From Schmidtea polychroa (Eukaryota): a stretch of DNA of 64,000 nt. Where the stretch lies: the NCBI GenBank assembly GCA_044892525.1, contig CM097888.1, positions 38,068,001 through 38,132,000 on the forward strand. Reading direction: 5' to 3'. The notes under the pieces are model-generated. The model made no database searches. It worked only from the letters and a program-made list of their open reading frames with translations, and had not been told where the DNA came from. The position numbers were made by a program, and so were the translations under genes. Positions 1 through 64,000 of the stretch are shown one piece after another (the first letter of the stretch is position 1; each line of letters starts with the position of its first letter).

Positions 1-2400
1 TGAAAAGTTACTTTATTATAGATTTGCCGCATGATATTCGAAAAGAAATTAATTAAGAGCCATTAGTAGAATTGAATCGATGTCATTAGCAGAAGTTGGA
101 AGTTAAGCTTTGTAGGAGACGTACAGAGAAGTATTGGCCTTGTTGCAGGGAAGTTAGACCAGAGGAAGACGAATACATACAAAAGAAAACAGAATATTGC
201 AAAATCTTAAATAAGTAAGTTGTTTTATATGTCAATCAACGAAGCATTTATTCAATTCATGTCCGAACAAAATCAATGGGAAATGTTAAAGTAGCTATCG
301 GAGATATTTCCAAGGAAGTTAGATTCATTGTGAAGGAGAAAGTGACACCAGAGGTGATTGGATGAGTAGAAATAAAATAAGCATTTGTACGAAAATTTGT
401 ACGAAAACGGGATTATACGGAAATGCAACTCACCATGGAACACGCCGTTAATCTGCGTATAGAAAAAGGATATTAGCCTATGCTTGGATTTCAGACAGCT
501 GAACGCAGTAACAGAGAGGCAGGCATTCCCAATGCCAAACATAGAGGAGATGTTAGATTTGTTTGGAGGGTGCGTTTTTTTAGCTCAATCGACTTTGGTA
601 ATGCATATTACCAAGTGGCATTAGACGAAGAAGCTCAAAAGAAAACAGCCTTCTCAACAAAAAATGGGCAATTCTGTTTCAACAGAATGCCGTTCGGAAT
701 TGCTGCAGCACCAGATACGTTTCAGGAAATGATGACAATGGTAATAGGCAAATAAATGGAGCAATGGTGTATTTGGACGACATTCTGATTTATTCGAATA
801 GTAAAGAAAAATATTATACAATACTCAGTGTACTAAAAGCGATCGAGGAAATTAACCCAGAAAAGTGTCAAATAATACAAAAAGAAATCAGATTCTTAGG
901 ACACATAATCAACAAAGAAGGAGTACAGACCGATCCTTCTAAGATTCAGGCTATACAAAACTTTGGGAAGCCAAGTTGCGTAAAGAAACTTCGAAGGTTT
1001 CTAGGCATTTGCAATTATTATAGAAGATTAATCAATGAGTATGCAAAGAAAGCAAGGATGTTAGAACAATTATGTAGCGGTCCGAGTAACAAAAATGGAC
1101 TGAAAGAACGAATAAAGTATTCGAGGGATTGAAGTTAGCACTCACAACGACACCGATCCTATGCTTTCCGGATCTGAGAAAGGAGTTCATTTTAGATACT
1201 GATGCCAGTTTTGATACCATTGAAGCAGTGCTTTCACAAAGAGATAAAGATTGAAAGAAGAGAATAATTGTGTATGGATCAAACTCGATGACGATCTATG
1301 AAAAGGATATTGCATTAAAAAAAGGAACTATTGGCGGAAGACTAATTTTGTATTCATTTTAAGCACTATCTCTACGGAAGGAGATTCACGCTAAAGACAG
1401 ACCACAAGGTGATCACGTTCATGATGACAACCAAGAAGCCTATTACTTCACAATTCCAAACCTGGATCAATTATTTGAGAAGTTTGGATATAATCGTTGA
1501 ATATAGAAAGGGTGTTAATCACCAAAATGCAGACATGGTGTCCAGAACTAAACGTGAAAAGTGTGCGTAAAGAAACTTAGAAGGTTTCTAGGCATTTGCA
1601 ATTATTATAGAAGATTCATCAATGAGTATGCAAAGAAAGCAAGAAGAAGCTAAGAGAGGAAAGATAAAAACTAGATTACTAGACTCGATCAGAGAAGAAG
1701 GTAGAAGCACCAATCAACAAGGAAATTTGGAAGAAGAATTACGAAAGAAAACTAGATACAAGAAACCATAAAGAAAATCCATAGACTATTGTATCATACT
1801 GGAGTCGAAAAGATAGCCGAACATATGAAAGAATCTGAAACCATATTGGGAAAAACCCGTGGAGTCAGATTCAGGAAACTAATCGAAGTTGTGAGACCTG
1901 TCAAAAACCAAGGCTATAACAATTACAACGAAGTAACCAGTAAAAAAACTGGAATCAACAGAAATGTTCGAAATTATATTCGTGGATATATGTGGATCAA
2001 TTTTCATTAAATGCAACCAAACAAAAAACGACAGGAAAAAGCCCGACAGAGATAGTGTTTGGAAAATGGTACGGGTCAGAAGAAAAACAGGTAAAGGAAG
2101 GAGGAAATTCAAAGTAGAACATGTGTTAGTAAAATTAGAAACACGCAACAAAAGCCAGGACAGATATGATGGACCATATAAAGTGATCGAGAATGTGCAT
2201 GACAGACGATATATCTTAAAAAACGAGAATGGTAAAAAGATTGAAAGAAACGTTGAAACACTTAAAAAATTTCTTAAGAAGGGGGATATGAGGAAGACGA
2301 AAGATTCTAAAAGTTTTAATTAGAAATTTTGTTAAATTTTAAAAGAAAAATTGAAATTTGTTTAAATAAGAAACTAAATGAAAGATAAGTTTTGAGTGTA
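1..2400 (+). mobile_element. Degenerate Ty3/Gypsy LTR retrotransposon, copy 1 (protease tail, RT, RNase H, partial integrase, PPT, start of 3' LTR)
   Basis: Frameshifted pol pieces: LCLDFRQLN..RQAFPMP, FSSIDFGNAYYQ, MPFGIAAAP, YLDD, RNase H DAS and TDHK motifs, GPY motif (RYDGPY). Integrase catalytic core deleted near 1995. Purine tract AAGAAGGGGGA at 2276-2286 follows the pol end. Collinear with the copy at 53171-55284. Confidence 0.93.
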
Positions 2401-2519
2401 TAATTTATTAAATAAAATTTATGGAATTATTTAGTGATTTGCAAACAGATATTAATGTTCTAACGAATGAGAATCCTAATAATAACCATTGGTTATTAAC
2501 CGAGAAATAATATGAATAA

Positions 2520-3066
2520 TTAGAGTGAAATCCAAAAAAGTTCATGGAAAACTGGTTTTATCTCAATATACCGGTATTGGGTTCCATATTTAGAATATAC
2601 ATTGATGGACCATTGTTTATCTATATATAGTTATATATTGTTTTATTAGAATGTGGATCAAAATTCAAAGTGAGAGATTAAAAAAAAGAAAATTCATCAT
2701 ACAATTTAACTAAACCAACTGTGTATAAACGTTATGTTGATGATATTTTTTTAATGTATGCGAATCTTCAGCAGTTAATGCCTTTCTTAGAATATGTGAA
2801 TGATTTGCACTAGAATGTTAAATTTAGGTGTCTATGATACCGTTTTTGGATATACTTAGTCAATGAAAAGGAAAAAAGACTATCAAACTGAAATATACAG
2901 AAAAGTGATTCATACTGGTGTTTTCATTTTAGGAAGTGTAGCAGTAAAAAAATGAGTATTACTGGGAACGAGTAACGCCCGAAGCGTTGTTAATTAGATC
3001 TTTAAATTCTATAATAAATACTCAAAGTGTCCAGTCTACAAGAGTTTTGAATGTATTTAAATAATT
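2520..3066 (+). mobile_element. Penelope-like element fragments (RT and GIY-YIG C-terminus)
   Basis: KPTVYKRYVDDIF (YVDD at 2733-2744), PFLDIL, EIYRK.IHTG, then EALLIRSLN..IN.Q....VLNVFK* matching the PLE end at 60653; many stops and deletions. Confidence 0.8.
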
Positions 3067-4041
3067 GTTTGCTAAATTTTTTGTTTGAAAACAATTTTTT
3101 ATTTAAATTAAATTAATTTTTATATTAATTAAAAAAAAATTTTTTGTATGATTAAAAAAATATTTTTTATTTTTGAAAAATATTTTTTAGTTTGATACAA
3201 TTTGATTACGATTATTATTATGTTAATTTGTTTGAATATTCTTATTTTCATTTAGTTGTTATTAATATTGCAATTTGATTATTTTGATTATTTATTAAAA
3301 ATATTGTTTAAGAAAAAATTTGTAGAACGATTTTTTCAATAACAAAACTCTACGTCTCCCATATTAGAATATTACTCAATGCTGGAATTTAGGTAGCTGT
3401 AGATAGTTGAAAGGTGATGTCATCACAGTCTTAATATAACATTAGAAATTTATTTCATTAATATTATTTTTAAAAACACCTGGAATCAAATGGAAAAAAT
3501 CACGAATTTAATTGGCTAATTATGCCCAATAGAAACTTACAATGTAAAAAAGAGAAAATCAATAGTGCTTTCCCATCCTATATTATACAAAGATTATTAT
3601 ACTTATATTATTACATGTATATCTAATTATTTATTAGTTTTAACATATTAAATACATAATTCTCTATATATGTATGTGAATGGGTGATTATCGAATAACG
3701 CTTAATTTAAATCACCAAATGGCAAATTTTATCATAACTTTTAATTTTGATCGACAACATGGCATTTTTATTTTAATGTTATCTGAAAATCGACTTTCCT
3801 CTATCGAATGATGCATAATTTGTCCAATTTGGATCATTAATACTGTTTTGACTGTTATCAACTATATAATAATATCAAAAATATTGCTATTAAAGAGTTA
3901 TTGAATTAAAATAAATATGAATTAAACCATATATTAAATATTTTTTTGAACATACAAATCTATGGAGAATTATGTATTTGGATTGATAACATAATTCCAT
4001 CATTTTTGATGGGTTATAGCTAGTATTTAAATAAATCTTAC

Positions 4042-7000
4042 TGCACATTCGATTAGATTTTCGTCTTCCCCGAGACTTGAAAGTCGTGCATCTTTTTCTT
4101 TTATATGTTCATATGCTTCATGTAAATTTTTTTCTAGATCTTGAATTTGAGCTTTAAACTGCTTTTTAAAAGCATTGGCATTTCTCAGGTCTTCTCGTAG
4201 AATACACAATTCACTACGATAATAAATAAATATTGAATAGCAAAACTAAATAAAAAGAAATCTACGTTTCTGAAATAATTAATTAAAATACTTAGATTTG
4301 AAAATAGTACTGCCCAAAGAAAAAATATTTGCAGTGTTCAGAACCAATAGATTTTGTCAAAAGTTTTATTTTAAAGTAAAATTATTTCAATTTGGTTATT
4401 AGTATAATATCCGCTGAATAATCAACGTATCATCTATCCGATTGTAAATATGCCAAGGTGTTTCAAAAAACATTAATCTACTGTTAATAACTACTTTCTT
4501 ATTTGTCGAAATAACTTTTTCCCGGACATATATGTTCTACATACTTGTATTACTTATAAAGAGAATATTTAATCCTACAAATGAAAAATAACTCGACAGA
4601 AAAATACTCTGATAATCATAAAAACAATATCAATTTAAATTCTTAAATCCCAATAACCAAATAAGCATGATTTTCTTATACATAATTTGTACTACAGCAT
4701 GAATTTCGACAATTTTATCTGAAAAAAATTTTGTAATGAGAAAAATCCTATAATTAAATTAGGTATCAAATGCCAAAAAATTCTTTGAGAATAAAAGAAA
4801 AATTTAGATTTTCAGATATATTAAAATAGCTGTCGACAAACAAAATACACTGGAGTGCCACAAAACAGGTAATTTAAAGTACTGACCACTCCGTGAGCCA
4901 CTGAAACCTACAAAGAAACATCAATACAAATGACAATTTCAAGTATAAATTCTATCGCCAGATTCCAGCCAAACAAACAACACAGAAAAAATTATTAATA
5001 TTTAAAAAGTTATATTGAATACTAGGTTTAGCCAGGGCCAGTAAAATTAAAACATTTATTATTACCAATAAGAGAAATGTTTCGTAACATTACAACATAA
5101 CTTGATAATGATTTTTTCTTTTGAAATATTAATTTTAACTTTGAAACTTTCAAAAGTACAAAAATTTCCTATTAAAAAATTATGGAATATAATACAAGAG
5201 AGAAAATTAAAACTTTGTTGTTCTACTTGAAGTTTAAATTGTACTTCCTGAAAAAAGTAACGGGTAGAGAAACGCAAGATGAAGTAATTTCTGAGGCTAT
5301 TAAAGCTTATCAAATACAAGCGCATATTTTTTTTTGTTTCTAGTGACATACTGTACGATGATTTTGCCTGTCCTAGATTCTAGAAACTTCTCAGATATAC
5401 GAAATGGAGTATTTAAGACATCTGCACTGCTTCAAGAAAACTTTTACAAAGGTTTGATGAACGAGCTACAGAGGAAAATTTAAGATCTGAACTTATGAGA
5501 CGAGCCTTATATTGGGATAAATTAAAAAGTTCACCCTTAGAAGAGTACATAATTTATGTTGGCTCTGAAAAAGAATAGTTATAAGCAATGATGATATGGA
5601 AATAATAAATCAATTAAACTCCACTTCTAAAAATTGTAGTATTTGTTGCTACTAAATTATATAAGAGTATAATTTAATGAATGATGCTTATAGCATAATT
5701 GGTTTAGCTTATAAGTTCTAGCTTACACTTTCATTCACTGAAGTAGCTTTGTGAGAAAAACTTTACAACACTGAAATATGTTAAAAATAGGTATTTCCTT
5801 TAAATTTTAGATTCGTGTTTTTCAGTGAATATTTGTGCTCACCGTAATTTTTTTCTATTCAATCAACAAAATGATATTTAAATTATTATTTAAATTGTAT
5901 ATTTTTATATTTAAATATAGTTTATTTTTCACTATAAATGGGACAATTATAGAATCAATTGATTTAATTGATTTTCACAATTTTAGAATGTAACAAATAT
6001 AAATTTGTTACGCAAACATGCGGTAGATGTTTTAATATAATTAATGAAATATAGAATAAATAAAAAATTTTTTACCCAGTTAATTCATCCAATTTTGTAA
6101 TTAAATCATCTTTCACAATATTGAGAGCATTTCTAAAAATAGTAAATTTGATGATTTAAATAAAATAAATATTTATTTTATTATATATGAAGTCAAGTTT
6201 TTGAAGTGATTTAGTAATAGCCTAATTTTTGTCGTTATGTTCTCATTATTTATTTGATTTGTATTGTTGTGATATCCACTCACTGGCTGTTTTGGTAATT
6301 AATAGATTAATTGTATTTTTGTATTTTTATTTAAAAGATTCAATGAAAGGTAAATGTATATCATAGGTGATAGTTATTCCCAACGACCAATAACTCAGCA
6401 AACTCAAAAAATGTATTTTATACATACACTGGTTCAAAGTATATATAGCATACATTGAAAACGTCCTTATTTATTAATTTCGGAAACTTAATTGTTACAC
6501 TTTGCTATTCTCTTATCCGCCAAAAACAGGACTATGAAAAAAGGTGGCGATTTATAGAAAAAGGCGGCTTTTAGAGTAAAAAATAATAAAATTTATTAAA
6601 AAATCTAGAAAAAAATTCATTTCTTTATTATCCAGTTATCCAAAGTCATATTTAACACAAAAATAGCAAAAATTATAAACAAAAATACTTAATAAAACAT
6701 ATTATGAAAGCAAATTAAATCTTATTTATATTCATTTTTGCAAAAATAAATTTGCGGATAAGAGAGGTAGTTACTGTATATTGATAAAATAATATCAAGA
6801 CAAATAGCTCTTACAAATTCGAAGGATAGGTTCCATTATATAAAAAGCCTGGTAAGTCAAGACATTGATTTCATAATAAATTTGAAGATCCGTTCGAAAA
6901 ATCCGCATCAAAACATCTTCAGTTTGTTATATTACAAATATTTATTCAAAATTATATTTTCAAAATACACAAACACAAAGAAAAATATTTTAAATTTTAA

Positions 7001-10000
7001 ATAACTCAAAATATCAACAAAAATTTCAAAATTAAAGCACAAATAATTTCAGGACCAGCATATTTTTTTCTACAGAAATATTTAACTAAAAACTAAACAT
7101 AAATTCAAAAAAATTTTATACAAGTTTTAAAAAATGGCCAAAAAATTTATAAATTAAAACAAAAATTTTTCATTATCACCCATTTAGAACTCTACACAAA
7201 AATATAAAAGAAATCAAGATTCTTTGTTCTGGATTGGTCACATCTCCCTAATGACACCAGTGACAAATCTTCTAGACTGAGAAATGAAAGTCAATCGAGA
7301 AAGAATCACGCTTGTAGTAAATCCAATGTTCTTTTATTAAACACTATAGAAAGCCTTTTTCTTGTAAAATCGATATTTTCTAAATACTTAGCTATAGTTG
7401 AACAAGGACATGTTATCTTTTGCGTCATCAAATGATCAAAAATAGATTTCAAGGAGTTTGAAAGCTTGCTTTCAATGATCATTTGAATTTCGCTTACAAT
7501 TTGCTGATCCATTCCTGTCGGTTTTCCTTTTTTTGAATAACTAGAAGTGCGCTGTCTAAATCAGACTCAAACTCCCTCACCATTTTAATTTTTCAGAAAT
7601 TCGGCTTTGTCCATTTAACAAAGAACAGGAGTCATAGAATAAGTTATATGATGATTCATGTTTTGGACAACAAAGAGTCATCGGATGAGCCATATTTTTT
7701 TGAGAGAACAAAATCATACTACTATTTAAAAAAAATTTTAACATAGAATTATTTTTTTTTCAAAAAAAATTTGAATCACACAAAAAAAGTACCATAATAC
7801 CGCGTAATGGATGTACCCATATAATTTCAAATGTATGTATGTATTTACGTCAACCCGTTAACGCTTTTTTGAATACACCTTTTTTATTTATTTTACTCTT
7901 AATTATTTAAATTTTAATTATCATTTTCATTATCAAGATAGGATAAATTTCGGTTTCTAAAATACAATATTTCTTATTGAAAAATTATTGTAAATATCAA
8001 AAAGAAATTAAATATTAATAATAACCAATATTTCAATCTTTCTAAATAATTTTTTATAGATAATCCGGAGTTTGTCGACAAAACTCAAGGGTAATCTTTA
8101 AAAAAATAATAATACAAACTTTGTTTCAATCAAATCTTGATTTTCTTTGAGTAAAAATTCAATTTCTTTGCTCATACCTTAAATTTATAAAGTAAATAGA
8201 AATAATAATAATAATAATAATAATAATAACCTAAATCATCAAAATCATTATCCAATCCAATTTCTTCATCTTCCATGTGGATATCATTATTAATATTGGA
8301 AGCATTAATAAAGCTTTCATCATTTCTAGAAGTAAATGAAAACATGAGTTATTGAATTTTATTTAATTAATTCTTAAAAGTAGTGTTATAAAAACTTTTT
8401 TTCCAATTTCACCACTGATTATTTTTTCCATTGAATTTATCAAAAAGAGAGCTTGAAGACTAAATCAATAATATATCGATGTTTTTTGATACTCACGAAT
8501 TTTCGGCACTGCCTTTTTTTTCACTTGAAAAAGGCAGTGCCGAAAATTTGTGAGTATCAAAATACATCGATATATTACTGATTTATAGTTTTCAAGCTCT
8601 CTTTTTAATAAATTAAAAGTAGTGTGTTTAGAACTTTTTATTTATTTGGCGTGACTTTGAAATTTATTACTGTTTCAGTTTATTTTATTATATTAATTTT
8701 ATATTTGAACTTAACAAGCTGGTCAAAACAATTAATAATAATTAATTGACATTGTCGGCCCCAGCCCTACAATAAATGTGTTTATGTAAACTATATTTCT
8801 TTCCTTTTTATTTCAAACTAGATCAATATTTTTCTTTACTTAACCCGAATTTTCGGCAGAGCCTTTTTCACGTGTTCATAAATAAATAATTCTCGTTAAA
8901 TAAATAAAACTATTTTACTATAGCCTAAAGACAAAATGAAACAATTCTAATTTACCACGAATTATTCTATGTTAGTCATATTCATGAATATTTGAAAAAC
9001 TCATTTATACATCTTATTAAATTTTGTACTATTTTCTTTTAGTTTCTTAACATAAATCTTGTCTTCTGAGATATTTGAAATTCCAATAATTTAGAAAATT
9101 TAATAAAAATAAAAACTTTAAATTATTTTTCGATGAAATGTAAAAAATACATTTTTTATTACTTACAATTTTAATAATTTTTATTTAATGGATGAAGTAA
9201 TAATACAACACAACTAAAGTTTTTTAGAATCCAATGTTAGTTTATGAAAATAAAATAATTGTTTTTAATATTTTTTGTTAGAATTATTTAATTTCTTTAC
9301 TAGGGCATATACTACCTTGATCACCGATTATACCGGGTTGACTGAGTTGTAACTGCAATGCATTATATTATAAATCTATAAATAGTAATATAGTATGCGA
9401 ATTTTGATTGAATGTTCACACGCATAACTTTTATATACTTATTGTAGTGAGCCGTTACAAGGCCTTAATAAAATCTATATAAATATTATATGCAAAAAAG
9501 GAACGTAGCCTAAATGGGCGATCATTAACGAATAATGATCAATTAGAACACAATTATGGCCAATCAAATATCACGTATAACAGCAAATTAGTTGGAACAT
9601 CTCAGTCTACTCTAACTTATTCCTAGAGTCAATCAAAATTCATGCAATCAGCTAATACTTCTTATTATCAATCAGGCTCTATTAATCAACCTCAGACGAG
9701 TAAAGCAAATTCGATACCATGTTATTATTATCAAGATCTACTGTATTCGGCTCCTAATAGTTTTAGTGTTAGCTCTCATAGACCAACACCTTCATCCTTT
9801 CCCCATTCACAATTACCACAATTTCATATGGGATATATACAGTCAAATTTAGTCCAGCAAAGTAATGCTGTTTCAGAAGTAATTCAGCCAAGTAGTGTAG
9901 AATCATGCAGTAGAATTCATGAACATGTAAATTCCCAAAATTCTCTCCAATTGAGCCAAGTTGTTGAAATGGTTCCGTATCTTCAAAAATATTCCATATG

Positions 10001-11220
10001 CTTATAATTCACGAAATAAAGTAATAAATCCTGACAATAATATGAACCCGAATAGATTTGTTATCCAACCAGTACATAAATCAAATATGGTTCCAAGAAA
10101 TAACGAACAAATAATTTGATTGGGATATCTGAATAAATTGGAAGCTTGATAATTAATTGTTACTTTTTATGATCAGTAGTGAACTATTAAATTTATTTTT
10201 CGTTGATCAGTGAATATATATATATATTTTTTAATTTATAATGATTTATGAAAAAACAATTTATGAAAAAAGACGTTTATAGTTGTTTTTTAGATCTCTT
10301 GAAACTTTTGAATTTATAGAAAATATTTCTCTTTGTGTGAATTACTTTTTATAAATATTAAATTATATTGGAATTATTTTCTTGTTTATTGTAATGTTCG
10401 CAATCATAAATCGTATGGTCATGGGGTTCATAAACACCACATTGGTGTCAAAATTGAAAACTTTGAGAACCAATAACTCCTAAATANNNNNNNNNNNNNN
10501 NNNNNNNNNNNNNNNNNNNNNNNNNNNNNNNNNNNNNNNNNNNNNNNNNNNNNNNNNNNNNNNNNNNNNNNNNNNNNNNNNNNNNNNNNNNNNNNNNNNN
10601 NNNNNNNNNNNNNNNNNNNGAATAAGTAAATAATGAGCCGTGTCAAGCGCGACAAGTCTGTTTGTTTTATCTGAAGGCAGGATTGTGAAATCTTTTTTTT
10701 AAGTGTTAAGAGTGAGAGACTTTTGTGTCCAGAAATGCATTTTCATGAGATTAGTCTGCTTCTTGATAATTGATAATGTTCTTAAGGTCATTTTCCAAAC
10801 TGCTAATATTCTCGCCTATGTCATTTGGAAGGTCCGGCATGTTTGCGTATGTTTTACGATTCGGATTGAGAAATGATTTTATTTTTCAGAATTTTCGTTG
10901 AGATTTTCTTTTTAATTTGTTTGTTTTAAGATGTAATCCTATTTGTCTTAGACTTTCAAAAGTAGCATTAGTTATAATTTCAGCTTTGTTAAGATATTTT
11001 TGGTTTGGTGGTGGAACAAATGCCCGTCCCTTACTAAGAAGATTTTCTTATGCTTTGGTGAAAATGTGGTCGGATTTGTTTATAAATACTTTATTTTCAA
11101 ATTCACTTGAAAAAGGCAGCGCCGAAAATTCGTGAATATCAAATAGATCGATATATTTACTGATTCATAGTCAAGCCTTTTTAATAAATACAATGAAAAA
11201 GAATTCAGTGGTGAAATTTG

Positions 11221-11309
<89 letters not shown>

Positions 11310-14300
11310 CATTTTTATAGTATTTATATATTTTTTGTGTGTGCGAAAAATGTTTGGCGCATTTGATTTTTTTTTCAATAAGGTACCTACAAAAAAGCTA
11401 TATTATAAACAAATACCGGTCACTATTTTCTATGGTCTTATGTTATTATCGTTTAAAAGTAAAGCGACGTCATTGTCAATTTTTTTTATGTTTGATAATT
11501 TATAATTGTCAATTTATTTTAAAATTCGGTTATAGTCTATAAACTATAATATTTTGATTATAATTATTTATAAGGCAAATTAAATACATTTATGACAAAA
11601 AATTAAACAACAAGAGTTTTGATTAAAACTTTTTTCTTTATTAATCAAAAAAAAATAAACAAAAATTAAAATATTAAATAATCCAAGTAATAAAATTAGA
11701 AAATTAATAAAACATAACAAAAAATATTGTATAAAATATTAAATTAAGGGATTCGCCTAGCTTTGATTTTAGCGAAATCTTTTCTCAACATATCTAGGTT
11801 TATAGATTTGGCAATGTCCGATTCAATGTAGATTATTGCCAAACCATTCAATTTTTCTTGCCCCATAGTTGATTGCTGGTAATTTTTAATCATTTTTAAT
11901 TTAGAAAAAGTTCTTTCACCTTTAGCAACAGAGACGGGTAAAGTTAATAGCACTCTTAATGCAATCAGTGCATTTGGAAAGAGTTCTTCAACGTTGTTAT
12001 TATAAATCCATTTCAAAATGTTTTCTGGGTTAGTATCATCTTCAATTTTTCGAGACAACAATTTCAGCTCAATTTGCAGTTCATTCTTTATAAGTTAATG
12101 CTGTTTCTAATAATTTACATTTATCTATGAGTTCATTGTTCTCCATTTCATCACATTTTTTAATATCATACAAAAGTTCAAAAGGTTTCATAACACTTGA
12201 AAACGATTCAAAACGTTGTTTCATTGAAGCAATTGCTATTGTAAATAATACGTCAAAAATTTCCTTTTGAATTTCATTTTAGGATTAATGGACTCGGGTA
12301 CTTCTGGCTCCTCTCCAAAAAAAGCGTTCTTTTTCGGATCCGATTTTCTACCTCAGGACTAAAATCATCAGTCAAATCCGCATCTATAGCGCATACTTTA
12401 GCTTCTGAAATATATTTAGCGAAAGAAACTTCGGAATTACGAGAAATCAAAAATTCAGTTTTTTTTTCAACACACTAGCTGCTGATCTCACATCCATGCT
12501 CTGTGATTGTAGTAGTTTGCTCGTACAATTTATTTCTGTTAGAACATCCTGCCAGATTATTAGACTACAAATAAATTCAAAACTGTCTAATTTTGATGCG
12601 ATTGATTCAGCTGTTATACGTGTAAGTGCATCTTTTTCCAATTGAACGATTTCTTTTAACGCTGAATAAATGCCTTTCAATCCGGTTTTCAAAGCACTAA
12701 CGGCATTAACATGGCTTTCCCATCTTGTATCACTTAAAGATTTCACTGTCAATTTACAACACATGGATATGAAAATATGCCAACGCTTTGGCGATCTTGA
12801 GAAAAAATTGTAAATTGTTTGGATGGTTGAAAAAAAATTAATAATTTCAATAGCTCCTTTTACTGCATCAACAACGACTAAATTTAAGGAGTGGCAGGCA
12901 CATGCAACGAAGAAAGCCCTTGGATTGATATTTGTAATATGAGACTGAACACCGTTTTTTCCCCACGCATATTGGCTCCATTATCGTAGCCTTGACCACG
13001 AATATTCATAATAGATAAGCCATTTTGTTTCAAAAAATTTAATATTTCTTCGGTCATCTTCGCTCCGGTTGCATCCAAAATGTTAATAAATTCCAAAAAA
13101 CTTTCTTTAACTTCCACACTAGCATTATTATCTTCGATTAATTTTGTGATGTGGACGTAACGCAGAACAATTGACATCTGTTCTTTATGGCTGGCATCAG
13201 GTGTACAGTCTACAATAACGGAAAAATACATTGCATTTCTTACCATTTCCAAAATATTATCCTTTGTAGTTTTAGCGATCAATAAAATAATTTCTTGCTG
13301 GATTTTTTTCCCCAAGTAATGAGTCTTATTTGAATTTTCTACTGCTCGTTTCACATGTTTCTCTAACACCGGATCAAATTTTGAAAACAACTCAACAATT
13401 TTAAAAAATTTACCATTATTTTCGGTGAATAGTCTGTCTGAAGATCCTCTAAATGCAATATTTTCTGAGGCCATCATTAAAATAATTGAGATTATTCGCT
13501 TGAGCACTTCATCCCAATGTTCTACTTCACTCAAGTATAATTTATTAGCTAGACAATCAACGGCTTGACCACAAGAAAGCCGCTTTTTAAGCTCAATCCA
13601 CTTTCCATAGCAGTGAAAATGTTCAGTACTTTGTTCATGTCTTTTTAAAATTATTGTTATGTGGCCCCAATCATTTGTGCCTCCTTTTGCTAAGGCAAAT
13701 TCATCATTACTAAATATTTTGAAACAAAAACAGAACACCTGATCTACTTTGGATGAATATACAAGCCAGGTTCTTTTAAATAATTCACCATTTGCTGTTT
13801 TTCGATGAAAATGTATTTTGTTAAATGATCGCCCCAAACTGTCTTTTGGGTACTGGTTAATGTTAGCTTGTATTGGACCTTTGGAAACTATATTTTGAAT
13901 TTGTAAATTTTGCAAATTTTCTGGCCAATCCGTTATATTACAAAAATCATTACAGCTAGATATATTCTCAGAACTTGTTTCTACCTCACTATTTAAACAT
14001 TCATCTTGATTAGCTGTACTAGTACTAGCATTTAAATCAACATTAACGTTAGTTTCATCAGTTTCAGATACAGACCTCTCACCAATTACAATATTTTCAT
14101 CGTACTCACGCTCATGTGTATCCATTTCTTCAACTATCTTATCAGAATTGTCTTCATTTTGCCTAACTTGCAGAAAGCTGTTCAGCGTTTTTTCATTTTT
14201 AAATTGCTCTTTCAGTCTGTTTTCTCTATTTTGTTTGTTCTGCCAACCAGACAATTTCCGTTTCCAATCCATGTTACTGCAAATAATTTTTAATATTTAA

Positions 14301-17300
14301 TTTTTCAGTATTATAATATTCAAATTCACTTACCTATAAAATTCAAATTTCTTTTCAAAGTGTGAAAATGAAAATTAACTGCCAATATTTTTATGTGGCG
14401 CTGAGACAACAAAACTTACTTATCTAACTTTTGAAATAATACATATAAAGAGAGGATTTAAAAATTAATAAAAATACATAAATTTTAAATTAAGTAACAT
14501 TAATTCACTAAAATTGAAAGATTCAAAGAACAGAAAGCAAATTTCAATGCCTGAAAATATGTATAAAAACAAAAAAAAATTCGTCAAAATTAATTTCGTT
14601 AATTGTTTTGGAGACGCCTTTTCTTTTAAAAAAAGGAAAAAATTATGTTTAAAAAATTAAAAACTAAAAAAAATAAAATTTCATATTGTAAAAAAATTAA
14701 ATTTCATATCATCTTGTAGGCGCCTTTTAATTTTCGGCGCCTGCGTGCATTGCACACTTCGAACNNNNNNNNNNNNNNNNNNNNNNNNNNNNNNNNNNNN
14801 NNNNNNNNNNNNNNNNNNNNNNNNNNNNNNNNNNNNNNNNNNNNNNNNNNNNNNNNNNNNNNNNNNNNNNNNNNNNNNNNNNNNNNNNNNNNNNNNNNNN
14901 NNNNNNNNNNNNNNNNNNNNNNNNNNNNNNNNNNNNNNNNNNNNNNNNNNNNNNNAACAGCGGCACAATACCCAGTTTTATTTTTCGATAAACAATTTTC
15001 AGGACGAAAAGTTTTAAATGCACAAATGAATGGAAACATATTTATAATTTAAATACTAAAAATAGATATTGCAAAAATAAAATGATTGCCAATTTAAAAA
15101 AAACATGACGACTCACATATCGAAATCTAAATTGGCGATAACATCTGTTTCTAATTGATCAATATTATTCCGTGGAACATTTTCACCTCCCCATTCTATA
15201 AATGTTTAAAGATTACATATGGGAAATACATTCAATCTACAAAATTTCTTTAAGATATTCTACTAATAACAAATATTGTAAAATTTTAAACGTAATCACT
15301 GTAATAGCATAATTTGATATCTAATCTTAAATATCCACATATTCCAATAATATTTGTCTGAAGTGATTTTTGAAAAAAAAATCATAAAATAAATAATATC
15401 TACATATATAGTGGTAGTTATTTTAGTTTTTGCAATTTTCCACTTCTGATGTCAAAAAACCTTAAAATTTTTTTAGACAAACTAATATTTGCTATATCAT
15501 TTATTTCCATTATTTTTTGTTATGATGAAAATAAATTAAATATTAAAAGAAAACAGATAAAATATGAGTCAGAAAATCAAAGGAGTTTACTAATAACTAA
15601 TATTTGAATAAATTTGAAAGAAAGGGTTTCCATTCTTTTACGTACAAATATAGCTGGAACTTAGAAATTGAAACAATTCTAGGAACTGAGGATTAATGAA
15701 CATATTATGCAGAATTAGATATCTGGGCTTTTAACACAACTCAAAAAAATCCAAATTTAATCATGTTATCCGTTGCTAAGTAACCATGAAAACGTAGATC
15801 AGTATGAAATCATATTTTAAAGTCAAGGTCATTTGGATATAATTTTAGGGCCAAAAAGGTCGATTTTAGGTCAACTTCAGGTTATGTACTGATAAGAATA
15901 TATTAATTCTCTTGTTAATAATTTTAGAAGCAATTTTCGGCAAATTTGCGAACAGATCTTGATACAACTTGGTAGTAATTAAATGTGACTCATGGGCAAT
16001 AACTGCGCTGACAATAATTATGGTTTTAATAAAAAGTCGACTATAGCAATTATTGATATTTACATGATTTCTGACTATATGAAAATTTTAAATATTTAAC
16101 CTTTTCGTTACGTTTGGATTTAGGAGTGATGCGGAAGAAATTTATTGACAAACAGTTATTGCCTTCCATTTTTATTCACAAAATTTGACTTATTTATTTG
16201 TAATTATTTATATATTAATGTATTTATTTATTGATATATTTATTCATTGATATATTGATATATTTATTCATTGATATATTTATTTATTAATATATTGTTA
16301 TATTTGTAATTTTTCGAATTATTGGAAAATTTCGTATTTACAATTTCCAGGAACATATCGATAACATCACAGCCAACCGAGTGAAAAGTATGCTCAATGA
16401 AAGGCAATAATATGATTCATTTTACGGGTCACGCAACGAAAGGGTTAAATTAAAAACTAAAAATATTAATTTATTTCAAAATTTGATTACATAACAGTAT
16501 TGATATACGCACTTTACAACTCACAAGTTAAACTGCAAATTTTATAAATACATTACTAGTTTAGTTACTCGGAAGAACTTCAGCACCCTCGGGATCCAGG
16601 GTAATCCGCACTCACAAAACCCTTCCATACTTTTGATACATCTTCATGTAATTAATTAATCAGCTTACCTTCACCGAATTCCTCTTTCAATGATAACTCA
16701 TTCATAACATGCACTTGATTGTGCAAGAAATTACCTAACCTAGAATCAACCTGAAATATATTTTTAAAATTATTAATAAAAAAACTCTTGTTTCACTTCA
16801 TCTAAAGATTTTTCCTCCGTGGAACAATTAACAGACGCTTCAACACTTTTATTATATTTATCGGGCTTAGATTTGTTAATTAATTGGGGACTCTGATTTC
16901 CGGATGAAACATCTTCAGCTGTACATTGACTGTTTATGTTACGATGTTTGGAGTCAGCCTTGCTTCTTAATAATTCGGAATGCCTTTGCTGTAAGTTATT
17001 ATATTCCTTTCGCATTTCGGACTCCTTTTCTTCATGTCTTGAAACTAAAATTGGCAACCAACAATTCATTCCTTATTTTCTTTCAATTTTTTTATTAATA
17101 AAAATTTAAAACATAAAAATACTGTAATAGAAAAAAGATTTATGACAAATATGAGAGAAAGTCTGAAAAATTACGGTTTGTTGGCTGAAATATTAATTTT
17201 AATGATTTGTAAATTTTGATTTATGAACAGCAGTTTTATAATAGAATCACTGAACTAATTACTCGGACGGTTCTTGAAATATTTTTGTCATATTTAAACG

Positions 17301-19144
17301 ATTGTGCCTATATCATTAAAATTTCTATAAAAACTTTTCCATATTAAAAAATGGAACTGCTCTCCAAATAATTTATTTTTAAAGTCTGAAATTATAAATT
17401 TATATGCAATTATTTTAAAATCTGCGACGGGACGGATAGAACCTGCTCTATACAAATATAAGAATTATTAATGTAAGCGTCGAGTCAAAAATAATTAAAT
17501 GAAAAAAAACTGGCAAATCAATTCTAATTTAAAAACTAAGTAGTTAATTTATTGATTTTCCCACTTATTTTAATCGCTCAATTTATTAATTGTCAAATAA
17601 ATTTTCATTTTGTTTTTTGAACAGGAATAATACGAAATTGTACAAATTATTGACATTTACCGAATACAATAAATGCTGTTTAATATTAGCTATTTTTTAA
17701 TTAAATGTTAGGAAATCATTACTTTGGTTGATAGATATGGTTTTATAATTTTTGGGAATTTTAAATATTTAAAACATAAAAATAAGGTTTTAAATTTTTT
17801 TTTAAATATTCCATTTATAAAAATATCGTTTGAAATTGAAAAAAAGTTCTATAAAAAAATTAAAAATTTATTCAGAAATAAAAACTAAAATGAAAGAAAT
17901 ATTGCAATGCCCAAGAATAGTAAGTTTAAAATTGTTTTACTGAATTTTTATGAATGTTTAACTTTTAATTTTAATCACACCTATATCTGATGATATCGAA
18001 ATTACAGTCACTAAAATTTGTTGGAATACTGAAAATTAATGAAGATTCAATTTTGATTGAAATTAATAATTGTAACTGATAATATTATTCATCTATTTTT
18101 TCTTTATTTAAAAGATTTTCACATTTCATATTATTGTTTTAGTATCCATAGAAATACCAAAAAAAAATTAATTCAAGTTTAACAAGAATCGCTATGTATT
18201 CGGTGAATTTTATAATCGGTATTAAAGTATGCTTTCATGTATGCAGCAGCAGCTTTATCCTACACTTTTTACAGTTTTATTTCATACGATCAATAAAATA
18301 TTTTTCAAGTAAAAAATAATATCGAAAATTTGTATAGGATAAAAAACATAATACTTAATTAATTACAATAAAATATATAGAGTAAATTGTAAATCATATA
18401 TTTTAATTGAGTAAAAATAGTCAACTTTTGATATAAATTATAATCGAAAAGAACTTTCAATTTAATCTAAATAATATCAACTACCATAATCTTTCCAACT
18501 GAATATCTTTCTCTTTTTGTTTTTGTTGATCTTTAAAAAAACTATTTGTCTGATGATGAATTTCAAAATGTTTTATACGAAGCCAAAGAATTAGGAAAAG
18601 AAATAGAATAAAAAACTATGTTTTCTCCAATCAGTAATTCGATAATGCAAAAAGAAAAGAATGTTTGATTATGAAAACGAAGACGAATCTATTCAAAAAT
18701 TGGAAACCACTTTTTGAACATTTTGGAAACAAGTTTAAATTATTTAAATGACAAATTTGAACTATTGAAAAAATACAACGATAATTTTGGGTTTCTTAGT
18801 GACATCACATTTTATCAAACTTTCCGAAAGAAACATGAATGCAAAATTGTCTAGATCTACAAAATAAATCATCTAATGACACCAGAAAAGAAACTGATAT
18901 AAATGTCCTAATTTATTCGATAAATTATACACTAAAAAAGATTATTTAAAACTATAAATGACGAGTTTATATATTTTGCAATCAATTTTTCAACTATATT
19001 ATATAATTTGTAAATGGCTTTAAGCTTTTTTTCAACAATATTAGTAAAGAATGATTCTGAAGATCATTTTCAAAATTAAAGTTAATATTAAATCACTTAT
19101 GATCGAGTATATCAAAAGAAGGATTAAAAAAATTTTCAAAATAC

Positions 19145-19196
<52 letters not shown>

Positions 19197-22100
19197 TATA
19201 TAAAAATTAAATATATAGAATTTAGATATGGAATATCATAAAATAACAGTCAGAATGTCGGAAAATAAGAAAAATATAATAATTCGAAATATATTTAAAA
19301 ACCGATATTATATAGTTTTGAATCGTGATCGTTGGAATCTGAATTAAGAACTTCGTTTCGTATTTGTTCCATTTCCTCGACTGAGATTGAAAAAGCAAAA
19401 AAGCCACCATAATCGATATTGGTCCAAAAAACTATGATTGTCTTTTTATCAAACTTCAAAAGCGAACTGATATTTTCATTAGGTTAACTTTGAAATATAA
19501 TTTTGAAAATTAATTTAACAAAGAAATATAATTTGATGCAATTATGGATTGAATGTTGAGGTAAAGAGGTATGATGTTCCACAAATTGTTGCGATTCCAG
19601 ATTTTTGATTACATTTTTAATTTTCTTTTGATCAGTTGAAAAAACAATGTGGCGAGAAAGTGTGAATATTTAAACAACTTAATTTTTGTTTAATACATCA
19701 ATAATGCATTTGTAAGTTTAATTTAAATAATTAAATAACTTAATAAAATTAAATGTGCATTTCAGGCATTACACAGAAAAATACTTTAGTAAATGAATAA
19801 AAATATTATTTTATAGTTTTCTTGATTTTGATTAGTGTACAGTATAATAAAATGATTTATAACGCGATATTATACTTCGCTGAAAGAAAAAAAAATACAT
19901 AAAAGGCCGTTCTGTGGGTTTTCAGCGCCTAGGTACAATTCCATTATAACACATTAAGAGGAATTTATATTAATTTTAAAAACCATATAAATCTGATTTC
20001 AATAGTAAATAAAATTAATTCTGGAAAAGTATCACAGGGGATGAATAAATTTATTTTAAAACCCATAAAAAGAAGTGTCAATTATCGAATTTTTATGAAT
20101 TAATTTTTTATTCAATTCTTTAAAGGTTTTATTTATCCAGCAAAATAGCTATTGAATATGACATTTATCGAGGATTGACTGTATTTTACTATGGAGATCT
20201 GAATAATTGATTATTAATTAACAAAAAAGAATAAAATTGGATATGAATGTAAATTTTTGATAAATAATTACGGAAAGTCCAGAATAGTTTTTGAAATTCA
20301 TTTGAAGATTTCAATAACTATTATATTTTGAAGTAATTAATTTTTTGTTGTTATAATACAATAAAAGTAGATCATATTAATTAAAAAGACATTTGTTATT
20401 ATCCTATATGACGGTGTATAGACCATATCAATGTAACCTCAACATTTAAGAATTTGAAACATACATCCTTATAGAATCCGCAACTGTTATTTTATTATTT
20501 TATCGTATAAATATGGTATAAGAATGGTTTTAAGAAGGGTGATATTTGTAACTATGTAAATGTGGATCCTTTTTTTGGGGGAAGGGGGAATGTGAGAGTA
20601 GTTGATGATTAGAAAATCATTATGCACTTTTAAAATTTTATAATTGATAAAGCATTATATCATATTATTTTTTAAGTAAAAAATGCCAAATATAAGCCGT
20701 ACCCCAAAATTTTTTAACAAATGAACTTTATATTTGGATTGTATAATCCGATGCCAATACACTGTAAATTAAAGTAATTTATTTTAAATTCATACCTGGC
20801 GTTTCACATTCAGATACACATTCACGATGCCAATACACTGTAAATTAAAGTAATTTATTTTAAATTCATACCTGGCGTTTCACATTCAGATACACAGAGA
20901 AGATATCAAATTTGTGTTGAAAGTGTCAAGAAAGTTAGTCAATCGATCCGTCACCTATAAAATGGGAAAATGAATCACTGGATGTTCAGATGAACTGGAA
21001 AACATTAGCGATGAACATCACGCATTACAACTGGAGCAAGTAGATGCTCAAAACATTGGAAAGAACCTTGAAGAAGTGTTTTGGGGGAGAGGACTCCTAT
21101 TTTGTCTGCTTGCAGATAATTGAGCAAGTTTCCCCTGGGATGTTCTCACTAAACTGTGTCACAAAAGGAATATTAAGATAACATACAGGTGTGTATACAA
21201 ACACACCAGTAATGGAATAATTGAAAGAAACGACCTCGGATCCTCGTGACATTTAATTCTGATACAATGTTGTTCCCAGAGATGGCAGTGTTCAATGTGC
21301 ATCTCCTGTAGAGCAAACGTTTCGCTACCACTGAAGATTATTGCGGGAAGATATTATGGTCGAACAGGTAAACAAAAATTTCGAAATGGAAAGTTTTTGT
21401 AAAGCCAAATTTAGGAAGATGCACCACTCATGGCCCAAAGGAATTGTGACCGGATTTAATTCAGCTAACAGTGTGGGAATCGATGGGATACCCCGCCACA
21501 TAGCCGATATCCGGGCAGTACAACGACAAGGAACCAACAGAGTCATCGAACATTCAGAAAGAGGTCTCGACAGCGAAGACCATACTATAGAGAGAGAGAG
21601 AATAAATCTGTGCGAATTAATAAACAATGAGGGGGAACTAACTTCGCAAACGGTTTCCAAAGCCATTGACTCTTTCCCCTTTAATATTTTTAAAAACATC
21701 GCATTATATTAAACATATAATTTTTATCAAGTTCCAAACCAGAAATTCAAATTAGAATCTTCATCCAAATTAAATAATAAAAATAAGAATAAATATAAAA
21801 ATTCAAATTAATTAATCAACAAAAATTGATAAATAATTAGCCAATTTAAATAAGATATATTATGATAAATCATGAGGTAATAATCATATACTTACTTAAG
21901 TCTCGACAGTTTTTTAACTTCATTTCTCCTAATTTACAAGAAGACTCTAATGTCTCAATTCTATTTTCAAATTGTTGTCTTTCTTCTTCAAAATTATCTT
22001 CTATGCGATTGATTTTCTAAATAAATTTTATTAAATGTTTTCATAATTATAAGAAAAATTAAACCTCTTCTGCGAGTTTCCTAGATAGTTTTTCTCGTTC

Positions 22101-22437
22101 GTATTGAGTATACAGCTGAGTTTGGTCTTCCCTTGTTAAATCTAACTGAAGAGCCAGTTCATCTTTCAATGTATATAACTTATCCATTGTTTCTAACATC
22201 GCTACTACTAATGGCATAATACCATCAACTGTTCCTTCTCCATGTTTTTTTATTAACTTTTCGAATTCTTCATAAACACTATTTGCTAAAATATTAACTC
22301 TGTCTGATACTAAATCTTCCTATAAAATTATAAATTACATATCCACGCAAATAACTTATTACGTCATTTTCAGTTAGACTAAGTGTACTATTCGTAAATA
22401 CCGCTTCATTATTTAATTTTGTAAAGGATTCAGTCAT
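4042..22437 (-). CDS. MAPK8IP3: JNK-interacting protein 3/4-like kinesin/dynein adaptor (Sunday driver/UNC-16 family), multi-exon; 3' end not resolved
   Basis: Manually spliced exons 22437-22363, 22319-22065, 22016-21896, 17044-16797, 16750-16669, 8325-8231, 8177-8120, 6132-6076, 4213-4042, all GT-AG. At least one exon between 16669 and 8325 is missing from the model (phase mismatch). Translation gives the RH1 domain (SDRVNILANSVYEEFEKLI...IMPLVVAMLE...TQYEREK...EEKESEMRKEYNNLQQRHSEL) and leucine zipper II ([48 protein letters not shown]). Symbol marks the family (SPAG9/JIP4 fits equally well). Confidence 0.9.
5360..5830 (+). pseudogene. hAT transposase C-terminal remnant
   Basis: Broken reading GLAYKF*LTLSFTEVAL*EK..LKYVKNR resembles the hAT dimerisation domain (T.P.T...ERSFS.LK..KNRLR). 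Confidence 0.5.
6498..6776. mobile_element. pogo/Tigger-type MITE (about 280 bp)
   Basis: Imperfect TIRs sharing CTCTTATCCGC (left CACTTTGCTATTCTCTTATCCGC, right revcomp CAGTAACTACCTCTCTTATCCGC), flanked by TA at 6496-6497 and 6777-6778. Confidence 0.6.
7230..7600 (-). pseudogene. Tc1/IS630-like transposase remnant (HTH to start of DDE region)
   Basis: ORF 7306-7512 reads ...STIAKYLENIDFTRKRLSIVFNKR, resembling the STI.R.L....TRKR...P..RN motif of IS630/Tc1 transposases; frameshifted on both sides. Confidence 0.45.
8401..8612. repeat. Palindromic pair of PLE leader/pLTR-derived repeat family A, flanked by imperfect direct repeats
   Basis: About 90-bp inverted arms meeting near 8520. Flanking direct repeat TTAAAAGTAGTGT...AACTTTTT at 8374-8400 and 8613-8639. 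Other copies at 8844-8870, 11100-11222 and 49255-49345. Confidence 0.8.
9490..10118 (+). pseudogene. Ser/Gln/Asn/Tyr-rich coding-like segment with one in-frame stop and one frameshift, antisense inside a JIP3 intron
   Basis: The frame of ORF 9642-10007 extends upstream through a single TAG near 9625; a shift in an A-run near 9985 continues it to TGA near 10118. No recognisable domain. Confidence 0.35.
10620..11222 (-). mobile_element. 5' part of a second Penelope-like element lineage (leader plus N-terminal ORF), truncated by a gap
   Basis: Minus-strand translation VFINKSDHIFTKA*ENLLSKGRAFVPPP and ILPSDKTNRLVALDT matches PLE motifs LLSKGL.F.P and I.PADKGN..V.MD. Repeat family A lies directly upstream. 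Confidence 0.7.
11223..11302. repeat. (TA)n microsatellite
   Basis: About 40 uninterrupted AT units. Confidence 0.97.
11744..14272 (-). mobile_element. hAT DNA transposon, ZMYM1-like (Tip100-type) transposase, frameshifted
   Basis: TTF-type zinc finger (RTWLVYS...VFCFCFKIF), DUF4371-like core (AFRGSS, YFSVIVDCTPDASHKEQMS, RGQGYDNGANMRG), SDTRWES, and dimerisation domain (LPVSVAKGERTFSKLKMIKNY..STMGQEKLNGLA) split over ORFs 12884-14272, 12447-12764 and 11744-12061. The upstream terminus probably lies in the gap at 14765-14956. Confidence 0.93.
16100..16444. mobile_element. piggyBac-type MITE (345 bp)
   Basis: TTAA at 16096-16099 and 16445-16448; TIRs CCTTTTCGTTACGT vs CCCTTTCGTTGCGT (revcomp); subterminal TTATTGCCTT inverted pair. 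Confidence 0.75.
16797..17044 (-). CDS. MAPK8IP3: JIP3-like exon 4
   Basis: Phase-1 junction gives ...RDL-ISRHEEKESEMRKEYNNLQQRHSELL, matching JIP3 [25 protein letters not shown]. Confidence 0.85.
18450..19130 (+). pseudogene. Degenerate hAT transposase C-terminal region
   Basis: Broken frames with KRKRMFDYENEDE and a decayed ERSFSKLKLI.N.L....S.E.L-like segment near 19050-19130. Confidence 0.55.
19149..19192. repeat. (TA)n microsatellite
   Basis: About 22 TA units. Confidence 0.95.
20749..20896. repeat. Perfect tandem duplication, period 76 bp
   Basis: CGATGCCAATACACTG...CAGATACACA at 20749-20820 is repeated at 20825-20896. Confidence 0.92.
20900..21640 (+). mobile_element. LTR retrotransposon integrase remnant (same family as 46190-48350)
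   Basis: Decayed W..LA..ITH and N.IIERN motifs, and C-terminal W.KG.VTG.NS.NSV.IDGIPRHIADIR typical of this Gypsy-like clade. Confidence 0.65.
21896..22437 (-). CDS. MAPK8IP3: JIP3-like exons 1-3 (RH1 domain), introns of 43 and 48 nt
   Basis: ATG at 22437; introns 22362-22320 and 22064-22017 keep the frame; not in the ORF track because of the mini-introns. Confidence 0.88.
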
Positions 22438-24204
22438 TAATTGTATAATATAATTATTAAAATAGTTTAGAATAATAATTTTTAATACAAATTATGTTTC
22501 AAAATTGTTTGAACTTCAATTTTATTTGTTACAGTTAAACGAGACTAATAAATATATTTTTAATAATAAAATAATAAATTTGTTTTGTGCCACATTAAAA
22601 GTTTATTCTAAAAAATACGTTACGTTGTATTGATAACAAAATGATAGTTACATATTTATAAATTAGAAACGTAAGTAGATGGTGAATTTTCCAGGGGTTC
22701 TGAAATTTCAAATTCATAAGTATTTGAGAAATTGCATTTATAAAAATATAAATATTCACAGAAAAAAATTATTTAGATTCTTCAATTTAGAAAAGAATTT
22801 TAAGTGTTGGTACGATTGTTTTGTTGTAAAAAGTCTAGGGAATAACAGTCAAATACATGCATTTGTCAAATTTACTTTTGGAACATTGTCCCTATACAGA
22901 AGACTGATCCAACTCTGATTGTATACCTGTACTTCCTATACCAAGCTCTTGTTTTTTGAAGTCAAACATCATCAATACATTTACAGCTGTCAAAGGTACT
23001 TATCAACGTACAGAAATAATTATTCAGAATTGCCATTGTCAGTTGAAACCCATAAGTCTATAGCAACAGGATGCTCACCAAATTGTTTATGTTCTGGGTT
23101 ATTGTCATGGGTTTGTATAGTAACGTCACAGTAACTAAGCCATATTCGAATTGTATATCAAGATGTCCACGAAATACGCGGCTGTATATTCTCAAGAATC
23201 TTTTACACAAGAAACTTATAAACATAAAATCATAAAAATTTTCCTTCATAATATATCGGTTATTTATCAACCATGATAATAACAAGTTCTTTCATTCAAA
23301 TTTATAATAACTTAGGTATTTATCAAAGTTTAAACAAATCAAATATTTTTCTTTTATACACCACCTATACATGATTTGAATTTCCATTAAACATCTCAGA
23401 GTAGCTGGAAGTACAAAACTTAAACTTTATCATCAAATTATTATTACACAAAAATAAAAATTGTTTATCAATTACATTGATATAAAAGCAAATGATGGAT
23501 AGGGTTATTCCAATTTAAAAGAATGTAATGAATTTTAGATAATTTCTGAGTTTTTACATAGTGTTCTGTGACTTTTCATCCACGCAACTGCTGCTACTCT
23601 GCAAATGAGCTGTAAAAATTAATTACTCTCAGAGAAATTCTCACCAACTCATTTAATTCATTCAACTCAATGTTTTCTAAATTAAATTAAATTAATTTAT
23701 TTTTATAATTTTATTTTAAGACTACACCCTGTGTTTAATGACCATAGGTATTGTACGCATATTAGATGCTGCAGCAAATTATAATTGGCCAGACACAATG
23801 TCCCCCGAAAAATTATTTTTTTAAACTTTTAATATTTATTTAGTTTAATTTAAATTTTCATTAATTATTCTATCTATTATATTTTTTCGCTACCATTTTG
23901 TTCTAGCATCAACTGGCCAGTTAAAAGAATTTAAAATTTAATTTATATTTATGCAAATTTAATCTAATTTAACCATTATTTTTTTGAAAAATTATTCTAC
24001 AAATTTTATCAAATTATTTTTATTTTTCGGTTTAATTTGGTGGATTTAATTTAATCTGTGTTGAATGTTTTGAATTTTCTTTTGTATGCAAATTCAGACA
24101 ATAATCATTTCACATCTTTTAGTAATATTTTATTTATTATTATTCTCATTTTCGATAGCGCTTACCTCCTGTTGTTCTATACCATTTTAATATAATACTT
24201 TTAA

Positions 24205-24340
24205 TAACACTTGATAAAGGAAAGACCGAAAATTTCGATGATTATTGGGAACGTGTAATTTGTGAGGCGTTATTGATAAAGTTATTGAATCCAAAAATTA
24301 ATGTGCAGAATGTAGTGAATACTTGTGTTTTAAATGTTTC
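24205..24340 (+). mobile_element. Penelope-like element 3' coding fragment (GIY-YIG end)
   Basis: FDDYWERVICEALLIKLLNPKINVQNVVNTCVLNV is near-identical to the end of ORF 60653-61018. Confidence 0.85.
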
Positions 24341-24344
24341 CGGG

Positions 24345-24715
24345 AGATAATTAATTGCAATTCTCTAGATAATTACCCGCTCAGAAATAATATAAAAAGA
24401 GAGGTCAGAAATCGACAGGCCGCCAGTTGGTCGAAGAAAAAAAAGAGAGGCTCAGAAATCAGGTGATCAGCTATCAGAAAATGAAATCTAATAATTCGAA
24501 AAAAGTTTAAGACTTATACCAGAAAAGGTGATTGCCCCTTGGGTTAGCTACCTTAGCGAGTGAAAATTATCTTGAGCGAAATGTGCAAATACTGACAAGT
24601 TGTAATTTATTGGAAATTAAATAAAATTATTCTGTGTTGGGTTTCGATTTATTTGGTTGAATAAGAACACGAGGAGTTAGAAAGAGAACCGACTTAATAA
24701 AATAAAACCCAACAA
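24345..24715 (+). mobile_element. Probable solo LTR-like sequence
   Basis: GC-richer block with TATAAAA, purine-rich internal repeats (AAAAAGAGAGG.CAGAAATC twice), AATAAA and a ...CCCAACA end; no TSD seen. Confidence 0.35.
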
Positions 24716-25069
24716 ATTATTTATAATAATAGTTGTCATGAGAATGCTGGTTTGCAACTTAGCTATACCGATGTGTCTGTAATAGTATTGGTATACATAA
24801 CGTTGCCAACGCTAATAAGAGTTACAGACATTCAATGATAATTAATATGCTTATAAGTTATAGTAAATAAAGCAAAATTGTCAGTAATTTTAATATTTAA
24901 AATTTATGAATTTATTATTAGTAGAAGTATATTTATAAATAAAATTCATTCAATAAAATCACAGTTTGTAGTATAATATCTTTTTATACAATATCTTACG
25001 GTTTCAAAACATTCTCAAATTCATATAATATTTTTTCAAAATTCAAAAACCCTTTAACATTTCAAGTTT

Positions 25070-25262
25070 TAACGCTGTAAACACAACTTCGATGTGTTAT
25101 TGTGTTTGTGTATGTGAGTGTTGCACCAAGACTTTATAAAATTCATTGTCATCGACAATAATTTTATTCGCAAGTTTCAGTTCGGTAGGATGACTGGAAG
25201 TGGTTAAGTTACCCCTCAATATATTTGCGTGCCACATATATTCAACACCGGCGAAGTTAATA
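25070..25262 (-). mobile_element. Helentron/DINE-like non-autonomous repeat, copy 1
   Basis: Terminus TATTAACTTCGCCG shared with 62732, plus alignable internal blocks (TTAACC.ACTT, CTGAAA, TTGTCGA..ACA.TG). Class inferred from resemblance to HINE ends. Confidence 0.4.
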
Positions 25263-25460
25263 CAAAGGATTTAAAAACTCAATGACTTAAATTATTTTTT
25301 TAAAAAGAAATAGATAACGCAAGAAATTAATGAAACTTCTTTTCATTTTATTAATTCATAGATTTTCAAGATAGAATTTCAAATTTCTTCAATTATTTTA
25401 AATATAAAAGTTACAAATTAAAAAAGTCTTTAGAAAAGATGAAGCATTTTTGTAGATATT

Positions 25461-26990
25461 TCAAATTCTAGGAAATAGTTCAATCCGACAACCGTCACAT
25501 AATCTCAAAGTAAGAGCTTCGTCCACATCAAATGACTGATTTTCACATAGTTTAAAATCAAAATTATATAATATTCTTGAAATTAATGTTTTAGCTTCAA
25601 ATTCTGCAAAATATCTCCCAATGCATGATCTTTGACCCAATGAAAATGGTATATTTGTATATGGTTTGTCTTTTCCAATTATCATTCTTTCTGGATTAAA
25701 CTTTGCCTTATCCTCGCAATTGCTGTAATGAATTGGTATGAAATTAATAGCGATATCCGTACCAACCGGTAAAATATGACCGCCAACTTCTTCTAACCCT
25801 TTGGTTACTTCTCTGATAGTAGCATATCCTGGAGGATATAGTCTTAATGCTTCTCTCCAACACATTTCTATATATGTTAATTCTTTCAAGTTACAATACT
25901 CAATCTTAGAATGTAGATGGAAGAAATTATCAACTTCTTCCTGAGCTTTCTTTTTTACATCTAAATTATTAGCTAGAAGATAAAAAAGAAAAGCTATGCT
26001 GTTTGATGTTGTTTCCTGTCCGGCGATGAAGAGAGTCACAAAATCGTCTACCATCACATCTTCAGACAAATTAGACTTTTCGGAGTTTCTAATAATGAGA
26101 TCAATAATGTCATTATTTACTTCATCATTGTGATTAAAGGTTTTGAGTCTTTCCTGTAAAATTTCCTTTCCAAAATTACGAAGAAAGCAAACTGCTTGCC
26201 GCCTGCGTTTGACTTCTGTCCAGTTCCATGGTTTATACTTAAAAAATGGATCATTGTAGCTTTCCGAAATCGCTCTTGACGCAGTATAGACAGATTCATG
26301 AAAGACATTATCATCATCTTCTAAACATCGGGATTTTATAGAAAAAACTGATTCAAAAAGTATATCAGTTGTTACTTTATTCACGTAATCCAAAAGAGAG
26401 AAAACTTCACTGTTTTTCATTAATTCATTAAACTTTATAACCAATCTTATTGCATGCCTATCAAAAATTGGAAATAACTTTTTCAAATAGCTTTTATAAA
26501 AGGCTGGATTCAAAGCAGCTCGATGTATTTTCCACATTTTATGATCGCATTCCGTTAAAAGCCCCTTGCCCATGAAAGGTTCTCCGAGCAATATTTGTAA
26601 TGGCTTGTATAATTTATTAGACTTCGGATAATTGGAATTTAAACAAATTGTTTTTGCTAGTGAGGAAGAAGTGACCATGACTATAATTTTATGAAATATG
26701 CATAGTTTAAAGATTGGCCCATACGTTTTATCCAATTCTATCCATAATAAATGCCGATTTCGTTTGGCTAGCATCAATTGTTCTGCGTTTCCAATGAAAA
26801 AGTTTCTAAAAGGTGGATTTGGCAAAGATTTGTATTGCCGTCGAACATAAAGGATGTATAATGAATATAAACTTACAATGAAGATGATAATGATAGTTGG
26901 AGTAACAAAACATGAACCAATGGATACACATGAAATTAGCAAAACAGACACCATAAGAAAAAAGAATGTAAAAGTTATTAAAAATTTCAT
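25461..26990 (-). CDS. Cytochrome P450, CYP46A1-like (cholesterol 24-hydroxylase-like), single exon, 509 aa
   Basis: N-terminal membrane anchor, I-helix FIAGQETT, K-helix EALR, meander FNPER, heme loop FSLGQRSCIG. GKGLLT and DDFVTLFIAGQETT are CYP46-like. Confidence 0.93.
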   Translation of the reverse strand: MKFLITFTFFFLMVSVLLISCVSIGSCFVTPTIIIIFIVSLYSLYILYVRRQYKSLPNPPFRNFFIGNAEQLMLAKRNRHLLWIELDKTYGPIFKLCIFHKIIVMVTSSSLAKTICLNSNYPKSNKLYKPLQILLGEPFMGKGLLTECDHKMWKIHRAALNPAFYKSYLKKLFPIFDRHAIRLVIKFNELMKNSEVFSLLDYVNKVTTDILFESVFSIKSRCLEDDDNVFHESVYTASRAISESYNDPFFKYKPWNWTEVKRRRQAVCFLRNFGKEILQERLKTFNHNDEVNNDIIDLIIRNSEKSNLSEDVMVDDFVTLFIAGQETTSNSIAFLFYLLANNLDVKKKAQEEVDNFFHLHSKIEYCNLKELTYIEMCWREALRLYPPGYATIREVTKGLEEVGGHILPVGTDIAINFIPIHYSNCEDKAKFNPERMIIGKDKPYTNIPFSLGQRSCIGRYFAEFEAKTLISRILYNFDFKLCENQSFDVDEALTLRLCDGCRIELFPRI

Positions 26991-28051
26991 ATATATTCTG
27001 AATAATTAGTAAACACTTCACTTTACGTATGAAAGTCCAACTAAATACTTATCAAATTATACGATATTTTAGATAAAAGTTTATAGTTCTTATATTATAG
27101 ACAAAGGTGTGTTTAGGGTATCGTAAACCCGGGAGTAAATATAAACCCGTTGCCCGTATCCTTATTGAAAAATAAATAAAAGTAATATAAATTTAAAAAA
27201 ATCTAAAAATATTTATTCATCCCTTTTATCCTTGGAAGTAGATTGCTGGCTAATTTCTAGATCAAACTTTATGCTTTCCAATTATTTATAAAATGTGAAT
27301 ATTAGTTCCAAGGTCTCGAAACCGAGTGTCCTTCGTTTATGTGAAAATAATAAATAAATAATTTACTACTATGATATTATCGCTAACTGCTCATAGTCTC
27401 AAATAATAAAAATAATAAAAATGATTAATAATAATTAATTAATAAAAACAAATAATTAATAATAAAAATTAACACATAAAAATTACACACAAATACCACT
27501 ACAAAATTATTAAATTTCGAAACATGTTTAGGTAATCTAAAAATATTTCATAGCCATCATCAATTCCAAATAAAATTTGTGGAAAATAACCATAGTCGGT
27601 CACAAGCTCTTCTAATTTAATTGAAATATTTTATAAATGAATTTTATCAAATCACATTGAAAGCTCTAAAATTTGTAGTTAATTTAGAGTCTAAATTATT
27701 CACTGTCATTAAATCATTTCCTTCCTTGATTCATTTGGGAATCTTTTATAGTTTCGTATTTATCAACACTGTTTTAACACGTTTATGAATTTATCCAGGA
27801 TTTTAAAACTGTTAACAAATCTGTGTTTAAATTCTTTTATCTAAATACATAATTTTCTATGTAATAATGTTTGGCTGTAACGCTATTTAAAGGTTTAAAA
27901 TGAATATTAAATAATTATTAGTTATTAATTATTTTTCTATATAAAATTTTCCACATGTTTTTATAAAAATTTTGATTATAGAAATAGCTGTATTTTGATT
28001 TATACACTGCTAGGGATAGAAAAAATAATTAGATAAAGCTGAAATTTAAAT

Positions 28052-31000
28052 ATGAAAATGACCGTTCCTTTGACAGGTCATAGCTGGTTCGTAAATAATT
28101 AACATATCATTTGGAAAAAAGAAGTTAAAAATAAATGTTTCTGGAAATGTGTTTATTACTGTCTGATATTTGTATATCTGACATAAATATTTATTATTGA
28201 TATAGATCAATATTATTTTATTTACGCTTCTTGTTTCAATGATTAAAATAGAAAATAATTGCTCTGAAGATTTCAATTCCAAAATTCCTAATGAACTTTC
28301 TTCTATACAAGTTCATAGAATAAACCGATTGCTCCATGAGACAATTGATACCTATCCTACAGGTTTGTGCTAAATAAATGATTTTTCGTGATTTTTTGTT
28401 CATTTAGACATCGGCAATTCCCAATTGAAATCAAACAAATTTAATGAAATATTAAATAAATACGGTAAAACAATCTATTTTTGTTTAAAACCATTTGAAA
28501 TTCAAAAAAGCAAATTGTACGAATGCATCGACAGATTGAATAAAATTATCACTATTACTCAAAATCAAAAATCAAATTTCTATGAAAAATTGGAAAAAAT
28601 CGAAAATTCAGAAAAAGTTTAGAATTTCTTTTATGATTTTGGAAAAAAATTAATAAAGTCCAATTTCAGAAGTGCATCATAGAAATGCTGACGGAGCACC
28701 AGGAAAACCAGAACGCAGATCAGGTACTATTGGCAATGTCTAACAGTTCTATTAAATCAGGTATTAAAATTGTATATATTCATAGAATTTATAGACTATT
28801 TTTTTATAATTTGAATAACACCTATTGGTATATGGTCAGATTAACACTATCAATGTATCTTTTAAATTTGATTGTATAATAGAATAGGATGTCAAGCCTG
28901 TCATGAACGTTAACATTTGCAAACTGTTACTTCCGATGACACCGCACATGTAATTATCACATTTTATTAATTAATTATTTTTTTTATTAATTAAATTAAA
29001 TTAAGTTTCTTTATTAACTTATTATTGTTTTTTTCTAATTATTTATATTTATTTTATTTTTTTTAATGTTAAAAATTATTTAAATATTTTTTTATTTTAA
29101 TTAAATACTTTATTTAATTATTTTTAGTAATTAGTTTTAATAATTTATATATTTAACTATTTTAAAATTATTTTTAAAATTATTTTAAATAGTTATTTTT
29201 TATTATTAGTTCTTTTAATTTGCTTTCATGTAATTAATTGTTTCATTTGTATAATTATTTGTTTCATTATTATATATAATTAGAAAATATTTCCTTAATA
29301 AAGACAAATTGTAATACATTGTCATATTTAAATTTTCATTACAATATTGTAAACTATAACGTTGAACACAAAATGAAAGTACAATAAAGTAATAAAATAT
29401 TTAATCAAATTATTAAAAAAGTAATAAAGTATTTCAGTGAATTCCATCAAAGTAATAAAATATTGCATGGATATGCAACAAATAAGGCTATAGTAAACTT
29501 CTCGGGGGTACATAAATAAATAAATTAATTAATAAATTAAATGATGAGTTTTATTTATGCAAACTTTTGTAAATGATATTTTTTTGTACAGAAAAAATAT
29601 TTTTTTATTAATATATAGTTTTGATCGGTGTATTATTGAATTATTATTGTATTATTATTTATTTATTTAATTATTAATTAATTAATTTATTTATTTATGT
29701 ATCCCCGAGAAGTTTACTATAGCTACAAATAATAAATCATTTAAGTAAAACAAACAATAAATTACACCAGAGTAATGAAATGCTTCATCAAGTTGCAACA
29801 TAATTATTAAATATTTCAGTAAATGCAAAAATATTATAAATAACTTAAGTGAATTGAAACAAATTCATATAATATTACAATGAAATGCTTATTTTGGTAA
29901 TTAAAACACGACTCAGAAAATATAGTTAATTAGTTTAAATAGACTTAAATAACATGCCAACTTGTTGCAATTTGCTTTGGACAGGTTCCCCACACGCTCA
30001 TTTTTAATTAATTACTAATTAAAGTACTTAAATTGAAGGAAAATATTAATTTTATGAATTATGTATTTTTACAGATTCCTAAAAGGCCTTTAGTTCTAGT
30101 TCCCGGATTTTTGTCCGCGTGGAAGAATGGCAACCTTTGATGATCTTCTTATTATCAAAAAAACATTTAATAAAACTTATTATATGAATGTGGTCATTTA
30201 TTTTTTTATTTTTCATGAAAAAAGTTTTCATTAAAAGTCCGAGTTCAAATCTTGTGTAAAAACACCCAAGGAACAANNNNNNNNNNNNNNNNNNNNNNNN
30301 NNNNNNNNNNNNNNNNNNNNNNNNNNNNNNNNNNNNNNNNNNNNNNNNNNNNNNNNNNNNNNNNNNNNNNNNNNNNNNNNNNNNNNNNNNNNNNNNNNNN
30401 NNNNNNNNNNNNNNNNNNNNNNNNNNNNNNNNNNNNNNNNTTTTTAAAATATTGTTGATTTTTTAATTAATATTTTGTACTTTAGACCCTCACTGCGAAC
30501 TTGGTGCCCTCACCGACTCCTCGCCCCATTTTTGTGCCTCCTCTGTTGAACACCAACAAATTTATATGTTGATAGTACTATATACTGTTTTAAAATGAAA
30601 ATACCCACTGACCCAAAATCTCTTGGTATTAGTCCCTTTTTTAGCTGTTTTTAAAGGACATCCAACAAATTTTGGTGACTTTTCACTTCCCATTAAGTAA
30701 AGATATCTAGAATTGGTTTCTGTCAAATATGGTATTATAATGTTGAATGAATAATTTTTTAATGAAATTTTATTTTAATATATTTGTTTGATTTTATTTT
30801 GAATTAAATTGAAAGAAAACTAATTAAACTTAAATTTCAATTTTTTAATTATAATAATTCTTATTTAGGTAACCAAAGAGTGGTTGACAAATCATTAAAA
30901 GAAAATGACATGAGAAAAGATGTTAAAACGGACTCTGGGAGAAGGAGCCAGGCTGTCAGTATTTTGAAGCATCGAAATTTTGGCGAAGCCAATAAAATTA

Positions 31001-32810
31001 AAAATAAAAATTTTATTAATCAGAAAGTTAATGAAAGTAAGTCAGAGGGGTTTTTTTTATGGAAATACATTAATTTTAGGATTTCCATCAAGAAAAGATG
31101 AAATTTCTATTTCAAATAAATTTGATTTCAATCAAAGAGATAATATCAATGTGAAAAATGAATATTATAACCCAGAGAAAATATCTTCTAACAAAAGGGA
31201 TTCAGGAATAAATTTTGAAAGTAATAATTTTATTACTTAATATTTAGTAAAAATAATTTATATGTTCCACGGATCAAATATGAATTTTTTAATTTTTTTT
31301 TATTATTTTTTGATCGAGCTGAAAATTTCTGTCCATTTTTTATTTGAATTTTTTATCAATTTCAATCCGAAAAAAACGAATAGAACAAAAAATGATAATT
31401 TTTAGTAATTAGTGGTTATCATTTTCAACTCATCTGAAGTCATATTAAGAAATTTAATAGAAATTAAAACAGATTTCTTTAAAAATAATTCAAAACGCAA
31501 TTTCATACAAATTCAGCATCAACATAAAATTTCAAACTCGTTATAATTTTATAGTTTTTAATATTTTATCCGTAAGATTTTTTTTTTTTTGCAATTCTAT
31601 ATTAAATTGGCCATTCAATTATACACTTCATCTCAACTTAAAAATGTTTTTAATTTTTAAATTAAATTTTAAAATTTTAATCGTATTTTTAATAATTGCT
31701 CACATTGATTAAAATGATTTAATTTTATAATAATAATTTTCAACAAAAGAATTAACATTTTTAAAATGATACTAGCTTTAACTCGTGAAAAATTACGTGA
31801 TATATTGACAAAATTTATAATAACAGTTGTCATAAGAATGTTGGTTTGCAATTTACCTGTAATAGTATTGCTATACAAAGTTTTGCCAATATCAAAAAGA
31901 GTTACCGACTGGCGTAGAACGGTAATTATATATGTTGATTTTCAACCTGTATGATATTATCATATACGCTTCCTCATCTCGTGATTCAATTTCAGAAATA
32001 ATTTAATTATTTTTTTATTTCATTTAGAGACAAAATTTAAATTTATATAAAAATTTCTTATCAATATATTTTGATAATAAATGATTTGTTAAAAAAAAAT
32101 GAAAATATATGCAAATTAAAAATTTTTACCGATTATTAATTATGATTTGAAAATATTTTTATAAATAATTAATTACAATTTTAAAAATTTAAGGTATTTC
32201 TTCTCAGAGAACTTCACCAAAGTTCAGTTTCTTGCAACGTAGAATTCAGGATAAAAGTTATCAAAGTGATGATAAAAAATCTAGATTACATACGAAGACT
32301 CCACCAGAAAGAACTCGTACCTTGTCTTTAAAAATTGAAAACTCGCTCCAAAAAATAGAAAATAATACAAAAAATTTTGACAAACAAGATACTGAATGGT
32401 CGTCTTCTGTGTCTAGTGAAATTAAAAATTCGAAAATTATCATTTTAAAAAATGAAAATCTCTTAAAACATATGAAATTTGACGAAAGTTCGCAAATTAA
32501 TCAAAAAAATGAACTCGAGGATGACGATCTAATTCAAAAAATCCTTACAAAATTTGATTCGGTTAAACAATTTATTGAAAAATACAGAAAGCAACAGAAA
32601 CGTCAAGTGGGCCAAAATAATTACAATTACAACAATGACTGCAAACAAAATGTGAAATATCAATATGTCACAGAATGGATAAGTGCTAATAAAGATCTTG
32701 AAAATCAAATTTCAAACCTTCAACTGAAGAAATCAACAAAATCTAACTCAATTAATCAATTGCGTCACTCAGTAAACCCCATTGTTGTTGTCGATGTAGA
32801 AAAAGACTAA
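28052..32810 (+). CDS. Uncharacterised 7-exon gene, about 473 aa, hydrophobic N-terminus then Ser/Asn/Lys-rich body
   Basis: Exons 28052-28090, 28206-28362, 28408-28616, 28670-28760, 30869-31036, 31080-31220, 32194-32810. All junctions GT-AG and phase-consistent; total 1422 nt with no internal stop. Joins ORF-track pieces 28425, 28685, 30880, 30980 and 32232. Exon 1 is the least certain. Confidence 0.62.
29487..29723. mobile_element. Foldback/MITE-like element in intron
   Basis: Inverted arms GCTATAGTAAACTTCTCGGGG.TACATAAATAAA (29487-) and their complement ending at 29723; AT-rich spacer. Confidence 0.7.
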
Positions 32811-33609
32811 AGGAAAATCTTGCGATAAATAATAAACCATTTAAGTTAGTTGAGATAAAAATTTTTTTAGACTTTTAATTTATTTTTATGATATTTTTAT
32901 TATAAATTATAAGACATTCCTTTTCAAAATTGCACATTTTCTATAATTTAAAAAATCAATAATGTTGCACTACACGAAATACACAAACTTACCAAAGTGC
33001 TGAAATATTCATTTCAAAATATAATAATTTTATTGTGTGCTAGACAAATGGATAAATATAAATTAAAAAAAAACACGACCAAACTTGTAATAAATATATA
33101 TTTTCTATAAAATAAAATTTTTGCAAGTTTATTTATTATTAAAATACGTGACTTTTTAAATAAATAGCTTTTTCGAAAAATTTCATAGATGTTTTAATGT
33201 TATGAAAAACTTCGATTCCTATAACGACATCAATTTTATTATTGTTGAGGATAACTAAATAATAAATAATTGAAAAATAAATAAAATTACCTGTTGAAAA
33301 ATCGTCATGCCAAACGGGACGATCTATGGGAATTCGGAGAAGAAAATTGAAGTTAAAGAAATGAGAAATGAGAAAAAGGAATCAAACAAAAGAAAGCGAA
33401 CAAGAAATTAAAACAAAGGTCACCATTAATTAAAATGTACAAAAAGGGGGGAAAGGAATTTCAAATTCCTAAAAAAACAAAAATAGATATTTTTGTTCGA
33501 GATATGTATTAGATATATGTATGTATTATATGTAATTAATTAGAAAATTATAATTAAACAAAAATACATATCTCGACAGTTGTCATATTTAGTGGAAAGC
33601 AAAATTATG

Positions 33610-34239
33610 TGTCCCAAAGGCAGATTGGGAAAAACAGAAAGATAAGCCCAAGTACCACAAATTGATGAGCTATATAAAAGAGAAACAGAGACAGAAGGAG
33701 GAGACGAGAAATTGTAACAGAAATTGGAGAGACGAAAATTGTTACGGAAATTGTAGAAATTTACCTAGACAAATTGTTAAAAGAATAATTGTCAGATAAG
33801 AATCGATTGGAACCAGACGAGAAGTTATTGAGATATTTGAAGAAAGTTGTCGAAGAAAATTAAAAGAGAAACTAAAGCTAATTATTGATCAGAGATTGCT
33901 AAACGAAAAGTTTAGGGAGTAGAACCCAAGTCACAACCAGCTCAAATTCCCCGTTTTTAGAACCAATCGAAAGCTAGTAATCATTCAAACCCAGTGTTAT
34001 ACGCGATTGCTATTCGTCACAGAGTGTCGTAATAAGCGCTGTATAATCGTCGGCCAGATTATTGAACCAATTGTATCATTGTGTAGTGAAAATTATTTGT
34101 GATTATCAATAAAGTTTCCTGTTGTCGATTGTTATTTGTGGGTCAGCTAAAAGCACGCTTAGAGTCAGAGTAAGAATTTGTAATTTATAAAGATCACCAC
34201 CGACCCAGTAATCCAACATAAACTTGTGATCTTCTTGAC
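33610..34239 (+). mobile_element. Probable solo LTR
   Basis: Starts TGT, ends ...TTGACA; contains TATATAAAAG, a purine-rich block and AATAAA; no TSD identified. Confidence 0.35.
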
Positions 34240-34719
34240 ATGAATTTTATGCAACAAATACCGTGTACATCTATAATTAAACCCAAATCAGCTTCATTAT
34301 CTATTAGCTCGATTTCTTCAATGTAGTTTATATGAGAAACGCTAGAAATCTTCATAAATCTTCTTGATATTTTTCGTCTGACCAAACAACGAACTAGGGT
34401 CATTGTTTATGTAGAAATTGAACTTCAATTGCTGATGCTGAACTATAAATTTACTATAAATTTAAATATTTTTACAAATTTCAAACAAATTTATTATATG
34501 AAATTAAAATTTCTTAACAAAGATCAAATATATTATTTTGCAAACAAACCGGGAACTTTTTAACAATCCAATAAAACCAAGAGTGATGGAAGAAAAACAT
34601 TTTATTCATAGTAATTGAAACCTTAAAATTGGCCATTTAAGAAACATTATTAATATAAATGGAATTAAATAGAATTTATAATTTTTTTAAAAATTACTTC
34701 TTTTAGATGCCGTCCTCAT

Positions 34720-35110
34720 GTTCGAATGCATTATTAAAATCTGCTGTTGAGATTCTTCATCCTGCTGAAACCAGGCTTCTTGAACGTGTGCAAACTTTCT
34801 CAATTCAGATGTAACGAAAGATTGTAACATATCCACGTAACGATTCGAATTAACAGTTACTATGATACTTTACTCGTTTTTCAAAAAAAAATAAGGTCCG
34901 ATAATTCCATGTAATGAAATAGCACACCATACTGTCACCTTACTAACGTGTAAAAGACGCTCAAAAACTTCATTAGGATTTGTGCCTGTCCAGTAACGGA
35001 AATTCTGCTTATTCACGTAATTTGTGAGAAGAAAATGGGTCTCATCTGACATCCATAATTTGCTTAGAAGTTCATCGTCATTGTTTATGTTGACAGAATT
35101 CAAATCGCAA
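34720..35110 (-). pseudogene. Tc1/mariner (DD37D-like) transposase fragment
   Basis: MSDETHFLL..YVNKQNFRYW...NP.E..ER.LH..KVTVWCAIS..GIIGPYFF is a characteristic catalytic-domain motif set. Confidence 0.85.
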
Positions 35111-35754
35111 TGAAGAATCTCAACAGCAGAAAATTTAATGTTTTAACATTTTAACATTTAACATATCAACACAGCACACATAATGAACGTTTATTCATTA
35201 AAACATTAAATCAAATGTATGTATAAAACTGAAGTTGATATTGAAAGAGAGATCATTTGTGTCTTAAGTAAGAGATATACGCTAACAAGACAAAAGATAA
35301 GATAAATAAAATAGTAATTTTACTGTATGGGCAATAAATATTTTATTTAATAAATATAGGCTAAGTATTTTTTAATAAAATTACATTATTTATTTTAGAA
35401 ATCGAAAATGACTATTATTCTTAAATTGAAAATTTTTTAAAAAACCGAATTTACAGGAAAATAACAATCGCAGGTAATTTATATATATAGTAAATAATTT
35501 AATTATTTTCAGTCGGTATTAATTATTAGATTGTTTATTTTAAAATTCACAGTTATTCGGTTGGAAATATATTCACTGTATATTTAATTTTTTTTAATAT
35601 AAATTATTTTGTAATTATTTTTTTCTTTTAAAAAATGCTTATTTTTTCATGTAAAATTTATGAAGAATATTAATATACTCTAAATGTTTACAAATAAATA
35701 AATGTTTTAAAATCTAATAATGTAATTTTTTTAAGCGCTTTTCAAAATAGATAT

Positions 35755-35756
<2 letters not shown>

Positions 35757-35820
<64 letters not shown>

Positions 35821-36636
35821 CAAAAAAGTGATAATTTAAGCCTTTTGCTGCAAATAATGTATTTAATGAAAAAATTTTCGACTATAAGATAATCCTTATC
35901 AATCTCCTGGAATTTAGCAATCTTCCCGAAAATACATTTCTATATTTCTTTTATTTACTTTTTCTTAATTCTCATTGGTTCTAAATATAATTTTTTTTAT
36001 TTCTTTATTAAAAATTTTATTGAAAATTAAAATTAAAAATAAAATAAATACCAATTAAAATTCCAAAATGACACAAACTAAAATTTTTTAGTGTTGATTA
36101 ACACTAAAGAAGAAATCATGAATTTGATCTGTTGTCACTGACCTTGAGATTAACTGACAACATATAAAAAATATAATAAATTAAAAAGTAATAATTAAAA
36201 TAATAAAAAAAAATTTAGGAAATATACTTTCAAAAAATAGAATTTAAAAATCAAAATTGACACATTTATTGAAATATTTAAATAGCGTATATAAATAGTT
36301 ATTGGAGGCTTTATTTTAAAATATTTTGAAATATTTTATTAGGCTTAAAAATTTTTAGTTTGTCATTTTGGAATTTTAAATGGTATTTATTTTATTTTTA
36401 ATTTTAATTTTCAATAAAGTTTTTAATAAAGAAATATAAAAATTCATAATAAGAAAGTATATATTATATTTAGAACCAATGAGAATTAAGAAAAAGTAAA
36501 TAAAAGAAAGATAGAAATGTATTTTCGGGAAGAAGATTGCTAAATTCCAGGAGATTGACAAGGATTATCTTATAGTCGAAAATTTTTTCATTACATACAT
36601 TATTTGCAGCAAAAGGCTTAAATTATCACTTTTTTG

Positions 36637-36700
<64 letters not shown>
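35757..36700. repeat. Long inverted repeat (about 340-bp arms, about 255-bp spacer) ending in (AAT)n/(TTA)n tracts
   Basis: 35757-36089 is the reverse complement of 36346-36700 with scattered mismatches; a partial third copy at 46015-46165 lacks the microsatellite expansions. Confidence 0.88.
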
Positions 36701-36728
36701 ATAAATGCTGCTACCAAGAAATCATCAC

Positions 36729-36778
<50 letters not shown>

Positions 36779-37043
36779 TTGGAAAACTTTAAAATAACTT
36801 TTCGATAGTGAGAACCATTTATAAAAATATAATTTAAATAAATAACTTTAAGTAATAATAATAGCCTGTAGTGTTTATTCACAATTTGAATTATTATATT
36901 ACTTCCTGAATTTTAAATTAAATAAATAACATTTTAGACTTGTACATTTAACAAATTGCAATAAAAGCCTAACAATAATTTTTTTTAATAAAGTCAAAAA
37001 TATATTTACAAAAAAGATTGACTACACATTTTTCACAATTATT

Positions 37044-37550
37044 TCACACTTCTGTGATCATTAGTTCATCTGCTGCTGATGGAGAGATAGAGGTATCAAA
37101 ATCCCTTTCAACCATGAGATTATTTCCTGGAGATGATTTAATTGGAAGGTCTAATAGTAGTTTCCGCTCCTTTTCGCTTAATTTAATGATAGTAGACCCA
37201 ATTAATATGCGAGACGAGTGTTTAGATGGAGAATCCTGAGAATTTGATGTAATAGATGAAAGCGTACATTTTGGAGATTGAAAAAGAAACGTGACAACAG
37301 CTGTTGTGGAATTTATTTTAGACTCATTAGTAAGATTCGAAACTCTACCATCTTTAAACATATATGGTTCGATACACACTAAAGGACATTGGTGGGAATA
37401 TTTTGACTGTGGGCATCCATCATGAGTGTCCGTATCTATTAGACTGGTTAATTCTATATCATTGTCGTTGGTTTCCAAATCAGATGTCGTTTTGAGAGTG
37501 ATTTTGACATATGGTCGCTCCATGATCAAAAAAGGATGATAGTTCCGGTT
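37044..37550 (-). CDS. ATRN: Attractin-like terminal exon (cytoplasmic tail)
   Basis: The 41-nt intron 37591-37551 joins it in frame to the TM exon; sequence aligns with MASRPF...IALEP...AAV.SVFVRLP...LAVASAL of attractin. Confidence 0.82.
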   Translation of the reverse strand, partial: NRNYHPFLIMERPYVKITLKTTSDLETNDNDIELTSLIDTDTHDGCPQSKYSHQCPLVCIEPYMFKDGRVSNLTNESKINSTTAVVTFLFQSPKCTLSSITSNSQDSPSKHSSRILIGSTIIKLSEKERKLLLDLPIKSSPGNNLMVERDFDTSISPSAADELMITEV

Positions 37551-40500
37551 CTTATAATAATTATATTCGAATGAAAATTGACTACACTTACTCGCAGCCT
37601 CATATGCTGATGCATTTTATAAATTGTGTAGAATAACAGCAAGGCCGTAAATATGCATCTTAAATAAATTAAAAAAATTATTATATCAAGATTTCTAATG
37701 AATTCCAAACTTTTTCTTTTCAATTCATAGAAAATAAAAATTTTTATAAAAATAAAAACCAACTAATAACAGAAAATGATTCCTAACCAGGTCAGTAGAA
37801 AATATTAAAACAAAAATGATTAATTATTCATTAAGATTTTGAACCGATCAACATGCAATACATAATTTTTATACATTTCTATACAACATTTCTATATATA
37901 ATATAGCGACAATTTTCAATAAAATAGGTATTTATGATGTAGTTGCAATTGGATATCTGATTGCCCTGATACCCATGCAATATTATGTATTATTATTTAC
38001 ACGTTGGGTGCTGCAAAACTACAAAACATTTGATCATCTATATAACTTGTAAGACATTGAGAAGCAAGATTTGTTACACGTGGCCTCGGAAAATATTATA
38101 TGCAGGGCCCCTTCCCAAAAAGGAAGAAATTATACATGAACATAACTTTATCAATCTATTTAATGAAATATTTATTTCTTCAAAATATTCAATAATATAC
38201 ATACATAAACATAATATTTTTTATTCTTATTTCCTACAAACTTTTTTTACTGCTAATTCCTTGATATTATCATCAAAATTTATCTGTTTTGTTACCTCCT
38301 ACTCTATTAACAACATAGTTATCCTCTCTTTTTGCATAGTTGCTCTTAGATAATTTTTAATTAACTTTAATTTGGAAAAACTGCCTTGCATTTTGTGTCA
38401 AAAACTTGCCCTAGCTACTAATAATTGTTAGAAATATGAAAGCGCGGGCCTATGGGTCTGAATGTCTACTGTACACGGTATGCTTCTCATGGCACTCAAC
38501 GTGTTAATGTTGAATATATCAAAATTACTTATGTTATTGTTTATTACTTTATAGATCAACAAAAAATTGTAACACGTGCTGTAGACAGAGTGGCCTTATC
38601 TACTGAGCTAACTGTGCTTAACACAGGAGTACCAGCAGAATGTGGGAGGGTGTCCATCAATGTAATATATAAATCATTTTTGTATAAATTAATATGTATA
38701 AAAAAATTAAAATTTTCAATTTTTTAAACTTTTTCATTAAAATATTTGAAGACACATATACTTATAAAAACTATGGAAATTATAATCTGTATTTATAAAG
38801 TCAGCAATCTTTTATAATAATAACAAACAACATTGAACTTACGCAAATATTGATATAAATATATACGGTAAATTTGAGTAGACTTTCTGAGTGAATATTA
38901 ACTAAAAATAAAAAGATTTAATTTTCGTTTGAAATATTCACAATTATAACTTCAATGTGAAATTTGTCTAATGTTAATACATTAAATCCGCTTATTGTAA
39001 ATAAGAGTTGATAAGAAACTTTTCCTTCAAATAGAGATTTCGGGAAAATATTCTCGAGAAAAGTACAATTTATTTCTGAAAGCAAAATCTCTCGATTTCC
39101 GGAGGCGTTGAACAACCTTGACAATAAATATTGACTAAATATAGTTACTTAAATAAACAAGGTAAAGACTTTATTAATAAAAATTGCCATTCGTACATCT
39201 TTTTCACTTATATTTCGACAGTATCACTATCATCATCAGGTTACCTACATTCACTAGGGATGAATAACTATACAATATTGATAATTTGTTTATAAATTAT
39301 CAATATTGTATAATTATTCATCCCTAGTGAATGTAGGTATCCTGATGATGATAGTGTTGCTATCGAAATATATAGTGAAAAAGATGTACGAATGGCAATT
39401 TAAATATAGTTAATTTAGTGATTATTAATATATTGTATAAGTGTTTATATTAATTTGTTAACCAAATAAGTAAAAATTTATGGCTCCCAAAATAATACTT
39501 AAATATTTACTTTTCTAGTAATGCAAGATAAATTTTGAATTAAATTCCTGAAATATTGATTTAATACACTATTTCTATATCAATATTCTATATTCCACAA
39601 GCCTTATAATACAACACAAGAAACAAGCTGGAGGTTCAGGTATACAACTACGAACGAAACGCAAACTTTACCGTGATTTGTGAATTGAACAATGACATTA
39701 TTTTCCGCAGAAATAGGAATATTCAAGGTAGCTGGAATATATAATTGAGACTTTCCTACTTTTTAAAAGTCCAATGGTCCTGATTCTCATAAAATTTGAC
39801 AGTTCCTTTGAGCCGGGATTGCGTGGCATGGAGTAGAAAAAAATTAAACATACACAAACAGGCACATGTATATTTAAGTAGAGAAGCTCTGACCAATCAA
39901 AACGACCTTTCTCACAATTATTCATTTCTATCAATGATTATGACTGGTACTGCTAATAGACCTAACTGTTGGGTTATAATTGAATAATAATACTAGTCGG
40001 TGGTTCTGATTCCTTGTGTTCTATAAAATAAAACACAACACTCCTAACGTATATTTGTATTTACAGTTATTTATTACCAACTGCACGCTCGAATTGTTAC
40101 AACAAGAAATGATATACGTTATGACTACCCGACGAGTCCCGCTGCGGCTATGGATTCCTTGCACTTGAACAATAATCACCTTCTATAATCTGATTCTGAT
40201 CCGATCCTAATTGATCTATAACTTCACTAAATCTTCCATTTTCCTTACTTTCAATGAATTTAATATGTCCTCAAATCACACTCTCAAGTTCTTTGTCCCT
40301 ACTTGAGGCAAAATGCCGGTGGTTTCTAATTTTGTAAATAATAATTGTATATTATATTAATAATTTAAATATAAGTATAATTATAATATAATTATATAAT
40401 TTAAATTAATAGAATGATTGTAGAATGATGTTTTCTTGCTCAAGATATTGTTGGCATAAAATAATCCTCGTTTTTGAATATTGTGAATAAGAATAAATAT

Positions 40501-43500
40501 TTGAATATCGGATCTTTAATTAATTTAAATGGATACAATTAATACTCGATCCACACAGTCTAACAACCCTACCATGTACTTTCCTTATGATAATCTTTTC
40601 CCACATCTTTCCATTAATCGTGCTGTCCTGATAATGGTTTTACGAATTCCCTTTTATTTGCTTTTTTTGTTGTTAATTAATTAACGATTTCCTGTTTTTT
40701 ATACATTCCCTTGCTTTTCAACCCTTTCTAAACATACTATGATAAATTCATTTTCATCATGATATTCACTATATCATGATATTCAAATCTATATCCGACC
40801 CTTTTTTCAAATTTAAATTTGATAATTAGTTTATTTTCGCATTCTTTTACGCCGTTCAACTCTAATTGTGACTTTGGTTACCTGCTTCCAACCTTTTAAG
40901 ATAATATTAGATTTATACCCCAAACATAACAAATTCTTTCAAATAATGTATTAGTGACTGTTATTGTCGTTTACTATGGATCAGCTAAGTTATTAAAGGT
41001 GTAAATCAACAAATATTTCATAAAAAATGTATATTGTTCTTAGTTTTTATGTTCCATAGAGCCACTCATCTTTTTATTTAATACTGTTATTTTTTAAGGG
41101 CGTGTATGAGGAACTCTTGGAAGACTAGTAAATTCTTATTAAATTATTACCAAGATTTATTAGAAAAGAAATAGAAAATTAAGTTAATTTAATTAACCTA
41201 ACCACTTTCTTATTAATTTGACAACATATACTTTAGAATAGCAAAAAGATCATGAAGTTGTAAAAACAAAAAAAAAAGAATACCAAATCAATCCATAAAC
41301 TTCGGATATGCGTGATGTGCTTTAACGGCAACTAATTAAATAATATGTTAATGAAATTCAAATAACACTTGATAAAGGCAATACGGGAAATTTATGTAGA
41401 GTAAAATTAATTTTTTATCTTTTGTCAAAATGAAAATTAATTAATGAACTTCGTTTAAATTTATCCATTGTAATTTTGTTAAAATTTTGAGTTAAAAATA
41501 TCTAAAGTTCTTACACTCTCATACTTACTCGACTTTGATCTTCGTTCCGTGACTGTTAATGCACCTAATTCTGAAACCCAAATCAACGTTGGGAATAAGA
41601 TCTGTGAGCAAAAATCGAACACGACTTGTATAAGTGTTGAAATTATCGGTTTCATTCAGTACATATTTGAAATTTATTTTCGATTTGATAACGCACATGT
41701 CATGAAATTTGGTGAAATTATTATGTACATCACACTAAAAAAGCAAAAATATAAAACTATTATAATTACTTAATCAAAATAGTTATAATAAATAATTTAT
41801 GCAAATTTAGAGGCATACTCTATGAATTACCCTAGCATCCTCTAACAAAAATTGCTAAAACATACAATACATTAAAATGAAAATGTGAATGAAGAAACAT
41901 TTTATTTATTATTTTTTTATTATCGTTTATGTTAATTAAATTAACACTGCGACAAAAAGGTAAATGATAAATCGGAATAAAATAGAGATAATGAATATTA
42001 ACTCATGGGCGTAACCAAAGAAATGAATATATGCGACAAATTTCAATCCATTAGCTTAACAAATATTTTTTTACGATTAGTAAAAGGATCTATTTGCATA
42101 TGTACAGTTGCCTTGATAACACGATTTCTTTATTTTCTGGCACGATAAACACGATTGCATATTATAAATTAAATTTTTTGAAAACAACCTAGGTAAACAC
42201 GGGCCATTTTCAATTTTATACCTCCTACGTCACGTAACACAGAAAAACATATTTTGTATTAAAAACAAAAATCAAGAATCTCTTACTATAAGAAACACCG
42301 AATTTACCTGGGAGTTGAATTTTGCTATTCCTTGGAACAACACCTTATAATATATCCCAGTAAGTGATAGGAAAATAAATAAAACATATACACAATTCAT
42401 GCAAACTCAATATTTTAATCATTCCTTTGAAAAGACATCTTTTATAAAATGTATTTATTGAAAGAAAAAATAACGGATATCGTAAGAGTTATTTTTCAAA
42501 TAATATATAGCATTTCATATGTTGTGAGACCATTAATAATACTATTAATTTCAGTAACATTTAAATTCTCTTTTAACATAATAACTAATGCAAATTTTAT
42601 TTAATACAAAATCCAAAAATAATTTATTGAATTGCTAAATAAATGATATGAGACTTATAATTGAAATTAATTTTCCATTTTTTTTTATTAATTTGTAGTT
42701 TTCCTCAAGAAGCTTTTCTTCATTATTTGAAAATCTCCATTTCATTTTTTAAATTTTACTATGTTTTAAAATTTTCAAATACTGAATCCTCATATTCTTC
42801 TTTTTGAAATGCATCTTCCCAATATTTAGGATAATCATTTTACAATCTTCATCTTTTAACAAATATCATTTTAGTGTCTTTATTACGGTGTATTTTGATA
42901 TTTATTTCATATTACTGGTTTTGTATTACATCTCACACTTTGAATTTTCTCTTGTTTTCGCTTCGACCTTTTCTATGACATTTTTATTTGATCCGTTGTT
43001 AATCCATTTTGATTTATTAATCTTCCTATCAAATAAAACTTCTACCTCAAGTACCATTTTTACCCCACTCTTCCTACTTACATCTTTGAAGGAAATATTA
43101 TATGATTTTCTCACTGGAATTGCATTTCTATTACTCAATACGTATTATGTACTGTCAAGAAACCGGCGTACAGATACTTTATCAAGTTTAAATATAGATT
43201 TATCTATAATTCTAGTGAGTCCATTCTCGATAAATGCCACATTTAATAAGTGCATTATAAAATAGGTATCACAGTCTATAGTTATTTTACTGAATAAATA
43301 AAGTCCTTGAAAAAATGAATCAAAAATTGAATCAATAAAAATCTAAATCTGCCACCCCTTATTTTCTACGGATTTAAAAAAATTGATTGACACATGCAGC
43401 ACTTCCTGAGAATTTACTAATCTTTATGTCGATTTTCACATTACAAATACTTCGTAAATTTGTTAATAAGTTTTTATTTATGAAAATTTTTATTATGTAA

Positions 43501-46500
43501 AAATTAATAGATAATCGTGTGTTTCTATGGTGGATATTTTATGGTCAAATATTGTTTTATTAAAACAAGAACAATTTAAAATTTAAATTAATAATAATTA
43601 ATAATAATTATTTTAAATCATTTAAATTTTAAATGATTTAAAATAAAAATAGTTATTCTAATACCTCATTGCAATATTTACCAATACGACCCTTCTCAAT
43701 ACAATATTCACTGCAATCTCCATCGGGATTACAATATCGGGCTGATTTATTAATTATGCATTTACATGGTGAACATTTTTGTCCATTTATGGGTGATCCT
43801 TGAAATCCTTCTTTACATTTTTGACATAGATCACCGGTTGTGTTGTGTAGACACTTTGAACACTTTAATGACAATGATATTTGAGAGTCCNNNNNNNNNN
43901 NNNNNNNNNNNNNNNNNNNNNNNNNNNNNNNNNNNNNNNNNNNNNNNNNNNNNNNNNNNNNNNNNNNNNNNNNNNNNNNNNNNNNNNNNNNNNNNNNNNN
44001 NNNNNNNNNNNNNNNNNNNNNNNNNNNNNNNNNNNNNNNNNNCCTGAGTGGCTTATGCAGGATGCATGGCCATTGCAGTTACATGCAGAACAATGGGATG
44101 ACAAGAAAGACCAATTGTTTGTTGTTGTGTAATAATGATGAAAATTCAATCTTTTACTTTTGTTTGAATCTATATTAGGACCATAAACTGTTCCTTCGAT
44201 ACACTGCAAATAAAAAAAAATATCTCATAAATTAATATTTATTATTTGAAAAGTATATAATATTTATATTATTGATGATATAAAAATAAACGAATGACAG
44301 ATACATAGAAATTTATTATTAAAATTCAGTTAGTTACAAATACAGTTGCAACAGGCCTAGTATAAATCAACACAGAATGAACAAAATAAACATTAGCTAA
44401 GTTATGCAAAAATAATTAAATTTTTATATGATCTCTAAATTCAAAAATGAATTTACAGTTTTTATTTCGAGTAAATTATTTTCTAATCTTAATATTTTTC
44501 TTTTTCTTTACAAAACACACTAAAATACATTTTCTAAAATTTTAGTTTAATTATTGTTTAATTGAACTAATTTTTCTAATTCACGTTTTTTCTATACTTT
44601 TTAATCAATCCATTCCTTATATTTTAATTGTAAAAACATTCCATAATTGAAATTGCAATTAATGACCTCCACCTTATATACTAATTTTTTTGTTGTCAAT
44701 TGTTCAAGGAATTTAACTTGATCAGTGTAAATAAATAATTTCCTTTATCTCGGAAAAACCAGAGGGGTAGGATAAAGTACAAAAAACAAACTAACATATG
44801 ACAATTGGCTAAAATCATTTTTCTTATTTGAGGGAACCTTAAATAGTATAAATATAAAAGTATACTTTTAATGGATTCTAAATGTTTAAAAATTGATTAA
44901 AAGTAAATTTCAGCATAAAAAGAATCATAGGTAGTCTCTAATTGGAGGTGTCTAAATAATAATAAACTAAAGGCTGGATGAAATCTTTAATGTTTAACAA
45001 TAACAGTAAAAAGAGTTTTGAAAGAAATTAAAATACAAGCAACAAAGAAGGAAATTATGTGATAAGCCAGTCGCATAGAAATTACATTTAAATTGTTAAA
45101 TGAAAATCATGTATAGAAAAAGAATGATATTTCTGATATAAAAATTCTCATTTGATAGATTTAATGATAAGAGAGCATAAACTTTTAGTGGAAAAATTAA
45201 TGCATGAATTGAATGATGTTATTACTTATAGTTTCGTCAAATAATCAACCTACTTACAACTTGGAGAGGGAGGCGGCATGATCCAAAATTATATCCTATT
45301 GTTACATACAGTTGTTTAACAACAATTCTAATCAACCTGAATCCTACAATTAACCCAACAAATGATCTATAAAAAATAAATTATGAAAATGAATTATATA
45401 TTAGCCGAAATTAGTTGTCTTTTTTGTAATGTACATTTCATTAGCTGTGAATATCATATGACATGAATATGTTTGAAGTTTAAAGTTTTAAACCTAAAAA
45501 ATGATAGAATTATTCAAATACATATTTAGTAATTTAGTTTGTTGTCAGTGGCGCGTAATCACACGCGCGTATTGCGTCTATTGTATGTTATTTTTCATAA
45601 AAAGGCATTGCTGTCAATACTAAGTGAATTCAAAATAACAACTAAACGAGTACTTCTAGAATATATACATCAGTAAATTTAATTTTAAATACTACATTCT
45701 ATTTTCTTTCATTTTCCATGTTTTATTATAGTTTACTTGATATATTATTAATTAGATTAATTTTTAGATTAATATATTATAACGCATCAAAATGACTGCC
45801 CATTTCATGTTTAACATATTAACTGCAGCCTCAGAAATTGATGAAGTTTTTGTGAGGCCACACTACCTTGCTATGCTTATATGTGAATAATATGTAACTC
45901 ACATGGCACCTATTTCCATTGTAAATGCTAGTTGTATTTAACTCACGTGGCAGTCAACGTTGAGATAATTAGTTATTTTTATATCCTCGCAATGTTGAAA
46001 AAATTTTGACAAAGGACTATCTTATAGTCGAAAATATTTTCAATAAATACATTATTTGCAGCAAAAGGCTTCAATTATCATTTTATTGTTTTAGATAATA
46101 AATTCTGCTACCAAGAAATCATCATTTTATACTAATAATTAATTAGTATTCTTAAAATAGCTTTACAGCCATACATTGTTAAATAGAAAATTATGTCAAG
46201 AGAGTTTTTGTAGTGCAAAAAAGTATTGGTCTTATTGTAGGAAAGTTAGATGAGAAGATGAATACATAAGAGGAAAGCAAAAAAATTGCAGAATCTTAAA
46301 CAAGTAAGATGCTTTAAATGTCAATCAACGGAGCATTTATTCAATTCTGTCCGAAAAAAATCAATCGGAAATGTTACAATTGCACAAGTAATGATTGGCA
46401 TATGAGAGTTAGAGTATAAGGAGAAAAGTAAAGTCAGGCCGGTCCTCGACTTCCGAGACCTAAATGAATCTATTCAAAGTCACTACCATGAAAGTTTACG

Positions 46501-49500
46501 AAGATGGAAACCGACTGGTGAGAATTTGATTTTATTAGACCCGAAAAAAGCTATTTACAATTGCACTTAGATGAATCACTGTGGAAATTTCAAACTGCTA
46601 GGTTTAATTATATTAATTACAATTAAACGTGTATAGGGTTTGGTCTTAGTAGTACAACAAAAATCATGTCGGTAATCAATAAGACGTGCGACTATTATAT
46701 TGATGATAACGCTGTAGATTCATCATCAATAAACGTTAACAGGTCGTGGAACATTTTCGAAGTTTTGAATTAGAAACCAAACCTCCGGAAGCAATCAACG
46801 GTGCAAGGACTCTGGGTTTGCAGATGCAACAGGCGAAAAGCGGCCAATCATTATGATCTAGAGGTAACAATGTGGAAAGGCCAGAAAGTGGATATGAGAT
46901 GAGCTAACGTGAAATTTTCTCACATTTCCCGGTTGCGTCCTGGCTTAGGCTGGTATGTAGTTATGTAAAAAGAATTTGTACTGGAAAGGTGGAAAGACCA
47001 TGTAGGGAATAAAGCGGTATCGTTTTTTCAAGATATAGAAATTCGGTTGGAGCAGTCGGATACTGTGCTAAGTACGTGGTGTGTGCCCAAGATAAATTAT
47101 AGGAGAATTTGGTGCGATGTTAGCAGCATAGGCCTAGGTGTAATAGTAGAAATAGAAATAGTTTTGTGTAAGATGGTGAGCGGCAACTGGAGCAGAAATT
47201 TGTAATACATATGAAAATAATAAAATAAATCATTTATTGTGTTATTAATATTATAAGTATATAACCAAGCAAACCTATACTATTATAAATATTATGCTAT
47301 AAGTTTAGATTTAATAATTATAATTTATACCAAAACTAAAAAAGAATAAGTCAATCTTAATGGGTAATTATTTGTTATTTTATAAATTTCCATTACATAA
47401 AAAAATCTAAGAAAAATAAATTTAAAAAATTAAAATTTATTATATTTTAATATTCAATTAATTTATAAAAAATCAATAGAACCATAAATTTTTCCAATTT
47501 TCATGTTGTCTTTAAAATTAATTGTCCGCGACGAATGTCCGCGACGAATGTCCGCGACGAATGTCCGCGACGAATGTCCGCGACGAATTGTCCTGCGACG
47601 TATTGCCCTAGAACCGATGATGCATGGTTTCGAAAGAAAAATGCTTTTAATCATATAAATCTTGCTGAATTAGAGTTGGTTCTTAAGGTTTGGAGTTTGG
47701 AATTCAAAAGAATGGAAGTAATGACTAATTCTATATCTGTTGTTAGCTGGTTGCGAGCTGTTCTAAATGGCAACTACAAAGTAAATGTTCAAGGTATTGC
47801 AGAAGTTTTAGTTAAACATCGGCTAGCAATAATCGCGGAAAATGGTTTTGGAATTCGAGTTAGAAATCACGGTTACAAAGATAAGGTCAGAAATTAATAA
47901 AGCTAGAATTAAAGCTAGAATTAACAAAAAATGGATGAAAGTTTCTGCAGAAATGACATGTATGGCATTGTCAGTAAATGAAATCCGTACGAGACATGAA
48001 CAGCATCATTTTGGTATACTTATACAGAGGGAAAATCCGCAATCATAAAAGTGGTCAAAGAATGCTTACAATGTAGAGCAATCGACCCTGCGCATGTAGT
48101 GTGGGAAACGGGTACATTGGAAGTTCAGGATAATTGGAAGAGAATAGCAATTGACACAACGCATTATAAGAATAGGACTTACCTCAGTATTTTGCTATTT
48201 GGAGAGAGTCCACTGAATGTCTTGTCTCAAATATCGAACAGATAATAAGAGAAAGAGGTCATATGAATGAAATTCTAATTGATAACGGTAATTGATCAGG
48301 GTGTATAGACTACCGGGTTAGGGGTTAGGGATCATGACAATCAATGGATGTTGTGATAAATTAATCAGACTTGTGAATGGAATAGATTTTTAAACTGTAT
48401 TTTATTGTTCATTATTAAGGTGAAATGTACAGATGATTCACTTAATTTTAAAATATAACAATCATATTTCTATATAAATATTGTAAAAATTAAATATTTA
48501 AGATTATTAGTTTTATTACCTTTCCAACTCCACTAAGCTTACTCTTAAATTCAAACCATCCACAGAATTGCAATTTTGTGCAGTTTCTACAGCCACTATT
48601 GGAAAGGTCTTCACATTTAACAGGACATTGGTTACGATACAAAATAGGACCGTTACATTCTCCGACACTATATAGAATAGCTAACTGAAACCTTGAGATA
48701 CAACTTTTAGACAAAGCGCACCAAACACATTCGCTTTCCACGCAGGATTCACATTGGAAATGATGGCAATCACGAAATGAAACCTGGCCCGCATTTTTAT
48801 TCGTACTGACTGATTGTGATTTAAAGATATTAAAATTACGCTGTTCTAAAATTTAAAAAATCTATTAAATAGTTAAGTTCTAATATTATAATTTTTTTTA
48901 ATTATTTTTATCATTTATGATCGGTGACAATATAATTTAATAATTAATAACTTGATAATTCATTTTTACAAGTAGAATCTCACCCAAAGGCGTGGTGAGG
49001 TCGAGATCCAAATGAAAGTTGTTATAGAATACTTTGTAAATAACTAAAAGAATTAATTTTCTGTGGTGTTATTAGTATAAGATTACAATGATCGCAATCT
49101 CTCCATTAATTTGATTTCCCCGTTCTTCTTTTAATACACAAACACTTAAGGAAGTTTCTGATTCCTTTGGAATTAAAAATGTGATTGTTTACGACAAAAT
49201 AATATTGGACCAAGGCAGGCGTTTCAAAACTTCATGTAAAACTTTTGTATATTTATTAAAAAGCCTGAAGACTACAAATCAGTAAATATATCGATGTTTT
49301 TGATATTCACGAATTTTCGGCACTGCCTTTTTCAAGTGAATTTGATCTTAATATAGTTTTTTTGTTTTATTGTTGTTTTATTTGTCCAAAATATGTATAA
49401 GTGCTGTAATATTCGATCCCTATATGAATACTGCCGAACTTTTGCCTAGGGTCATAGTTTTATAACATCCTATGTAAAGATTTTCTACACTCATGTAATA

Positions 49501-52192
49501 CTTATATTTGTTATTCATAATGTTGTAAATAAAATTAATAATAAAAAATAAACTTAAAATAGTCTGATTCTAAAATCCTTCGAATTCAGTATCAGATTCA
49601 TCACTAGCAAAATGTTCAATAATGTCATCAGGTGATAGTTCCACTATATCTATGTATGTTTTCTTCTAGGTCCTGTTCATTTCCATTGACTTCAAAAATG
49701 GTGTCATCTTCTGTTCTATCTAGAGCAGTGTTTCTCAAACTTTTTGCATTTATTACCCTTTCGTTATTTATTTAATTTTTAAGTACCCCAGTAAGATTTT
49801 AAACGTGCACGAGTAACTAAAACATTAATTTTGACAACTAACAAGTTTTAATTGGTTTTTCTTTATATTACATATAGTTATATAATAAAAAAATTTAAAA
49901 AGAAATGGCTACAATGAGCCTGTTTGACTGAAACTAAAAATTCTATTCTTGGGTTCCTGCAAGCTAAAATTATATCATTTTCGGGACACAGACTATTTAT
50001 AATTTTATTTTTTAATTCCGTTACAACAGAAAAACTAATTTTATACAAATACGCAGTTGAAAATGGCAAAGTTCTAAGAAAGCAGCATTTCTTAATTCAT
50101 TATACTCATTTTTGGGTTTTTTCCAAAAGGCTTAAACATCTTCCATTTTCAATATGGTATCCACGGAAAGATCCATTAGTTTTCCATTCATAATATCTGA
50201 AATTCTGGCTTGTTCAATAAATTTGTCATTAAACAGGCCCATAACCCAGAGCTTACTGTTGTATTCCTCCTCATCCATACAAGGAAAATATTGTTCGAAG
50301 GTTAATTCTAAATTTGTAAAATTTGTGGTTATTGTGGTTTTGAAACTTTCACTTAAAGTAATTTTGTTTTCTTGAATAAAGTTAGTAAGCTGTGAAAATG
50401 ATATAAAATTTCCGTATAACACATTTCTCTTCTAAAACAATATTTTCTTCTTGAATGCATTTACTTTATCATGTGTTCTGAAAATAATTGAATTAACTTC
50501 CTTTAACTGAGGATTGTTGCACTGAAGAACATTTCTTATTTAATTTGATCAGAAAGCGGTTCATTTGTACTGGTAGGTTAACGAAAAATTTTAATTTACA
50601 TGAAAATTATATTATGTTAACACAAAATACTTTTAATTATTTCAACAAATATTGCTAATTAATTAGATTCACTGCAAAATTCAGTTAAATACCATATTAA
50701 AACAATACTATTATTACCCCAAACTTAATTAACTCAGCAAATGTCCACACCATATACAATATTTTCTGCAAATATTTTGGAATTTGTATTTGGAAGCACC
50801 ATTGAATTGATATTAATTCGCAGCAAAAAGTATTTATTTAAAAATTATATATTTAAAAAAAGTATTTATTCTTAGCCTACCCGTTATGTATTAAATCACA
50901 ATCTGTGTAATTTCATTTTCCACGAATTTATAATTTTCAACAATACTTCTTTAAATACATATTTTATTGGAGTAACTTTAATATTTTTTCGCGTACCTCA
51001 CTTTGAGAAACACTGATCTAGACCATTGTTAATGCGAAATTTTCAAAAAGGTTCTTGAATCATATCAAGTGACATAGAATCCTAGGCATCTTTTACTCAG
51101 TGACAAATAAAAAAAAATGTTGGGTCTCTCAGGAAGTTCTCTCTTTTTATAATTTCATCAGAACATTCATTCTGATCACATCTGGCGGACATTATCTAGG
51201 AAGAGTTTGTTAAAACAGACGTCAAGCAGATAAAACTTGGAGGTCTAACCGCCGGGTATAACGGATATGTCGAAGTGCTTCTTTACAACAGCAGTTGCGA
51301 TAGTTTCTTTCATATGCGCACTGAATATATTCCAAACCAAATGATCTCTTATCTATCAGAGTACCAGGTCGGCGGTCCTACCCATTTTTCAGCCAATAAA
51401 GAACAACAGCTTCTTACTTTTCTGATGAGCTCTGACGATGACACCTGATTGCAATTTCGCATCTTTAGCAGGAGTTTTCCGTTTAAATATAACAAATGAC
51501 TTTAATTTAGTTACATCAGCCATGTAGTCAAGGACAACAGCAAAATGCATTTCTCGTGACCATACTCTTTTCTTCAACTTCTAATTCTGCCTTCTTTTTA
51601 AGTTAGTCTATAATTGTAATTTCAGAGATTCCTAATTATCGCGCTGCTACTGAATAGTTACTAGGTTCTACTATTTCGATAGCTCTCAGTTTGAAAGACG
51701 TATCATAAAAAGACCGTTTTCTTTTTACACTCATTTTATAAACTCTAGATAAAAATTTAATTTAAACTAAGAGTGGTTTATTAATTATTCTTATTTATAT
51801 TCTTACTTACTAAAATGTTTACTAAGAGTTTTAATAAGAGTTACAAAATTAGATTCTGAATAAGGCATTTGCTGAATAAAATACTTAAATAACTTTGGCT
51901 TACGTATACAATTAAGATTTTATGTAAGAATACATGTGACTCATGGTGTAAAAGGATCAAAGAATGACCCGATTTAAAGCAAAATATACTTGTAAATATT
52001 TTTCATTGCATAATTAAATTTTATATTTTTATTCCATTGGTAATTATTAAAACAAAAAATTTTCCTTTGATGAGAAATTGAGAGTTCGTTAGTCTACGAT
52101 TCCTTTGATAATATTAAGTTGGGCGTAAACTAATCCCTTTTATCATATTGAAGTCTAGTTGTAAATTTTAAGATTAATTCACTGCTTACATA

Positions 52193-52230
<38 letters not shown>

Positions 52231-55200
52231 TTGTTTTGATTTTATATATTTAATTTTCCATTTGTTATGGAAATTGGATAAATGATTTTCGCAATTTGTT
52301 AAATAATTTTGATATGCTATTAACAATAACAACAGAGTAGAATAGAGTGATAAATGAAAAAATATAATTTAGAGAAAAAATCAACTATGCTGAGAATTTT
52401 TGATGTTTTACAGAGACGTTTGTAAGATTCCAACAGCACAATTAATTTCACTGAAATATTGTACCTTCCATAAAACCTCTTATTCGTTGCTTCTTTCTGG
52501 TATTCCAAATAGATAATATGGCAATGGCAATGTATGGTTGTAAAGCCATTTTATGAATACTAATTAATTATTAGTTATTGATTATTTTTTATATAAAAAT
52601 TTTGAATATTAAATAGATTTTTGAAGACAATTACGTGTTTTGATTTATACATTGCGAGGATATAAAAATAACTAATTATCTCAACGTTGACTGCCACGTG
52701 AGTTAAATACAACTAGCATTTACAATGGAAATAGGTGCCATGTGAGTTACATATTATTCACATATAAGCATAGCAAGGTAGTGTGGCCTCACAAAAACTT
52801 CATCAATTTCTGAGGCTGCAGTTAATATGTTAAACATGAAATGGGCAGTCATTTTGATGCGTTATAATATATTAATCTAAAAATTAATCTAATTAATAAT
52901 ATATCAAGTAAACTATAATAAAACATGGAGAATGAAAGAAAATAGAATGTAGTATTTAAAATTAAATTTACTGATGTATATATTCTAGAAGTACTCGTTT
53001 AGTTGTTATACTGGATTATGGCAATGTTAATTAAAATATGAAATTCGAGTAAATTAACAGTTATCTGATCGGAGGCTTATTTAAGATTATTAGGAGGTTC
53101 ATCCTGTAAAACATTAAAATCAGTTTTTGTTTCCATAAATTTTATTTCAGTAAATATCAGTATCAAATTATATCTTTCTTTCGATCCTTTTTCCATCTTT
53201 ATTTCTTAAGATGTATCGTCTGTCATGCACTTTCTCTATCATTTTGTACGGACCTTCATACCTGTCCTGGCCTTTGTGTCGTGTTTCTACTTTTACTAAT
53301 ACTTCTACATTGAATTTTCTCCTTGTTTGTTCTTCTAGTTCTTCCTTTATCGGTATTTCTTTGGACCCGTACCATTTTTCCCTGCTAATCTTTTTTCCAA
53401 AAACTATCTCTGCCGGGCCTTTCCCTGTCGTTTTTTGTTTGGTTGCATTTAAAGTGAATTCGACTTCTGGTAATATCTCTGCCCAATCATTCTTCTTTCT
53501 ATCCTGTAAAGTAGCATTTATCAAATCCCGTATTGTCCTGAATTGTCTTTCTATCTGACCGTTTGTTTGGTGATGGTATGGACTCGAAAAACATAATTTA
53601 ATATCTAGCATCTTTGTGAATTCTCTCATCATTCCTGATTCAAACGCCTTTCCGCAATCAACTCTTATCTCCTTTGGGCATCCAAATCTTAAAATCCACT
53701 TTTCTAAAATCGTTTTCTTTATTGTTTCTTCGTCTTGTTTTGTTATCGCTGTCAAGACTTGATACTTACTATACTGATCTATTATGATCTATTATACTTC
53801 TTACGTCCTTTTGTTTCTGTCAACGGTCCACATAAATCCACGAATATAATTTCGAACATTTCCTTCGAATCTTGTTTTTTTACTGGTTCTTTCGTTGTTA
53901 TTGTTAAAGCCTTGGTTTTTTGACAAATCTCACAACTTCGAACAATTTCCTGAATCTGACTCCACAGGTGTTTTCCAACATATCTATCTTTAATATAATC
54001 GGCTATCTTCTCGACTCCAGCATGACACAATAGTCTATGTATTTCCTTTATTGTTTCTTGTAACTCATTTTCAGGTATCATCGTTTTCTTTCGTACTTCT
54101 TCTACAATTCCATGTTGGATGTTGCTTCTTCCTTCTTCTCTGATCGAGTCTAGTAATCTGGTTTTTATCTTTCCTTTCTTAGCTTCTTCGTGGGCCATTT
54201 GACATTGAACACACGTGTCACATTTAGTTCTCGACACCATGTCTGCATTTTGGTGATTAATACCCTTTCTGTATTCTACTCTTATATCTAAACTGCTCAA
54301 ATAATTGATCCATGTTTGGAATTGTGAAGTAATCGGCTTCTTGGTTGTCATCATAAACGTGATTGCCTTGTGGTCTGTCCTGAGCGTGAATCTTCTTCCG
54401 TAGAGATAGTGCTTAAAATGAATGCAAAAATAATATACCGCCAATAGTTCCTTTCTTGTAATACAATATCCTTTCTCGTGGCTCGTCATCGAGTGTGATC
54501 CATACGCAATTACTCTTTCCTTTCCATCTTTATCTCTTTGTGAAAGTACTGCTCCAATGGTATCGAAACTAGCGTCGGTATCTAAAATGAACTCCTTTTT
54601 CAGATCCGGAAAACATAAGATTTGCACCGTCGTGAGTGCTAATTTCAATCCCTCAAACACGCTATTCGTTCCTTCACTCCATTCTAATTTTTTGTTACTT
54701 GGTCCGCTACATAATTGTTCTAACATCCTTGCCTTCTTTGCATAATCACTGATGAATCTTCTATAATAATTGCAAATACCTAAAAAGCTTCGGAGTTTCT
54801 TTACGCAATTAGGCTTCCCAAAGTTCTGTATGGCCTGAATTTTAGATGGATCTGTCTGTACTCCTTCCTTGCTGATTATATGTCCTAAGAATCTGATTTC
54901 TTCCTTTATTATTTGGCATTTTTCTGGATTAATCCTTAGGCCTGCTTCCTCAATCGCCTTTAACACTTCTCCGAGTATTGTATAGTGTTTCTCTTTACTG
55001 CTTGAATAAATCAAGATGTCGTCCAAATACACCATTGCTACCTTTATTTTGCCTAATACTTTTGTCATCATTTCTTGGAACGTACCTGGTGCTGCTGCAA
55101 TTCCAAACGGCATTCTGCTGAAACAATATTGTCCGTTCTTTGTTGAGAAAGCTGTTTTCTCCTGTGATTCTTCTTCTAGTTCCACTTGGTAATATGCATT

Positions 55201-58200
55201 ACCTAGATCGATTGAACTGAAAAAGACGGATCCTCCTAACAAATCCAACATCTCGTCTATGTTTGGCATTGGAAATGCCTGCCTATTATAAGTTTCTCAT
55301 CAGTTACTCATTGAAAAAAATACAAAGTTTTTGAAAGATAGATAATTTTTGTTCAACACATTTAATAAGTTCTTCATTAAGACCTAATTTAATGTGTAAT
55401 GGTGAAAAATTCGTAGCTGGTGATTTAACTAATGATATATTAATCAAATTTCGGAAATCTTTTTTTATTTTTTTAAGCATCTTTTAAAAGACCTGAATTT
55501 AAGAAAGTACAAGAAACAGTCATCCTTATGGTTTTTCCGTTGTCATTAAATGTGAGTGTTCCAAATCTAAATGAGGATAGTTTTCCTATTGTTCAACAAC
55601 TTATGTTTTCCACTGAAATTCCTCAAGGAATATAAGGAGGTCATAATGAAAAATAATATTGAGTTTATTTTGTTAACATCTAAATAGATACTTTAGAATG
55701 TTGCAGACATAGAAACTAATTTTTTTGAAAACTCATAATGAACCATAAATTAAAAAAACTTTAAAAAGAAATAAGGACTTTGTTTTAACAGATACAAAGA
55801 AAAGGTGATATTAATCCAGTAATAAATATAATATAAAACATGTTTTATTCATTTTTTTCAAAAATTAATTGTTTTTATAAGATTGAAATCCCACTGGCAT
55901 TATTTGATTTAGCTTAAATAAACTGGGGAATTTTATGATTGTAAAGAGTACCCCTGAAACTGGTATTCATCTACAATTGAAATCCTGAAGCATTTTTTGT
56001 TTGAATTTTGGTTAAATTATTCAGCAATATTTAATAACTGATTGCAGCCAATTAATATTATAACATCTTACCGAAATTCATAGAGGTTAATGCAATTTTA
56101 TAAGCTGAAATTTTTCCTCCGACAATTAAAATTGTAGAATTATTTTTCAAAGACAATTGGCCACCAATACTAATAAATTCTCTATTATATTTATTCCATG
56201 TACGTTTTAAAACATCGAATTGATAAATTATTGGTGAAATTTTGGTCTGGGTTTTGTTATTCGAGTCTTCAGTCACAATTTTTCCACCGACAACAAAAAT
56301 CTTATAATTAATGAAAACCATTGCGTGAAGGTATAGTTGCGGTCCGGAATTATCAATAACTGTCCTATTCAAATATACATAAACAAATATAAATATTCGG
56401 AACTAAAATTAATTATAAAATTATTCAAGAAGTGAGAATAACAAAGATTACTTCACCTTACAACCAAGATTTTAGCTTTCTTTTGTATTCTGTCCGTAAT
56501 TTATGCACATTTGGTGAATTTGGTTTAACAAAATCAAATTCAGCCATAGTTAATTAAGGTCCCATAAAACGAGAGAAAAAATGTTGGTAAAAAAATTCAT
56601 TTTATCAAATTATTAACCATAATTTTTTATAGTGTAAATCCGGGGTTAGCAACCTTCGTGCATTGCGAGCCACATTAAATTTTAAAAAGAATGGTGTAGG
56701 CTGCATTATTGAAAAAACAATAAACATATATTTGAATAAATAGTTAAACATACATGGCAATGATTTAATTATAAGATAACGTAAATCAAACATTCTTCTC
56801 ACAATATATTTCGACAGTTTTCATCAGGTGGGATATAATAACTATGTAAATTAAGGATTTTAAACAAATTTATTAATTATATATAAAAAAAATTTTATTT
56901 AATAAAAACATTTAATTGTTTTTAAAAAACTAGGGGCTCCGCCCCTGTTCGCTTCGCTTCAACAACCCCGTTAGAACGCTAGAAATAATAGCGGTAAAAT
57001 GATAATCATATCACGTTTGAAGAAGGGAACGAAGCGGAGGCGTTACGTAAGCATAGTATAACTATGTTATTAGAGTTTTTTAAGTTAAACATGATTGATG
57101 AATTTAGTCGAACACTTCCATATGATAAAATTCTAACGGGATAGGTGAAAAATAAAAAAAAAATTTTTAAATAAATAATAAAAAATTTAAAAAAAAGAAA
57201 AATTANNNNNNNNNNNNNNNNNNNNNNNNNNNNNNNNNNNNNNNNNNNNNNNNNNNNNNNNNNNNNNNNNNNNNNNNNNNNNNNNNNNNNNNNNNNNNNN
57301 NNNNNNNNNNNNNNNNNNNNNNNNNNNNNNNNNGAGGGAACCCTTAGCTTTTTTATATATAGAGATTATAATTAAATTAATATATTATTTTTTTTAATTT
57401 TAGCATTCAAGATTTAATTTAATAATTTAAAAATTTTATTAATTATTTAATTTACTACAAACCATCAATACATACAATATAAAAAAACTTATTTAAAAAC
57501 ACTCAAAACACAAGTATTTACTGCATTCTGCACATTAATTGTCGGATTCAATGACTTTATCAACAACGCCTCACAAATCACACGTTTCCAATAATTATCG
57601 AAATTTTTTAATAAAATTTTAAAATCAGACATATAATTAATAAATTTGTTTAAAATCCTTAATTTACATAGTTATTATATCCCACCTGATGATGACAGGA
57701 AAACTGTCGAAATATATCGTGTAAAGAATGTTTGATTGGCGTTATCTTATAAACATATTTGATACATTTTTTTTGCAAAAATTCACAAATTGTCATTACA
57801 TCTCTTCAGAAAATAATAGCGGTTATTATAGAACTAATGCTCGCCCCAACAGTAAGAAAACTCATAATTGAGATTATGAACACCACATGTGTATAAATAA
57901 CGGAAATGGGAATAAGGCTGAAAAAGTACGCTAAAATCTCGGTTATAAGACGTAGTCACCTTTGTTATTCTTAATCATTTTGACTGACATTTGTTGGCTC
58001 CAAGTTGCATGGCGGCATCACGAAGTACGTGTATAAACATATTATTGACATGGTAAGTATGATCAATTTTTATGGGCCACATACAAATTTCAACAACACA
58101 CTTATTTTTTATCAAATATAAATTTCCATCTTCAAAAATTTAATTTCTTAAAGTTTTTGTCTTTCGAGATAAAGTTTTCGACTAACAGGTCCATTGTGAT

Positions 58201-61200
58201 ATTCACAGATCAAATATTTAAGGGCAAAAATTTGCACTTGATAAAAATATGTGTGCATTATGAAAATTTATATACTTTTGACATCAAATCTCTTGTTTTG
58301 CTAATTCCATGTAACAAAATAGCAGAAATGTTTGAATATTTTTTTGAAAAATTTCCTTTCTTTAAATACATTTTTGAAAGTTTCAATTTTGTAAATATGA
58401 AGATTATTGAAAATGTCAAAATAAATATACCAAGTTAAGATTCGCATTTCTCAATTCAACAAAAACAAACTCAATATTATGTGTTGTAGAGATTTTAAAA
58501 ATGATTCTAACTGATAAAGGGTACGAAAAGTCAATTACGAAGTAAATTACTAAGAAGCTCTTCGGTTTTAGCAAAGCATAACTAATGTGAATAGGAATGA
58601 GAGGCCAATATTAGATCTAAAAATTTTTACTAAAGCCCAAAAACAATTGTTAATTACGAATTGCAGAATTTCAATGGCTTTCAAGCGATCAAAAACCGAT
58701 ATTAATAAAAATTCTCGTTCGTGGACCGATAATCTGGTAAGATTTGAAAAAGCCATTCAACTACGAAAAAGCATCCCATGTTTGGAAGTATCGTTGGAGA
58801 ATTACTGCAAAATACCTCTGAAAAGTGCTATCATTGGCAGATATCATTATCTTGCAAAAATCGAGGAGTGTCGCAAAAGAAAATTTAAAATGATCGCGGA
58901 AGAATTGGAGTTTTTGTGGATCAGAAAATTAAATTTCCATTTCATAAAATTGAAGTCTATAGCGAGAAGAGTGGACAATTTAATATCTGAACACAACACC
59001 TTATTAAAGCGTCCCAGTCAGAAAGATGAAAAAGTAACTTTTGCTGGTATATTTGACATCACCTGTACAAATTGAGAGTGGTTTAGTGGGGAAGATAAAC
59101 TCAGAAACTAACTATGCTGAATCCTACAAGCCTATTGAAAAAAAGAATATTGTCTTTCAGCACCATTCAACAACTGAAGGCTCTAGCGTTCAAAGAAATA
59201 ATAAATAAAAGCTTTAGAATAAATAAGGGTGAGAAATTTTCCCCTTCGGCCTTGATTGGTCAGTTGGATTGAATGAAATAAAATTTGATTTTTTTAGCAT
59301 TAGTACCAGGAGGGTCTGTATTATGCAAGCAATTATCTGCTGACGGTATCAGCTTGCCCACGCCATCCCATGTAGAAATTCTGAAAGCAATGAAGAAACA
59401 GGCTGAAAAGATGAAAATAAATATGAAGAGTACTTTGAATTGATATATCTTTCACTATTTCATCGACAATGGAGAATTCCCGTACATTAAATTTCGTGGA
59501 CTATGAAATTTGAGCAATCCACGGTGGAATTCACGTGGAATCTGTGCTATCCTAGCTTTTATATTATTGCCTGAAATGAGAAATCGATTGCATCAGATAT
59601 GTTCAATTATTTGTGGAATCTGGTTGGACATTTGGTTTTCAGATCACAATATTCAAGAAAATGCCTATACTAAGTTATCAGAAAGTCTTCAAAATTATGA
59701 AAATACTAAAAAGGGTTTTGATAACCACTGGAGTAAAGAACCATCGATAATTAACAGCCAGCGCAGCAATATTTGTGCTGAGAGGGACATACATGTTATG
59801 TAATTGCAAATCTCCTGAATCTCAATTTACGCTTTATATTCAGTAACAAGGATTTATGACATAACATGTTGCTTCACTTTCAAAACCATTATTACACAAA
59901 GAAGAAATCTTATATTTTTTGGTGAGTGATGTTTTTGAAAGGAAAACCAAAAGTAAATATATATTTTCTACTTTTTTTCTCGTAGTGTAGGACCATGACC
60001 GTCACATTTTCAGAAAAAAAGTCAAAAGGTTACCACCCTAATGTCAACTACTTTGTATTAGTCACACTTGTCTTTAATTAGAAAAAAATTAGTGACGTCG
60101 GAAAATACGGACATTGAGTAAATTTTAGTTTCAATTTGATATACACGATATTATATGTTATAACACTTAATTCTTCAATCATAATATATTAATTATCATA
60201 ACCACTGTATAATTGAATTATAATAATTTCGAAATCGACAATTTTAACAGAAATTGTAAAATTTCAAAATTCAACATTCTCATACATAATTTCAAATACA
60301 TATTTTAAATAATTTACTTTTTTAAGTACTTAAATAAACACGGTAAAGACTTTATTAATAAAAATCGCCATTCATACATCTTTTTCACTATATATGTTGA
60401 TAGCATCACTATTATCCTCAGGTTACCTGTATTCACTAGGGATGAATAACTATACAATATTGATAATTTATGAACAAATTATTAAATCTATAAATTTTTA
60501 AATTATAAATAACAATTTTAAATAATAATTTTCAAAAATAATTATTAACAAACAATTATTTTACACTTAAAATTCTTTAAAAATATTATTTTAATTATTT
60601 TTTTTAATTATTTAACATAACTATTATTCAATATACATCAACATACAAAAACTTAATTAAAAACATTCAACACAGACGTATTCACTGCATTCTGCACATT
60701 GATTTTAGGATTGAAAGTTCTTATCAATAATGCTTCACATTTCACACGCTCAAAACAATTATCAAAATTTTTTGATAAGATTTTAAAATCCGACATTTCT
60801 AATTCACTCATACAGACTTTATTATGATCCTTAAAATTGGACACTCTCTTCGGTCGACAGTGTTCTTGAACTCGAGTAGAGATGACAGGAAGTCTCTCCA
60901 ATGTATGTGGCATTACACCCATTACATGTGAATTGATAAACGAGATCCGAACACAATCCAACGGGCGTTTGAGATTTACTAACAAACATACTACGTACTT
61001 TGCACGATTTCGAAACAATTCTATAATTCGATTTACCCAGCTGTTTACCTATCATTTTTTTGAAATCTTTATATCATTCAGAATACAGCAATACCATCGT
61101 ATATTTCGGCTCAACTTGTTTGATAGTATCAATACTCATATTCACTACATCATTCGACATATCAGTCAATTTACATTCATTCATACTACGATCCTTAGCA

Positions 61201-61920
61201 TTATTCATACATTTATCAACAGTCTCTTTCAACGTTAACAATAAAAACCATTTTGAATAGCCATTTTTCACCAGTAATTCAACTAATTTATCTACAATTT
61301 TTACTGAATTTTTAAAAGTGGAAGATAAGCAGCATGATTGATAAACAAATCCTTTCACCATATTTCTTTTATATTCAAATTCATAAAAACTCTCTGGGGT
61401 AGTATAGAGGTTAGTATCTGTTGGTTTTCTTTGAATTTCTGTCTCATATTGTTCATCTTTACGTTTAATTTTAAAATAATTTCGATTCTTAAAATTCGAG
61501 TTCGTTAGTTTTCCTCCACTCACAAAATATTAGTAAAACCCAATCTAAGGTTTAAATGTGTAAAAATATATTTTTTCTATTATAGAAAAATAGTATTACC
61601 GAAAAAAAATTAAATAATTAAGTTAAGATGACAATCAATTATTTTATTTAGATTGTGCAATTAATTAACATATTTAATATCATACCAGATCAACCAAGAC
61701 ATATAATTAATTGTTATATTATATATAATGTCTAACCATTCATTGGTATGCAAATTGAGAGCATAGAGTGCATTGGAAACACTAATGCTGCTAAAATTGC
61801 TCATCATTAGTCCCCCATAAACCCAAATAATTGACCCACTGCGAGACGTGGAATGATATAGTAATCCATCAAAATTATTAAGTAAACTTTTAAAAATTGG
61901 TTCCATCCATTTTCCAGAAC
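37044..61920 (-). CDS. ATRN: Attractin-like type I membrane protein (Kelch repeats, PSI, laminin-type EGF, TM, cytoplasmic tail), multi-exon; 5' CUB/EGF exons not located
   Basis: Exons seen: Kelch about 61920-61670 (LLYHS..SGSIIWVYGG) and 56364-56072 (LYLHAMV...FVVGG); PSI 48845-48520 (ECVWC...GEC...CGW...GVGK); 44203-44043 (CIEG..GP...WSF..CSACNCNGHASC); about 43865-43665 (CSKCLHNTTGDLCQKCKEGFQGSPINGQKCSPCKC); 41734-41529; 39116-38951; TM exon ending 37592 (CIFTALLLFYTIYK); last exon 37550-37044 (MERPY, CIEP, AVVTFLFQSP). Order and motifs match ATRN/ATRNL1. Some internal exons unresolved. Confidence 0.9.
38000..38503. mobile_element. piggyBac-type non-autonomous element (about 500 bp)
   Basis: TIRs CACGTTGGGTGC vs CACGTTGAGTGC (revcomp); TTAA on the right (38504-38507), TTTA on the left. 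Confidence 0.55.
39205..39277 (-). ncRNA. Hammerhead ribozyme motif M1
   Basis: AC-CUGAUGA-U-GAUAG[UGAUA]CUGUC-GAAA-UAUA-A-GUG; one U is missing for the minimal type I fold, but a full type III fold is possible with upstream sequence. Confidence 0.75.
39340..39377 (+). ncRNA. Hammerhead ribozyme motif P2
   Basis: CUGAUGA 39342-39348, extra U, stem II GAUAG/CUAUC, GAAA 39365-39368, UAUA loop, UA, GUG; stem I weakened by a U-U mismatch. Confidence 0.75.
45635..45995 (+). repeat. 361-bp repeat, copy 1 (inverted partner at 52649-53009)
   Basis: Exact reverse complement of 52649-53009 except for one mismatch found. Confidence 0.93.
46190..48350 (+). mobile_element. Degenerate Gypsy-like LTR retrotransposon (gag zinc knuckle, RT, RNase H, integrase), interrupted by an insertion at about 47165-47608
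   Basis: CFKCQSTEHL knuckle; RPVLDFRDLNE; LD.KK.YLQLH.DESLW; HINLAEL..V...EVMTNS.SV.SW; integrase HHF, CLQCRAIDP...W.RIAIDTTHY...YLS. Confidence 0.85.
47523..47608. repeat. 13-bp GC-rich tandem array (TGTCCGCGACGAA x5 plus a degenerate unit), probably a DNA transposon terminus
   Basis: Five exact units at 47523-47587, then TTGTCCTGCGACGTATTGCCC, where the retrotransposon RNase H reading resumes. Confidence 0.85.
48520..48845 (-). CDS. ATRN: Attractin-like PSI-domain exon
   Basis: Phase-0 splice GK|CIEG to the exon starting at 44203 reproduces the conserved GKGKCIEG segment. Confidence 0.85.
49255..49345 (+). repeat. Repeat family A copy with hammerhead-like relic (CUGAAGA...AAAUAUAUCG)
   Basis: Aligns to 8450-8525 and 11100-11185; CTGAAGA at 49265-49271. 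Confidence 0.75.
49400..51790 (-). mobile_element. pogo-family (POGK-like) DNA transposon, degenerate, split by a nested hAT
   Basis: N-terminal KRSFYDTSFKLRAIE, HFAVVL...AD.TKL...IFKRK, LVW..FSAH, VIPGG.TS....LDV..NK; acidic C-terminus ...SDTEFEGF* resumes left of the insertion. Boundaries approximate. Confidence 0.8.
49726..51015 (-). mobile_element. Internally deleted hAT Charlie/Buster-type element (1290 bp)
   Basis: TIR CAGTGTTTCTCAAA at both ends; 8-bp TSD ATCTAGAG/ATCTAGAC (NTCTAGAN target typical of Charlie/Buster); C-terminal PFSTAYL...FS...KNK...PRIE.LV..KQAHCSH. Confidence 0.92.
52649..53009 (-). repeat. 361-bp repeat, copy 2
   Basis: See 45635-45995. Confidence 0.93.
53171..55284 (-). 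mobile_element. Ty3/Gypsy pol fragment, copy 2 (RT, RNase H, integrase), no LTRs
   Basis: A 495-aa open frame with YLDD, DAS, TDHK and HHCC zinc finger (H..LCH...C..C), then a frameshift at a 10-bp tandem duplication (53776-53795), then the D-D-E core (VDLCGP, RVDCGKAF, NGQIERQF) and GPY motif. Confidence 0.96.
56072..56364 (-). CDS. ATRN: Attractin-like Kelch exon
   Basis: YLHAMVFINYKIFVVGG...YQFDVLKRTW and NNSTILIVGG align with attractin Kelch repeats 5-6. Confidence 0.8.
56800..56830 (-). ncRNA. Hammerhead motif M2, inactivated by an 8-nt deletion of the 5' arm of stem II
   Basis: CAC-CUGAUGA-AAACUGUC-GAAA-UAUA-UU-GUG; same as P1 minus UGACAGGA, with H17 U instead of C. Confidence 0.75.
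56930..57365 (-). mobile_element. Non-autonomous Helitron inserted in the PLE tail (spans a gap)
   Basis: 5' A|TCTCTATATATAAAA at 57365; 3' GC hairpin AGGGGC-GGA-GCCCCT ending CTAG|T at 56930. A/T insertion site, no TSD. Confidence 0.65.
57683..57721 (+). ncRNA. Intact minimal type I hammerhead ribozyme P1
   Basis: Stem I CAC/GUG; CUGAUGA 57686-57692; extra U; stem II GACAG/CUGUC with GAAAA loop; GAAA 57709-57712; palindromic UAUA loop; AUC cleavage triplet with predicted cut after C57718. Confidence 0.85.
58100..60041 (+). mobile_element. Internally deleted hATm-like DNA transposon
   Basis: LCKQLSADGISLPTPS, SNPRWNSRGICAILAFILLP, RSNICAERDI motifs; right end ...ACCACCCTAA (revcomp TTAGGGTGGT) at 60032-60041. 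Left TIR not found; subfamily from memory of motifs. Confidence 0.6.
60325..61523 (-). mobile_element. Penelope-like element, 5'-truncated (RT thumb, GIY-YIG endonuclease, 3' tail with hammerhead and poly(A) signal)
   Basis: RKPTDTNLY; LVYQFTCNGCNATYIGETS.HL.TRVQEH (frameshifted); CEALLIRTFNPKINVQ...LNVFN* (stop at 60653); hammerhead about 230 nt downstream; AATAAA at 60356-60351. Confidence 0.93.
60386..60457 (-). ncRNA. Hammerhead motif M3, degenerate (GAAA replaced by AACA)
   Basis: AC-CUGAGGA-U-AAUAG[UGAUG]CUAUC-AACA-UAUA-UA-GUG. Confidence 0.7.
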
Positions 61921-62731
61921 CTTAAATTGTTATATGTTTAATATGGTGATTATTATAAAATTTTATGAAAATAAATAGTATTTGAATATATGTTTAGTCT
62001 AAAAGAATTTACTTAAAAATTATTAGAAATTTTTATTAAAATAGGAGTTAAAAAGACTAAAATTTATCGATAAAAATTAACTTATTCGAATAAAAGTAAA
62101 AAAGTGATTCTCATGTTTATGATATTGAAAATCATACAGCAAGATATTCATTTTCATAAATTGCTATGGTTGGAGGTATTACAGAACATTTAAAATTGTA
62201 CTGACATTGATAAAAAATTAAATATTGAAATAATTATTTTTTATTAATTTCCTCTAGATACTTACATATAACACCAAAAAGTAACTGTAGAGTTTTGGAG
62301 GGTTAATAAAAAATGGATTTCCTTTTATAAAATGGAAAAAAGTAAGAAATAGTATAAAATATTTTTTAAATCTTCAATTCAATACAAATATCAACACAGA
62401 TTTAATGTTTAGTTTGTTCCATATTTAGAAATTACCATTTCAATGAATTTATGAAACCCAAAGTTTCAGTTACCCAAAAAAATAATATAAAAACATTTAC
62501 GTAATTAAAATTTGGTGAACTTTATTCGTCAAAAAATATCCATTTTATAACAGTTCAATTTGTTCTTTGTCGTAACTTTGAGCTTGTCAGGCTAGTTTTT
62601 TAAACATTTTTTGTTCCATCAAATTTAAAAGTAGATTGGTAAACCCGTCAAAATCAAATACCAGTGTGTTGGTATGTTATTTTATTTTATATAAATAAGT
62701 CAGGAGCTATACACCAAAGAGCAATAAAAAA

Positions 62732-62920
62732 ACTCTATATATTAACTTCGCCGATGTTTGTATGTTTTTATGTGTCAAGCAAATTTTGTGATCCGAATTA
62801 ACCTACTTTGATTGGATTGTGCTGAAATTGGGCAAGTAGATTCGTTGTCGAGAACACTGCATGCTATCAAAATTTCATATCGATCCGATCACGGAAAGTG
62901 GGTTAATTTTAAAAATATTG
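62732..62920 (+). mobile_element. Helentron/DINE-like non-autonomous repeat, copy 2
   Basis: TATTAACTTCGCCG terminus, GT-rich block, internal inverted segments; homologous to 25070-25262. Confidence 0.4.
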
Positions 62921-63079
62921 ATGTCAAATCTAGTGTTATTTCCTTATTTCAATATAAATTCTTATCTATTCATTGACTTTTGATTAAAGAGATAACGTAA
63001 TTGTTATATGTATGTTCTCAATTATATATTCGTACGTTTATATAGCTTATGTTGTTATAAATGTGTATAAATATGTATA

Positions 63080-63310
63080 TTATGTTTAAGTTTGTTTATG
63101 TGTATAATAAGGTTTGTAGAGCCCAGCCAAGTTTCCTGCAAAAATACTGTCTCGGGACAGCTGGGGTGAATGTATGTAATGTGGGCTACAATATAAATAA
63201 CAAACAAGTAACAATAACGGTTATTTAAAATTTCAATTTTATTCAAAAATAATAAAAGAATGTCACGAACTTTGTTGTTTAATGTAACAGCTCTTTGGAC
63301 TGTATTTGGT
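63080..63310 (-). pseudogene. Possible LINE apurinic endonuclease remnant
   Basis: PETVFLQETWL resembles the APE motif D...LQETWL; the preceding sequence loosely resembles N...L.NK. Confidence 0.35.
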
Positions 63311-63397
63311 TTAATCTTGAAAAGTTTTCTTTAATCTTGAAAAGCTTTCATTAATCTTAAAAAGTTTTCTTTAATCTTGATAAGCTTTCTTTAATCT
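63311..63397. repeat. 20-bp minisatellite, about 4.3 units
   Basis: TTAATCTTGAAAAG(T/C)TTTCT units at 63311, 63331, 63351 and 63371. Confidence 0.9.
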
Positions 63398-64000
63398 GGT
63401 TTTATATTGATTTTTATTTTTTTGTCGTTATTTTTAAATTTTCAATTCTTTATAGTAAATTATTACTATAGAGAATTGTTATATAGATCCTTTCTTGGAT
63501 CAAGGGGACCGTTATTCGAATTGGGTTAGTTAGTATAATTTGTAATTACAGTACAAAAATTATGTATAAAACATTAACATTACATTACAGTAATGATATC
63601 TAAAATATGTTATGGTAGTTTGAACCAATAATTGATATGGTTATCATTATCACATTATTCATGATCACATAATTTAGGGTTGCATTTGGTCACGCGAAAA
63701 AAGTGATTTTTCGTAATAATAAATATTTCATAGCATTGAGAACGCATATTGAAATTTTAGTTTTGAGTGAAATTTAGAGTTTCAAAAACCATGTTTTTAT
63801 GGTTGATCTTTATTATAGAGATTTTGTGAACCGTGTTTGTGTGCAGGTATTTATTTTTTTTCCAACAGTAAATTTTTCTATTCGCTTATAGTGTAAGTCA
63901 TTATTTAATGTCAACGGTTTAATTGAATGTCAATTTTGGCTATGAGACACACACATTTATTATAGGTAAGTTTCATTTATAATATTGAATCTTTAAATAA

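Follow-up and report, generated by a model that had tools for sequence, protein, structure and literature searches.

What kind of event could have left, inside an intron, a 253-bp near-palindrome that carries a candidate hammerhead ribozyme on each strand and is bordered by an exact short direct repeat? The region in question is 39136-39412 of a 64-kb window (the whole stretch of DNA that was analysed), and a preliminary description had offered two readings of it: a non-autonomous, retrozyme-like unit mobilised by the Penelope-like element (PLE) at 60325-61523, or an extremely 5′-truncated inverted PLE insertion. Our analysis favours the latter. We give a probability of roughly 80% to a single PLE insertion event that copied no more than the final 110-140 nt of the element RNA, twice and in opposite directions.

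The region consists of the following parts, in which the 60-kb copy is the PLE named above.

39136-39147, no strand: left copy of the target-site duplication, an exact repeat of 39401-39412, the last 2 nt of which may belong to the element
39148-39180, minus strand: 33-nt "tail", the 3′-terminal extension of the minus-strand arm, placed by alignment with the terminus of the 60-kb copy
39181-39287, minus strand: left arm, the 107 nt of PLE 3′ UTR that immediately precede the tail, with a putative hammerhead motif at 39200-39247
39288-39293, plus strand: spacer of 6 nt, oriented as in the plus strand, which is the loop of the element's own small hairpin
39294-39401, plus strand: right arm, the matching 3′ UTR segment, ending at the tail boundary, with a putative hammerhead motif at 39334-39382
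39401-39412, no strand: right copy of the target-site duplication, an exact repeat of 39136-39147

The two inverted arms and the spacer between them form a near-palindrome of 221 nt. Arm aligned with arm at 92.8% identity over 222 nt (E 2e-90) in a BLAST search of the region against the window, which together with a global alignment confirmed the proposed arrangement of two head-to-head PLE tails with arms of about 107 bp and a 6-nt spacer. The insert proper (39148-39400, 253 bp) has no coding sequence and is composed solely of PLE 3′ end, as had been claimed, but the two tails are not equal: a copy of 140 nt and a copy of about 120 nt stand head to head, the minus-strand arm continuing into the 33-nt extension and the plus-strand arm terminating exactly where such an extension would start, so that the tail is found on one side only. 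At the junction of the arms lies a small hairpin that belongs to the element itself and is made up of the spacer and the 7 innermost nt on either side. In the 60-kb copy this hairpin has a 7-nt stem, a 6-nt loop and a 7-nt stem (60463-60482), and the spacer matches that loop at five of six positions in the plus orientation, compared with two of six in the opposite one. The 12-nt exact direct repeat abuts both ends of the element, and only 0.4% of positions picked at random in this window of 72% AT show a repeat of at least 12 nt at any offset, in agreement with the earlier view that the insert has a target-site duplication of its own; the length of the target duplication is best given as 9-12 nt, since the element may contribute a single base of it on the right and two bases on the left.

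The arms differ by five substitutions and one 1-nt indel in the global alignment. All six differences had been assigned to the ribozyme region, which is correct for the five that fall within the 41-nt hammerhead motif but not for the sixth (39268/39313), about 25 nt upstream; by our own binomial estimate, the clustering of five of the six within the motif has a probability of about 0.03. When the 60-kb copy was used as outgroup, three derived changes were assigned to each arm, and two derived changes in helix II of the left arm have retained pairing via wobble pairs. BLAST detected one copy of 39136-39412 in the 64 kb, and metagenomes scanned for the 28-nt terminus of the arm yielded no further copy of this exact family; the direct evidence on the exact unit thus comes from one copy in the 64-kb window, and an empty site was not encountered.

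Both arms contain a hammerhead core with the published features of the PLE type, one per strand, including a G10.1-C11.1 pair, a helix II of 6 bp, a short helix I, and a helix III of 1 bp with a palindromic 4-nt loop. All six pairs of helix II can be formed in the arms. The core of the plus-strand motif is intact, and the minus-strand motif has a 1-nt deletion at loop 3/position 16.1, in the helix III/cleavage-site region. Matches to the catalytic core pattern in the window number three (both arms and 57686 on the plus strand), against 0.03 expected. Rfam searches over the arms returned no hammerhead either at the gathering score or at E values up to 10; however, relatives from metagenomes with good helices are also missed, so that the negative result says little and the models appear not to cover this minimal class. 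The same database gave sub-threshold matches to models of miRNA precursors, far under their gathering scores, and since the palindromes of relatives yield similar sub-threshold matches, these reflect any long hairpin.

The pairs expected in a hammerhead are formed in 86% of cells among 29 aligned relatives, compared with 63% after shuffling and 28-43% when partners were slid, and the covariation score is 0.59 against 0.16, with 8 of the 11 pairs changing at both of their positions; the search pattern itself dictated the two outermost pairs of helix II in this set and left the remaining pairs free. Covariation in relatives supports the putative hammerhead fold, and with it the earlier claim of one candidate ribozyme per strand. 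Covariance model R1, of which both arms are seeds, scored 53.9 bits for the left arm and 61.8 bits for the right arm. RNA folding gave no stable ribozyme fold for single arms, as expected for motifs that are said to act as dimers: published minimal PLE hammerheads cleave poorly and only as dimers (PMC4209133). The window arms share the motif traits of these minimal ribozymes but differ from them in a weak helix I (2-3 of 4 pairs) and in the nucleotide lost at helix III in the minus copy (PMC4209133).

The family from which the insert derives can be recognised through the 60-kb copy, whose 3′ UTR shares 89% identity with the arms.

60327-61523, minus strand: 5′-truncated, broken PLE remnant, with a coding remnant at 60659-61478, a motif at 60381-60429 and a tail at 60327-60361

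An exhaustive search of representative proteins with a 149-aa open piece of this copy identified 50 relatives, the longer of which have an RVT_1 domain before the segment that matched and a GIY-YIG domain after it. When proteins were searched with this 149-aa piece by a word index there was no match, and Pfam found no GIY-YIG in the window's own endonuclease pieces; the domain evidence therefore comes from the relatives. On sequence grounds, the source family of the insert is a Penelope-like element that encodes a reverse transcriptase followed by a GIY-YIG endonuclease (an EN+ PLE). When these relatives were aligned to the window by tblastn, 60659-61478 was covered by only their last 250-290 residues, in two frames, with one frameshift and one in-frame stop. 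Since the 60-kb copy is both 5′-truncated and broken, it cannot be the mobiliser. The core of its hammerhead motif is substituted, and a 10-nt repeat flanking the copy was rejected as a duplication because such a repeat is not above chance in this composition.

A second composite with a similar design was found in the same window.

56724-57762, minus strand: second composite, with an inverted 122-nt arm at 57631-57752 (plus strand) that abuts the 5′ end of the minus copy

The minus copy of this composite is a 5′-truncated PLE running from 57632 to 56736, with the C-terminus of the endonuclease and a 3′ UTR that includes a run of N (left unread). A covariance model built from the alignment of relatives located a fifth hammerhead motif at 56795-56835 (minus strand), which has an 8-nt deletion; a 33-nt tail (56768-56736) is present on one side only, and a duplication of 10-12 nt flanks the whole unit. 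Two more diverged remnants of the PLE endonuclease region were seen at 2694-3058 (plus strand) and 24225-24338 (plus strand), which brings the PLE-derived insertions within the 64-kb window to at least five. All motifs in host-sense orientation (39200-39247, 56795-56835 and 60381-60429, minus strand) are damaged, by the 1-nt deletion, the 8-nt deletion and core substitutions, respectively, and the cores of the host-antisense motifs (39334-39382 and 57678-57726, plus strand) are intact. This contrast (3 of 3 sense versus 0 of 2 antisense motifs damaged, p about 0.1 by our own estimate) may reflect selection against sense ribozymes in introns, or chance.

We also examined how common the design is among related loci, retrieving at least 120 JGI metagenome contigs by means of a pattern of 21 nt from the ribozyme of the window element itself. 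These loci come from few sample series, and the frequencies given below are therefore not genome-wide estimates. Contigs with the pattern have a GC content of 38.5% and resemble animal host DNA carried in host-associated metagenomes. An inverted duplicate over the hammerhead was present in 64 of 122 related loci listed, mostly as spacerless palindromes of 200-900 nt, and no PLE coding sequence was found in the 120 metagenome loci listed. Among the matches listed, 90 unique palindromes were left after repeat samplings of one host locus had been dropped, and 24 of these 90 have an exact duplication of 10-16 nt that is flush with the palindrome at one end and lies 26-43 nt from it at the other. 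The most frequent duplication length in these 24 is 12 nt (13 of 24) and the median extension is about 33 nt, the values of the window element (12 nt and 33 nt). Only one palindrome among the matches listed is flush at both ends, and a displaced control gave 0 of 87.

One related family is represented by ten loci in unrelated flanks. At every locus, the conserved tail follows exactly one arm and the distance from the core to the outer end is constant across loci, whereas the distance from the core to the centre ranges from 37 to 143 nt between loci and is equal for both arms within a locus. (An ungapped measure of the "loop" in this family was dropped, being unreliable where the arms have indels.) Outer ends that are fixed, combined with inner junctions that are variable yet symmetric, imply that the palindrome was rebuilt at each insertion and that no palindromic master was copied. 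Along a longer copy, coverage has the steep profile of plain 5′ truncation. As a separate observation, the two arms of some palindromes in the L025-L098 family differ widely in their distance to other copies (e.g., 0.05 vs 0.21), which is not predicted by equal-age decay of two identical arms and hints that two templates or two events may have been involved in these relatives.

The insert is located in a 2.4-kb intron of a host gene, with its tail-bearing arm in the orientation of that gene, upstream of the following exon.

38951-39118, minus strand: host exon 39116-38951 with the acceptor AG at 39118-39117, defined by a spliced homologue (P0072)

P0072 (238 aa) was found with the 190-aa ORF downstream. 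Its residues 1-57 align with 41698-41528 (96%) and residues 58-112 with 39115-38951 (51 of 55 identical), and further exons are covered at 38901-38842, 37678-37592 and 37553-37299; the alignment also implies a very short intron of 49 nt at 38902-38950 (minus strand) directly after exon 39116-38951. Pfam, PDB and a codon-usage score did not confirm this exon. Considering this spliced alignment of P0072, both the exon and the acceptor are real, and the acceptor lies close to the insert on the minus strand, as had been noted: the AG is 29 nt from the end of the element and 63 nt from the end of the stem, and with the target duplicated, the 29 nt that precede the acceptor are still the original ones. 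The gene had been named attractin. Matches to an Attractin/LZTR1 propeller (E 4.6e-4) and to PSI (E 0.003) in upstream minus-strand exons are in favour of this name, but both are weak and below the Pfam cut-offs, so that an attractin-like host gene is no more than plausible. Elsewhere in the window, the ORF at 25464-27005 (minus strand), intact and 514 codons long in a single exon, encodes a cytochrome P450 (Pfam p450, E 3.5e-72), and two long open frames, 53171-55296 and 12887-14296 (both minus strand), resemble by eye an LTR-retrotransposon polymerase/integrase and another transposon-derived protein, respectively.

Folding of the RNA of the palindrome region gave a single long stem (-161 kcal/mol, z = -25 against shuffles), in line with the earlier expectation that a long hairpin would form in the host pre-mRNA, with a predicted stem of about 107 bp. 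The only host-sense ribozyme copy in the insert is the one with the 1-nt deletion. It is possible that a predicted 107-bp hairpin 63 nt from an acceptor in use influences splicing or small-RNA production, and effects through ADAR, Dicer or splicing, which had also been suggested, are speculation.

Taken together, the 33-nt tail on one side only, the presence of just one flanking duplication, the meeting of the arms at a native palindrome and the many relatives of the same design support the second of the two original readings, an extremely 5′-truncated inverted PLE insertion. How such a product might arise is suggested by in vitro work on another PLE, in which the protein nicked both strands and extended them from two neighbouring start sites, with the tail corresponding to the sequence that separates these sites (PMC11167929). 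By extension, the PLE protein would have nicked both strands of the target, and each 3′ end would have primed reverse transcription, one from the distal start site, with the tail included, and the other from the proximal, tail-less one. Two short cDNAs, or one self-priming cDNA, would then have joined at the small palindrome, and each strand would have been completed on the other (inferred from PMC11167929). The expected outcome is an inert, non-coding near-palindrome of 253 bp in a host intron. Self-priming accounts for arms that are symmetric at variable junctions no less well than two independent cDNAs do; however, the orientation of the loop observed here is opposite to that predicted by a simple fold-back of the tail-bearing cDNA. 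The start site did not differ between top and bottom strands in vitro (PMC11167929), and the one-tail rule (24 to 1 among the palindromes listed) is therefore unexplained by that work.

The reading that the palindrome is a non-autonomous mobile unit, retrozyme-like or SINE-like, which is transcribed and copied whole by PLE proteins in trans, would account for an insert with its own target duplication and a proper PLE 3′ end on both strands, for related palindromes, similar in size, that recur at separate loci whose flanks are unrelated, and for metagenome loci devoid of PLE coding sequence, and a 2026 preprint derives animal retrozymes from PLE pLTRs (10.64898/2026.07.22.740005). However, a copied master would give one inner junction, whereas in the related family the outer ends recur and the inner junctions do not. 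A tail on one side and a flush end on the other agree with formation de novo, the coverage of the longer copy is that of plain truncation, and the window holds a single copy. Retrozymes are direct tandem repeats with a single ribozyme polarity, but the palindromes here are inverted; with the two hammerheads on opposite strands, the same-polarity motifs in direct repeats by which retrozymes are recognised are absent, and no single transcript would have the two sense ribozymes that retrozymes need. The neighbouring PLE is a dead remnant, and the proposal of a retrozyme-like unit mobilised by it is not supported, the probability of a mobile unit of any such kind being very small. (A nearest-neighbour ranking of arms was tried as a test of unit mobilisation and dropped, being non-discriminating under a star-like history.)

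It is also very unlikely, in our view, that two separate insertions took place, a second 5′-truncated PLE landing inverted against an older one whose tail was recognised by the endonuclease. The Penelope endonuclease does need tail sequence to recognise a Penelope fragment (PMC11167929), the arms differ at six positions, and arm divergence is unequal within the loci of some relatives. Nevertheless, one duplication flanks the whole unit and is directly abutted by the tail-less arm, the symmetric arms meet at a native palindrome, three derived changes per arm fit an equal age, and the layout recurs in 24 of the 25 relatives with a clear duplication among the matches listed. Chimeric reads are known to produce palindromes and inverted PLE structures to trouble assemblies (PMC8557442), but the chance that a fold-back chimera was assembled here is close to negligible in view of the six arm differences, the extension on one arm, the exact flanking duplication, the position in mid-contig far from N runs, and the matching design of independent metagenome contigs. 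Takeover of the hairpin by the host, either as a source of small RNAs or as a modulator of the adjacent acceptor, would draw on the predicted stem, its distance from the confirmed acceptor and the miRNA-precursor matches; this is highly improbable, because those matches are far under the gathering scores and equally found in relatives' palindromes, and because the arms are drifting apart.

A single truncated, inverted PLE insertion has consequences for annotation, in which such units should be labelled accordingly and not as miRNA-like hairpins, MITEs or new elements. The window case and about two dozen relatives provide clean examples at the junction level, in which the duplication is 12 nt, a single tail measures about 33 nt and the arms meet symmetrically at a small palindrome. 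These examples bear on the recently proposed mechanism of PLE insertion with two strands and two start sites, and they pose a question beyond the in vitro data, namely why exactly one end carries the tail. A broader conjecture, which we consider unlikely, is that PLE insertion may routinely lay down near-perfect hairpins of the 3′ end with one tail each, and that those in introns could feed the small-RNA machinery of the host against the family; a related idea is that hosts purge gene-sense ribozymes.

In LINE-1 twin-priming, both nicked strands prime reverse transcription and the cDNAs join by microhomology, giving an inverted 5′-truncated insert with a target duplication. That system differs in its enzyme family, and LINE-1 inversions lack the palindromic symmetry and the single-sided tail of the PLE products. 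Animal non-LTR retrozymes (10.64898/2026.07.22.740005; Cervera and de la Pena 2020, via PMC8557442) resemble the window element in being short, non-coding, PLE-derived and hammerhead-bearing, but theirs are direct tandem repeats of one polarity that release a circularising monomer, whereas the window element is inverted with one putative ribozyme per strand. The closest counterparts are inverted insertions of EN+ PLEs (PMC3846280, PMC8557442, PMC11167929), which have in common with the window element the duplication, the one-sided tail of 30-40 nt, the head-to-head 5′-truncated copies, the junction palindrome and the hammerhead motif in the terminal repeat. Inverted 5′-truncated PLE copies with a tail of 30-40 bp at one end have been described (PMC8557442), as have head-to-head inverted pLTRs with junction palindromes, a 31-bp tail on one of them and duplications of 8-10 bp (PMC3846280). 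The duplication is 12 nt in the window element compared with 8-10 nt in rotifer PLEs, and the copies in the insert are only 107-140 nt long, so that neither coding sequence nor a direct pLTR survives. The layout as such, with a duplication, a one-sided tail of 30-40 nt, head-to-head 5′-truncated copies and a small palindrome where they join, has been reported for PLEs before, and the insert, though well preserved, is an ordinary by-product of PLE insertion, not a new kind of mobile mini-element.

Follow-up and report, generated by a model that had tools for sequence, protein, structure and literature searches.

A probable minimal type-I hammerhead in the 3' region of an abundant Penelope-like element family of Schmidtea polychroa

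The window, by which we mean the whole 64,000-nucleotide stretch of Schmidtea polychroa DNA that was analysed, carries on its plus strand, at 57683-57721, a minimal type-I hammerhead motif of 39 nucleotides (copy D). Its layout is CAC, CUGAUGA, U, GACAG-GAAAA-CUGUC, GAAA, UAUA, C17 and GUG, and every core nucleotide of the hammerhead is present (C3, U4, G5, A6, N7, G8 and A9; G12, A13, A14 and A15.1; U16.1 and H17). Stem I consists of three base pairs (CAC/GUG), stem II of five (GACAG/CUGUC) with a GAAAA loop, and one extra U, at 57693, follows A9. Helix III is a single base pair, A15.1-U16.1, which closes UAUA and so yields the self-complementary AUAUAU ahead of C17; such a palindromic loop 3 could allow a dimeric helix III. 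Cleavage is predicted 3' of C17, which is position 57718. The initial annotation had placed here a motif with all core nucleotides and these same stems, and the sequence reads exactly so. Copy D shows no contact between loop I and loop II.

Using a descriptor made of the core, an optional extra nucleotide, a stem II of at least 4 bp, GAAA, U-H and a stem I of at least 3 bp, we recovered from the whole window the copy D site only, and the chance expectation of this descriptor, estimated from 1000 dinucleotide shuffles, is 0.008 per shuffled window, or 0.002 if loop 3 is palindromic. A covariance model built from related elements, with copies D and B in its training set and copies A, C and E outside it, finds exactly five copies in the window at E<1e-4, the next match having an E-value of 0.24; copy D, itself in the training set, scores 51 bits (E 3e-15). 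A model match at 49600-49636 on the minus strand (E 0.28) was rejected as a copy and resembles, by eye, a reading frame.

Copy D is the only one of the five to be fully intact. The core is kept in one more, copy B (39339-39377, plus strand), the stem I of which is reduced to two separated pairs, G-C and A-U, with two mismatches. On the minus strand, copy A (39205-39242) has one nucleotide of UAUAU deleted, copy C (about 56800-56830) has an 8-nt deletion that removes the extra U, the stem II 5' arm and some of the loop, and copy E (60386-60424) carries G12A, A14C and G10.1A and has G at N7. By alignment the copies fall into two subfamilies, C/D and A/B/E; position 17 is C, U or A among them and the U3-A8 core variant also occurs in the window. 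Three forms of stem II are present (GACAG/CUGUC, GAUAG/CUAUC and GAUAG/CUGUC), which amount to one covarying pair and a G-U intermediate. These are the forms from which it had been proposed that stem II varies while keeping its pairing, a description that is right for all three but not for copy E, where an A-C mismatch occupies 10.1-11.1. Taken alone, covariation within the window is thin evidence.

The family had also been described as one of five copies, a figure that holds for the window but not for the genome. In a DNA run (X2; 35,741 contigs) the word depth summed over the element reaches about 3.4 million, where neighbouring single-copy contigs have 230-360, so that the element stands at about 10,000 times single-copy depth, depth not being a copy number; this puts the copy number of the family on the order of thousands. 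Contigs from RNA libraries cover the family as well, and one of them (X7, record 17) crosses the hammerhead uncut into the tail extension; these data are assembled contigs, in which cleavage ends are invisible and DNA carry-over is possible.

The identity of the element was established from the coding remnants next to the motifs. Upstream of the 3' end of copy E (60327-60485, minus strand), which comprises a decayed hammerhead and a tail extension, lies a frameshifted frame at 60656-61529 on the same strand, made of an RT C-terminal/linker piece (61077-61529) and of GIY-YIG endonuclease pieces in two frames (60834-61073 and 60656-61048); according to DNA contig depth this copy is 5'-truncated near 61545. 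Pfam run directly on the endonuclease and RT fragments of the window gave no useful score. An exhaustive HMMER search with the 151-residue piece of copy E found 51 proteins, and in the long homologues the match sits just past the Pfam domain RVT_1, ahead of GIY-YIG where the latter is present. The two other pieces of copy E align to the GIY-YIG region of one RVT_1 and GIY-YIG protein, P0004, over the blocks VYQF.C..C..YIGET, R..EH and EALLI...P..NVQ. A further minus-strand remnant, at 57492-57638, corresponds to the endonuclease C-terminus and to the 5' break point of the truncated copy C, and shows 53% identity to residues 459-496 of P0004. Because the homologues found by HMMER carry RVT_1 and GIY-YIG, and because the endonuclease blocks align, the frame of copy E can be assigned to a Penelope-like element (PLE); its pieces appear in the order of an RT followed by a C-terminal GIY-YIG endonuclease, as in an EN+ PLE. 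The hammerhead lies 3' of the endonuclease coding sequence in copies E and C, some 230-280 nt beyond the stop codon where observed, and with RT-linker and GIY-YIG remnants adjoining both copies the PLE link made in the initial annotation, previously assumed, is now demonstrated at the level of sequence.

Copy D itself is part of a composite. Copy C is a 5'-truncated PLE on the minus strand, extending from 56741 to about 57632 (about 0.9 kb, with a masked gap within); its 3' end, at 56741-56882, holds the decayed hammerhead and a 28-nt tail extension (56741-56768). Within it, no tRNA or repeat accounts for a GC-rich island at 56930-57070. To the 5' break of copy C, at 57631-57633, is fused head-to-head the short inverted arm that carries copy D, 122 nt long (57631-57752, plus strand), recognised from inverted repeats and alignment. 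The junction and the end of this arm are confirmed, because it is at exactly 57631/57633 and 57752 that the DNA contigs of other copies depart from the sequence. The composite is bounded by a probable target-site duplication, imperfect over 12-15 bp (left 56724-56738, right 57753-57764), in which 11 of 12 positions align, with two indels overall.

A second composite is built in the same way. The arm of copy A (39146-39287, minus strand, about 140 nt), with its hammerhead and a 35-nt tail extension, and the 108-nt arm of copy B (39294-39401, plus strand), with a hammerhead and without the extension, stand head-to-head across a 6-nt spacer, and are flanked by an exact 9-bp target-site duplication, AAATATAGT, at 39137-39145 and 39402-39410. 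In both composites the hammerheads point outward, and the 28-35-nt extension is found on the minus arm and is absent from the plus arm, the motif standing about 35 or 62 nt ahead of the 3' end in the window copies. The focal motif, which had been placed in a PLE tail, therefore sits in a short inverted arm that is without the 28-nt tail extension. Copy E is a single arm 3' of the RT/EN frame. PLE insertions are known to carry an inverted 5'-truncated copy at their 5' end and to have, at just one of their ends, a tail of 30-40 bp (PMC8557442), the tail being the stretch between two RT start sites (PMC11167929), and the A/B and C/D composites match both this published insertion structure and the two RT start sites. 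No direct pseudo-LTRs, full-length copy or direct repeat of the arm occur within the window, a statement that speaks for the window only, and no tandem arrays of hammerhead units were found at or around any window copy. As the hammerheads of each inverted pair are on opposite strands, they could not dimerise within one transcript.

When the two window subfamilies are compared, 17 of 17 positions making up the core, the extra U and UAUAU are identical, whereas outside them the arm is identical at 45 of 83 (Fisher p=1e-4). Within the subfamily the motif is not conserved any better than the sequence on either side of it, and among the best-supported differences listed only position 57722 of the focal arm departs from the family majority; the selection signal for the motif is one between lineages. 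We therefore considered related PLE DNA, in the form of contigs of the protein homologues, and four of six show the same hammerhead layout, again 3' of the endonuclease coding sequence, with the motif 110-380 nt 3' of the reading frame and with wholly different stems: AGA/UCU for stem I and GACGA/UCGUC for stem II in L001, UUGC/GCAA and GACUC/GAGUC in L003, CAG/CUG and AGCCU/AGGCU in L006, and a stem II of GAUGG/CCAUC, with C at N7, in L004. A metagenome scan with a pattern that fixes the core, the extra U, G10.1/C11.1 and UAUAU and leaves the pairing free returned 122 matches, nearly all of which form four of four free stem II pairs and three to five stem I pairs.

For the covariation analysis we retained 14 representatives, one per distinct family and with two probable chance matches included, and excluded copies A, C and E of the window, which are decayed duplicates of B and D; the G10.1-C11.1 pair is pre-set by the search pattern in eight of the 14 rows and carries no weight there. 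In this set 79% of the cells are paired, against 53% in shuffles, and the covariation score reaches 0.72, where shuffles give 0.21 and slid partners 0.13-0.19. Stem II is 90% paired with double changes at all five of its pairs, and stem I shows double changes in all five columns, its inner three to four pairs covarying. None of the 14 representatives departs from the core, the extra U or AUAUAU, and position 17 is A, C or U in each of them and never G. The proposal that the hammerhead structure is under selection is thus supported by strong covariation across related PLEs, a score of 0.72 being reached in none of 500 shuffles.

General resources and thermodynamic predictions were less helpful. 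The Rfam hammerhead models gave no match at the gathering score, nor at E<=10 on 57500-57900 (401 bases); we think that the curated models were perhaps built without PLE mini-hammerheads having a 1-bp helix III. A full-text literature search for the motif strings matched primers and siRNAs only. By nearest-neighbour folding the catalytic fold has -0.6 kcal/mol, compared with -7.8 for the minimum free energy structure, stem I is lost when the motif is folded in longer contexts, and the homodimer predicted by cofolding differs from a hammerhead dimer. These folding and cofolding results are uninformative, because the tertiary contacts of the core fall outside the thermodynamic model.

Taken together, the motif is very probably the minimal type-I hammerhead that is conserved in a very abundant PLE family, and the focal locus a fossil of it. 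The truncated copy C (minus strand, about 0.9 kb) was inserted jointly with the inverted arm of copy D (plus strand, 122 nt), the outer ends of the composite representing two alternative 3' termini of PLE cDNA, with and without the tail of roughly 30 nt; the inverted arm arose, as we infer, from priming off both nicked target strands in a twin-priming-like manner. Copy D, with no promoter of its own, is a dead inverted arm, its motif being intact because the copy still matches the family majority, and it is in active source elements that selection keeps the motif 3' of the RT-endonuclease frame.

As to what the motif does in such elements, which the initial annotation had taken to be processed by the ribozyme, we lean only slightly towards catalysis: two copies on multimeric or separate PLE transcripts may pair through AUAUAU into an extended helix III, whereupon self-cleavage 3' of H17 would trim the PLE RNA. 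It is also possible, if less probable than not, that the motif is a structured recognition or assembly element for the RNP of the PLE RT-endonuclease, or a selfish passenger, and that self-cleavage is irrelevant to transposition. In the Anolis PLE, hammerhead-dead mutants left insertion in vitro unchanged, so that the ribozyme is not needed for it, and no RNA-seq ends were seen at the cut site (PMC11167929); metazoan PLE mini-hammerheads cleave weakly in vitro (PMC4209133), as would suit such a role; and Naiad PLEs thrive without hammerheads, the idea having been raised that hammerheads parasitise PLEs (PMC8557442). At our locus the thermodynamic weakness of the catalytic fold points the same way, as does a UGGCG motif 12-22 nt downstream of the hammerhead that is co-conserved in closer relatives. 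Against a non-catalytic role, however, all catalytic nucleotides are invariant despite protein identities of 30-57%, while the stems and the loop vary freely, and an invariant core together with a position 17 that is never G fits catalysis and exceeds what a protein-binding hairpin would need.

The shortness of the arms allows two further readings. In one, which we consider unlikely, the hammerhead and the 35-60 nt that follow it would be able to retrotranspose as a module of their own, and the recurrent units of about 110-120 nt would be full-length copies of short RNAs instead of random 5' truncations. Their 5' boundary would be fixed, at -48/-52 for arms A, B and D of the window and at -17 for a metagenomic family with no RT nearby, and the short RNAs might be initiated in the pseudo-LTR, or be processed by the ribozyme and circularised; if true, arthropod-type genomes would harbour a SINE- or retrozyme-like lineage that derives from PLEs. 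In the other reading, the short units (122 nt for D, 108 nt for B and about 140 nt for A) would not be by-products of PLE insertion but copies of a discrete retrozyme- or SINE-like element, non-autonomous and descended from the 3' end of the PLE. Arms B/A and D do start 48-52 nt upstream of C3, at points that lie within about four columns of one another in the alignment, but this shared boundary rests on two insertion events only, and most genomic contigs extend upstream of 57631 with a canonical 3' UTR (loose-end consensus). The metagenomic family, which has the same hammerhead layout, is made up of units about 115 nt long, which start at a fixed 5' boundary and are flanked by target-site duplications, and in 120 of its contigs (about 1 Mb, estimated) no PLE RT was found by tblastn; a 2026 preprint, moreover, argues that animal retrozymes derive from PLE pseudo-LTRs. 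In the window, however, copy D is fused to a truncated PLE body, copies C and E continue into endonuclease coding sequence and tandem arrays are lacking at every copy, and we hold a discrete element to be quite improbable. Lastly, a DNA transposon or MITE bearing a hammerhead-like string by coincidence would explain terminal inverted arms flanked by target-site duplications, but is effectively refuted by the PLE coding sequence that adjoins the arms, by ends that are asymmetric as in PLE insertions, by the single arm of copy E, by covariation of the conserved motif in RT-bearing contigs of other sources and by a chance expectation of 0.002-0.008 per window.

The preferred reading, a PLE mini-hammerhead in a fossil insertion, adds one very abundant PLE family with a standard motif in its 3' region, and is mostly a matter of annotation; for the role of the ribozyme in PLEs, the locus offers no better test than the published systems. 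The cross-lineage set provides clean covariation for a fixed layout (CUGAYGA, U, 5-bp stem, 5-nt loop, GAAA, UAUAU, H), which could seed a covariance model for PLE mini-hammerheads, a class absent from Rfam.

The CChMVd hammerhead is of the viroid type, with a stable helix III and loop-loop contacts. In its plus-strand form A9 is followed by one extra residue (De la Peña and Flores 2001, as cited in PMC4209133), and one extra unpaired nucleotide between A9 and 10.1 is thus shared with the window motif, a likeness in a single feature that does not imply relatedness. Animal non-LTR retrozymes and satellite hammerheads, such as Schistosoma Sm-alpha and newt satellite 2 (PMC7229834, PMC5680766), resemble the window motif in being of type I and in having a helix III that is short and palindromic; they work as dimers, and are probably mobilised by PLEs or derived from them; they consist of tandem units of 150-400 nt, with a 6-bp helix I, a 4-bp helix II, interacting loops and circular RNAs, whereas the window copies have a minimal layout and stand outside tandem arrays. 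The Anolis Poseidon element PAc, described in 2024, the hammerhead cleavage of which requires C3 and G8 (PMC11167929), belongs to the same element class; its two RT start sites account for an optional tail of 30-40 nt, a signature that each window composite shows at one end. In PAc, however, the motif and the beginning of the reading frame overlap, and cleavage has been assayed, whereas in the window family it lies 3' of the stop codon and is known from sequence.

The nearest counterparts are the minimal hammerheads that have been known since 2014 from the terminal repeats of metazoan PLEs (Cervera and de la Peña 2014, PMC4209133). In these, helix I is short, one nucleotide stays unpaired between A9 and G10.1, the G10.1-C11.1 pair is conserved and 15.2-16.2/loop 3 is palindromic, action as dimers being presumed; they occur in thousands of copies, mostly solitary and attributed to truncated PLEs, with opposite-strand pairs 100-700 bp apart and a U3-A8 core variant. 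The extra U, the palindromic helix III and the opposite-strand pairs have thus all been described before for PLE mini-hammerheads, and the U after A9, which the initial annotation took for a special variant of this genome, is the norm among them. The stem II found here, fixed at 5 bp with a 5-nt loop, differs from the 7-8 bp of Schistosoma and from the 6 bp with a bulge of Drosophila virilis. The window family shares with these published motifs the type-I form with an open stem I and short helix I, the extra nucleotide, the G10.1-C11.1 pair, the 1-bp helix III with its palindromic loop and the location in the terminal repeat region, as well as copies in the thousands and pairs on opposite strands, and the presence of several consensus families in one genome is likewise common to both.

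Two window copies of the Penelope-like element (PLE) family, the intact copy D and the single 3' end E, have in common a UGGCG lying 12-22 nt 3' of the predicted cleavage site (57736-57740 in D and 60362-60366 in E). Copies A and B, which form the second inverted composite, carry UGGCA in its place and the motif is mutated in the 5'-truncated copy C. The related PLE contigs L001, L003 and L004 have UGGCG just 3' of their hammerheads. The short arms, the inverted arms that lack the 28-35-nt tail extension, end 4-13 nt past UGGCG, and the motif may mark the inner RT start site.

The same hammerhead layout is found in a large family of metagenome contigs (L007-L126) recovered by pattern scan, with stem I AGAG/CUCU and stem II GCCUA/UAGGC. 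Its members are solitary units of about 115 nt each, with a 5' boundary fixed 17 nt before core position C3 and visible target-site duplications, and tblastn across all 120 of these fetched contigs found no PLE RT.

The 3' region of copy C, otherwise AT-rich, holds a GC-rich island (56930-57070, about 140 nt) that is present once in the window, contains no tRNA and is next to the masked gap 57206-57333. With this island the hammerhead lies about 640 nt from the endonuclease stop, instead of about 230 nt.

The window also encodes an uninterrupted 509-aa cytochrome P450 frame (25461-26990, minus strand; Pfam E 3e-72), a 462-aa frame with DUF4371 (12884-14272, minus strand) and a 162-aa frame without a Pfam match (58587-59075, plus strand). 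This last frame is partly covered by RNA-library contigs (X1) at 58582-58893. That region has 3-5 times the DNA depth of the single-copy sequence around it and may therefore be a low-copy repeat. A Ty3/gypsy-type pol fragment with RT, RNase H and integrase zinc and core domains (53168-55269, minus strand) adjoins a pair of 374-nt inverted repeats (45627-46000 and 52644-53017), 98% complementary and spaced by 6.6 kb.

A second mini-hammerhead family, whose core is a compensated U3-A8, has three copies in the window, at 35868-35907 (minus strand), about 36552-36590 and about 46006-46040 (both plus strand). Its layout is UUGAYAA, a single unpaired G, stem II of 6 bp (GAUUAU/AUAGUC), GAAA, AU and, last, U-U. 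Two of the copies are inverted relative to each other and face outward, about 640 nt apart; the third copy carries an additional unpaired nucleotide and a C-G replacing the U-G of the other two. The U3-A8 variant of this second family is the one described in Cercyon PLEs (PMC4209133).
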